Part shown: piece after piece, positions 1-64,000 of the stretch | Position numbering within the stretch: position 1 is the stretch's first letter | Layout of the letters: every line of letters starts with the position of its first letter | Assembly: GCF_032444005.1 (NCBI RefSeq) | Contig: NC_091283.1 | Coordinates: 775,620,001 to 775,684,000 of the forward strand | DNA from: Ranitomeya imitator | Taxonomy: Eukaryota | Reading direction: 5' to 3' | Length of the DNA: 64,000 nucleotides | Program-made: the position numbers and the translations under genes | The notes under the pieces: generated by a model | Seen by the model: only the letters and a program-made list of their open reading frames with translations | The model's database searches: none | What the model was told of the DNA's origin: nothing

Positions 1-679
1 GAGTGATGGAAGAGCCAGCAGCGGGAGGTCGTGGGAATTCTGGTTTCTTCACACAACGATTCCCTATTCGAGCCTCAGAGCGGTGCGGCTTCAGATTATA
101 CGCCCCGGCCTCTAATTGTCACATGTGTTTTCTTTCCTGCCGTGTAATTTGACAGGAATAAAATGACAGGTTTCAGAACGGGGAGTCTGCAGCACAATCC
201 TACCACACAGGAGAGACCTCAGCGCTGCCTGGCTACTTACCAGATTAGCAGCCTGATTGTGGGTATGTTAAGGCCTAGAGCGCTATCATGTTCTCACAGC
301 TGAAGGCTTCAGACGGAGCAACCTGGAGACATTTAGACCAGTCATTTCTTTTTGTTGCAAAAGCAAAATAATACAAGAAAATATAGATTAATATATGTAT
401 TAATACTGATGGCGCCTATATGGCTGCACAATGACAAAACCCTGTACCATCGTTGTACTTTTTATACTTTTAGTATGTGTACAGACACACCAATTTAAAA
501 GCCTGTGAGTCAATTAGATATTAAAAAAGTGATCTGTGTAGAACAGGAAATCTGGAAGGAATAGTGAAGTACTAGGCCTAGTGTGAAAATTCCAAGATTT
601 CTGAATGTTTTTTTTTTCTTTAATATTCATAGCTATATGTAAGCTTAAAAGTAACATTTTTTTTCAAAAATACATTTAA

Positions 680-1272
680 AGGGAACCTGTCACCCCCAAA
701 ATCGATGGTGAGGTAAGCTCACCGTCATCAGGGGCTTATCTACAGCATTCTGTAATGCTGTAGATAAGCCGTAGATAAGCCCCCGATGTTACCTGAAAGA
801 GGAGAAAAAGAGGTTAGATTATACTCACCCAGGGGCCGTCCCGCTGCGGTCCGATCAAATGGGTGTCTCAGGTCCGCTTCGGCGCCTCCTATCTTCATTC
901 CATGACATCCTCTTCTGGTCTTCACGTTGCAGCTCCGGCAGTCACAGGCGCTGGGCCTCTCTGACCTTTCCGGCGCCTGCGCACTGCAGTACTTTGCTCT
1001 GACCTTTCAACAGGGCAGACAAAGTACGCCTGCGCCCGAGCCGCGGCGTGAAGACCAGAAGGGGACGTCATGGAATGAAGATGGGAGGCGCTGTTCCAGA
1101 CCTGAGACACCCATCGGAGCAGGACTGCCCCTGGGTGAGTATAATCTAACCTCTTTTTCTCCTCTTTCAGGTAACATCGACTGCTTATCTACAGCATTAC
1201 AGAATGCTGTAGATAAGCCCCTGATGACAGTGAGCTTACCTCACCATCGATTTTGGGGGTGACAGGTTCCCT
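680..1272. mobile_element. Kolobok/T2-type MITE with long terminal inverted repeats
   Basis: Termini agggaacctgtcaccccc...gggggtgacaggttccct; long inverted arms; TTAA on both sides (676-679, 1273-1276). Confidence 0.85.
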
Positions 1273-1381
1273 TTAACATACAATAAAGAGGTCATTTTCT
1301 GATGACATTGCTTCATTATTCATTGCAGAAGACCTCGGTGCTTCAATGAAGCGCAGTGCAGCCTATGGCTTGGCCTCATAA

Positions 1382-1734
1382 GGCTTCTTTCACACTTCCG
1401 TCGGTACGGGGCCGTCACAAAGCGTTGGCGCAATGTACCGACGGACAGTGGTGATTTTCTGGACAACATGGGCAGTGGACGCAGTGTTTCAACGCGTCCG
1501 CTGCCCATAGTAAACTCCCAGGGAGGAGGGGGTGGAGTTACGGCCACACATGCGCAGTTTAAAATGCAGGACACGATGTACGAAAAAATGTTCCCTTGAA
1601 CGTTTTTTCGCGTTGACGGTCTGCCAAATACCGACGCATCCAGTGCACGATGGACGCGCACATTTGCAGGATGCGTTTTTTCCCAAAACTATGCATTGTG
1701 AAGTATCTTAAAAGACGGAAGTGTGACAGAAGCC
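1382..1734. mobile_element. PIF/Harbinger-type MITE
   Basis: TIR ggcttctttcacacttccgtc / gacggaagtgtgacagaagcc; TAA at 1379-1381 and 1735-1737. Confidence 0.75.
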
Positions 1735-3474
1735 TAAGAGACTGTGTTTTTTCTATACACAGTGATGGTGTTGCTTTGTATAATCGTAGGTTCAAGTCCT
1801 CTAAGGGGGGTACCAAATAAAGATGGAAAAAGAATGTTTTTAAAAAATATATAAAAGTTAAAATCCCCCCACTTATCCCACATTAAAGATACAGAAATAT
1901 AGATTATCAAAATTGGGGTTTGGCATTTTGTGACTTTACTCCAAAAAATGCAATAAGAAGCCATCTACTTGTCATATCTACTCCAAAATAGTATCAATAA
2001 GAATGGCTCAGTGCTCAAAACACAAACCCCCACTCAGCCCTATTGACCGAAAAACAAAATGTTGTGGATCTCAGAAAATGGTGATAGGAGCAATTTTTTT
2101 TTTTAAAGGAAAAATAATAATAGAAAAAAGCTTATGGCTCTTAAAAGAAGGGGAGGAAAAAAACTGAAGCCCCAAAATGGGGAAATTGCCATATCGGGGA
2201 GGGGGAAAATGGACCCTATCTTCCACTCTGTTTGCTGAGCAGCTGATGAATTAGTTGCCCCCTGTATCCAGTCCCCTAGTTTTCGTGGCTTTGGTGACTG
2301 ACAGGCTCTTCTAGAATACACTGCAGTGTTAGTTCGGGGTTCCCAGAGAAGCCGCTCCATAAAGGGCACACACCCTGGTGTAACACTGTGCATTGTGTAT
2401 CACACCCAATTCTAACAGGAATTGGGAGGGAACAGGAAGCGTATGGAGTTGCACGACCTTTACAAGCCATTACATACAGAAGACACAAATCTATATGTCT
2501 GCAGACATGAACTTTGTTATTAGTTCTGCAATGCTATAAGGAGTGGTCGCCCACCCGATGCTGAAGGCGAACATTCACATTCCTGATAAATCCACTGACA
2601 ATCTATAAATATGGATGTGAAGCTCTTCTGGGAGATGGTTATGCGGCCAAACCCACGATCCGAAAACATGGAGTGTTACTGCAGGAACTCCTTTCACTTT
2701 TTCCTTTTTGATCTTCCCATATACACAAGGTAGGGTTCAGCCAACAGATGTTCGCCCTTAGTGCACCATTAGCACGCATGCCTGGCTCATGTGTATGTCC
2801 ATGGTGTTTCAAGAGGATAAACTGCTACCAGACAGCCCCGGTGCCACTCATCCCTGCAGAAGACAAATGATAAAATCCAACCTGTGTAGCATAGGACTAA
2901 CTAGAATACATGGCAAAACGAGATGGACCCGACCGTATAGTACCAGCAAGCTGAAGCAGCACTTTTCCATGGATTGTTGTTTATGTCTATAAGCTTCTTA
3001 AGTTTAAAATAATAAACTCTGCTTTATTCTCCTCGGCTGAGTGATCATAACGTTTCAAACCTCCTGGCAGCGGCTTCCCTGAAATCACATGGGTCGGCCA
3101 TTGAACTACCGACAGCCCAATCCTAATCTCCCCAGATGTTATCTGTTAATGGAAGAACTCAGAAGCCCCCATACATTTCAGCTGGTAGACCAGTTAAGCC
3201 AAAATCCGCCATCTTTCTTCCATTGTTTATAGGCACACTTATACCCATGCTGTCTAATGCTTTTTCTCCTGAAGGCAGAATCTACGACTGTGACCCCCAA
3301 ACTGTCTTTAGAGCTACATTCAGCTGTGAAAAAGGATCGTACACCACATCCAGAGCTCCAATAGTGACCTCCAGCTCCTGCCTCCATGCAGTAGTGACAC
3401 CCAGAGGCCTTATTATCTGTAGGATCACAGCCATAACTTCCCATCAGAAATCTCACCAAAGCATTATACTTGCA

Positions 3475-5907
3475 CTAGATGGTGGCCCGATTCTAACGCA
3501 TCGGGTATTCTAGAATATGCATGTCCACGTAGTATATTGCCCAGCCACATAGTATATTGCCCAGCCATGTAGTATATTGCCCAGCCACATAGTATATTGC
3601 CCAGCCACGTAGTATATTGCCCAGTCACGTAGTATATTGCCCAGCCACGTAGTATATTGCCCAGCCACGTAGTATATGGCGGATTTTGGCTTAACTGGTC
3701 TACCAGCTGAATTGTTTGGGGGCTTCTGAGTTCTCCCAGTGACAGATAACATCTGGGGAGATTAGGATTGGGCTGTCGGTAGTTCAATGGCCGACCCATG
3801 TGATTTCAGGGAAGCCGCTGCCAGGAGGTTTGAAACGTTATGATCACATAGTATATTGCCCAGCCACATAGTATATTGCCCAGCCACGTAGTATATTGCC
3901 CAGCCACGTAGTATATTGCCCAGCCACGTAGTATATTGCCCAGTCATGTAGTATATTGCCCAGCCTCGTAGTATATTGCCCAGCCACGTAGTATATGGCG
4001 GATTTTGGCTTAACTGGTCTACCAGCTGAATTGTTTGGGGGCTTCTGAGCTCTCCCATTGACAGATAACATCTGGGGAGATTAGGATTGGGCTGTCGGTA
4101 GTTCAATGGCCGACCCATGTGATTTCAGGGAAGCCGCTGCCAGGAGGTTTGAAACGTTATGATCACGTAGTATATTGCCCAGCCACGTAGTATATTGCCC
4201 AGCCACGTAGTATATTGCCCAGTCACGTAGTATATTGCCCAGTGACGTATATTGCCCAGCCATGTAGTATATTGGCCAGCCACGTAGTATATTGCCCAGC
4301 CACGTAGTATATTGCCCAGCCACGTAGTATATTGCCCAGCCACGTAGTATATTGCCCAGCCACGTAGTGTATTGCCCAGCCACGGAGTATATTGCCCAGT
4401 CACGGAGTATATTGCCCAGTGACGTATATTGCCTAGCCACGTAGTATATTGCCCAGCCACGTAGTATATTGCCCAGCCACGTAGAATATTTCCCAGTGAC
4501 ATAGTATTCAGCACAGAGCCACGTAGTATATTGCCCAGCCACGTAGTATATTGCCCAGCCACGTAGTATATTGCCCAGCCACGTAGTATATTGCCCAGTG
4601 ACGTATATTGCCTAGCCACGTAGTATATTGCCCAGCCACGTAGTATATTGGCCAGTCACGTAGTATATTGACCAGCCACGTAGTATATTGCCCAGCCACG
4701 TAGTATATTGCCCAGCCACGTAGTATTTTGGCCAGCCACGTAGAATATTGCCCAGTGACATAGTATACAGCACAGAGCCACGTAGTATATTGCCCAGCCA
4801 CGTAGTATATTGCCCAGCCACGTAGTATATTGCCCAGCCACGTAGTATATTGCCCAGCCACGTAGTGTATTGCCCAGCCACGGAGTATATTGCCCAGTCA
4901 CGTAGTATATTGCCCAGTGACATAGTATGTTGCCCAGTGATTTAGTATATTGCCCAGCCACGTAGTATATTGCCCAGCCACGTAGTATATTGCCCAGCCA
5001 CGTAGTATATTGCCCAGCCACGTAGTATATTGCCCAGCCACGTATTATATTGCCCAGTGACGTAGTATACAGCACAGAGCCACGTAGTATATTGCACAGC
5101 GACGTAGTATACAGCACAGAGCCATGTAGTATATATTGCCCAGCCACATAGTATATTGGCCAGTCACGTTGTATATTGCCCAGTCACGTAGTATATTGCC
5201 CAGTGACAGCGTATACAGCACAGAGCCACGTAGTATATTGCCCAGCCACATATGTCACAGGTTAAAAAATAAAAAATAAACATATACTCACCTTCCGAGG
5301 GAGCCCTTGTAGTCATGTCGCCTGTGTGCGTTGCACTCGGCCGCTACTGGTCCCAGGGTTGGTAGCGCAGGACCCGTGATGACGCCGCGGTCACATGACC
5401 GTGACATCATGGCAGATCCTTGTCGCATACCATCCTTGCCACCAGAACCTGCCGCTTGCATGGAGAGGTTACCGGAGCGTCACGAGGAGCAGGAAAGGCG
5501 GCGGAAGGTGAGTATATAATCATTTTTTATTATTTTTAACATTAGATCCTTTTACTATTGACTCTGCATAGGCAGCATCAATGGTAAAAAGTTGGGGACC
5601 CACAGGGTTAATAGGAGCGGTAACAGAGTTTCGTTACCCGCGGCATAACGCGGTCTGTTACCGCTGGCATTAACTCTGTGTGAGCGGTGACTGCGGGGAG
5701 TATGGAGCGGGCATCGGGCGCTGACTGCAGGGGAGTAGGGAGGGACTAATTGGACTATAGACGTCGCTGATTGGTCGCGGCAGCCATGACAGGCAGCTGG
5801 CAAGACCAATCAGCGACTTGGATTCCACAACAGACAGAGGCCGCGACTAATGAATATCCGGGACAGACCCAAAGACGAAAGTGACCCTTAGACAATTATG
5901 TAGTAGA
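3475..5907 (-). mobile_element. Non-autonomous Helitron with internal minisatellite
   Basis: Minus strand reads A|TCtactacataattg...hairpin cccgatgcgttagaatcggg, ccaccatCTAG|T. This gives 5'-TC, a subterminal hairpin, 3'-CTAG, insertion into AT and no TSD. Confidence 0.85.
3525..5250. repeat. About 20-bp minisatellite (cacgtagtatattgcccagc) inside the Helitron
   Basis: Dozens of tandem units with variants; interrupted at ~3676-3846 and ~3996-4165 by non-repeat inserts. Confidence 0.95.
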
Positions 5908-6179
5908 TTTAGTGGTTCCAACCTTACCTTGATTCTTTGTTCATGCATCAGGCACTCCCACCATACTATCACATCCAGCTTCAAGCACCCCCTCTATCTG
6001 GCTATATCATCCTATGTGAAGCACTTATTTATCTCACCAGGCCCATAAGCCAGTATACGTTCAATCTGGTCTGATCTTCTGTGCTGGTCTACTCACAAAA
6101 GTCACCATCTGGAGACCTGCTCTTCATAGCTGTTTGCTAGACCTGGTGCTAATGCAACAAATTGGCTGACATCTGCATG

Positions 6180-6800
6180 CTGCACATTATGGTCCCTCGA
6201 GCCGCACATTATGGTCCCTCGAGCCGCACATTATGGTCCCTGGAGCTGCACTTCATGATCCCACGAGCCGCACATTATGGTCCCTCGAGCCGCACATTAT
6301 GGTTCCTCGAGCCGCACTTCATGGTCCCTCAAGCCGCACATTATGGTTCCTCGAGCCGCACATTATGGTCCCTCGAGCCGCACATTATGGTTCCTCGAGC
6401 CGCACTTCATGGTCCCTCAAGCCGCACTTCATGGTCCCTCAAGCCGCACTTCATGGTCCCTCGAGCCGCACTTCATGGTCCCTCGAGCCGCACTTTATGG
6501 TCCCACGAGCCGCACTTCATGGTCACTTGAGCCACACTTCATGGTTCCTCGAGCCCACTTCATGGTCCCTGGAGCCGCACTTCATGGTCCCTGGAGCCGC
6601 ACTTCATGGTCCCTGGAGCCGCACTTCAAGGTCCCTCGAGCCGCACTTCACGGTCCCTCGAGCCGCACTTCATGGTCCCTCGAGCCGCACTTCATGGTCC
6701 CTCGAGCCGCACTTCATGGTCCCTCGAGCCGCACTTCATGGTCCCTCGAGCCGCACTTCATGGTCCCTCGAGCCGCACTTCATGGTCCCTCGAGCCGCAC
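6180..6800. repeat. 22-bp minisatellite (cgagccgcacttcatggtccct)
   Basis: About 28 tandem units; explains the repetitive ORFs at 6162-6838. Confidence 0.95.
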
Positions 6801-7817
6801 GTGGCTCTGAAGCCACGGGTTGGGAATTCCTAATTTAGGACATTTTTCCAAGCTGTTGGTCTCCTCTGATGCCATTCAGAAGTGACAGGCAGAAACAAAT
6901 TGCTAAAAAACTGTAATTATTCTTTAGTTTTGAGGATAGATTTTCGGAGGAACTGTCAGCAGAATCCGTGCACAAAAGACTGCAGACTTCACCGACAGTG
7001 CTGTAAGGACTTTGCTAAATAGATGAGTTTGGTTTCCTTCATAGGGGTGATGAGTAGCTGCTAGATATATCTAAAAGCAAAGCTAATCCAAAACTAGATT
7101 AAACACAAAAATGCAGTGTTACAGTTTATCACGCTCCCAGCAAACGTTTGGCAACAGGGCAATAGCTACCTATAACTTATTACAGTGAAAATCACAAAGG
7201 AGAAATAAAACATGGGTGGATATTATTATTCTGACACCTATTTTCTCCAGCAACCCGTCCAATATTTATGACCGAAATGTTAATTTATTGGGATTGCTTT
7301 GCTGAATAAATGTATTCTTCATTTCTAGTACAAGAGTGTCAGATTTTAATTTTTACATGGTTATTATTACCATTATTGCTTCCTATTATTACACATACAG
7401 AGTTTGTCTCCTAGATCCAACATCCAGTGATAGAACTAAAAGTATGAGTGACAACCCCTGGCATCAATATTGGTTGTCGCCCAGGGGGACTCAAGACTCA
7501 CATTTATGGTTATTTCTTTACTTATTAGGATGCACTGCCCTTTATGATGATGTGGTTGCATACAGTATATATTTACATGTATATATCCATATTCAGTATG
7601 GTTTTCTTCTTTATCTAGAGTAAAGCACCAGGACAACGAGCACAACATGGATTTAAAAAGAACAAGGAACAGACTGTGAGAATCATTAGAAGTAAGTGTT
7701 TAGTATCCGTATGTGCGTATATATAAACCTGATCAATACCTATCCAGAATGTCGGCCAGCCTTCTTTCCCCCAATACTAAATTATGGCTAGGTCATGTTC
7801 AGGAAAGCAAGATGTAA

Positions 7818-8085
7818 GAGTATGTGCACACGTAGTTGGAACCTCTGCGGAATTTTATGCACCTGTTTTGAGAAATCCGCAGGTAAAAAGCACTGCACAA
7901 AGAATTGACATGCTGCGGAATAAACAACGCTACGTTTCCGCACGGTATTTTCCGCGGCATGTGCGCTGTGGATTTTGTTTTCCATAGGTTTACATGGTAC
8001 TGTAAACTCAGGGAAAACAGCTGCGAATCAGCAGCGTCAAAACCGCTGCGGATTCGCAGCAAAATCCGCAACGTGGCTCATAGCC
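7818..8085. mobile_element. Harbinger-type MITE (degenerate)
   Basis: Ends gagtatgtgcacacgt...acgtggctcatagcc; TAA at 7815-7817 and 8086-8088. Confidence 0.6.
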
Positions 8086-8360
8086 TAAGGCTGCCACTAG
8101 TCATGTGGTTCTACACAATGGCACAGGTTCACAGTACTGGCACTGTGTAGAAATGGCAAATGCCTGAAAGTTCCATTATAGGAAGGATTTATGTCACAGA
8201 ATCATAATGCCCAGCAGAGGGTCAGTGGCAGGGGGTGCTGGTAAAGCTAATTATTGGATTCAGACCTCAATAACAACAACATCTTACTCATTTTTGACAA
8301 ATGGAAGGTTTACTAGCCAAAATTATGAAACATGCAAATATTTTGTACATGCATCAGACA

Positions 8361-9086
8361 TCTGATGGTGTGGTTGGACTTGGACCCCGGTGGACACCAA
8401 GTACCACGCCAGGACAAACCATAGAGCCTCAGCAGCTGAACCCCTAAGGGGTGGTAGAAAGCAGACATGGACTCGGAGAGTCAGGACGGCCAGGAACAGG
8501 ATAGCAGGAGGATGGATACTGCACGACTGGTAGACAGGACAGGTACTGGAACACAGGAACCGATGGGGCAGGTTACAGGAACACAGGATGTACAGGTGCA
8601 GGATCACAGGAGCTGGTTCAGACTGGACGTATGAGGAAGGCAGTCACCGGGATGGACTAGGCGGGTCAGGATCAGGACTTGGCATAGGCAGGATGGGGTC
8701 AGGAGCAGGCACAGACAGGAGGGGCAAGATCAGGTACAGACAGGATGGACCGGATCAGGAACAGGGAACATGGGTACAGGGAAATTGCAACTTAGACAGA
8801 CGTGTAAACAATAATGGACTAAACTTGCTAAGGTATCTCCCTATTGGGGAGGGTTCCTTAAGTAGCTGATGTCTCCCAGCCATTGGCTGGGGACATTTTC
8901 AGAAACATGTGGTTGTGCTGTCCCTTTAAGAAGCAGGTAGCACGTGAACCATAAGCATACTCCCAGGAGACCTGCGTGCTGTGCGAAGGTCCTGAGAGGA
9001 AGCAGATGCTACGGGAGCAGTGCATGAGGGTAAGTGAACACGCCGGATGGGGACTTATGCAGTGACACCGGGGCTGTCCTATCACA
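8361..9086. mobile_element. Solo LTR (Gypsy-like)
   Basis: Ends tctgat...atcaca (TG eroded to TC); flanked by cagaca at 8355-8360 and 9087-9092; shares the motif gtctcccagcc(a/t)ttggctgggga with 15831-16420. Confidence 0.55.
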
Positions 9087-9341
9087 CAGACAGTGACCGG
9101 GGAGCCACATGTGGTTCTTGGTCTGTGGGATAGTAAAATAACTGACTTCTCCTTTGTTTTTATTTTAATGCTATAATTGGTTCTAAAGACAAATGAAACG
9201 TAAAATAATAGAAAGCAGCAGCAATTTTGTCTGGCCCATTTTTATTTTTTTGTGAAATTAAGTAATTTGCCTTTTTTCCTCTGTTTTGTTGTGTTGTTCC
9301 AATACACACAAAGGAAATAAACGAGTATATGAAAACCTGTT

Positions 9342-9610
9342 CAGCACGGGGACTCAGTGGTTAACACTGCAGCCTTGCAGCCTTGGGGTCTGGAGTTCAA
9401 ATCCCACCAAGGACAACATCAGCAAGGAGTTTGTTTATTTTCCTTGTGTTTGCGTGGGCTTCCTCCGGGTTCTCCAATTTCCTACCACACTCCAAGACAA
9501 ACTGATAGGGAATGTAGACTGTGAGCCTCAATGGGGACAGTGATGATAATGTCAGTAAAGCGCTGTGGAATTAATGGCGGTATAATTAGTGAGTAAAATA
9601 AATAAATAAT
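9342..9610 (+). mobile_element. tRNA-derived SINE
   Basis: Degenerate A box (ggactcagtgg) and B box (gagttcaaatcc); body matches 43557-43839; A/T-rich tail. Confidence 0.8.
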
Positions 9611-9790
9611 TACAAACATTTTCTGGGAGAAATACTGTACTTCATTTTATGGACTAATTTCTAGGGTGAATCTTGTCCATGACTGTATAATTCAGCAAAG
9701 TACACTACCATTCAAAAGTTACCTCCACCATGCTTGACAGATGGCGTCAGGCACTCTTCCAGCATCTTTTCAGTTGTTCTGTGTCTCACA

Positions 9791-10546
9791 AATAATAATA
9801 ATAATAATAATTTTTATTTATATAGCGCCAACATATTCCGCAGCGCTTTACAAATTATAGAGGGGACTTGTACAGACAATAGACATTACAGCATAACAGA
9901 AATATAGTTCAATACAGATACCAGGAGGAATGAGGGCCCTGCTGCTCGCAAGCTTACAGACTATGAGGAAAAGGGGAGACACGAGAGGTGGATGGTAACA
10001 ATTGCTTTAGTTATTCGGACCGGCCATAGTGTAAAGCTCGGGTGTTCATGTAAAGCTGCATGAACCAGTTAACTGCCTAAGTATGTAGCAGTACAGACAC
10101 AGAGGGCTATTAACTGCATAAAGTGAATGAGAACATGATGCGAGGAACCTGATTTTTTTTTTTTTTTTTATAAATACGCCACACAGGGATCGTTAGGTTA
10201 ATGCATTGAAACGGTAGGCCAGTCTGAACAAATGAGTTTTTAGGGTACACTTAAAACTGTGGGGATTGGGGATTAATCGTATTAACCTAGGTAGTGCATT
10301 CCAAAGAATCGGCGCATCACGTGTAAAGTCTTGGAGACGGGAGTGGGAGGTTCTGATTATTGAGGATGCTAACCTGAGGTCATTAGCAGAACGGAGGGCA
10401 CGGGTAGGGTGGTAGACTGAGACCAGAGAGGAGATGTAGGGTGGTGCTGAGCCATGGAATGCTTTGTGGATGAGGGTAGAAGTTTTGTACTGGATTCTGG
10501 AGTGGATGGGTAACCAGTGTAATGACTGGCACAAGGTAGAGGAAAG
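9791..10546 (-). mobile_element. L2 LINE 3' fragment
   Basis: ORF 10193-10534 (LHWLPIHSRIQYK...WNALP...FKCTLKTHLF) is typical of the L2 ORF2 C-terminus; followed by 3' UTR and (ATT)n tail. Confidence 0.85.
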
Positions 10547-10776
10547 GTTCTTCTGTGTGATCCAAACACCTCAAACTTGGATTTGTCTGTCCATAACACT
10601 TTTTTCCAATCTTCCTCTGTCCAATGTCTGTGTTCTTTTGCCCATATTAATCTTTTCCTTTTATTAGCCAGTCTCAGATATAGCTTTTTCTGTGCCACTC
10701 TGCCCTGAAGGTCAGCATGCCGGAGTCGCCTCTTCACTGTAGATGTTGACACTGGCATTTTGCGTGTACTATTTAA

Positions 10777-10979
10777 CCCTGCTGTTCTGTTCGGTCTGGG
10801 GAGACCTATTTTGAACTTTGGTATTTTTTGGGGTGTTCAAGATGCGGTTCTGAAACTTGTGGTTGATTGACTTAAATGAGGATGGGTCGGTCGGCCACGG
10901 GTTTCAGAGCCGCATCTTGAATATTTTAAAGAATATTGAAGTTCAAAGTCGGTCATTTTTGACCAACAGAACAGCAGGG
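10777..10979. mobile_element. piggyBac-type MITE inserted in the Tc1
   Basis: ccctgctgttctgtt...aacagaacagcaggg; TTAA at 10773-10776 and 10980-10983. Confidence 0.8.
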
Positions 10980-11689
10980 TTAATGAAGCAGCCAGTTGAG
11001 GGCCTGTGAGGCATCGATTTCTCAAACTACAGACTCTAATGTACTTGTCTTGTTGCTCAGTTGTGCAGCGGGGCCTCCCACTTCTCTTTCTACTCTGGTT
11101 AGAACCTGTTTGTGCTCTCCTTTGAAGGGAGTAGTACACATCGTTGTAGGAAATCTTCAGTTTCTTGGCAACATCGCATGGAATAGCCTTCATTTCTAAG
11201 AACAAGAATAGACTATCGAGTTTAACATGAAAGTTCTTTTTTTCTGGCCATTTTGAGAGTTTAATGGAACCAACAAATGTAATGCTCCAGATTCTCAACT
11301 AGCTCAAAGGAAGGTCAGGTTTATAGGTTCTCTAATCAGCCAAACTGTTTTCAGTTGTGCTAACATACTTGCACAAGGGTTTTCAAGGGTATTCTAACCA
11401 CCCATTAGCTTTCTTACACAGTTAGCAAACACACAGTAACAGAAGAACACTGGAGTGATGGTTGTTGGAAATGGGCCTCTGTACACCTATGAAGATATTG
11501 CATTACAAACCAGACGTTTGCAGCTAGAATGGTCATTTATAACATTATCAATGTATAGAGTATATTTCTGAATCATTTAATGTTAGCTTCATTGGAAAAA
11601 AAAATGTGCTTTTCTTTCAAAAATAAGGAAATTTCTAAGTGACCCTAAACTTTTGAACGACAGTGTATATTGTAGTATGGCTATTCCCC

Positions 11690-13825
11690 CTTGCAGTATT
11701 ATAGCAATTCCCCCTTGCCATAGTACAGCCTATCACCCTTTGCCGAAGTATAGCCGTTTCTCCCATTACAGTAGTATAGCCTTTCCCACTTTGCAGTAGT
11801 ATAGCCTTTCCCCCTTTGTGGTAGTAAGCCCTTTGCAGTAGTATAGCCCTTTCCCCCTTTGCAGTAGTATTGCCCTTTCTCCCATTTAAGTGGTATAGCC
11901 TTTCCCCCTTGCAGTAGTATAGCCTTACCTCCTTGCAGTAGTATAGCCTTTTTCCCTTTGCAGTAGTATAGCCCTTTCCTTGCAGTAGTATAGCCTTCCC
12001 CCCTTGCAGTAGTATAGCCTTTCCCCCTTTACTGTAGAATAGCCCTCCCCCCTTTCAGTAGTATAGCCTTTCCCCCTTACAGTAGTATAGCCTTCCCCCC
12101 CTTGCAGAAGTATCGCCTTTCCCCCCTTGCAGTAGTATAGCCCTTTTCCCCTTTGCAGTAGTATAGCCCTTTCCTTGCAGTAGTATAGCCTTCCCCCCTT
12201 GCAGTAGTTTAGCCTTTCCCCCTTTCCTGTAGTATAGCCCTTTCCCCCCTTGCAGTAGTATAGCCTTTCCCCCTTGCAGTAGTATAGCCCTTTTCCCCTT
12301 TGCAATAATATAGCCCTTTTCCCCTTTGCAATAGTATAGCCCTTTCCTTGCAGTATTATAGCCTTCCCCCTTGGAGTAGTATGGCCCTTTTCCCCCCTTG
12401 CAGTAATATAGCCTTTCCACCCTTGTAGTAGTATAGCCTTTCCCCCTTGCAGTAGTATAGCCTTTCCCCCTTTGCTGCAGTATAGCCCTTTTCCCCCCTT
12501 GCAGTAGTATTGCCTTTCCCCCTTTTAGTAGTATAGCCTCTCCCCCTTTGCTGTAGTATAGCCCTTTTTCCCCCTAGCAGTAGTATAGCTTTTCCCCCTT
12601 GTAGTAGTATAGCCTTTCCCCCTTTGCTGTTGTATAGCCCTTTTCTCCCCTTGCAGTAGTATAGCCTTTCCCCTTGTAGTAGTATCGTCTTTCCCCCTTG
12701 CAGTAGTATCGCCTTTCCCCCTTGCAGTAGTATAGCCTTCCCCCCTTGCAGTAGTATAGCCTTTCCCCCTTTGCAATAGTATAGCCCTTTCCTTGCAGTA
12801 GTATAGCCTTCCCCCCCTTCCAGTAATATAGCATTCCCCCCTTGCAGTATTATAGCCTTCCCCCCTTGCAGTAGTATAGCCTTTCCCCCTTGTAGTAGTA
12901 TAGCCTTTCCCCCTTGCAGTAGTATAGCCTTTCCCCCTTGCAGTAGTATAGCCTTTCCCCCTTGCAGTAGTATAGCCTTTCCCCCTTGCAGTAGTATAGC
13001 CTTTCCCCCTTGCAGTAGTATAGCCTTTCCCCCTTGCAGTAGTATAGCCTTCCCCCCTTCCAGTAATATAGCATTCCCCCCTTGCAGTATTATAGCCTTC
13101 CCCCCTTGCAGTAGTATAGCCTTTCCCCCTTGTAGTAGTATAGCCTTTCCCCCTTGCAGTAGTATAGCCTTTCCCCCTTGCAGTAGTATAGCCCTTTTCC
13201 CCCTTGCAGTAGTATAGCCTTTCCCTCTTGTAGTAGTATAGCCTTTCCCTCTTGCAGTAGTATAGCCTTTCCCCCTTTGCTGTAGTATAGCCCTTTTCCC
13301 CCCTTGCAGTAGTATCGCCTTTCCCCCTTGCAGTAGTATAGCCTTTCCCCCTTGCAGTAGTATAGCCTTCTTCCCCTTGCAGTAGTATCGCTTTCCCCCT
13401 TGCAGTAGTATAGCCTTTCCCCCTTGCATTAGTATCGCCTTTCCCCCTTGCATTAGTATCGCCTTTCCCCCTTGCAGTAGTATCGCCTTTCCCCCTTGCA
13501 GTAGTATAGCCTTTCCCCCTTGCAATAGTATAGCCTTCCCCCCCTTGCAGTAGTATCGCCTTTCCCCCTTGCAGTAGTATAGCCTTTCCCCCTTGCAGTA
13601 GTATAGCCTTTCCCCCTTGCAGTAGTATCGCCTTTTCCCCTTGCACTAGGATAGCCCTTTTCGCTTTTCCTCCCTTGCAGTAGTATAGCCCTTTTCCCCC
13701 CTTGCAGTAGTATAGCCTTTCCCCCTTGTAGTAGTATAGCCTTTCCCCCTTGCAGTAGTATAGCCTTTCCCCCTTTGCTGTAGTATAGCCTTTCCCCTTG
13801 CAGTAGTATAGGCTGCCCCCCTTGC
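11690..13825. repeat. About 23-25-bp minisatellite (ttgcagtagtatagcctttccccc)
   Basis: More than 80 tandem units with variable T/C runs. Confidence 0.95.
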
Positions 13826-14592
13826 AGTCAGTGTGGTGACTTTCGCTTCTGGGCTTTTTCTTGTCCTTTATAAAGTTCATTGCGATTTGTAGTAAAGCGG
13901 TTTCTCCCTGTGACGTCTACATAGCTGTGGTTTAGAGCAAAAAGTCAATGATTTGCTTTGTATGAGAATAATATGTTGTATGATTGCTTGTTATGTTACA
14001 TTGCTGCTTTCATTTCTTGGCCTCTTCAGTTTTCTAACCTGCTGGAAATTGTCTTATATCCTTCTCAGTAATTCACGTCACAAGGACAAGGCCATAGCCT
14101 TCGGTAGTGAAGAATGGGTTCCAGTATGTAATGTGTTTTTTTTTTGGCCACTATTTACATTCAGCAGATTAATTAATAATATGCAAATGAATTTTAGTGG
14201 TGTTTCTTGACTAATTAGACATTTTGGTGACAGCAGTGAGAGGATGTGTAAAATACAGGTTTTCATGTCCTTTTCTCTAGGTGCTGGTTTGGATCCCATC
14301 TAAAAAATCTGCATAAGGGTCCGTTTAGACAATACGACCAACGATCAGTAAACCTTTATTGATCTACAGTTGTTTAAACTGAATCTTTTAGCAGGTTTTT
14401 GCTACTTCATCTGAGAGCAGTATAATATAGGAGCATAGAGTCTGATTCCAGGAGTTTGTCACTTACTGGACTGTGTTGTAGTTTCAATACAATCAGTGTT
14501 TTATCAGCAGGGGATTATTACTGCCTGACTAGGTGTCATGTGCACAGTAGTCCAGCTAACCCCGCCCCCACCAGCAGCTTGCTGACAATGTA

Positions 14593-15826
14593 CAGGGTGG
14601 AGCGCGGTAATTTGCTGATTTGGGAATGAAATAAAAAAATTATGATCATTAGAAAAATTTATTTTATATTTTAATTATACTGAACAGTAATGGAATTTTT
14701 AAATTACATGGTTTTAAATAGTGTATCTGGCAAATGTCGACCTTCGCTATCCACACACTGCTGCATACGTTTTCTGAAGTTTTCATGAACTCTAACAAGC
14801 ATGTCCACTGGTATTCTGCCAATTTCAGCTTCAATATTGTTCCTTAGGTCTTCCAAGGTTTTGGGACGGTTGATATACACCTTAGACTTCAGGTAACCCC
14901 AAAGGAAAAAAATCGCATGGTAACCCTCGCTGTGTGTGCAGTGGCACCATCCTGTTGGAACCATGTATCCTCTAGTTCCATTGCCTCAAGAGCCGGCTGA
15001 AAATAATCCTGTATCATAGACAAGTACCGTTCGGAGTTCACAGTTATGGCACGACCACTATCCTGAAAAAAGTAAGGACCAATGATGCCTACTCGTGATA
15101 TGGCGCACCACACAGTGACGCGGTCCGAATGCAGAGGTCTCTCGTGAACTTCTCTGGGGTTTGTTTCACTCCAGTAACGCATATTTTGTTTGTTTACACA
15201 CCCACTGAGGTGAAAATGTGCCTCATCAGAAAAAAACACAATTGCGTCACGGGGTATCGTTGCTAACATGTCTTCACAAGAGGTCCGCCGTGTCAAATAG
15301 TCCCATGCTGACAAATGTTGGACCACGCACATTTTATACGGGTGAAAATTCAGTTCATCATGAAGAATCCGGTGGAGAGAACGTCTTGAAATGCCAAGAG
15401 CAAATGATTGCTTCCGAGCAGAGCGTTTCGGAGATTGCAGTACTGCTGCTCTAACTCTCTCGATGTTTTGTGGTGTTGTAATCCTTCTCTCAGGTCCCCT
15501 TCGTACACATGACACATTCCCTGCTGTTCTGAATGCATTCACCCAATTTACAATTGATTGCCGTCCAGGAACACGTCCGCGTGGAGGAACAGCGAATTGT
15601 AAACAAAAAGCACGCTGCACTGCAATGATCGAGTGGGCATTTGAAAAATACGCTTAAACACAAAATGACCTCTCCTCACGTGTCCACTGCATGATGGCAA
15701 CTGAAAGGCAGAGGAATACAAATCTCCCATCAGCCACTGTAAGCCACACCCACTCTTCCCTCTCTTCGACCGACAGTGCCGCCACAGCATGCAGTGCAAA
15801 AAAGCAAATTACCGCGCTCCACCCTG
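14593..15826 (-). mobile_element. Mariner-like transposon, rosa/DD41D(Visitor)-like, internally deleted
   Basis: 23-bp TIR cagggtggagcgcggtaatttgc, TA flanks; motifs FSDEAHFHLSG.VNKQN.RYW, WFQQDGATAH, FFLWGYLKSKVY; the segment between the second and third Asp is missing. Confidence 0.8.
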
Positions 15827-15830
15827 TACA

Positions 15831-16420
15831 TGTAACGGACTGGGTGGTAGAACCACTGTGCCGTGATCAGAGAAGAGCTTAGAGGGGCATAACTAGGTGC
15901 CTCACCAAATCCGACCTCGAATGCATGGCGGCTGGCGATCCCACAATCCGAGAAGGGACGATGGAGACTGAACCAGGTGCTACACCAGGACTGACTTCTA
16001 GTAGATGACAGCTGACCCCAAGGAACAGCAAGCAGGAATGTCCAGAAATCGTAGATTTAGCAAGTACTAGGTGGCACTGCTGGTATAGTGACTGGCATGA
16101 CAGACACACAAACAGGCGAGTACTGATGGGCACGACTGGTATCCAGGCGGTAGGTGCAGGTGGGCACGGCTCATAGGCAGGCGAACTGATGCACAGGACA
16201 GGTATATTGGGATATGAGCACTGGGACCTGAGAACTAGCAAACGTGGTAGAAACAAACTACAACATTGCACAGGCGCCTCCATGCAGGTGCCTTAAATTG
16301 TACCTGTCTCCCAGCCTTTGGCTGGGGACACTTTAGGACGGTGTGCTCCTTATAAGAAGGAGGAAGCGTGTGCATGCCCTAAGCACAGTGCCAGGGAATC
16401 TGTGTGCTGTGCGTGTACCC
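15831..16420. mobile_element. Truncated LTR fragment
   Basis: Starts tgtaacgg; shares a motif and composition with the solo LTR at 8361-9086; no matching right end found. Confidence 0.4.
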
Positions 16421-16511
16421 CGGACCCTCTCTCTCTTTCCCCTCTCTTTTCTCTCTCTCCTCTTCTCTCTTTGTCTCCTCTCTCTCTCTCTCTTGAATTC
16501 TGTTTCTTTAA

Positions 16512-17326
16512 AGGGAACCTGTCACCCCGTTTTTTCAGTAGGAGATAAAAATACCGTTAAATAGGGCCTGAGCTGTGCTTTACAATAGGGTATTTTTTGT
16601 CCCCTGATTCCCTAGCTATGCTGCCGAAATACCTTACAAAAGTGGCCTTTTTCGCCTGTCAATCAGGCTGGTCAGGTCGGATGGGCGTTGTCACAGCGCT
16701 GTTTCTCCCCCACATCTTGCTTATGTTCCCGTTGGTGGCGTAGTGCTTCTCGCATGCGCAAGTGCCGAATGCACTGCGCAGCTGTAGAAAAAGAGCGCGC
16801 TCGCCGCTATTCAGCGGTTTCTCGGTGGGCGCGGCCATCTTCCTGAGGCCGCGCGTGCGCAGATGGAGTCTCCTGCTTCCCGGGGCTTCAGGAAAATGGC
16901 CGCGGGATGCCGCGCGTGCGTAGATGGACATCCCGCGGCCATTTTCCTGAAGCCCCGGGAAGCAGGAGACTCCATCTGCGCACGCGCGGCCTCAGGAAGA
17001 TGGCCGCGCCCACCGAGAAACCGCTGAATAGCGGCGAGCGCGCTCTTTTTCTACATCTGCGCAGTGCATTCGGCACTTGCGCATGCGAGAAGCACTACGC
17101 CACCAACGGGAACATAAGCAAGATGTGGGGGAGAAACAGCGCTGTGACAACGCCCATCCGACCTGACCAGCCTGATTGACAGGCGAAAAAGGCCACTTTT
17201 GTAAGGTATTTCGGCAGCATAGGTAGGGAATCAGGGGACAAAAAATACCCTATTGTAAAGCACAGCTCAGGCCCTATTTAACGGTATTTTTATCTCCTAC
17301 TGAAAAAACGGGGTGACAGGTTCCCT
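16512..17326. mobile_element. Kolobok/T2-type MITE, nearly fully palindromic
   Basis: agggaacctgtcacc...ggtgacaggttccct; arms of about 400 bp with few mismatches; TTAA at 16508-16511 and 17327-17330. Confidence 0.9.
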
Positions 17327-18977
17327 TTAAATTCCGGCTGCAGCTACTTCAACAGATCCGTAAAAAAAATGGATTCAGTGCATCAGTTTTTTACAAGCAG
17401 CACAGGATCCGTCTTTTCAAGACTTTGACGGATTGTGACTGATTCTAAAAAACGGATGTGTGAAAGAGGCCTTAGTGACACATTGCTGGAATCAGAGTCT
17501 CAGCCTCTACATCATACTACTATCAGATTACATAGCAAAAATTTGCTGTCGGATTTCCTTAAACATGTTGCTCATTCATTGGGCAGTCGGTAGCTTGTGT
17601 ACACTGCAAGATAATTATGAAATGAGCGTTAGAAAGCTTATTTACAATTGTCTTTCAGTGTAAATGCAGCTTAAATCGAGACCAGAATGTAGAAGCACCC
17701 TTCCTGATGGAATCTGCAAATATTGGAACCATTTTTTTTGGCTGAAAATTGGATATGCATATTACCCCTACATGGATTAGTTTATTGGGGGGCTAACCCA
17801 TGCTAATAAATCTGCTGCCAAAATCCCAAGATCTGTTCCATGATGTAACCCTGGTAAATGCAGGTACGTTTTTCAACATTCTAGCCTTAAAGGAGTCCGC
17901 CCATAAACCCCATTTTCGTGTACCTGTTATAAAACGTAGTCTTAGTTAATAGAAAGGTGGCCCTCTGCTCAGGATCTTTATCTCTTGGCTGAATTGAAGA
18001 GCTGTTGCAAAAAGCGTCTGTGTATGTTTGGAAGATCTGACCTGCATCACGCAGACTAATTATTAATTTGGATAGTCGCTGTGTACTTCATACGTTTTCA
18101 TATTGGTGGTGCTGCAGGGGCATTGTACTGCCGAGATTCACTCAAGAAAACGGCTCATGTGGGGGGTCGACAGGTGGACATTGGGTGATCAGCTTATAGT
18201 CAGCAGATTTGCAGGTAAGGATTCATCGTAGAGGAAAACCTCTGTTAAAGGTTTTATTTCCATCTTCCAATTTTTTTTATTTTTTTTATGATAAATAAAA
18301 TACATATTATATATGCGACAAAGTTCAGTTACAAAGTATAAGGTCACATTTTACATATATTTTGAGTAGAATCTCTTCAAATATTCACATCTACATAGAA
18401 ACAAAATGAGATAGCCAAGGGCCCCACTTTCTCAAAGGGCAATAATATATCTTGTTTTAAAGCAATTTTTGATTTAAGCAAAGCATACTTATAATAAAGA
18501 GAATTAGACTCTGAGATCTACAGAAAGGTGGGGAATCTCTGATGTCTGAAGCATAATTAATTGATCTCAGACACAATGAACCTTCACCATTAGGGTATCT
18601 GTTAGACGCCAGTTTGCCCACTTTGTTTTTCTTGTAAAAGAGGTTTCAAAGAGATGTCGGTGGTGTTTTTCATGGTTTCTTTTTTTTTTTTTTTAAATGT
18701 ATTTTCTGACATTTTTTATGTCTGTCTTTCCACCAGCGTTTTTTTTTCTTTCTGAAATGTATGTAGTAATAGTGAGCCGCTTCCAGGCCGAAACCACCTA
18801 AGGAATGGGTCTATGGGTCAGCACACTTCTATTAACTACTTTACGGATTTGGAAGGCTAAAGCAGTTAAAAGAATTTAAAAAAGTCTGACCATGTGCACG
18901 GCAAGTTGTTTTTACATTTCAAGATAGAATCCCCCTGAAAAAGACATCTTGTGCATACCCTCGAGGAAGTGGTGGGG

Positions 18978-19911
18978 AATAGGGATGAGTGAACGTGCTC
19001 AGTGATACTCAGTATCACGGAATAGGGATGAGTGGACGTGCTCGGTGATACTCAGTATCATGGAATAGGGGTGAGTGAACGTGGTCGGCGATACTCAGTA
19101 TCATGGAATAGGGATGAGTGAACGTGCTCAGTGATACTCAGTATCACGGAATAGGGATGAGTGAACATGCTCAGTGATACTCAGTATCACGGAATAGGGA
19201 TGAGTGAACATGCTCAGTGATACTCAGTATCACGGAATATGGATGAGCGAACGTGCTCGGTGATACTCAGTATCACGGAATATGGATGAGCGAACGTGCT
19301 CGGTGATACTCAGTATCACGGAATATGGATGAGCGAACGTGCTCGGTGTTACTCAGCATCACGAAATAGGGATGAGCGAACGAGCTCGGTGATGCTCAGT
19401 ATCGCAGAATAGGGATGAGCGAACATGCTCGGTGATACACAGTATCACGGAATAGGGACGAGCGAACGTGCTCGTTGATACTCATTATCATGGAATATGG
19501 ATGAGCGAACGAGCTCGGTGATGCTCAGTATCACGGAATAGTGTGAGTGAACGAGCTCGGTGATACTCAGTATCACGGAATTGGGATGAGCAAATGAGCT
19601 CGGTGATACTCAGTATCACGGAATAGGGACGAGCGAACGTGCTCGTTGATACTCGGCATCACGGAATAGGGACGAGCTGAACGTGCTTGGTGATACTCCA
19701 TATCAGGGAATAGGGATGAGCGAACGTGCTCGGTGATACTCAGTTTCACGGAATAGGGGTGAGTGAACGTGCTCGGTGATACTCAGTTTCACGGAATAGG
19801 GGTGAGTGAACGTGCTCGGTGATACTCAGTTTCACGGAATAGGGGTGAGTGAACGTGCTCAGTGATACTCAGTTTCACGGAATAGGGGTGAGTGAACGTG
19901 CTCGGTGATAC
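18978..19911. repeat. 43-bp tandem array
   Basis: Unit aatagggatgagcgaacgtgctcggtgatactcagtatcacgg (starts at 18978, 19021, ...); about 22 copies. Confidence 0.95.
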
Positions 19912-20242
19912 TATGCATGTTGGCAGGGCTGGCGTCAGCACCCGGGCAAGTGCCGGGGCCCTGAGCAGGCAGGGGGCCCACTCGCCGCCGGGGATACTGG
20001 CGCGCTATAGTGCAGGCCCCCGCGAGTGGACCCCCCGCCTTCTCCGGGCTTCGGCACTTGCGATACTTACCTCTCCCTGTTCCAGCACTGCAGCGTCTTC
20101 CATCCTCTGACTGTGACGTTCAGGTCAGAGGGCGCGATGACGTCACCAGTGCGCGCCCTCTGCCTGAGCAGTCACAGCACAGAGAGCAGGAAGACGCCGA
20201 CGATGAGGAGTCCAGAGCAGAGCAGCGACAAGCAACGAGAGG

Positions 20243-23200
20243 TGTTGTGAATTCTGTTGTCGGGCTCCCTCCTGTGGTCATGAATGGTACTTCGGCTGGT
20301 TCTGTCCATGGACTTCCTCTGGTGGGTGTTTCTGAGTTTCCTTTCACAGGTGACGAAGTTAATTCGTTAGCTACTGCTCTATTTAACTCCACTTAGATCT
20401 TTGCTCCAGGCCACCTGTCAATGTTCCAGTATTGGTCTAGTTCAGTCCTGGATCGTTCTTGTGACCTATCTTCCCATCAGAAGCTAAGTTCCAGCTTCTA
20501 TTTCTTGGGTTTGCTATTTTTCTGTCCAGCTTGCTATTTAGTTTGTTGTCTTGCTTGCTGGAAGCTCTTGGACGCAGAGGGAGCGCCTCCGCACCGTGAG
20601 TCGGTGCGGAGGGTCTTTTTGCGCCCTCTGCGTGGTCTTTTTGTAGGTTTTTGTGCTGACCGCAAAGTAACCTTTCCTATCCTCGGTCTGTTCAGTAAGT
20701 CGGGCCTCACTTTGCTTAATCTATTTCATCTCTGTGTTTGTATTTTCATCTTTACTCACAGTCATTATATGTGGGGGGCTGCCTTTTCCTTTGGGGAATT
20801 TCTCTGAGGCAAGGTAGGCTTTATTTTTCTATTTTCAGGGCTAGCTAGTTTCTTAGGCTGTGCCGAGTTGCATAGGGAGCGTTAGGCGCAATCCACGGCT
20901 ATTTCTAGTGTGGTGTGATAGGTTTAGGGTTTGCGGTCAGCAGAGTTCCCACGTCCCAGAGCTCGTCCTTTATTATCAGTATATATCAGGTCATTCCGTG
21001 TGCTCTTAACCACCAGGTCCATTATTGTCCTGACCACCAGGTCATAACAGTACAGGTGGCCCAAAGTACTAATGCATCTCAATGGAGGGATAAGAGAAGT
21101 TCTGAGACCATTTTTTTTTCTTTGCAGTGTGTTTTGTCTCAATTTTCCCCTTTACCTCTGGGTGGTTCAGGACACTGGTGTTAACATGGACATTCAAGGT
21201 CTGTCCTCTTGGATGGATAATCTCACTACAAGGACACAAAACATTCAAGATTTTGTGGTTCAGAATCCGATGTCAGAGCCTAGGTTTCCTATTCCTGATT
21301 TGTTTTTTGGTGATAGATCTAAGTTCTTGAATTTCAAAAATAATTGAAAATTGTTTCTTGCCTTGAAACCTCGCTCCTGAGGTGACCCTGTTCAACAAGT
21401 AAAGATCATTATTTCTTTGTTACGTGGTGACCCTCAAGACTGGGCATTTTCCCTTGCGCCAGGAGATCCGGCATTGCGTGATGTTGATGCGTTTTTCCTG
21501 GCGCTTGGATTGCTTTATGACGAACCTAATTCAGTGGATCAGGCAGAGAAAATCTTGCTGGCTCTGTGTCAGGGTCAGGATGAAGCAGAGATATATTGTC
21601 AGAAGTTTAGAAAGTGGTCTGTGCTCACTCAGTGGAATGAATGTGCCCTGGCAGCAATCTTCAGAAAGGGTCTCTCTGAAGCCCTTAAGGATGTCATGGT
21701 GGGGTTTCCCATGCCTGCTGGTCTGAGTGAGTCTATGTCCTTGGCCATTCAGATCGATCGACGCTTGCGTGAGCGTAAAGCTGTGCACCATTTGGCGGTA
21801 CTATCTGAGCATGGGCCTGAGCCTATGCAATGTGATAGGACTTTGACCAGAGCTGAACGGCAAGAACACAGACGTCGGAATGGGCTATGTTTTTACTGTG
21901 GTGATTCCACTCATGCTATCTCCGATTGTCATAAGCGCACTAAGCGGTTCGCTAGGTCTGCCACCATTGGTACGGTACAGTCTAAATTTCTATTGTCTGT
22001 TACTCTGATTTGCTCTTTGTCATCCTATTCTGTTATGGCATTTGTGGATTCAGGCGCTGCCCTGAATTTGATGGACTTGGAGTATGCTAGGTGCTGTGGT
22101 TTTTTCTTGGAGCCCTTGCAGTATCCTATTCCATTGAGAGGAATTGATGCTACGCCTTTGGCCAAGAATAAGCCTCAGTATTGGACCCAATTGACCATGT
22201 GCATGGCTCCTGCACATCAGGAGGATATCCGCTTTCTGGTGTTGCATAAACTGCATGATGTGGTCGTTTGGGGGTTGCCATGGCTACAGGTTCATAATCC
22301 AGTATTGGACTGGAAATCTATGTCTGTGTCCAGCTGGGGTTGCCAGGGGGTACATGGTGATGTTCCATTTTTGTCTATTTCGTCTTCCACTCCTTCTGAA
22401 GTTCCAGAGTTTTTGTCGGATTATCGAGATGTATTTGATGAGCCCAAAGCCAGTGCCCTACCTCCTCATAGGGATTGCGATTGTGCAATTAATTTGATTC
22501 CTGGTAGTAAGTGTTTCCTAAGGGCCGATTGTTCAATTTATCTGTGCCAGAACACGCCGCTATGCGGAGTTATATAAAGGAATCCTTGGAGAAAGGCCAT
22601 ATTCGCCCGTCGTCATCACCGTTAGGAGCAGGGTTCTTTTTTGTGGCCAAGAAGGATGGTTCTTTGAGACCTTGTATCGATTACCGCCTTCTTAATAAAA
22701 TTACAGTCAAATTTCAGTATCCTTTGCCGTTGCTGTCTGATTTGTTTGCTCGTATGAAAGGGGCTAGTTGGTTCACCAAGATAGATCTTCGAGGGGCGTA
22801 TAATCTTGTGCGTATTAAACAAGGCGATGAATGGAAAACAGCATTTAATACGCCCGAGGGCCATTTTGAGTACCTGGTTATGCCATTCGGGCTTTCCAAT
22901 GCTCCATCAGTATTTCAGTCCTTTATGCATGTCATCTTCCGAGAGTACCTGGATAATTTCCTAATTGTGTATTTGGATGATATTTTGGTCTTTTCGGATG
23001 ATTGGGAGTCTCATGTGAAGCAGGTCAGAATGGTGTTCCAGGTCCTTCGTGCGAATTCCTTGTTTGTGAAGGGGTCAAAGTGTCTCTTTGGAGTTCAGAA
23101 GGTTTCATTTTTGGGGTTCATTTTTTCCCCTTCTACTATCGAGATGGACCCCTTTAAAGTCCAGGCCATTTACGATTGGACTCAGCCGACATCTGTAAAG

Positions 23201-26052
23201 AGCCTGCAAAAGTTCCTGGGCTTTGCTAATTTTTATCGGTGCTTCATCGCTAATTTTTCTACTGTTGCTAAACCGTTGACTGATTTGACCAAGAAGGGTG
23301 CTGATGTGGTCAATTGGTCTTCTGCGGCTGTAGAGGCTTTTCAGGAGTTGAAGCGTCGTTTTTCTTCTGCCCCTGTGTTGTGCCAGCCAGATGTTTCGCT
23401 TCCGTTTCAGGTTGAGGTTGATGCTTCTGAGATTGGAGCAGGGGCTGTTTTGTCGCAAAGAAGTTCTGATGGCTCGGTGATGAAACCATGTGCTTTCTTT
23501 TCTAGAAAGTTTTCGCCTGCTGAGCGTAACTATGATGTTGGTAATCGTGAATTGTTGGCCATGAAGTGGGCATTCGAGGAGTGGCGTCATTGGCTGGAAG
23601 GAGCCAAGCATCGCGTGGTGGTCTTGACAGATCACAAGAATTTGACTTATCTTGAGTCTGCCAAACTGTTGAATCCGAGACAGGCTCGATGGTCGTTATT
23701 TTTCTCCCGTTTTGATTTTGTGGTTTCGTACCTTCCGGGCTCTAAGAATGTGAAGGCTGATGGCCTGTCAAGGAGTTTTGTGCCTGACTCTCCGGGTGTT
23801 CCTGAGCCGGCGGGTATTCTCAAAGAGGGGGTAATTTTGTCTGCCATCTCCCCTGATTTGCGGCGGGTGCTGCAAAAATTTCAGGCTGATAGACCTGACA
23901 GTTGCCCAGCGGAGAAACTGTTTGTCCCTGATAGATGGACTAGTAGAGTTATCTCTGAGATTCATTGTTCAGTGTTGGCTGGGCATCCTGGAATCTTTGG
24001 TACCAGAGATTTGGTGGCTAGATCCTTCTGGTGGCCGTCTTTGTCGCGGGATGTGCGTTCTTTTGTGCAGTCCTGTGGGACTTGTGCTCGGGCTAAGCCC
24101 TGCTGTTCTCATGCCAGTGGGTTGCTTTTGCCCTTGCCGGTCCCGAAGAGGCCCTGGACGCATATTTCCATGGATTTTATTTCGGATCTCCCCGTCTCTC
24201 AAAAGATGTCGGTCATTTGGGTGGTTTGTGATCGCTTTTCTAAGATGGTCCATTTGGTACCTTTGTCTAAATTGCCTTCCTCCTTTGATTTGGTGCCATT
24301 ATTTTTCCAGCATGTGGTTCGTTTACATGGTATCCCGGAGAACATCGTTTCTGACAGAGGTTCCCAGTTTGTTTCGAGGTTTTGGCGATCCTTTTGTGCT
24401 AGGATGGGCATTGATTTGTCTTTCCTCGGCTTTCCATCCTCAGAGAAATGGCCAAACCGAACGAACTAATCAAACTTTGGAAACATATCTGAGATGCTTT
24501 GTTTCTGCTGATCAGGATGATTGGGTGTCCTTCTTGCCGTTGGCTGAGTTCGCCCATAATAATCGGGCCAGCTCGGCTACTTTGGTTTCGCCGTTTTTCT
24601 GCAATTCTGGTTTCCATCCTCGTTTCTCTTCAGGGCAGGTTGAGTCTTCAGACTGTCCTGGTGTAGATACTGTGGTGGACAGGTTGCAGCAGATTTGGAC
24701 TCATGTGGTGGACAATTTGACATTGTCCCAGGAGAAGGCTCAACGTTTCGCTAACCGCCGGCGCTGTGTGGGTCCCCGACTTCGTGTTGGGGATTTGTTT
24801 TGGTTGTCGTCTCGTTATGTTCCTATGAAGGTTTCCTCTCCTAAGTTTAAGCCTCGTTTCATTGGTCCGTATGAGATTTCTGAGGTTATCAATCCTGTGT
24901 CATTTCGTTTGGCCCTTCCTGCTTCTTTTGCCATCCATAATGTGTTCCATAGGTCGTTATTGCGGAGATACGTGGCGCCTGTGGTTCCATCCGTTGATCC
25001 TTCTGCCCCGGTGTTAGTTGAGGGGGAGTTGGAGTATGTGGTGGAGAAGATTTTGGATTCTCGTGTTTCGAGACGGAAACTCCAGTACCTGGTCAAGTGG
25101 AAGGGTTATGGTCAGGAAGATAATTCCTGGGTTTTTGCCTCTGATGTTCATGCTGCCGATCTGGTTCGTGCCTTTCATTTGGCTCGTCCTGGTCGGCCTG
25201 GGGGCTCTGGTGAGGGTTCGGTGACCCCTCCTCAAGGGGGGGGTACTGTTGTGAATTCTGTTGTCGGGCTCCCTCCTGTGGTCATGAATGATGCTTCAGC
25301 TGGTTCTGTCCATGGACTTCCTCTGGTGGGTGTTTCTGAGTTTCCTTTCACAGGTGACGAGGTTAATTCGTTAGCTGCTGCTCTATTTAACTCCACTTAG
25401 ATCTTTGCTCCAGGCCACCTGTCAATGTTCCAGTATTGGTCTAGTTCACTCCTGGATCGTTCTTGTGACATGTCTTCCCATCAGAAGCTAAGTTCCAGCT
25501 TGTATTTCTTGGGTTTGCTATTTTTCTGTCCAGCTTGCTATTTAATTTGTTGTCTTGCTTGCTTGAAGCTCTGGGACGCAGAGGGAGCACCTCCGTACCG
25601 TTAGTCGGTGCGGAGGGTCTTTTTGCGCCCTCTGCGTGGTCTTTTTGTAGGTTTTTGTGCTGACCGCAAAGTAACCTTTCCTATCCTCGGTCTGTTCAGT
25701 AAGTCGGGCCTCACTTTGCTTAATCTATTTCATCTCTGTGTTTGTATTTTCATCTTTACTCACAGTCATTATATGTGGGGGGCTGCCTTTTCCTTTGGGG
25801 AATTTCTCTGAGGCAAGGTAGGCTTTATTTTTCTATTTTCAGGGCTAGCTAGTTTCTTAGGCTGTGCCGAGTTGCATAGGGAGCGTTAGGCGCAATCCAC
25901 GGCTATTTCTAGTGTGGTTGATAGGTTTAGGGTTTGCGGTCAGCAGAGTTCCCACGTCCCAGAGCTCGTCCTTTATTATCAGTATCTATCAGGTCATTCC
26001 GTGTGCTCTTAACCACCAGGTCCATTATTGTCCTGACCACCAGGTCATAACA
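20243..26052 (+). mobile_element. Full-length Sushi-like chromoviral Gypsy LTR retrotransposon (defective)
   Basis: LTRs 20243-21049 and 25247-26052 (TGTT...AACA); purine tract before the 3' LTR; gagagg on both flanks; gag-pol motifs in order. Confidence 0.95.
21186..25246 (+). pseudogene. Gypsy gag-pol pseudogene (gag, protease, RT, RNase H, integrase, chromodomain)
   Basis: CFYCGDSTHAISDC knuckle; FVDSGAALN protease; YLDDILV RT; VDASEIGAGA RNase H; H-H-C-C and MDFI/DRG integrase; EKILDSR...YLVKWKGY chromodomain. Stops at ~21345 and ~21378; frameshifts at ~22511 and ~24420. Confidence 0.92.
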
Positions 26053-26089
26053 GAGAGGTGAGTATTTCATTTTTTTTTTATATATTTGA

Positions 26090-26320
26090 AGCAATATATG
26101 GGGACCATCAGAAGGGGCCCATATATGGAGCATTATATGGGGCTAATTCTATATGGAGTATCTTATGGAGCCAATAATATAGGGAGCATCTTATGGGGCC
26201 AATTCAATATGGAGCAGTGTATGGGGCCAGTTACATATGGAGCAGTATATGGGGCCAATAATATATGAAGCATCTTATGGGACAAAATTATATATGGAGC
26301 ATTTTATATGGCCAATTATA
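26090..26320. repeat. Degenerate ~20-bp repeat inside the hAT element (left part)
   Basis: atatggggc.../tatggagcatt motifs that resume after the Tc1. Confidence 0.7.
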
Positions 26321-27876
26321 CAGTTAGGGCCAGAAATATTTGGACAGTGACACAAGTTTTGTTATTTTAGCTGTTTACAAAAACATGTTCAGAAATACAA
26401 TTATATATATAACATGGGCTGAAAGTGCACACTCCCAGCTGCAATATGATAGTTTCCACATCCAAATCGGAGAAAGGGTTTAGGAATCATAGCTCTGTAA
26501 TGCATAGCGTCCTCTTTTTCAAGGGACCAAAAGTAATTGGACAATGGACTCTAAGGGCTGCAATTAACTCTGAAGGCGTCTCCCTCGTTAACCTGTAATC
26601 AATGAAGTAGTTAAAAGGTCAGGGGTGGATTCCAGGTGTGTGGTTTTGCATTTGGAAGCTGTTGCTGTGAGCAGACAACATGCGGTCAAAGGAACTCTCA
26701 ATTGAGGTGAAGCAGAACATCCTGAGGCTGAAAAAAAAGAAAAAATCCATCAGAGAGATAGCAGACATGCTTGGAGTAGCAAAATCAACAGTTGGGTACA
26801 TTCTGAGAAAAAAGGAATTGACTGGTGAGCTTGGGAACTCAAAAAGGCCTGGGCGTCCACGGATGACAACAGTGGTGGATGATCGCCGCATACTTAATTT
26901 GGTGAAGAAGAACCCATTCACAACATCAACTGAAGTCCAGAACACTCTCAGTGAAGTAGGTGTATCTGTCTGTAAGTCAACAGTAAAGAGAAGACTCCAT
27001 GACAGTAAATACAAAGGGTTCACATCTAGATGCAAACATGAGACAAAGATCAACCTGTACCAGAATGATGGGAAGAAAAAAGTTTGGAGAAGAAAGGGAA
27101 CGGCACATGATCCAAGGCACACCACATCCTCTGTAAAACATGGTGGAGGCAACGTGATGGCATGGGCATGCATGGCTTTCAATGGCACTGGGTCACTTGT
27201 GTTTATTGATGACATAAGAGCAGACAAGAGTAGCCGGATGAATTCTGAAGTGTACCGGGATATACTTTCAGCCCAGATTCAACCAAATGCTGCAAAGTTG
27301 ATTGGACGGCGCTTCATAGTACAGATGGACAATGACCCCAAGCATACAGCCAAAGCTACCCAGGAGTTCATGAGTGCCAAAAAGTGGAACATTCTGCAAT
27401 GGCCAAGTCAATCTCCAGATCTAAACCCAATTGAGCATGCATTTCACTTGCTCAAATCCAGACTTAAGACGGAAAGACCCACAAACAAGCAAGACCTGAA
27501 GGCTGCGGCTGTAAAGGCCTGGCAAAGCATTAAGAAGGAGGAAACCCAGCGTTTGGTGATGTCCATGGGTTCCAGACTTAAGGCAGTGATTGCCTCCAAA
27601 GGATTTGCAACAAAATATTGAAAATAAAAATATTTTGTTTGGGTTATGTTTATTTGTCCAATTACTTTTGACCTCCTAAAATGTGGAGTGTTTGTAAAGA
27701 AATGTGTACAATTCCTACATTTTCTATCAGATATTTTTGTTCAACCCTTCAAATTAAACGTTACAATCTGCACTTGAATTCTGTTGTAGAGGTTTCATTT
27801 CAAATCCAATGTGGTGGCATGCAGAGCCCAACTCGCGAAAATTGTGTCACTGTCCAAATATTTCTGGCCCTAACTG
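26321..27876 (+). mobile_element. Tc1 (DD34E) transposon, complete ends
   Basis: TIR cagttagggccagaaatatttggacagtgacac at both ends; TA flanks. Confidence 0.95.
26680..27621 (+). CDS. Tc1 transposase, 313 aa, with an in-frame deletion of the first catalytic Asp
   Basis: HTH region, GRPR, MDNDPKH...SPDLNPIE (34-residue spacing); SRCKHETKIN where W.DETK is expected. Confidence 0.85.
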   Translation: MRSKELSIEVKQNILRLKKKKKSIREIADMLGVAKSTVGYILRKKELTGELGNSKRPGRPRMTTVVDDRRILNLVKKNPFTTSTEVQNTLSEVGVSVCKSTVKRRLHDSKYKGFTSRCKHETKINLYQNDGKKKVWRRKGTAHDPRHTTSSVKHGGGNVMAWACMAFNGTGSLVFIDDIRADKSSRMNSEVYRDILSAQIQPNAAKLIGRRFIVQMDNDPKHTAKATQEFMSAKKWNILQWPSQSPDLNPIEHAFHLLKSRLKTERPTNKQDLKAAAVKAWQSIKKEETQRLVMSMGSRLKAVIASKGFATKY

Positions 27877-28470
27877 TATATGGAGCATTATATGGGGCCC
27901 ATTATACATGGAGCATGTTATTGGGAAATTATTTTTGGAGCATTATATGGGACCCATTCTGTAAGGAGTATTATATGGGGCCCATTCTGTGTAGAGCATC
28001 ATATGGAGCCCATTCTGTATGGAGCAATATATGGGACTCAGTATACTGTATGGGGCCCATCACCTACTGTATGGAGCATTATATGAGGCCCATTATATAT
28101 GGAGCAATAGATGGGGCCCATCATATACTGTATGGAGAATTATATGTGGCTCACTATACTGTATGGAGCATTATATGGGGTCAATTCCATATGGAGCAAA
28201 ATATGCGTCTCATTCTGTGGTGCCCATTATACTGTATGGAGCATTATATGATGCTCATTATTCTGTATGGAGCATAATATTGGGCTCATTATTCTGTTTG
28301 GAGCAATATATGGGACTCATTATTCTGTATAGAGGACTATGTGGTGCCAATTATACTGTATGAGCACTATATGGGGCCATTATACTGTATGGGGCAATAT
28401 ATGGGGCTCATTATTCTGTCTGGAGCAATATATGGGGGTCATTATTCTGTGTAGAGGACTATACTGTCCG
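27877..28470. repeat. Degenerate ~20-bp repeat inside the hAT element (right part)
   Basis: Continuation of the tatggagcattatatgggg motifs. Confidence 0.75.
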
Positions 28471-29603
28471 GTTTCTGAGCTAATGTAGAATGCACAATAG
28501 ATATCACTCATGTAATGTAAGAAGTACCGTAAGTGAAATCTTTGGCATTGTACAATACCTATATTTCTCTGCCGTATCGGTGCATTATGAATTGTGGTAT
28601 GTGTTAAAGGGGCCCACTGGGACTCTCTTGCCCAGGGCCCATGAAAACCTGGAGCCGGCCCTGTATGTTGGGAATGGTATGAGAAAAGTTTTGGCAAAAA
28701 CGCCACTAACATTGCCTGCATTCAATTAATGGTCGCTATAAAGTTGCACTAATGAGAACCACATATCCTATTGTTAATTGCACAATAGAGTATCCTAATA
28801 AACCACAGGTGACATGTTAATGAGAGTCACATGAATAAGACTCAAGGTTTTTGTTTTTTTTTCTTTCGCTATGTTGCAAAAATATTTTAAAAGATAACTA
28901 AAACCTCTCGTGAAGGCCAAGCTTTTACGGCCTCCGTGTAACTCATGAGAAAATACATCTTGCAAGGAAACCACCTGGCTTGACAGTTGACTGCATTTGT
29001 ACAAAAGATGCTATTTCTTTTAATGCGTATGTCATTAACCCTTACACAAAGTAGGCATGAAAATGCTAAAAGTCAGAGGGAGTCGGCTTACGTTAGATAG
29101 AACTATGTAAGTGTATGTAATGGAGAGACTAAATGTGATGGCGCCAGGTCCACCATGTTTTCCAGAATGTATGGCTTTGGACAATGGTGTGTCCTTGAGG
29201 GCCCCAATGTAAAATCTTCAGCAGGGCACAAAACAATCACAAATTTTTAATAGTATTGGACTTCTGATATGGGCAAAGAGAATCTTTTGGCCCCATAGGC
29301 TCCAGGGCCGGGTCTACTTCAACCATTACACATGCTATAGTTGGCTGTGGAGTCAGTAGAAATGTTCTGTCTCCAGCTTTAAAAATTATATATTACACGT
29401 TTTATCAATCTGAGGCCCCTATTTATCAGAAAAACAATGATCTAGTGATGCTAAACACACCAGCGCTTACTCGTAAAGGAATAAAGTCTATATGATACTA
29501 AACACACCAGCGCTTACTCGTAAAGGAATAAAGTCTATATGATACTAAACACACCAGCGCTTGACAGGGGCTTAGCTTATATTCTTGGGAGCGACTGTGG
29601 CCG

Positions 29604-29656
29604 GGTAACCCTGACGAAGAAGGACGCTGCTCCTTCGAAACGCGTTGGTCATTACC
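29604..29656 (+). ncRNA. Type I hammerhead ribozyme motif (Penelope-like)
   Basis: CUGACGA core (29611-29617), stem II gaagga/tccttc, GAAA, palindromic AACGCGUU, GUU site, bulged stem I (ggtaacc / ggt-cat-tacc). Confidence 0.65.
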
Positions 29657-30430
29657 TTGTCCCTAGCGCCGCTCCGTAGCTTTCTAGCTGTGACGTCACA
29701 CGCTCAGTCCTCTGTCGGCCATCTTCCTCGTGCTTGTATCCAGGGACGCCACCGGCCGGGGCTCTCCCTGGCTCTACATAGCCCTTCTGCAGTCCCCGCG
29801 TGCAGCACCGTTCCGGGAACCTGTGGACTTTCCACCGTTTCTCCACACCTGGCGCCGGCCATTCTTCTTGGCAGCGCCACACGCAACTCTGCACCTGGCA
29901 CGTGGGCGCCCTTATTCCAGCCTATTATACAGCTGCATTGCTCGGCACAGTTCCTTTACGCGGTTACCCAGAAGTTACAGGTACGATCACCATATATGCC
30001 GAGGGACACAGCCCATCTCTTTGGGGTACTATATATGTATTTATTTTGGTTTTAGTGTTTTTTGCCCGGGCCTATGTAGTATTGCTGTTTGTTGATTGTA
30101 TTGGTCCACAGCAATTAAGGGACCTTTCAGTTCCATTATATACCATTTAGTGCCGTGGTATTGCATATTTTTTCTTGTTCTATTTTACTCCCTTATGCGC
30201 GGTCTCTATTACTACTTTTTTCCAATGATCTAGTGGTGTTACCATTTGACTACAGCAAATTTCTTATTACTTATTATTGGCCGTTTATAAAGGCGTCAGG
30301 AGCCAGGTCTTTGGCTTACGGACTCCACAGCCCTGCTAGAATAGGATCGATGTTCAAAATGGTTCGACGGTGTACAGAAAGGTTATCCCAATTATCGAAT
30401 GCATGCAAAGTATGTGAAACTCAGTATGTA

Positions 30431-32420
30431 GAGTTGCGCTCAAAGGTTTACATACCCCAACAGAATTTTTGCTTTCTTGGCCTTTTTTCAGAGAATATGA
30501 ATGATAACACCAAAACTTTTTCCCCACTCATGGTTAGTGGTTAGGTGAAGCCATTTATTGTCAAGCTACTGTGTTTTCTATTTTTAAAGCATAATGACAA
30601 CTCAAAACCTCCAAATTACCCTGATCAAAAGTTCACATACCCTGGTGATTTTGGCCTGATAACATGCACAGAAGTTGACACAAATGGGTTTGAATGGCTA
30701 CTAAAGGTAACATCCTCACCTGTGACCAGTTTGCTTGTAATCAGTGTGTGTGCATAAAAGCTGAGTGAGTTTCTGGGATCCAGACAGACTCTTGCATCTT
30801 TCATCCAGCCACTGACGTTTCTGGATTGTGAGTTATGGAAATAGCAAAAAAATTGTCAACGGATCTACGGGAAAGGGTAGTTGAACTCTATAAAACAGGA
30901 AAGGGATACAAAAAGATATACAAGGAATTGATAATTCCAGTCAGCAGCTTTCAAACTGTGATTAACAAATGGAAAATCAGGGGCCCTGTAAAAACAAATC
31001 CATGGTCAGGTAGACCAACAAAAATGTCGTCCACAACTGCCAGAAAAATTGTTAAGGATGCAAAGAAAAAAACGCAAAAAACATCAGCTAAAATACAGGA
31101 CTCTCTGAAAACTAGTGGTGTGGCTGTTGCACAATAAGGAGGCACTTGAAGAAAAATGGGCTGCATGGTCGAGTCACCAGAAAAAAAGCCATTACTGCAC
31201 AAATGCCAAAGTATATCTCCTGCAATATGCAAAACAGCACAGAGACAAGCATCAAAACTTGTAGAACAAGGTAATTTGGAGTGATGATGTCATGATACGT
31301 ATTGCGACCAAACAGGGGGGGGCGGTTAGCGGGCGGCACAGCACACACACAATGGGATCGAAAAGGGGTGAGGAAGGCCCTACCGATAGGGAAATGAAGG
31401 AATTGACACCTCTGAGCTCAAACCTGAGCCTGTCCCTGCACTCCCTAATGCCCTAAGTGGGTCCTTCCCTCCCACCACCATCAGGAACCTCATCCCTCAC
31501 TGTCACCTCTCACTGCCCTGGCTCGTGCACTGGCCGGCAAGGAGTGCTAGCCTCACCACTGCAGATGGTACCACACAGGGGATAGGGACGAACACAAAAG
31601 GGACAAGGAGCAAACACAGCACATAGCTTCAGACACCACTGCCAAGCTCCACACCACAGATAGCACAGCAACAGAACTCTAAAACCCCAGAAATGGCTGA
31701 CACCAGAGAGCTACTCCTGCAAGGCTGGTATCCATAGAGAAACTCTTAACACCAACAGTCAGCTGATGCATCAGGTGACCATTTAAAGGATGGTGAGCGT
31801 GATCACCACCACATCAGCTGACCCAACAGCACTGCAGTTACACCAGATTTCCAGTGGGGAGAAACCTGACATTAACCTCCGATGGTCCTGAAAGGAAAAA
31901 TCAACATTTAAAACAGTGGAACCAGCGCTGCCATGAATCCAAAAATGGATCGTGACAGATGAGACCAAATTTGAACTTTTTGGCCACAGCCATAAACGTT
32001 ACATTTGGAGAGAGGTCAACAAGGCCTATGATGAAAGGAACACCATTCCTACTATAAAGCATGGAGGTGGATTGCAGATGTTTTTGGGATGTGTGAGCTA
32101 CAAAGACACAGGAAACTTGGTCAAAGTTGAAGGAAAGATGAATGCAGCATGTTATCAGCAAATACTGGAGGCAAATTTGCACTCATCAGCCCAGAAGCTG
32201 CGCATGGGATGTACTTGGACGTTCCAACATGACAATGATCCAAAACACAAGGCCAAGCAGACCTGTCATTGGCTACAGCAGAACAAAGTGAAGGTTCTGG
32301 AGTGACCATCTCAGTCTCCTGACCTCAGTATCATTGAGCCACTCTGGGGAGATCTCAAGTGCGCTGTTCATGCTAGATAGCCCAGAAATTTACAGGAACT
32401 GGAGGCTTTTTGCTAAGAAG
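30431..32420 (+). mobile_element. Defective, 3'-truncated Tc1 interrupted by a solo LTR
   Basis: TA + gagttgcgctcaaaggtttacatacccc; transposase pieces at 30835-31137 and 31958-32420 (ETKFELFG, FQHDNDPKH, SPDLS.IE). Confidence 0.85.
31288..31957. mobile_element. Solo LTR
   Basis: tgtcatgat...atcgtgaca; 5-bp TSD gatga at 31283-31287 and 31958-31962. Confidence 0.85.
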
Positions 32421-33555
32421 AGTGGGCAAACCAAGTACAGGCACTTGGTGCACCATGGGGTTGCCATTTAAGTGCACCTTCCCATCTGCTTGTTTTCCAT
32501 CTATCTCTATGAAACCAGAGCTGTCAATCAAAGAATAGGGGAGAGTGGGGATAGAGGGAAAACTAACAGGTGGGAAGGTGTACCTAAATGTTCGTCTACA
32601 CCACAGTGCACCAGGTACAAATTTTGAACAGTCATTCTGTGCTGACAGACTGCCTCTTAAGAGTAACTAAATTGAATTTGTATGGTTTTTTTTTTATAAA
32701 ATTGTCCAGCATGGAAAGTTATGAAATTGTATAAATTACTTTATTATAGGATTTGACTGCATTTCTCTAAAAACTGTGCTTGTAAGTGGCTTTCATGACC
32801 CCTGCTTTTTTCCCAATTTATTTTCCTGCTGCTAGCTGTATTGATATCAGAACGTACTGATTTGGGAACAGATCATGGCAGTGATGGGTCAGCACCTGTG
32901 TCCTCCGCTGAGTGTTCTGCTCACCAGAACTATCTCCTGCAGCAGATTATCCCCAGAGTTAGTGAGACATGGTTGCTAACCCTCTCACTGCCATTATCTG
33001 TACTCCAAATGAGTACATTCTGATGTCTTTGTAGCTAAAAGCAAGCACACTGGCTGGGGAAACGCAAATTACATACAATTGTATAGAGGAGTGGAGATAA
33101 ATTCCCTAATAAAATGATTTGCAATAACTTCATATGCTAGACAGCATTATTAAAAAAAAGATAATCACTTTGCTATAGTACTGATCAATGTGATTGCCTA
33201 CAGCAGTCTCACAGAAAAGAACAGAATGGAATGTTATAGTGAGCACGGACGGCTTTATGTATCCTATTTTGGCCATACAGATACTGTATGTAATCATTTT
33301 TTTTCACGTCTGTGACCAGAATTGATGACCAGTGTTCATATATACTATGCTGAGCGTTTTTTTTTTTTTTTCATTTGATTACTTAATGATTATCCAAAGA
33401 ACATTCTGATTTGGCACTTTTCTTTTTTCTTATTTATTGTCTTTGGATAATCATTACCTAGTACCAGCTGTACACGTTTATGGCTATTACTTAATTTAAT
33501 TTACCAATTTTGACCTCCATAACTGAATTTTCCCTTCCCTCTTTTTTGGCATATA

Positions 33556-34030
33556 GAGTACAGACCAAAAGTTTGGACACACCTTCTCATTTAAAGATTT
33601 TTCTGTATTTTCGTGACTATGAAAATTGTATATTCACACTGAAGGCATCAAAACTATGAATTAACACATGTGGAATCATATACTCAACAAAAATAAAGTG
33701 TGAAACAACTGAAATTATGTCTTATATTCTAGGTTCTTCAAAGTAGCCACCTTTTTTCCTTGATGATTGCTTTGCACACTCTTGGCATTCTCTTGATGAG
33801 CTTCAAGAAGTAGTCACCAGGAATGGTTTTCACTTCACAGGTGTGCCCTGTCAGGTTTAATAAGTGGGTTTTCTTGCCTTATAAATGGGGTTGGGACTTT
33901 CAGTTGTGTTGTGCAGAAGTCTGGTGGATACACAGCTGATAGTCCTACTGAATAGACTGTTAGAATTTGTATTGTGGCAAGAAAAAAGCAGCTAAGTAAA
34001 GAATAACGAGTGGCCATCATTACTTTAAGA
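33556..34030 (+). mobile_element. Tc1 5' fragment (TIR and start of a dead transposase)
   Basis: gagtacagaccaaaagtttggacacacc terminus; ends shortly after a degenerate transposase start. Confidence 0.65.
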
Positions 34031-34650
34031 ATATAAAATAGTTTTTACCGTATAAAAGCGCCAAAACACAAAAAAAAGATATAAATTAGGTATTGCTGTA
34101 ATCATACTGACCCGGAGAATAAAACTGCTTTAATAATTTTACCAAGCGTGGTAAAATTGGGCATCTAAGGGATCCCTAGCTATCATGTATCCTTAGTGCA
34201 CCTTTTTGTTGCCTACGGTAAGTTTTTTGTTTCAATATGTTTATTCAAATTTTTGAACATATATCATAACATAACATTACACATATGTTGTTCCATGTAG
34301 AAGGAATATGCAAGTTATTGGCAGATATAATGCTTGAGTCAAATTAACTCAAACTGAGTCACACAAATAAAGAAAAAAGAACACGGAAGCTACAACATAG
34401 ACAAGGACAAAGGGAAGAAACAACAGGACAGGGGGCATCATCGCTGTCAGCAAACTTATAACTATAACATCGGTGGTAACGGAATGATACAACACAATCC
34501 CCAAACGCGCATAGACTCTAATTGGAAGGATGCATACGTGGTCAAGTGTATTTCAATAAATTGGGAGATTCCCCTCCCTTTTTTTTTTTTTTTTGACGGA
34601 TCATTTCACATTATATACAACTAAGATCAATCTACAATACAAACAATTAT

Positions 34651-35755
34651 TTACGGAGACAGTGAGATGGCCCGAGCCAAATGAGCACCAAGATCAAGGT
34701 CTAGCCAGGGGCTCCAGATTTTATGAAAAGTGTTCCAATCATCAGTCCTGGTGGCTTGGATTCGTTCATACAATAGGATTATATTCACCCTATCTTTGAC
34801 CAGTGAGATTGTCAACGACGGTGTCCTCCATTTGGCAGCTATATAGATCCTGGTTGCCATACATATAGTGTTCACCAATTTATGTAGACTCTTTGAGAAC
34901 CCAGGGTATTTCTTACCTAGCAGGAACACCGCAGGATCCATTGGGATCGATTTACCAAAAATCAGTTCAATAATCAATTTAACCTCACGCCAAAGAGCCT
35001 CAACTACTGGGCACGTCCACCAGGTGTGTAACATATCTCCTGGCATATTACAACCTCTAAAACAATTTTCCGAGATGTGTGGAAACATAGCATGTAGTTT
35101 TGTGGGTACATAATATACTCTATGTAGTACTTTTAGTGAAGTTTCAGTTAGTGATGTCTGATGACTACCTTTAGATAGCGTATCACAGCAAGCACGCCAT
35201 GTTTCCAAGGGCATGGTGAAACCCAGGTCCGCCTCCCACTGTAGCATATATTTTAATTTCCCCGTGGTGTGCTGCACATTGAACATGGAGTATAACAAGG
35301 ATATCATCCCGTTCCCCATTGGGCTATTTATGCACCTCTGTTCAAAGCTTGTTAGACAAAATGGGGTTCCGTGGGGTGAATTCTGTCTAGCAAAGTGGAA
35401 GACTTGATTTATGCGTAAGGCTTCTCTAGGGGGAGGCTCAAATCGTTGTATAAATTCTTGTCTGGTGAGTAATAAATTAAGCGGTGAACAAAGATGTTTC
35501 AGAGTAGTGATTCCCTTTAAAATCCACCAAGAGTAGTGTGCCGTTTCCAGGCCTGGCTTAAACATGGGGTTACAAAACAGGGAAATGAGGGGGGAAGACC
35601 TTGACTGTAATCCGTACTTAAACCTCTCCTTCCTCCATAGGATCAAGGAGAGGGCAGAGAAAGGAGCAATAGTTGAAATATTTTGCGGTAGTTTTTCGGT
35701 AGACCATAGAAGACCGCGAAGTGAGTGTGGTCGTAAGAGGTGAGATTCTAGTTGT
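34651..35755 (-). pseudogene. L1 ORF2 C-terminal remnant
   Basis: Open frame QLESHLLRPHSLRGLLWS...KVLHRVY...CFRGC...HTWWTC (C-terminal CCHC); no EN or RT motifs present. Confidence 0.8.
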
Positions 35756-36247
35756 AGAGGGGGGGAGGGGGAGAGAGGGGGGGAGAGGAGGGGTGNNNNN
35801 NNNNNNNNNNNNNNNNNNNNNNNNNNNNNNNNNNNNNNNNNNNNNNNNNNNNNNNNNNNNNNNNNNNNNNNNNNNNNNNNNNNNNNNNNNNNNNNNNNNN
35901 NNNNNNNNNNNNNNNNNNNNNNNNNNNNNNNNNNNNNNNNNNNNNNNNNNNNNNNNNNNNNNNNNNNNNNNNNNNNNGAGGGGGGAGAGAGGGGGGGGAG
36001 AGAAGGGGAGAGAGGGGGGGGAGAGAGGGGGGGGAGAGGAGGGGAGGGGGGGGTGAGGGTGGAAAGGATATAAGGTGGGTATTTTTTAGGTAGGTTCGGG
36101 TCTATCTAGATAAGTTCGGAACCGGAGGGATAATCTATGTTGTTACTATATGAAATAGACAAACCCACGTATCGTGGTATATCCAGCAGTAGGCTGTGAT
36201 ATGGTATTACAGCCAAATCAAGTGTTCAGTTAACCATCAGCTATCAG

Positions 36248-37216
36248 TCAAGTAATTTGTGTGCGTTGGCTCCTAGTTATAGGAGCAGTTTGCCAGTCCC
36301 TGGCCGGACGTGGTTTTCTTTGTGGTTGTGGTGGCTGGGAATCAGTAAATGGCAATCCAGCTTTTTCAAGGGCCTTTTTGCCTTCTTCTAGCGAACGGCA
36401 TATATGTAACTCATTTCCTAGAGTGAAGGACAGAGAAAATGGAAAGCCCCAACGGTATTTGACTTGTGCCGTTTGTAATGCTGAAGTAACTGGCTTTAGG
36501 GCTCTTCTGCGGAACAGTGTGGCTGGAGCAATATCTGAAAAAAGACGTACAGCGTCTGGTAGGCCAGGTAGTGTGGAGAGCGGTCTTGCAGCATTTAAGA
36601 TGAGGTCTCTGGTCTCCTCATGTTGCATTTTGAGGACTACATCTCTGGGAATGTCTGGGGTTCTCGGCCTGCCCAGAGACCTATGAACCCTTGTGATGTG
36701 CATTAGAGAGGGGTCCACATCTGGTAAAAGAGCTGTGAACAGTGTGGCAATTGTGTCTTTTAATGCTGTGAAAGACTCTGGTAGACCACGTACCCTGATG
36801 TTTCCTCTGCGTGACCTGTTCTCTAAATCCTCACTCCTTAGCTCAAGGTCCATTATACGGTCCGCATGGTGCTTGAGGGTCTCCTGGTCCTCCTCCAAGG
36901 CCTCTGCTGTGGCGTCCATCTTCTCTTCAAGATGCGTTGTGCGCTGTATAATGTCCTGCAGCTGGGTGGTAATGCTCTGCATAGCGGTGGTGAGCTCAGA
37001 ACGGAAAGTCTCCTGGAGGGTTTTAGTTAACGCTGCAGTGGCAATGACAGCGTCTCCTCCATTATCTGAATCCTCCTCACCAGCTCCTGCACTGGGCTGC
37101 GAGGATGGGGTGGGAGCAAGAATAGATGCGGCAGCCATTTTAACAGCGCCGCTGCCCGCCAAGAACTCTGTTATCGGGCGACCCACCGACTGACCAGCTC
37201 CCCCCTTCTTGGGCAT
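36248..37216 (-). CDS. L1 ORF1 protein, 322 aa, intact
   Basis: Coiled coil followed by LENRSRRGNIRVRGLPE, RVHR, PRDV and YRWGFPF motifs of vertebrate L1 ORF1p. Confidence 0.85.
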   Translation of the reverse strand: MPKKGGAGQSVGRPITEFLAGSGAVKMAAASILAPTPSSQPSAGAGEEDSDNGGDAVIATAALTKTLQETFRSELTTAMQSITTQLQDIIQRTTHLEEKMDATAEALEEDQETLKHHADRIMDLELRSEDLENRSRRGNIRVRGLPESFTALKDTIATLFTALLPDVDPSLMHITRVHRSLGRPRTPDIPRDVVLKMQHEETRDLILNAARPLSTLPGLPDAVRLFSDIAPATLFRRRALKPVTSALQTAQVKYRWGFPFSLSFTLGNELHICRSLEEGKKALEKAGLPFTDSQPPQPQRKPRPARDWQTAPITRSQRTQIT

Positions 37217-37858
37217 TATCAGCCGCTGGACTCACGGGTAAGATGGGTGTCTGCTCGTTATGGAATCCCCCCGGCTCCGGTGCTCGGCGAGGGTATAATC
37301 AGGCGCCGGGCTGCGGAGCTCAGCAGAGCGCGTCTTGCTCCATCAGAGTCCGCGCATGCGCCTCATTACGGTAAGTTTTTAAAACGTATCTAATAAAGTG
37401 ATGAAATTGTATTTCTATTCCAAAATGCTAATCCCTACATTCTGCTATCAAAGCAACCTGGGCTTCCATAACACCTCAGCAGTGCCACAGGCTGATTGCC
37501 TCCATGCCACGCCGCATTGATGCAGTAATTGATGCAAAAGGAGCATTGACCAAGGACTAAGTGCATTTACTGAATATACATTTCAGATTTTAAAATCATT
37601 TTGCAAGCTGGTGTTATAAAGTATTCTAATTTACTGAGATAATGACTTTTGGGTTTTCATTGGCTGTAAGCCATAATCATCAATATTAACAGAAATAAAC
37701 ACTTGAAATAGATCCCTCTGTAATGACTCTATATTATGAGTTTTACTTTTTGTTTAGAAGAACTGAAATAAATTACCGTAACTTTTTGATGATATTCCAA
37801 TTTTGTGAGAATCACCTATATTATATATAATAATTGCAGTTTCTTGTTGTGTGGGCAC

Positions 37859-38110
37859 TAGTGATGAGTGAATGTGCTCGTATAACCTGTTATCCGAGTA
37901 TCTTCTTTGTGCTCGGATAATATGCTCGGGGCCCTGCAGCTGCATGTATTATAGCTGTTAGCGGCAACATGTGCAGGGATTCCCTAATAGACAGGCAATC
38001 CCTGCATGTGTTCAGTCTTAACAGCCACAAATCATGCAGCCGCGGGGGTCCGAACATAATATACGAGCACGCCCAAGATACTCAAATAACGTGATATTCG
38101 CTCATCGCTA
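37859..38110. mobile_element. hAT MITE
   Basis: tagtgatgagtgaa...ttcgctcatcgcta; 8-bp TSD gtgggcac / gtgggcat. Confidence 0.85.
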
Positions 38111-39659
38111 GTGGGCATCCGTGTTCTACAGCGCCACCATATCCCAAATATTTGTAATAAAGTTTTGGTTTTTTTTTAGTTTTCAGATCCTTGTCCTAAC
38201 TTTCTTTATGACCACAGGTTCAGTGTTGTTTTTTTGGTATACACTTTTAAAGAAGACTGAATCCTAAGCTCTGTGTTGGATAAGCAAGTCCATTTTCTCT
38301 GTACAAGTCATAAGTCAATGCAAAAGTCCCTGGCAAGGGGAGGAAGAAGCAGCTGGGTCAGAAGTTGAAGGGGGGAATGATTTCTGCAGGGACAGGAGAC
38401 TTCCTGTTTCTACATAGAGCAGAGAAAAGAGAATAATTAACTGGGTAGAAAGGCAAAATGAGCAATTGTAAGTACACAGTGCTGTATAATATGATGACTG
38501 CAATATATTAAGAGGATAAAAACGTTGATGGGAGGAGTGCTTTTTTTAATAGCGCAGTATTTTAGGTGTGCCAATTATCACATGCATGTCACTATTTATA
38601 GGGACTTTGAAATGCAGATTAGGATTGCAGCTCCTCATAGTTCTTGACCATTATCTGGGTGAGACTTATAAGTTTTTCATTCATTACATGTTTTGCATAA
38701 TATATGTACCACATGTTGTACGGAAAAAAAGGCTTTAACTTTATTTTACCTCCTGCTTCCTTATTAGTGCCATAATGTGAAATACTATGTAATAAACTAT
38801 TCTTTAGACATTAGGTGTAGCATGTTAACGGCAAAGGTTAACGAACACATGAGCTTGCTGCTGTTACCTTCTCATCTTGAGAACATGCAGGCCAGGGTAT
38901 GATGTCTGCCAGCCTCTCTCCCTGGCACTCCTTCTGGCATATGCCCAGTGTCTCGGTGGATGTACAGCTCTGCACATGGATGGATCATAAACATATGACA
39001 CAGGGATCCAGCTGCATTCTTGTGTTAGGAATATTTGGTGACCATGAGGTTCCCTCTTGTTACACATTTTTCTCCTCCCAGCAGTCTTTAGTTCACTCAT
39101 AGTCCGCAATAGATTTATCTGATGTAAATGATACTTGGCGTGGAGGGGGATGCAGCTGCAATGCCACAACAAGATGTGTGAAGTCTAGGGGCCGACATAC
39201 CACTTGTACCACCTGTTAGCTTCACAGGACTTCTAATGAAGGGGAAAGGGATGAAACCGAGCTCCAGCTAGAAGTTTAGAGAAGGGAGGATCAGATGTAG
39301 TTTTACATTATGTCATGGCAAAATATAATAAGGCATATTTATCAATGCTCTCTAATTCTTAGACAGTGCAGACTTGAACTAGTCTAAATGTGAATCTGTC
39401 ACCTGGTTTTCCCTAGTCCATCTATGGGCAGCATGATCTAGGTACAGAAACCCTGATTGCAGCAATGTGTCACTTACCGGGCTGCTTGCTGTAGATTTAC
39501 CAGGTCTCTGAATGCGGAGCCTTGTATAACACTGTGTCTATAACTAACTGATCTGACCTCCAATCAGCTGTCAGGATAGAGCCTGAAGATTGTGTTATAG
39601 AGCATGTACATGTGGATTGTAGTGAGCTATTTACTGGCATCTGTGTGTAGTATGCATCT

Positions 39660-41122
39660 AATGCATCAGTGACGTCTGCGCGGTATGTGACTAGTGTATT
39701 AGCGTCACCTGTTTGCGGTATGTGTTTTGTATGTTAGCGGCCTATGTATGCGGTATGTATCTAGTGTGTTAGTGGCATCTGTGTGTGGTATGTGTCTAAT
39801 GTATTACTCTCGTCTGTGTGCGGTATGTGTCTAGTGTATTAGTGACATCTGTGTGCGGTATGTGTCTAGTGTATTAGTGACATCTGTGTGCGGTATGTGT
39901 CTAGTGTATTAGTGACATCTGTGTGCGGTATGTGTCTAGTGTATTAGTGACATCTGTGTGCGGTATGTGTCTAGTGTATTAGTGACATCTGTGTGCGGTA
40001 TGTGTCTAGTGTATTAGTGACATCTGTGTGCGGTATGTGTCCTGTGTAAGTGACATCTGTGTGCGGTATGTGTCCTGTGTTAGAGGCATCTGTGTGCGGT
40101 ATGTGTCTAGTGTATTAGTGACATCTGTGTGCGGTATGCGTCCTGTGTTAGAGGCATCTGTGTGCGGTATGTGTCTTGTGTTAGAGGCATCTGTGTGCGC
40201 TATGTGTCCTGTGTTAGAGGCATCTATGTGCGGTATGTGTCATGTGTTAGAGGCATCTATGTGCGGTAAGTGTCCTGTGTAAGTGGTGTCTATGTGCGGT
40301 AAGTGTCCTGTGTAAGTGGTGTCTATGTGCGGTAAGTGTCCTGTGTAAGTGGTGTCTATGTGCGGTAAGTGTCCTGTGTAAGTGACGTCTGTGCGCGGTA
40401 TGTGTCCTGTGTTAGAGGCATCTGTGTGCGGTATGTGTTCTGTTAGTGGCATCTATGTGCAGTATGTGTCCTGTCTTAGTGGCGTCTGTGTGTGGTATGT
40501 GTTCTGTTAGTAACATCTGTGTGCGGTATGTGTCCTGTGTAAGTGGCATCTATGTGCGGTATGTGTCCTGTCTTAGTGGCGTCTGTGTGTGGTATGTGTT
40601 CTGTTAGTAACATCTGTGTGCGGTATGTGTCCTGTGTAAGTGGCATCTATGTGCGGTATGTGTCCTGTCTTAGTGGCGTCTGTGTGTGGTATGTGTTCTG
40701 TTAGTAACATCTGTGTGCGGTATGTGTCCTGTGTAAGTGGCATCTATGTGCGGTATGTGTCCTGTCTTAGTGGCGTCTGTGTGCGGTATGTGTTCTGTTA
40801 GTAACATCTGTGTGCGGTATGTGTCCTGTGTTAGTGGCATCTATGTGCGGTATGTGTCCTGTCTTAGTGGCATCTGTGTGTGTTATGTGTCTAATGTATT
40901 ACTCTCGTCTGTGTGCGGTATGTGTCTAGTGTGTTAGTGACATCTGTATGCGGTATGTGTTCTGTTAGTGACATCTGTGTGCGGTATCTGTCCTGTGTTA
41001 GTGGCATCTATGTGCGGTATGTGTCCTGTCTTAGTGGCGTCTGTGTGCGGTATATGTTCTGTTAGTGGCATCTGTGTGCGGTATGTGTCTAGTAGATAAG
41101 TGGCGTCTGTGTGCGCTATGTG
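39660..41122. repeat. 33-35-bp minisatellite (tgtgtgcggtatgtgtctagtgtattagtgacatc)
   Basis: About 40 units with variant subarrays and a three-unit higher-order repeat at ~40440-40860. Confidence 0.9.
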
Positions 41123-43556
41123 GAGAAATTAAACGGGAGAACTACTGAAAGGGTGCACAGGTAGGTTCCCACACCATGGCACTCAACTTAAGTGTGAACA
41201 GCTCGACATTTATTTGTAGTATCAGTAAAACTTTTCGGTCATAAGGGACCTTTCTCAGTTATGTACTGGTAGTTTGGAAGCGAGAATACTGATATTTGAT
41301 CAGACTGTATCCTGATCACATGCTCTTTGGTGATATTAGGCAAGATTATCCATCTGGTCAGATGGAGAGGGGTGAGATATTGTACAAAGCTTGGCTTGCT
41401 GTGGGTCCTATATGCGACGTGGAATCCACCGCTTGTTGATGAGGTGAAGAGTCTCTACATAAAGCCTATGTGGCAGCTCCTTGCTGATCCCCCTTGGCGC
41501 TGCTAACTGAAGTCATCTGTTCCCTCTCAGCCAAAGATACTGCCATCTTCATTGGCTCCTTGGGGCATTTGGTGGCCGCTGGTAAATGGTACTCTCATAG
41601 TAGAGCTTTGATCTAGAATGACTCGTTACATGTGCGGTAAAGCTGCACTTATGGATAGAGTCATTATCTGTAAATGGATTATTCTCTCCTAATGAGGAAA
41701 CCAGTGGGGAAAAAATGAAAAGCGCCTAAAAGTACATTTGGCATGGTTTTTTGCCCATGGTTTGTCCGCGTTTCCTGAGGCTGCCATTGATGGAGCCATT
41801 AGAGCTCTTTAGTGACTTGTGCTGGGCTCCAGGATGACATCGGGGGACGGATTACTTGGCGGCTGTTCATTCTATAGATGCTATGAGCATAATACAAACC
41901 TGTGGCTTTATAGCTGCCTTCCACGGATTCTACAAACCATATTTTACATGGACTCACCTGGAGAGCAGTGATTCCACACAGTTTTTAACAACACTGCAGA
42001 TTTCTTTTCTGACTGTGGAAAGCGCATTCATTGTGTAATGGAATGTTCAGGTCTCTACTATACTTCCCATTTCCGTTCATCATTATCATATAGTTTGCCT
42101 GAAATCCCGATCATCTGCTGCTCACATAAGTGCCCAGCTCATTAATTGTGAAAGATCTGTATGGATGCGTGTGGGCAGCACATTTTCAGCTTTTCTCCCA
42201 CTGACAGAACGCAGAGGTCTTCAAAAAAAAGGGATTGAAGAAAAAATAAGTTGCATACCTTGTCAGAAATGAAAAGGGGTCACCAAAGTTGTTAAACGTG
42301 AAGACCCGTTTAGAGCATTTTTCAAGACTTTATTTTATCATAAGGACAGGTCATCAGTATCGCATCTGTGGGGTGTCCTTACTTCTCCTTACATAGTGTT
42401 GTGGTCCTGAATAATTATACTGTGCATGTCTACCATTCTCTAGAAAAGGACAGAGCCACAGTAGCACTCATGGCCACTACATGATGTATGAAGCTGTGCT
42501 AAGCTGTCACCTTCAGTGAGCTGATTAGTGTGGGGATCCAGAGCCAGACCCCACCGACTGGGGGTGGACATAGCAGTGGTGCAATCTCACAAGTGCCCAA
42601 GAATGGGGGCCGACTTACACTTCCAAAGTAGCACAAAAAGGGGTGCATTATGGTGACCTATCTTACTGAAAACGGCCCAAATACTGTTCTTGCACAGGAG
42701 CCCTCTTCTGTCGCTGCTCATCCCTGCCACTGACCTTATCGTTATTATAAGGATATGTGATCAGTAGTTAAGTCCTGAAAAATTAGTCCAAGGTAACCAT
42801 ACACCTTAGATAGCGATTGACAGCTATTTCTCCCAATTTTCACATAGATATGCACTCTCGTTTCAATTGAGTGTGCACATGTGGGACAGTTGAGTAAATT
42901 TCTTCCAAGCGTGGCATATTTTCTTCAGAACTACAGTATAAGTATTGGACATTGAAATTCATCCATAATTTCCCTCGGGATCAATAAAGTGTATCGTATC
43001 GTAACATGCCCAATCTTTCTGTTTCTCAACTTAATCCGGTGGGGAAGTGATGAATGGCCTTTCTGCACATTAAGTAGTCATTGGATTTGGCAGACTTTTA
43101 TGCAAGGTGCATGTTGGTGCCTTTAGGCTAGGCTATGAATATTCAATCAGATGGTTTGGACTTCTGTCACCCCTGCAGCTGCTAGCCATGGCCAAGGTCT
43201 GCAGCCTCTTCGTAGTCTATATCGGGCTATACGCTGGTTCATTTAAAAGGGCCAAAGCTACAGCACCAGCCACAGGTGCTAAGAAAAGACCAATCTGGTT
43301 GTGGCGGGATGACAATTAATACAATCGTGCTTTCCCTATACAGTGTGCATCTAGTCGGCAGCTCATCCCGTTTACACGTGTGATCATTTAGTGGTCTTCA
43401 TCAACAAGCCAGTCAGTTGTTGAACAAGCATTTTGCTAGTCCTGTGGCTGAGCGGTGTCATGCTTGCATAGGTCGAGGATTGGTAGCAAGTGTTATTACT
43501 GCTCCGTGTAAATGGGTCTTAACACTTTGACGGTACTAAGCTGCTTTTAATCGAAT

Positions 43557-43839
43557 GCAGTACGGTGGCGCAGTGGTTAGCACTGCAGCCTTGCAGCGCT
43601 GGGGTCCTGGGTTCTAATCCCACCTTGGACAACATCTGCAAAGAGTTTGTATGTTCTCTCCGTGTTTGCGTGGGTTTTCTCCGGGCACTCCGGTTTCCTC
43701 CCACATTCCAAAGACATACTGATAGGAATTCTAGATTGTGAGCCCCATCGGGGACAGTGATGATAATGTGTGCAAAAATTGTAAAGCGCTGCGGAATATG
43801 TTAGCGCTATATAAAAATAAAGATTATTATTATTATTAT
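43557..43839 (+). mobile_element. Full-length tRNA-derived SINE
   Basis: A box tggcgcagtgg, B box ggttctaatcc, body, L2-like 3' end and (ATT)n tail. Confidence 0.88.
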
Positions 43840-44685
43840 GCAGTTACCGACATCAGAAAATGTGATTTCGCGCTACAAAATTTCAGCTGTGGTCAGCCGA
43901 GACCAGATGTGTATGGCACAATTTGCTGGTTGCTTGCCAGTCACATTGCATAGTCGTATTTAATAATGGTTTGATCTCTACTTTTAGGTGGGCACAGTGA
44001 AGGTTGGATCGTGCAGATCCAATGGACAATTCATGTACCATCTGATCCCAAAAAAGTGTATGTGTATGGTAAGCTATGGAGAGATGTGAAGGGGTAGTTT
44101 ATGGGAAGCTACTGGAGAGCAGAGCCCATGCACTGTAGGTCTTCCACCAGGACCCTCTGATCTTCATCCAGCCCTTGTCCAGTCAGTATCCGTGCCGGAG
44201 ATCTGAGGAACTTGGCTTCACCATTTCAATGTTATCAAGGTGCTGGAGTGCTCAAAGGCAATATCCTGTGGCTTATGTTTTTGCTCACTTTCCGCTGATT
44301 GGGGTCTTTGTGATGAGCAGCAAAACTTTGTTGATCCTCGTATGATAATCAAAGATCTCAAAGCGTTTCATTACACTTCAAAGGGTCTTTATCGGGACTC
44401 TTTGTCTTAATCTTTATTCCCACATGGGACCTGTTGCTGAGGTCCTTTGAAGTCTAGCAATAACATTGTGTCCCAGGGGCAGGCTTGTGGTGGCTGCATT
44501 AATTTTCCATTTGTTGTTTTTCTTTTTTTTTCTGCATGCATGCGTTTTTATGATTTTAGGGGTAAGCTTAGGGTCAGCTATATCATGTACGGTACATATA
44601 TTTATATATAAGCAAATGTGCCTTCATAGTAAATAGCATTACCCTACATTTTGTAGATCGTGTGTTCTTTTTGACACGTCTTAAA

Positions 44686-44900
44686 TATTATTATTTATTA
44701 TTATAGCGCCATTTATTCCATGACGCTTTACATGTGAGGAGAGGTATACATAATAAAGACAAGTACAATAATCTTAAACAATACAAGTCACAACTGGTAG
44801 AGGAGGAGAGGACCCTGCCCGCGAAGGCTCACAATCTATCAGGGATGGGTGAGGATACAGTAGGCGAGGATAGAGCTGGTCATGCAGCGGTTTGGTCAAA
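44686..44900 (-). mobile_element. L2-type 3' end fragment
   Basis: (ATT)n-like tail and atagcgccatttattccatgacgctttaca resemble the L2 3' end at 9791-9960. Confidence 0.55.
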
Positions 44901-45846
44901 TAGCCAAAGTATATAACATAAGTACGGTAAGTCTTTCCTGGAAAGTGATAAATGTATAAAGTTTTAGGGTAAATTTCCTTTAGCCTAAACCTTGTGTTAT
45001 AGTGCAATTGACATGGAGTTCCACAGTTTTCACGGATTGCACTCATACCTATGATGTTTTCTGGGGCTGTGCACATGTCCGATTTTTTTTTTTCACTTGG
45101 ACTCAGTGGTCCACAGAAAGTATCCAGAGACATGTCTGGTCAAAATCGGCAATGCAAGTATTTAAAAAAAAAAAAATCAGTCCGGTCTCAATTTTCATGG
45201 CCTGTTGCAAAGGAGAAGGTGGAGAAACGTTTTTTTTCTCCGCATATGAGAAAAACTGATGGCACTCGGACCACACTCTGATCAAACTATGATGTAGGTC
45301 TGATTTCAATAATCAGTCAGTTTTTCTCAATTTCTACACACGTTTTCAACCATATTTGTGTTGATCCTTATTAAAGGGATTTCCTCGTTTTATAAACTGT
45401 TGTGGAAAATAGGAAGACTTCCCATCGAGGAGATCGTCAGCAGTAGTGGAAGAATTGTTAATCCATTTATTGATCACAATCCGTTCCCTTGTTGAAATCA
45501 CAAATGTCTTATCCCAAGGTACGGTAATGTATTCTCCGTGGTAATAAAAATAAAAATAGAATCATAAATTGAGTAGAAATCCTTTGACTACTGTCGTCAT
45601 TCTCCTTGTTGGGGAGCGGTGTCGGGGACTGGTTTCTGCTTTTCTCCACAACTGACTCTTTGCTGGAGTATGTTCTGCCAATACTGGAGAATGCCACGCC
45701 ATTGTTTATGGTGGTTTAGTGCCATCCTTTATTTGATGAATATTTCCCTAAATAAAGAAAAATACCCCAAACAGCAGTAATAGGGGAATTCTAGTAATAG
45801 ACATCGAATTCTGTAGCAGTGGATGTGTAGTTGGCGGCATCACTGT

Positions 45847-46062
45847 GATAATAATAATAATCTTTATTTTTATATAGCGCTAACATATTCCGCAGCGCTT
45901 TACAGTTTGCACACATTATCATCGCTGTCCCTGATGGGGCTCACAATCTAGATTCCCTATCAGTATGTCTTTGGAATGTAGGAGGAAACCGGAGAACCCG
46001 GAGGAAACCCACGCAAACACTGGGAGAACATACAAACTCCTTGCAGATGTTGTCCTTGGTGG
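45847..46062 (-). mobile_element. 5'-truncated SINE (same family as 43557)
   Basis: Reverse complement of the SINE body and tail. Confidence 0.85.
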
Positions 46063-49000
46063 GGGTCCCTTATAATCATGCCTCTGCCCCCTTATGTACA
46101 CCCTACTTTGAATACTCTTATAAGGGAGAACTTCAGGTGGCTCAGTCCACTTATTAGAAATTTTGTCCATTTGGTCCTAATGAAGCAAGAAAGGAAAAAA
46201 AAAAATTTACAGTGCTATTATGGATAATATTAACTTCAGGAGGAGTAGGTGGAGAATATTGCTCCTGAATCTAAAATGCGTTTACTCTGGCCGATAATCA
46301 TGAACGAGCGTTCATCAGGTGGAATGGTTTTTGAGCTTGCTTAAAAAATCATTGTTCTCTGCAGCACATGATCCTGTATATACAGGACCTGCGCTGCCGA
46401 GGACAATAAAAGTCTCTGTACACGGGAGCGAGGTATAAGCGATCATACTGTGCCCATGGGAAGTGCAATTGACCTGTGTAAATATTTAACTACCCCCATT
46501 GTCTCCTGTAGCTCCCACCCTAAGGCATCATTTAGATGAGCCAATGATCCGTGAAGGAGCATGCATAATAAGAGTGCTTGTTGCTGATTATAGACCTGTC
46601 TACAAATGCCCAATGAACGAGCAAAACGCATGTCTGGTGCAATGATTTATAAGCTAGCGTAAAAGTCATCATTCTTGGCAGCACGTTTTTTGTGTAAAGA
46701 TAACTGATAACATATTTTATGCCCAGAACTATCGTACTAATGATCTGCATGATATTGCGGTCAGCCAGTAAGTGACCTGCATGTAGCTGCCTGACGATCG
46801 TTACCTGGGCCGCTTTAAGCCAAGCTTTATAATCCTTTTTCATGTTCAGGTTTATTTTTCGCTTTGTTCACATCGCCTATATTTGTGATTGAATGATGGT
46901 TGGTACGTTCCTTCATTCACGTAGTGTTATTTGTCGGCAGGCCATCCCCTGCTTAGACGGGCTATGTGCTGCCAAGGAGGATCTTAATTTCATTTCATTA
47001 TAGACTGCATACATTTATTAAATGGATCTCGCAGACCTGTTGAGGCTGGTATACTTATCTAGAAAAAATAATCTGTGTTTTCTAACTTTAACAAGTGGAG
47101 TTCTTTCAACTTTTCCTGAAAAAGCGACCTTTCATTATTGCACATCCGTGCGGCAATGTGACAATTTTATGTCATTGCTGTTTTATTTTGCTTTTGCAGG
47201 TGCTACTTGGCATTGAGCGGTGCTCCTTAGCTGTCATAATTTTTCATGTGAATTGTATCAAGAGCCGCTGTGCATAAACAGACCCAGTAAACACTGTGGA
47301 TTAGCCCAATCAGAATCTAATAGAAGAATGCCAGGCACTGCATGAAAGCCGACACGAGGCCGCTCCAGTACGGCTGCTGCCATTTCTACACTCTTACCTA
47401 TAGAATAGTTTACATAAATGCTGACATTGTTTTCTCTTGAAGGATTACTTCAGTAGTCCTCAAGGAATGTTCATATTCGCAGCTTGAAAACCCGTCTTTA
47501 TCGGAGCGCTTCGACTTTCTGCTGTTGAAACTACCTATCATTATTCTGTTAGGCTCATTTTCTACTTGAAAACAATTTTTTCCCTCGCTGCTGAAAAAAG
47601 TAATCATCAGCTTGGCAATCATAACCTGCCCTCTCCATTATAATTCCCATAAATAAGAGGAAAGCGTGCCGGACTCATTATTCTCAAATATTTCTATGCC
47701 AGACTTAGTTTAGGACTTGATATTAATGGGGCAATATGTCAGTCTTGGATGCAGAATTGTTCCCCAGCAGTCCCCCTACATCAGCTTATCAATGTAGAAA
47801 AGCACCACATATGTAGAGACAGATAACACTACATGACCAGAGGGATGACAACACGTCAACATCATTCTAAACCTAAGTGCGATAACGAGCTTTTCCTTTT
47901 TCTCTATGAAAGACTCCACTTTTCTTGAAAGAATTTGTTAAAGGGCTCTTTACACTCCTGGGGTCAGTCACTGAAACGATCACTGCCCAGTGTACAAACG
48001 TCGCGCCATCGAAGGACGGACGACTAGTTGCTCTTCTGACATTGATCATCATCATTAGTTGGCAGCACCTTCCCTCAGATTAATATGGGATGTGCTAATA
48101 GGCGTAGTTCGGGGTTCAGCACAAGGCCAGCAGAACACATCTGAGTAGGCCCCTACCTTAGGTAACTATTTTATAATAATAATAATAATTACAACTATAT
48201 ACAATTATAACTATTTTTACAAATATGTAGGCTCTTGCTAATTATTGTGGGTGAAGAGGATTCTCTGAGAACTGATTGACAAAGATATATTATATTTATA
48301 TGTAGCGACTTATAGTTGCCGTCCTTTCTGATGGAGTCATTCACTTTTCCGATATGTTCCCTTTTTATCCATCTGGCCCTTACCGCCATGACAACTTCTT
48401 CCAGCCACTACTCATTTGTAGAGTTTTTAACAAAAACACATTTGAATTCTGACTTTTCCAACTCACTTGTACAAACTCCTCATCCTGGTGATACGCCAAA
48501 GCTGAGTCTCCTGCTGCCGTGTTTGTCCCTGTAAGGTCGCACGGCCTTCGATTCTCTAATACGATAGAATCAATCCGATTATGCTAATGTCACTCGGATC
48601 AAACTGTCAGAGTTTAATCGGAGTGTCGTGTGAGTGTGATCCAAACCACAGCACACTCTGTGTACGCGGTAATCGGATTGCACTTAGATGACATCCGAAT
48701 GCAGTCCGGAGTGTCACACACAACCATAGACTTGTATGGGTGCATGTGAGCCGATCATCGGAGGCCCCCACAGCATGCTGCAATTGTTTTCTTATCCCAA
48801 ATCGACATGGGAAAAAATAACGCAGATCTGCATTGCCCTGTAGTATAACATTGGGCCAAGTGCTATCCAATAAAACACCGCATAGCATTCAGCCGTGTTA
48901 TACAGTCGCGTGAGCGAACTCTTACTGGACCTGCTGCGTGGGCCAAAAACAGTGTGCCTTTTAGTGCCCATTTCATAGTAACCACTCACACTGTGCTCTA

Positions 49001-49179
49001 GAGACAGAATTGCCTCCTAGAAAATATTAATGTCCTCTGTGCATTCTCTTAAAAATTAAATGTACTTACCCCCTACACATAAACATTTTGTTGGACACCA
49101 CAGCTCCCCACAAAATACAATGGCTCCACAAACGGCTCCCCACACGCTGAATAAAGCCCTCCACATGGTGTAATGACAA

Positions 49180-50680
49180 TGGCCCCCACAGCCCTCCCTC
49201 CCACAGTATGATAGCCCCCCACACAGTATGATGTCTCCCCACAGTGCAATGGCTCTACAGTACCCACACACTGTATGATGGCCCCCACAGCCCTCCCTCC
49301 CACAGTATGATAGCCCCCCACACAGTATGATGTCTCCCCACAGTGCAATGGCTCTACAGTACCCACACACTGTATGATGGCTCCCACAGCCCTCCCTCCC
49401 ACAGTATGATAGCCCCCCACACACTATGATGTCTCCCCACAGTACAATGGCTCTACAGTACCCACACACTGTATGATGGTCCCACAGCCCTCCCTCCCAC
49501 AGTATGATAGCCCCCCACACAGTATGATGTCTCCCCACAGTACAATGGCTCTACAGTACCCACACACTGTATGATGGCCCCCACAGCCCTCCCTCCCACA
49601 GTATGATAGCCCCCCACACACTATGATGTCTCCCCACAGTACAATGGCTCTACAGCACCCACACACTGTATGATGGCCCCCACAGCCCTCCCTCCCACAG
49701 TATGATAGCCCCCCCACACAGTATGATGTCTCCCCACAGTGCAATGGCTCTACAGTACCCACACACTGTATGATGGCCCCCACAGCCCTCCCTCCCACAG
49801 TATGATAGCCCCCACACACTATGATGTCTCCCCACAGTACAATGGCTCTACAGTACCCACACACTGTATGATGGTCCCACAGCCCTCCCTCCCACAGTAT
49901 GATAGCCCCCCACACAGTATGATGTCTCCCCACAGTACAATGGCTCTACAGTACCCACACACTGTATGATGGCCCCCACAGCCCTCCCTCCCACAGTATG
50001 ATAGCCCCCCACACAGTATGATGTCTCCCCACAGTGCAATGGCTCTACAGTACCCACACACTGTATGATGGCCCCCACAGCCCTCCCTCCCACAGTATGA
50101 TAGCCCCCCACACACTATGATGTCTCCCCACAGTACAATGGCTCTACAGTACCCACACACTGTATGATGGTCCCACAGCCCTCCCTCCCACAGTATGATA
50201 GCCCCCCACACAGTATGATGTCTCCCCACAGTACAATGGCTCTACAGTACCCACACACTGTATGATGGCCCCACAGCCCTCCCTCCCACAGTATGATAGC
50301 CCCCCACACACTATGATGTCTCCCCACAGTGCAATGGCTCTACAGTACCCACACACTGTATGATGGCCCCCACAGCCCTCCCTCCCACAGTATGATAGCC
50401 CCCCACACAGTATGATGTCTCCCCACAGTGCAATGGCTCTACAGTACCCACACACTGTATGGTGGCCCCCACAGCCCTCCCTCCCACAGTATGATAGCCC
50501 CCCACATAGTATGATGTCTCCCCACAGTACAATGGCTCTACAGTACCCACACACAGTATGATGGTCCCACAGCCCTCCCTCCCACAGTATGATAGCCCCC
50601 CACACACTATGATGTCTCCCCACAGTGCAATGGCTCTACAGTACCCACACACTGTATGATGGTCCCACAGCTCCCACACA
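49180..50680. repeat. About 99-bp composite minisatellite
   Basis: Unit period 99 (49192, 49291, 49390); about 15 copies built from cccacacagtatgat subrepeats. Confidence 0.93.
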
Positions 50681-51238
50681 CAGAATTCATTCTTCTCTGT
50701 CCTTGATAAAGGTCAATTAAGGCCGAAACGTTGCCTGCTGTGTCTTCCTGTTCGTTTTGTAATTGACATGGAATAAATAACACGTTTTTGTTTTTTACCA
50801 AGAATTCGCTGTTTTGCTTCCTCATCTTTCCTGAATTTCTATATTGCTTGTAGACCTGGTGGGAGGCCCTGCCGAATTCAGCACAACTGGTCAATGGTGC
50901 ATATGAATTTAACTGAGTGGGCATCTGCCCATATAGAAGGACCTATAGAGCTTGGAGCATGGCTGACGGGATCACTTGTTAGCTGGGATTGTGAGATAGA
51001 CTGGTTTGTAGGGGACAGTCACAGTTCACTATAATGTGCTCAGTGTTAAGCGCTTGTTGATGAACAGATAAAACACTTGTAGACCAAACTTGGCAATTAT
51101 TGTGTCATTATGTTTACTAAATGTGGGGATTGTGCTACACAGTAGAAAGTGACTTCCTCATACTATTATAATATACTATTACTGTGAGTTCTGCCAGTTT
51201 CCTGATATTAGAGCAAGGTGTTTCTATTGATGTCTTAA

Positions 51239-51518
51239 GGCCCCTTCACATTAAGCGACGCTGCAGCGATACCAACAACGATGTCGATCGCTGCAGCGTC
51301 GCTGTTTGGTCGCTGGAGAGCTGTCACACAGACCGCTCTCCAGCGACCAACGATCCCGAAGTCCCCGGGTAACCAGGGTAAACATCGGGTAACTAAGCGC
51401 AGGGCCGCGCTTAGTAACCCGATGTTTACCCTGGTTACCAGCGTAAAAGTAAAAAAAAAAAAAAACACTACATACTTACCTACCGCTGTCTGTCCCCGGC
51501 GCTGTGCTTCTCTGCACT
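51239..51518. mobile_element. Left half of a Harbinger-type MITE, interrupted by the CR1
   Basis: TAA + ggccccttcaca terminus; internal palindromes; breaks off at ctgcactg where the array leader begins. Confidence 0.65.
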
Positions 51519-51536
51519 GCTTCTCTGAGATCCAGC

Positions 51537-54500
51537 CTTCAGGAGGCTAATTTGCATATTCCAGGTGCCTTCTGGGAGAAGCGAAGTCTCCCTAAGCTAG
51601 AAGATCGTTGGGTACAGCCGGGACCAGCTGCTTCGAAAGCATCACCAAACCAGGGATTCAAGCTTCAGGAGGCTAATTTGCATATTCCAGGTGCCTTCTG
51701 GGAGAAGCGAAGTCTCCCTAAGCTAGAAGATCGTTGGGTACAGCCGGGACCAGCTGCTTCGAAAGCATCACCAAACCAGGGATTCAAGCTTCAGGAGGCT
51801 AATTTGCATATTCCAGGTGCCTTCTGGGAGAAGCGAAGTCTCCCTAAGCTAGAAGATCGTTGGGTACAGCCGGGACCAGCTGCTTCGAAAGCATCACCAA
51901 ACCAGGGATTCAAGCTTCAGGAGGCTAATTTGCATATTCCAGGTGCCTTCTGGGAGAAGCGAAGTCTCCCTAAGCTAGAAGATCGTTGGGTACAGCCGGG
52001 ACCAGCTGCTTCGAAAGCATCACCAAACCAGGGATTCAAGCTTCAGGAGGCTAATTTGCATATTCCAGGTGCCTTCTGGGAGAAGCGAAGTCTCCCTAAG
52101 CTAGAAGATCGTTGGGTACAGCCGGGACCAGCTGCTTCGAAAGCATCACCAAACCAGGGATTCAAGCTTCAGGAGGCTAATTTGCATATTCCAGGTGCCT
52201 TCTGGGAGAAGCGAAGTCTCCCTAAGCTAGAAGATCGTTGGGTACAGCCGGGACCAGCTGCTTCGAAAGCATCACCAAACCAGGGATTCAAGCTTCAGGA
52301 GGCTAATTTGCATATTCCAGGTGCCTTCTGGGAGAAGCGAAGTCTCCCTAAGCTAGAAGATCGTTGGGTACAGCCGGGACCAGCTGCTTCGAAAGCATCA
52401 CCAAACCAGGGATTCAAGCTTCAGGAGGCTAATTTGCATATTCCAGGTGCCTTCTGGGAGAAGCGAAGTCTCCCTAAGCTAGAAGATCGTTGGGTACAGC
52501 CGGGACCAGCTGCTTCGAAAGCATCACCAAACCAGGGATTCAAGCTTCAGGAGGCTAATTTGCATATTCCAGGTGCCTTCTGGGAGAAGCGAAGTCTCCC
52601 TAAGCTAGAAGATCGTTGGGTACAGCCGGGACCAGCTGCTTCGAAAGCATCACCAAACCAGGGATTCAAGCTTCAGGAGGCTAATTTGCATATTCCAGGT
52701 GCCTTCTGGGAGAAGCGAAGTCTCCCTAAGCTAGAAGATCGTTGGGTACAGCCGGGACCAGCTGCTTCGAAAGCATCACCAAACCAGGGATTCAAGCTTC
52801 AGGAGGCTAATTTGCATATTCCAGGTGCCTTCTGGGAGAAGCGAAGTCTCCCTAAGCTAGAAGATCGTTGGGTACAGCCGGGACCAGCTGCTTCGAAAGC
52901 ATCACCAAACCAGGGATTCAAGCTTCAGGAGGCTAATTTGCATATTCCAGGTGCCTTCTGGGAGAAGCGAAGTCTCCCTAAGCTAGAAGATCGTTGGGTA
53001 CAGCCGGGACCAGCTGCTTCGAAAGCATCACCAAACCAGGGATTCAAGCTTCAGGAGGCTAATTTGCATATTCCAGGTGCCTTCTGGGAGAAGCGAAGTC
53101 TCCCTAAGCTAGAAGATCGTTGGGTACAGCCGGGACCAGCTGCTTCGAAAGCATCACCAAACCAGGGATTCAAGCTTCAGGAGGCTAATTTGCATATTCC
53201 AGGTGCCTTCTGGGAGAAGCGAAGTCTCCCTAAGCTAGAAGATCGTTGGGTACAGCCGGGACCAGCTGCTTCGAAAGCATCACCAAACCAGGGATTCAAG
53301 CTTCAGGAGGCTAATTTGCATATTCCAGGTGCCTTCTGGGAGAAGCGAAGTCTCCCTAAGCTAGAAGATCGTTGGGTACAGCCGGGACCAGCTGCTTCGA
53401 AAGCATCACCAAACCAGGGATTCAAGCTTCAGGAGGCTAATTTGCATATTCCAGGTGCCTTCTGGGAGAAGCGAAGTCTCCCTAAGCTAGAAGATCGTTG
53501 GGTACAGCCGGGACCAGCTGCTTCGAAAGCATCACCAAACCAGGGATTCAAGCTTCAGGAGGCTAATTTGCATATTCCAGGTGCCTTCTGGGAGAAGCGA
53601 AGTCTCCCTAAGCTAGAAGATCGTTGGGTACAGCCGGGACCAGCTGCTTCGAAAGCATCACCAAACCAGGGATTCAAGCTTCAGGAGGCTAATTTGCATA
53701 TTCCAGGTGCCTTCTGGGAGAAGCGAAGTCTCCCTAAGCTAGAAGATCGTTGGGTACAGCCGGGACCAGCTGCTTCGAAAGCATCACCAAACCAGGGATT
53801 CAAGCTTCAGGAGGCTAATTTGCATATTCCAGGTGCCTTCTGGGAGAAGCGAAGTCTCCCTAAGCTAGAAGATCGTTGGGTACAGCCGGGACCAGCTGCT
53901 TCGAAAGCATCACCAAACCAGGGATTCAAGCTTCAGGAGGCTAATTTGCATATTCCAGGTGCCTTCTGGGAGAAGCGAAGTCTCCCTAAGCTAGAAGATC
54001 GTTGGGTACAGCCGGGACCAGCTGCTTCGAAAGCATCACCAAACCAGGGATTCAAGCTTCAGGAGGCTAATTTGCATATTCCAGGTGCCTTCTGGGAGAA
54101 GCGAAGTCTCCCTAAGCTAGAAGATCGTTGGGTACAGCCGGGACCAGCTGCTTCGAAAGCATCACCAAACCAGGGATTCAAGCTTCAGGAGGCTAATTTG
54201 CATATTCCAGGTGCCTTCTGGGAGAAGCGAAGTCTCCCTAAGCTAGAAGATCGTTGGGTACAGCCGGGACCAGCTGCTTCGAAAGCATCACCAAACCAGG
54301 GATTCAAGCTTCAGGAGGCTAATTTGCATATTCCAGGTGCCTTCTGGGAGAAGCGAAGTCTCCCTAAGCTAGAAGATCGTTGGGTACAGCCGGGACCAGC
54401 TGCTTCGAAAGCATCACCAAACCAGGGATTCAAGCTTCAGGAGGCTAATTTGCATATTCCAGGTGCCTTCTGGGAGAAGCGAAGTCTCCCTAAGCTAGAA

Positions 54501-57500
54501 GATCGTTGGGTACAGCCGGGACCAGCTGCTTCGAAAGCATCACCAAACCAGGGATTCAAGCTTCAGGAGGCTAATTTGCATATTCCAGGTGCCTTCTGGG
54601 AGAAGCGAAGTCTCCCTAAGCTAGAAGATCGTTGGGTACAGCCGGGACCAGCTGCTTCGAAAGCATCACCAAACCAGGGATTCAAGCTTCAGGAGGCTAA
54701 TTTGCATATTCCAGGTGCCTTCTGGGAGAAGCGAAGTCTCCCTAAGCTAGAAGATCGTTGGGTACAGCCGGGACCAGCTGCTTCGAAAGCATCACCAAAC
54801 CAGGGATTCAAGCTTCAGGAGGCTAATTTGCATATTCCAGGTGCCTTCTGGGAGAAGCGAAGTCTCCCTAAGCTAGAAGATCGTTGGGTACAGCCGGGAC
54901 CAGCTGCTTCGAAAGCATCACCAAACCAGGGATTCAAGCTTCAGGAGGCTAATTTGCATATTCCAGGTGCCTTCTGGGAGAAGCGAAGTCTCCCTAAGCT
55001 AGAAGATCGTTGGGTACAGCCGGGACCAGCTGCTTCGAAAGCATCACCAAACCAGGGATTCAAGCTTCAGGAGGCTAATTTGCATATTCCAGGTGCCTTC
55101 TGGGAGAAGCGAAGTCTCCCTAAGCTAGAAGATCGTTGGGTACAGCCGGGACCAGCTGCTTCGAAAGCATCACCAAACCAGGGATTCAAGCTTCAGGAGG
55201 CTAATTTGCATATTCCAGGTGCCTTCTGGGAGAAGCGAAGTCTCCCTAAGCTAGAAGATCGTTGGGTACAGCCGGGACCAGCTGCTTCGAAAGCATCACC
55301 AAACCAGGGATTCAAGCTTCAGGAGGCTAATTTGCATATTCCAGGTGCCTTCTGGGAGAAGCGAAGTCTCCCTAAGCTAGAAGATCGTTGGGTACAGCCG
55401 GGACCAGCTGCTTCGAAAGCATCACCAAACCAGGGATTCAAGCTTCAGGAGGCTAATTTGCATATTCCAGGTGCCTTCTGGGAGAAGCGAAGTCTCCCTA
55501 AGCTAGAAGATCGTTGGGTACAGCCGGGACCAGCTGCTTCGAAAGCATCACCAAACCAGGGATTCAAGCTTCAGGAGGCTAATTTGCATATTCCAGGTGC
55601 CTTCTGGGAGAAGCGAAGTCTCCCTAAGCTAGAAGATCGTTGGGTACAGCCGGGACCAGCTGCTTCGAAAGCATCACCAAACCAGGGATTCAAGCTTCAG
55701 GAGGCTAATTTGCATATTCCAGGTGCCTTCTGGGAGAAGCGAAGTCTCCCTAAGCTAGAAGATCGTTGGGTACAGCCGGGACCAGCTGCTTCGAAAGCAT
55801 CACCAAACCAGGGATTCAAGCTTCAGGAGGCTAATTTGCATATTCCAGGTGCCTTCTGGGAGAAGCGAAGTCTCCCTAAGCTAGAAGATCGTTGGGTACA
55901 GCCGGGACCAGCTGCTTCGAAAGCATCACCAAACCAGGGATTCAAGCTTCAGGAGGCTAATTTGCATATTCCAGGTGCCTTCTGGGAGAAGCGAAGTCTC
56001 CCTAAGCTAGAAGATCGTTGGGTACAGCCGGGACCAGCTGCTTCGAAAGCATCACCAAACCAGGGATTCAAGCTTCAGGAGGCTAATTTGCATATTCCAG
56101 GTGCCTTCTGGGAGAAGCGAAGTCTCCCTAAGCTAGAAGATCGTTGGGTACAGCCGGGACCAGCTGCTTCGAAAGCATCACCAAACCAGGGATTCAAGCT
56201 TCAGGAGGCTAATTTGCATATTCCAGGTGCCTTCTGGGAGAAGCGAAGTCTCCCTAAGCTAGAAGATCGTTGGGTACAGCCGGGACCAGCTGCTTCGAAA
56301 GCATCACCAAACCAGGGATTCAAGCTTCAGGAGGCTAATTTGCATATTCCAGGTGCCTTCTGGGAGAAGCGAAGTCTCCCTAAGCTAGAAGATCGTTGGG
56401 TACAGCCGGGACCAGCTGCTTCGAAAGCATCACCAAACCAGGGATTCAAGCTTCAGGAGGCTAATTTGCATATTCCAGGTGCCTTCTGGGAGAAGCGAAG
56501 TCTCCCTAAGCTAGAAGATCGTTGGGTACAGCCGGGACCAGCTGCTTCGAAAGCATCACCAAACCAGGGATTCAAGCTTCAGGAGGCTAATTTGCATATT
56601 CCAGGTGCCTTCTGGGAGAAGCGAAGTCTCCCTAAGCTAGAAGATCGTTGGGTACAGCCGGGACCAGCTGCTTCGAAAGCATCACCAAACCAGGGATTCA
56701 AGCTTCAGGAGGCTAATTTGCATATTCCAGGTGCCTTCTGGGAGAAGCGAAGTCTCCCTAAGCTAGAAGATCGTTGGGTACAGCCGGGACCAGCTGCTTC
56801 GAAAGCATCACCAAACCAGGGATTCAAGCTTCAGGAGGCTAATTTGCATATTCCAGGTGCCTTCTGGGAGAAGCGAAGTCTCCCTAAGCTAGAAGATCGT
56901 TGGGTACAGCCGGGACCAGCTGCTTCGAAAGCATCACCAAACCAGGGATTCAAGCTTCAGGAGGCTAATTTGCATATTCCAGGTGCCTTCTGGGAGAAGC
57001 GAAGTCTCCCTAAGCTAGAAGATCGTTGGGTACAGCCGGGACCAGCTGCTTCGAAAGCATCACCAAACCAGGGATTCAAGCTTCAGGAGGCTAATTTGCA
57101 TATTCCAGGTGCCTTCTGGGAGAAGCGAAGTCTCCCTAAGCTAGAAGATCGTTGGGTACAGCCGGGACCAGCTGCTTCGAAAGCATCACCAAACCAGGGA
57201 TTCAAGCTTCAGGAGGCTAATTTGCATATTCCAGGTGCCTTCTGGGAGAAGCGAAGTCTCCCTAAGCTAGAAGATCGTTGGGTACAGCCGGGACCAGCTG
57301 CTTCGAAAGCATCACCAAACCAGGGATTCAAGCTTCAGGAGGCTAATTTGCATATTCCAGGTGCCTTCTGGGAGAAGCGAAGTCTCCCTAAGCTAGAAGA
57401 TCGTTGGGTACAGCCGGGACCAGCTGCTTCGAAAGCATCACCAAACCAGGGATTCAAGCTTCAGGAGGCTAATTTGCATATTCCAGGTGCCTTCTGGGAG

Positions 57501-60500
57501 AAGCGAAGTCTCCCTAAGCTAGAAGATCGTTGGGTACAGCCGGGACCAGCTGCTTCGAAAGCATCACCAAACCAGGGATTCAAGCTTCAGGAGGCTAATT
57601 TGCATATTCCAGGTGCCTTCTGGGAGAAGCGAAGTCTCCCTAAGCTAGAAGATCGTTGGGTACAGCCGGGACCAGCTGCTTCGAAAGCATCACCAAACCA
57701 GGGATTCAAGCTTCAGGAGGCTAATTTGCATATTCCAGGTGCCTTCTGGGAGAAGCGAAGTCTCCCTAAGCTAGAAGATCGTTGGGTACAGCCGGGACCA
57801 GCTGCTTCGAAAGCATCACCAAACCAGGGATTCAAGCTTCAGGAGGCTAATTTGCATATTCCAGGTGCCTTCTGGGAGAAGCGAAGTCTCCCTAAGCTAG
57901 AAGATCGTTGGGTACAGCCGGGACCAGCTGCTTCGAAAGCATCACCAAACCAGGGATTCAAGCTTCAGGAGGCTAATTTGCATATTCCAGGTGCCTTCTG
58001 GGAGAAGCGAAGTCTCCCTAAGCTAGAAGATCGTTGGGTACAGCCGGGACCAGCTGCTTCGAAAGCATCACCAAACCAGGGATTCAAGCTTCAGGAGGCT
58101 AATTTGCATATTCCAGGTGCCTTCTGGGAGAAGCGAAGTCTCCCTAAGCTAGAAGATCGTTGGGTACAGCCGGGACCAGCTGCTTCGAAAGCATCACCAA
58201 ACCAGGGATTCAAGCTTCAGGAGGCTAATTTGCATATTCCAGGTGCCTTCTGGGAGAAGCGAAGTCTCCCTAAGCTAGAAGATCGTTGGGTACAGCCGGG
58301 ACCAGCTGCTTCGAAAGCATCACCAAACCAGGGATTCAAGCTTCAGGAGGCTAATTTGCATATTCCAGGTGCCTTCTGGGAGAAGCGAAGTCTCCCTAAG
58401 CTAGAAGATCGTTGGGTACAGCCGGGACCAGCTGCTTCGAAAGCATCACCAAACCAGGGATTCAAGCTTCAGGAGGCTAATTTGCATATTCCAGGTGCCT
58501 TCTGGGAGAAGCGAAGTCTCCCTAAGCTAGAAGATCGTTGGGTACAGCCGGGACCAGCTGCTTCGAAAGCATCACCAAACCAGGGATTCAAGCTTCAGGA
58601 GGCTAATTTGCATATTCCAGGTGCCTTCTGGGAGAAGCGAAGTCTCCCTAAGCTAGAAGATCGTTGGGTACAGCCGGGACCAGCTGCTTCGAAAGCATCA
58701 CCAAACCAGGGATTCAAGCTTCAGGAGGCTAATTTGCATATTCCAGGTGCCTTCTGGGAGAAGCGAAGTCTCCCTAAGCTAGAAGATCGTTGGGTACAGC
58801 CGGGACCAGCTGCTTCGAAAGCATCACCAAACCAGGGATTCAAGCTTCAGGAGGCTAATTTGCATATTCCAGGTGCCTTCTGGGAGAAGCGAAGTCTCCC
58901 TAAGCTAGAAGATCGTTGGGTACAGCCGGGACCAGCTGCTTCGAAAGCATCACCAAACCAGGGATTCAAGCTTCAGGAGGCTAATTTGCATATTCCAGGT
59001 GCCTTCTGGGAGAAGCGAAGTCTCCCTAAGCTAGAAGATCGTTGGGTACAGCCGGGACCAGCTGCTTCGAAAGCATCACCAAACCAGGGATTCAAGCTTC
59101 AGGAGGCTAATTTGCATATTCCAGGTGCCTTCTGGGAGAAGCGAAGTCTCCCTAAGCTAGAAGATCGTTGGGTACAGCCGGGACCAGCTGCTTCGAAAGC
59201 ATCACCAAACCAGGGATTCAAGCTTCAGGAGGCTAATTTGCATATTCCAGGTGCCTTCTGGGAGAAGCGAAGTCTCCCTAAGCTAGAAGATCGTTGGGTA
59301 CAGCCGGGACCAGCTGCTTCGAAAGCATCACCAAACCAGGGATTCAAGCTTCAGGAGGCTAATTTGCATATTCCAGGTGCCTTCTGGGAGAAGCGAAGTC
59401 TCCCTAAGCTAGAAGATCGTTGGGTACAGCCGGGACCAGCTGCTTCGAAAGCATCACCAAACCAGGGATTCAAGCTTCAGGAGGCTAATTTGCATATTCC
59501 AGGTGCCTTCTGGGAGAAGCGAAGTCTCCCTAAGCTAGAAGATCGTTGGGTACAGCCGGGACCAGCTGCTTCGAAAGCATCACCAAACCAGGGATTCAAG
59601 CTTCAGGAGGCTAATTTGCATATTCCAGGTGCCTTCTGGGAGAAGCGAAGTCTCCCTAAGCTAGAAGATCGTTGGGTACAGCCGGGACCAGCTGCTTCGA
59701 AAGCATCACCAAACCAGGGATTCAAGCTTCAGGAGGCTAATTTGCATATTCCAGGTGCCTTCTGGGAGAAGCGAAGTCTCCCTAAGCTAGAAGATCGTTG
59801 GGTACAGCCGGGACCAGCTGCTTCGAAAGCATCACCAAACCAGGGATTCAAGCTTCAGGAGGCTAATTTGCATATTCCAGGTGCCTTCTGGGAGAAGCGA
59901 AGTCTCCCTAAGCTAGAAGATCGTTGGGTACAGCCGGGACCAGCTGCTTCGAAAGCATCACCAAACCAGGGATTCAAGCTTCAGGAGGCTAATTTGCATA
60001 TTCCAGGTGCCTTCTGGGAGAAGCGAAGTCTCCCTAAGCTAGAAGATCGTTGGGTACAGCCGGGACCAGCTGCTTCGAAAGCATCACCAAACCAGGGATT
60101 CAAGCTTCAGGAGGCTAATTTGCATATTCCAGGTGCCTTCTGGGAGAAGCGAAGTCTCCCTAAGCTAGAAGATCGTTGGGTACAGCCGGGACCAGCTGCT
60201 TCGAAAGCATCACCAAACCAGGGATTCAAGCTTCAGGAGGCTAATTTGCATATTCCAGGTGCCTTCTGGGAGAAGCGAAGTCTCCCTAAGCTAGAAGATC
60301 GTTGGGTACAGCCGGGACCAGCTGCTTCGAAAGCATCACCAAACCAGGGATTCAAGCTTCAGGAGGCTAATTTGCATATTCCAGGTGCCTTCTGGGAGAA
60401 GCGAAGTCTCCCTAAGCTAGAAGATCGTTGGGTACAGCCGGGACCAGCTGCTTCGAAAGCATCACCAAACCAGGGATTCAAGCTTCAGGAGGCTAATTTG

Positions 60501-62613
60501 CATATTCCAGGTGCCTTCTGGGAGAAGCGAAGTCTCCCTAAGCTAGAAGATCGTTGGGTACAGCCGGGACCAGCTGCTTCGAAAGCATCACCAAACCAGG
60601 GATTCAAGCTTCAGGAGGCTAATTTGCATATTCCAGGTGCCTTCTGGGAGAAGCGAAGTCTCCCTAAGCTAGAAGATCGTTGGGTACAGCCGGGACCAGC
60701 TGCTTCGAAAGCATCACCAAACCAGGGATTCAAGCTTCAGGAGGCTAATTTGCATATTCCAGGTGCCTTCTGGGAGAAGCGAAGTCTCCCTAAGCTAGAA
60801 GATCGTTGGGTACAGCCGGGACCAGCTGCTTCGAAAGCATCACCAAACCAGGGATTCAAGCTTCAGGAGGCTAATTTGCATATTCCAGGTGCCTTCTGGG
60901 AGAAGCGAAGTCTCCCTAAGCTAGAAGATCGTTGGGTACAGCCGGGACCAGCTGCTTCGAAAGCATCACCAAACCAGGGATTCAAGCTTCAGGAGGCTAA
61001 TTTGCATATTCCAGGTGCCTTCTGGGAGAAGCGAAGTCTCCCTAAGCTAGAAGATCGTTGGGTACAGCCGGGACCAGCTGCTTCGAAAGCATCACCAAAC
61101 CAGGGATTCAAGCTTCAGGAGGCTAATTTGCATATTCCAGGTGCCTTCTGGGAGAAGCGAAGTCTCCCTAAGCTAGAAGATCGTTGGGTACAGCCGGGAC
61201 CAGCTGCTTCGAAAGCATCACCAAACCAGGGATTCAAGCTTCAGGAGGCTAATTTGCATATTCCAGGTGCCTTCTGGGAGAAGCGAAGTCTCCCTAAGCT
61301 AGAAGATCGTTGGGTACAGCCGGGACCAGCTGCTTCGAAAGCATCACCAAACCAGGGATTCAAGCTTCAGGAGGCTAATTTGCATATTCCAGGTGCCTTC
61401 TGGGAGAAGCGAAGTCTCCCTAAGCTAGAAGATCGTTGGGTACAGCCGGGACCAGCTGCTTCGAAAGCATCACCAAACCAGGGATTCAAGCTTCAGGAGG
61501 CTAATTTGCATATTCCAGGTGCCTTCTGGGAGAAGCGAAGTCTCCCTAAGCTAGAAGATCGTTGGGTACAGCCGGGACCAGCTGCTTCGAAAGCATCACC
61601 AAACCAGGGATTCAAGCTTCAGGAGGCTAATTTGCATATTCCAGGTGCCTTCTGGGAGAAGCGAAGTCTCCCTAAGCTAGAAGATCGTTGGGTACAGCCG
61701 GGACCAGCTGCTTCGAAAGCATCACCAAACCAGGGATTCAAGCTTCAGGAGGCTAATTTGCATATTCCAGGTGCCTTCTGGGAGAAGCGAAGTCTCCCTA
61801 AGCTAGAAGATCGTTGGGTACAGCCGGGACCAGCTGCTTCGAAAGCATCACCAAACCAGGGATTCAAGCTTCAGGAGGCTAATTTGCATATTCCAGGTGC
61901 CTTCTGGGAGAAGCGAAGTCTCCCTAAGCTAGAAGATCGTTGGGTACAGCCGGGACCAGCTGCTTCGAAAGCATCACCAAACCAGGGATTCAAGCTTCAG
62001 GAGGCTAATTTGCATATTCCAGGTGCCTTCTGGGAGAAGCGAAGTCTCCCTAAGCTAGAAGATCGTTGGGTACAGCCGGGACCAGCTGCTTCGAAAGCAT
62101 CACCAAACCAGGGATTCAAGCTTCAGGAGGCTAATTTGCATATTCCAGGTGCCTTCTGGGAGAAGCGAAGTCTCCCTAAGCTAGAAGATCGTTGGGTACA
62201 GCCGGGACCAGCTGCTTCGAAAGCATCACCAAACCAGGGATTCAAGCTTCAGGAGGCTAATTTGCATATTCCAGGTGCCTTCTGGGAGAAGCGAAGTCTC
62301 CCTAAGCTAGAAGATCGTTGGGTACAGCCGGGACCAGCTGCTTCGAAAGCATCACCAAACCAGGGATTCAAGCTTCAGGAGGCTAATTTGCATATTCCAG
62401 GTGCCTTCTGGGAGAAGCGAAGTCTCCCTAAGCTAGAAGATCGTTGGGTACAGCCGGGACCAGCTGCTTCGAAAGCATCACCAAACCAGGGATTCAAGCT
62501 TCAGGAGGCTAATTTGCATATTCCAGGTGCCTTCTGGGAGAAGCGAAGTCTCCCTAAGCTAGAAGATCGTTGGGTACAGCCGGGACCAGCTGCTTCGAAA
62601 GCATCACCAAACC
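51537..62613 (+). repeat. Tandem array of 126-bp monomers (87 full plus one 115-bp copy) at the CR1 5' end
   Basis: Period 126 (e.g. 51661, 51787); no variant units seen; runs directly into the 115-bp unique 5' UTR of the CR1. Confidence 0.97.
51550..51557 (+). promoter_or_regulatory. POU octamer ATTTGCAT (first of ~88 copies, one per monomer)
   Basis: ctaATTTGCATatt is a perfect octamer; function is inferred only. Confidence 0.5.
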
Positions 62614-62728
62614 GCGCGCCTTACGGCGCGCGAATTTTTGCCTGTAGGACATTATTGCAAGAAAGCTTGGCTGAGTAGATTACACAAGAAGGAAAACACA
62701 CAGCAAGTCAGCAGGATCTAGGAGCAAC

Positions 62729-63682
62729 ATGGCAGATGTGACAACCTACATGGTGAGCTGCAGCATGTGCTACATGTTCACAGATCGACCAGAAGAAGAA
62801 TCCAATTTCACCTGTCAGAAGTGTAGGCTAGTGGCCCTTTTAGAAGAAAAGGTGCGGGGTCTGGAAGAAAGAATAGCAACTTTGAAACTCATCAAAGAGA
62901 ATGAAGACTTTCTAGACAGAACAGAAGCATCTCTACTGGTCACAGAAGGTGCAAAAAGTGTCAGAGAACCTCCAAAAGCAGATGAGTGGAAGCATGTGAC
63001 CAAAAGAAGCAAGAAGACCATGGAGAAATCACCAACCACACAACTGAAGAACCGATATCAAATCTTTGTAGAGGATGAAGATGGCACACCTAAGAATGAA
63101 GCAATACCAGCAAGCAAAAAAGAAAAGGGCACACAGCAACAAGTGACAGCAAAAAGTACAGCCAAGAAGCAACGAAGAGTGGTGGTGGTGGGAGACTCAC
63201 TACTGAGAGGCACCGAAGCAGCCATCTGCAGACCGGACATAACTGCAAGAGAAGTATGCTGCCTTCCAGGTGCGATGATCAAGGATGTGACCGATAGGAT
63301 ACCAAAGCTCTTCAGCTCCAAGGACGTCCACCCATTTCTTCTGATACATGTTGGCACCAATGACACGGCAAGGAAGGACCTACCGACAATCTGCAAGGAC
63401 TTTGAAGAGTTGGGGAAGAAAGTAAAGGAACTGGATGCACAAGTAGTTTTTTCTTCTATCCTTCCAGTAGACGGGCATGGCACCAGGAGATGGAACAGGA
63501 TCCTTGATGCAAACAACTGGCTAAGACGATGGTGCAGACAACAAGGATTTGGATTCCTGGACCACGGTGTGAATTACTGGTATGATGGACTCCTCGCCAG
63601 AGACGGACTACACCTCAACAAACCTGGGAAACACACATTCGCCAGAAGACTCGCTACACTCATCAGGAGGGCGTTAAACTAG
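62729..63682 (+). CDS. CR1 ORF1p: zinc finger, coiled coil, SGNH esterase-like domain (317 aa)
   Basis: CSMC...CQKC; leucine heptads; VVVGDSLLRG, IHVGTND and DGLHLN blocks. Confidence 0.9.
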   Translation: MADVTTYMVSCSMCYMFTDRPEEESNFTCQKCRLVALLEEKVRGLEERIATLKLIKENEDFLDRTEASLLVTEGAKSVREPPKADEWKHVTKRSKKTMEKSPTTQLKNRYQIFVEDEDGTPKNEAIPASKKEKGTQQQVTAKSTAKKQRRVVVVGDSLLRGTEAAICRPDITAREVCCLPGAMIKDVTDRIPKLFSSKDVHPFLLIHVGTNDTARKDLPTICKDFEELGKKVKELDAQVVFSSILPVDGHGTRRWNRILDANNWLRRWCRQQGFGFLDHGVNYWYDGLLARDGLHLNKPGKHTFARRLATLIRRALN

Positions 63683-63819
63683 AAGAAGAGGGGACGGGAA
63701 GAAAAACATTAGACTCGAACAAAGACGACCCAGGAAAACATACTCAGAAGGGAGGTAAGAACATTTCTAAAACAATCCACAGTGAGGAGATTGGAACAAA
63801 ACAAAATCCTCTAAACTGC

Positions 63820-64000
63820 ATGCTCGCAAACGCCAGAAGCCTGACAAACAAGATGGAAGAACTAGAAGCAGAAATATCTACAGGTAACTTTGACATAGTG
63901 GGAATAACCGAGACATGGTTAGATGAAAGCTATGACTGGGCAGTTAACTTACAGGGTTACAGTCTGTTTAGAAAGGATCGTAAAAATCGGAGAGGAGGAG
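63820..64000 (+). CDS. CR1 ORF2 N-terminus (APE endonuclease), partial
   Basis: MLANARSLTNK...DIVGITETW...GYSLFRKDR...RGG; the frame is already open upstream, overlapping the ORF1 stop. Confidence 0.88.
   Translation, partial: MLANARSLTNKMEELEAEISTGNFDIVGITETWLDESYDWAVNLQGYSLFRKDRKNRRGG

What the first reader, a model, noticed from the sequence alone, without database searches (positions are those of the whole stretch)
51537..63682. CR1 LINE whose 5' end is an 11-kb array of ~88 octamer-bearing 126-bp monomers
Seen: the array joins, via a 115-bp UTR with a GC hairpin (gcgcgccttacggcgcgc), directly to an intact CR1 ORF1. Every monomer has a perfect POU octamer (tATGCAAATtag on the minus strand). 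Established: mouse L1 uses tandem ~200-bp 5' monomers as an expandable promoter, and CR1 copies are usually 5'-truncated. Inference: this may be a monomer-promoter system in a CR1 lineage, possibly driven by Oct1/Pou5f3 in oocytes or embryos. The array is longer than a whole CR1 and could act as an enhancer on neighbours. I do not know of a description of this for CR1 but cannot search.
Basis: partly seen in the sequence, partly recalled or inferred. Interest (0 to 1): 0.85.

Follow-up and report, generated by a model that had tools for sequence, protein, structure and literature searches.

The report
CR1 retrotransposon with a tandem-monomer 5' end
A young CR1-type jumping gene in a poison-frog genome has a 5' end built like that of mouse L1 (tandem 126-bp units, a cut-off last unit, a short unique linker, then ORF1), and at this locus it holds 88 letter-perfect units, though promoter activity is still only inferred.

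Summary
Positions 51537-62613 hold 87 full copies and one 115-bp copy of a 126-bp unit, with no mismatch in 11,077 bp. Each copy carries ATTTGCAT. A 115-bp linker with a GC hairpin follows, then an intact 317-aa esterase-type ORF1 and the start of an endonuclease ORF2. ORF1 is 90-99% identical to Ranitomeya imitator proteins and homologous to turtle, lizard and bird CR1 ORF1.

The array is not a chance neighbour. Six R. imitator gene models at other loci contain translated monomers. Two of them run from monomers into this same linker, and one uses the identical cut-off-monomer junction. So monomers plus linker belong to this CR1 family, as in the mouse L1 5'UTR.

Promoter activity, POU binding and enhancer action are untested. 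The unit is not a CpG island. The hairpin is missing or broken in the two other copies seen.

The 88 perfect copies are probably a very recent local expansion; the two other arrays that can be bounded span at most about 27 and 46 units. DNA of other copies could not be fetched, so the genome-wide test remains open. I found no published description of this for CR1.

Verdict: new variant of a known kind, moderate interest.

The parts
51537..62613 (+). Array of 87 full copies and one 115-bp copy of a 126-bp monomer, all identical. Sense orientation relative to the CR1 ORFs.
   Evidence: No ATG on the sense strand. CpG observed/expected 0.48 and GC 51.6%.
51550..51557 (+). First of 88 ATTTGCAT octamers (unit positions 14-21). 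A CAGGTG E-box lies at unit positions 26-31 and a CAGCTG at 89-94.
   Evidence: Regex scans. Motif matches only; no binding data.
62499..62613 (+). Innermost monomer, cut off at unit position 115 where it meets the linker.
   Evidence: P0121, at another locus, has the same cut-off point: its monomer peptide stops at ...ASPN and is followed by the linker peptide.
62614..62728 (+). Unique 115-bp linker ('tether') between the monomers and ORF1. It has stop codons in all three frames and no ATG.
   Evidence: No similarity to the monomer. Linker peptides recur in P0121 and P0122.
62613..62632 (+). GC hairpin, an 8-bp stem with a 4-nt loop, at the monomer/linker junction.
   Evidence: the stem is present in both the MFE and centroid folds, but the region as a whole is not unusually stable (z = -0.97). 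It is not conserved: P0121 lacks the 3' arm and P0122 lacks the whole segment.
62729..63682 (+). ORF1, 317 aa, intact, with an SGNH/GDSL esterase domain and a good start context (AACATGG).
   Evidence: It is 90-99% identical to R. imitator copies and 65.5% to D. tinctorius by script alignment (BLASTP gave 64%). It is 34-50% identical to turtle, lizard and bird proteins.
63586..64000 (+). Start of ORF2 (apurinic-type endonuclease). Its frame overlaps the end of ORF1, the first in-frame ATG is at 63820, and it runs off the window.
   Evidence: It is 50% identical over 74 aa to the endonuclease start of a turtle ORF1-endonuclease model, P0058. A Pfam scan of the 133-aa stretch 63601-63999 gave no match, as it covers only the first part of the domain.

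Best explanation
This is the 5' part of a young, possibly still active, CR1-group LINE of Ranitomeya imitator or a very close relative. Its 5'UTR is modular: head-to-tail 126-bp monomers, an innermost monomer cut at position 115, a unique 115-bp linker, then ORF1.

Shown: the monomers and the linker are inherited together as part of the element family, because the same junction is found at other loci and in a second monomer subtype.

Inferred:
- For monomers to be copied to new loci, transcription must start inside or upstream of them. Each monomer therefore most likely carries an internal RNA polymerase II promoter module, with the octamer as a candidate element.
- Repetition would protect the promoter against the 5' truncation typical of CR1 reverse transcription. 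This is the logic proposed for mouse L1 monomers.
- The 88 letter-perfect units at this locus are most likely not what was retrotransposed. They look like a very recent in-place expansion by unequal exchange or replication slippage of an array that began with far fewer units.
For: - Anatomy and perfect periodicity.
- ORF1 is an esterase-type CR1 ORF1 with full-length homologues in turtles, squamates, crocodilians and birds. The ORF2 start is 50% identical to a turtle endonuclease start.
- An exhaustive profile-free search of 1.84 billion proteins found the translated monomer only in R. imitator gene models, P0121-P0125. A second search added P0128. None of their non-monomer parts maps to this window, so these are six other loci.
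- P0122 reads five or more monomers and then a 23-residue peptide that matches window 62650-62718 in 22 of 23 residues.
- P0121 reads six or more monomers of a second subtype (E2/W33). It stops at the same ...ASPN cut-off and continues with PRAIRICL-stop, which matches the window's PRALRRANFCL-stop in the neighbouring frame.
- Monomers are alike within an array and differ between arrays, as expected for arrays that expand and homogenise locally.
- The sense strand of monomer plus linker has no ATG (joint shuffle probability about 0.016), and the ORF1 ATG has a strong context. Both fit a translated leader.
- Local expansion: ORF1 copies differ by 1-10%, yet the 88 units differ by nothing. Other arrays in the window keep their variation. 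The P0121 and P0122 gene models span only 4.3 and 6.6 kb, which caps their arrays at about 27 and 46 units.
Against: - No transcript, start-site or binding data were available. Promoter function is inference only.
- The unit is not a CpG island (observed/expected 0.48, at or slightly below the 0.54 of window 1-49000), unlike mammalian L1 promoters (PMC5381506).
- No TATA box was found, and the two Inr-like matches are at the chance rate.
- The recurrence evidence is at peptide level, from two informative gene models in a draft annotation. The P0122 junction differs: monomer position about 8 joins linker position about 38.
- The 3' end of the element lies outside the window. Target-site duplications bracketing array plus CR1 could not be checked, and the intactness of ORF2 is unknown.
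- Whether typical full-length copies carry monomers is unknown.
Confidence: 0.6

Rival explanations
1. Passenger satellite. A master CR1 copy once sat downstream of a 126-bp minisatellite. Read-through transcripts carried some units along (5' transduction), so descendants share the junction. On this view the units have no promoter role, transcription depends on the linker or on host promoters, and the array here is simply satellite growth.
For: The shared junction is explained equally well. The unit has no CpG-island or TATA character. It has no similarity to the rest of the element. TE-derived tandem arrays, including CR1-derived ones, are known in frogs (PMC10794172).
Against: Two monomer subtypes both keep the junction, which suggests sustained propagation from monomer-bearing sources. 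A LINE needs an internal promoter to keep propagating, and the 115-bp linker would have to supply all of it. The ATG-free sense strand fits selection on a leader.
Confidence: 0.2
2. Assembly artefact in copy number or identity. The layout is real, but the figure of 88 units, the perfect identity, or both come from consensus building over a long perfect repeat.
For: Zero differences in 11 kb is extreme. Tandem monomers are known to be hard to assemble (PMC6454616).
Against: Nine or more other tandem arrays in the same window retain 2-33% mismatches, so there is no general homogenisation. Both array borders are clean single-base transitions into unique sequence. P0122's five units, from an independent assembly, are also identical to each other and to these units at peptide level.
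Confidence: 0.12
3. Chance juxtaposition. A full-length CR1 happened to insert at the edge of an unrelated, pre-existing satellite.
For: The window is dense in minisatellites and transposons.
Against: The same monomer-to-linker join occurs at two other loci with different upstream genes, once at the identical monomer position. Independent insertions would not reproduce this.
Confidence: 0.05
4. The 3,724-codon open frame through the array (51504-62678) encodes a repetitive protein.
For: The frame is open because 126 = 3 x 42 and one frame of the unit lacks stops. Public gene models include it as exons.
Against: There is no ATG anywhere in the frame. One open frame among six is expected in about 58% of such units. 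Pfam hits have no domain that passes on its own and are repeat-driven. The only relatives are chimeric models from the same species, entered through monomer-internal AG sites.
Confidence: 0.01

Closest known systems
Mouse L1 (L1Md A, Gf, Tf) monomeric 5'UTR
   Same: Sense-oriented head-to-tail monomers at the 5' end, an incomplete innermost monomer, a unique tether before ORF1, monomer subtypes, and greater similarity within an array than between arrays (PMC9022269; PMC6454616; PMC5381506).
   Different: A different LINE clade (CR1, esterase-type ORF1). The unit is 126 bp rather than about 200 bp. It is not a CpG island and has no YY1 motif. There are 88 units here against an average of 3-4 in young mouse subfamilies. 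Promoter activity is proven in mouse and untested here.
Short tandem duplications in other mammalian L1 5'UTRs (rat, hyrax, horse, elephant, opossum)
   Same: Motifs of 70-100 bp duplicated two or three times in a LINE 5'UTR. This shows the design arises repeatedly (PMC5381506).
   Different: All of these are L1. The same survey found no tandem duplication in lizard L1 5'UTRs and reports none for the short frog and fish ones. This case is CR1 in a frog and is far more repeated.
Transposon-derived minisatellites and satellites in frogs
   Same: Xenopus tropicalis has tandem arrays derived from portions of LINE/CR1 and other elements (PMC10794172). The 88-unit array may be such an expansion caught at birth.
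   Different: Here the array still sits in its original place on an apparently intact element, and the units are also part of the transposing unit.
Chicken CR1-H 5'UTR promoter
   Same: A full-length CR1 whose 5'UTR is an active, demethylated promoter in oocytes (bioRxiv 10.64898/2026.03.19.712899). This supports the idea that CR1 5'UTRs carry germline promoters.
   Different: That 5'UTR is described as a CpG island. The nearby LL2R tandem array lies about 13 kb from the start of that transcription unit, downstream along the transcript, and is not part of the element.

Membership tests
CR1-group LINE | ORF1 with an SGNH/GDSL esterase domain, homologous to amniote CR1 ORF1 | tested here: met
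   Pfam Lipase_GDSL_2 at 37.9 bits against a cut-off of 32.9. Full-length hits to turtle, squamate, crocodilian and bird ORF1-like proteins, with E-values from 1e-94 down to about 1e-43.
CR1-group LINE | ORF2 with an N-terminal apurinic-type endonuclease followed by a CR1-clade reverse transcriptase | tested here: inconclusive
   Only the first ~75 residues of the endonuclease are in the window. They are 50% identical to a turtle ORF1-endonuclease model whose precomputed Pfam domains include Exo_endo_phos. The reverse transcriptase lies beyond position 64000, so CR1 proper cannot be separated from L2 or Rex1 by phylogeny.
CR1-group LINE | 3'UTR hairpin and short microsatellite tail | not testable with these tools
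   The 3' end is outside the window, and DNA of other copies could not be fetched.
Monomer-type LINE 5'UTR (as in mouse L1) | Head-to-tail sense monomers, then a truncated monomer, then a unique tether, then ORF1 | tested here: met
Monomer-type LINE 5'UTR (as in mouse L1) | The same architecture in independent genomic copies, with variable monomer number and subtype | tested here: met
   P0121 and P0122 at other loci show the monomer-to-tether junction; there are two subtypes; P0121's units differ from one another. The evidence is at peptide level from only two informative loci.
Monomer-type LINE 5'UTR (as in mouse L1) | Monomers have promoter activity and contain transcription start sites | not testable with these tools
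   No RNA or reporter data. No transcript-derived protein containing the monomer was found outside genome annotations.
Monomer-type LINE 5'UTR (as in mouse L1) | CpG-island character of the promoter | tested here: not met
   CpG observed/expected 0.48 at 51.6% GC, close to the window background of 0.54.
Monomer-type LINE 5'UTR (as in mouse L1) | The element belongs to the L1 clade | tested here: not met
   The ORF1 is esterase-type and CR1-like. The resemblance is therefore one of design, not of family.
Octamer (POU)-dependent promoter or enhancer | Consensus ATTTGCAT is present and retained in variant monomers | tested here: met
   It is present in every unit. The N-L-H codons that spell it are retained in all of the roughly 16 variant monomers at six other loci, while other positions vary. 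The statistical power is weak.
Octamer (POU)-dependent promoter or enhancer | POU factor binding and octamer-dependent activity | not testable with these tools
   Needs ChIP or CUT&RUN and mutated reporters.
Free-standing satellite DNA | Long arrays at many loci, unlinked to the transposon | not tested
Four of the six other loci (P0123, P0124, P0125, P0128) show monomers without information on what follows them.

The most novel reading that the evidence does not exclude
A CR1 lineage in dendrobatid frogs has independently evolved an expandable, octamer-bearing monomer promoter, convergent with rodent L1. This locus captures the birth of a satellite from that promoter: 88 perfect units, younger than roughly 0.1-0.3 million years or still being homogenised. 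It could serve as a strong germline or early-embryo transcription or enhancer hub.
Probability: 0.3. Interest if true: 0.72.

Novelty: new variant of a known kind. Interest (0 to 1): 0.55.

Why it matters
CR1 is the dominant LINE of birds, turtles and crocodilians and is common in frogs, but its promoter biology is little known because nearly all copies are 5'-truncated. A CR1 family with a modular, repeatable 5' end would be a second, independent case of the 'monomer' answer to 5' truncation, so far described only in L1. It would also give a tractable system, with a 126-bp unit and one obvious motif, for testing how monomer number sets LINE transcription. The perfect 11-kb array is a candidate snapshot of a satellite arising from a transposon promoter. 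On the practical side, the open frame through the monomers has already contaminated public gene models of R. imitator.

Tried and rejected
- Fetching DNA around other copies. Six look-ups on R. imitator and D. tinctorius proteins returned no DNA because the assembly files are too large. The direct test of what lies upstream of other ORF1s therefore failed.
- Metagenome scans for the monomer (exact 24-mer) and for ORF1 relatives found nothing.
- The one retrievable related contig is L001, a JGI contig whose ORF1 is 63% identical. It has only 166 bp upstream, A-rich and without monomers, so it is uninformative.
- A phage-collection search was empty, as expected.
- Rfam found no known RNA family in 61800-64000 at E <= 1.
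- The monomer has no similarity to the linker, to the CR1 body, to the upstream flank or to anything else in the window.
- The protein-coding reading of the 3,724-codon frame was rejected.
- Canonical GT-AG splicing does not explain the P0122 junction, by my reading of the window sequence. I treat it as a real deletion variant, but this is inference.
- Seven full-text literature searches ran (an eighth failed on a term that was too short) and found no description of a monomeric 5'UTR in CR1 (the seventh was on R. imitator genome papers). The library is partial, and repeat databases such as Repbase and Dfam could not be consulted.
Full report
**What is there**

Tandem Repeats Finder reports one array at 51537-62613 with period 126, 87.9 copies and 100% matches. 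Cutting it in register gives 87 identical 126-bp units and a final 115-bp unit identical over its length. That is no mismatch in 11,077 bp, and the periodicity stops within one base at both borders.

Each unit carries ATTTGCAT on the + strand at positions 14-21. All 88 occurrences of this word on the + strand of the window lie inside the array. The unit also has CAGGTG and CAGCTG E-box words. It has no TATA, CCAAT, Sp1 or YY1 word, and only chance-level Inr matches. It is 51.6% GC with CpG observed/expected 0.48, close to the 0.54 of the rest of the window, so it is not a CpG island.

After the cut-off unit comes a unique 115-bp linker (62614-62728). The linker begins with an 8-bp GC stem and 4-nt loop. 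It has stops in all frames and no ATG.

ORF1 (62729-63682, 317 aa) starts in a good context (AACATGG) and has a GDSL/SGNH esterase domain above Pfam's cut-off. A second frame, open from 63586 to the window end, encodes the start of an apurinic-type endonuclease. It is 50% identical over 74 residues to the corresponding part of a turtle ORF1-endonuclease model.

**Whose genome and which element**

The best ORF1 hits are Ranitomeya imitator proteins, 90-99% identical over the aligned parts. Dendrobates tinctorius follows at about 65%. A long series of full-length matches follows in turtles, squamates, crocodilians and birds.

From established knowledge, avian genomes carry essentially only CR1 as a LINE with such an ORF1. 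I therefore file the element in the CR1 group. The reverse transcriptase and the 3' end lie beyond the window, so CR1 proper cannot be separated from its sister clades here.

The neighbourhood is transposon-rich. It holds a Ty3/gypsy pol at 21.4-25.4 kb, a Tc1/mariner transposase at 26.7-27.6 kb and many minisatellites. I recognised no host gene.

**Is the array part of the element?**

This is the key question. The window alone cannot answer it, because it has no second copy of the monomer or of the LINE and the element's 3' end is missing.

One frame of the unit is open, so I used the translated monomer as a probe. A full scan of 1.84 billion representative proteins found it only in five R. 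imitator gene models. A word-indexed search added a sixth. None of their non-monomer parts maps to this window, so they mark six other loci. Those non-monomer parts are a PI3K helical domain, a LINE zinc-binding domain, a lysyl oxidase, a GPCR, a bHLH protein and one part with no recognised domain.

Two of the six are informative about what follows the monomers.
- P0122 reads five or more units identical to the window's. It then reads a 23-residue peptide that is the window's linker at 62650-62718 with one substitution.
- P0121 reads six or more units of a second subtype, with two fixed changes (E2, W33). It stops at exactly the same cut-off (...ASPN) and continues PRAIRICL-stop. The window reads PRALRRANFCL-stop in the adjacent frame. 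This is the same junction with a 1-nt indel and a 9-nt deletion.

Independent insertions next to a satellite would not reproduce one junction. I conclude that monomers plus linker are a heritable part of this CR1 family. That is the architecture of the mouse L1 5'UTR (PMC9022269; PMC5381506).

There are caveats. The evidence is at peptide level and rests on two loci in a draft annotation. The P0122 junction is different: the monomer is left at about position 8 and the linker is entered at about position 38. By my reading GT-AG splicing cannot produce this, so it is probably a deletion variant.

**How it most likely works**

If monomers are carried to new loci, transcripts must begin within or upstream of them. 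For a LINE that must bring its promoter along, the economical reading is that each unit is an internal promoter module. Repetition would then buffer the promoter against 5' truncation, as argued for mouse L1 (PMC6454616).

Weak supporting signs:
- The sense strand of unit plus linker lacks any ATG (joint shuffle probability about 0.016).
- All of the roughly 16 variant units at other loci keep the three codons that spell the octamer, while other positions vary.

Signs against over-reading:
- There is no CpG island.
- The hairpin is absent or broken in both other junctions.
- The region does not fold better than shuffles (z = -0.97).
- No transcript evidence could be obtained.

Promoter function, POU dependence and any enhancer effect remain inference.

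**Why 88 perfect units?**

Copies of ORF1 in the genome differ by 1-10%, and P0121's six units differ from one another. Every other tandem array in this window keeps 2-33% mismatches. The perfection is therefore specific to this array and is not a general assembly habit.

At about 1e-9 substitutions per bp per year, 11 kb should gain its first change in about 0.1 Myr, with a 95% bound of about 0.3 Myr.

The P0121 and P0122 models span only 4.3 and 6.6 kb from first exon to the stop in the linker. Their arrays can therefore hold at most about 27 and 46 units in that assembly. Young mouse L1s average 3-4 monomers.

I therefore read the 88 units as a very recent in-place expansion, or continuing homogenisation, of a shorter inherited array. 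An error in copy number during assembly is a minor alternative that spanning reads would settle.

**Comparison with what is known**

Tandem 5' monomers are documented for L1: many in mouse, two in rat and hyrax, three in horse, elephant and opossum. The same survey found no tandem duplication in lizard L1 5'UTRs and describes none in the short frog and fish L1 5'UTRs (PMC5381506). Zhou and Smith note that only in mouse are the monomers numerous and 5'-terminal.

For CR1, the papers I could search give two relevant findings. The chicken CR1-H 5'UTR acts as a CpG-island promoter in oocytes. CR1-derived tandem arrays exist in Xenopus. None describes a monomer-tether 5'UTR. Repeat databases could not be consulted, so a curated consensus with such repeats may exist.

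The element fails L1 membership and the CpG-island feature. It works like, but is not, an L1Md-type promoter. I rate it a new variant of a known kind.

**Verdict**

Confidence by claim:
- The architecture is a family trait: about 0.8.
- The monomers act as the promoter: about 0.55.
- This array is a local recent expansion: about 0.7.

Interest is moderate (0.55). It is a neat convergent design and a striking array, but the functional claim is untested and the genome-wide linkage test is still to be done.

Noticed in passing
window 51504-62678 (+); proteins P0121-P0125, P0128: The stop-free frame of the monomer creates a 3,724-codon pseudo-ORF. It has been absorbed as terminal 'exons' into at least six public R. 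imitator gene models (PI3K-like, GPCR, bHLH, lysyl oxidase and others), entered at AG sites inside the monomer. This is annotation contamination, not real protein.
   Followed up: yes
window 49179-50671: A separate C-rich 99-bp tandem array (15 copies, 96% matches, with an internal 20-bp sub-repeat) lies 0.9 kb upstream of the monomer array. It has no CpG at all and no similarity to the 126-bp unit.
   Followed up: partly
window 51240-51465: A palindromic, MITE-like element with long internal inverted repeats ends in a run of 15 A. It lies about 70 bp upstream of the first monomer.
   Followed up: no
window 21417-25400 (+) and 26680-27621 (+): A Ty3/gypsy pol with RT, RNase H, integrase and chromodomain, split over overlapping frames, and a Tc1/mariner (Sleeping Beauty-like) transposase ORF. 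The region is transposon-dense, and I saw no host gene.
   Followed up: partly
window 3525-5249, 6182-6800, 11672-13828, 18976-19912, 39695-41122: Five further minisatellite arrays with periods of 20, 22, 24, 43 and 33 bp and 8-82 copies. The five main arrays show 84-94% matches. This is an unusually high density of tandem repeats for 64 kb.
   Followed up: no
It is flanked by two minus-strand ORFs of 331 and 322 aa with no convincing Pfam match (one weak coiled-coil-type hit).
   Followed up: no
L001:1-1776: A contig from a JGI 'metagenome' sample (3300008908) encodes a CR1 ORF1 63% identical to this one and the start of an ORF2. This is vertebrate, probably frog or reptile, sequence inside a microbial data set.
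   Followed up: partly
window 62650-62718 versus P0122; window 62613-62650 versus P0121: The linker varies between copies. One copy lacks the 3' arm of the GC hairpin through a 9-nt deletion. Another joins monomer position ~8 directly to linker position ~38. The hairpin is therefore unlikely to be essential.
   Followed up: yes
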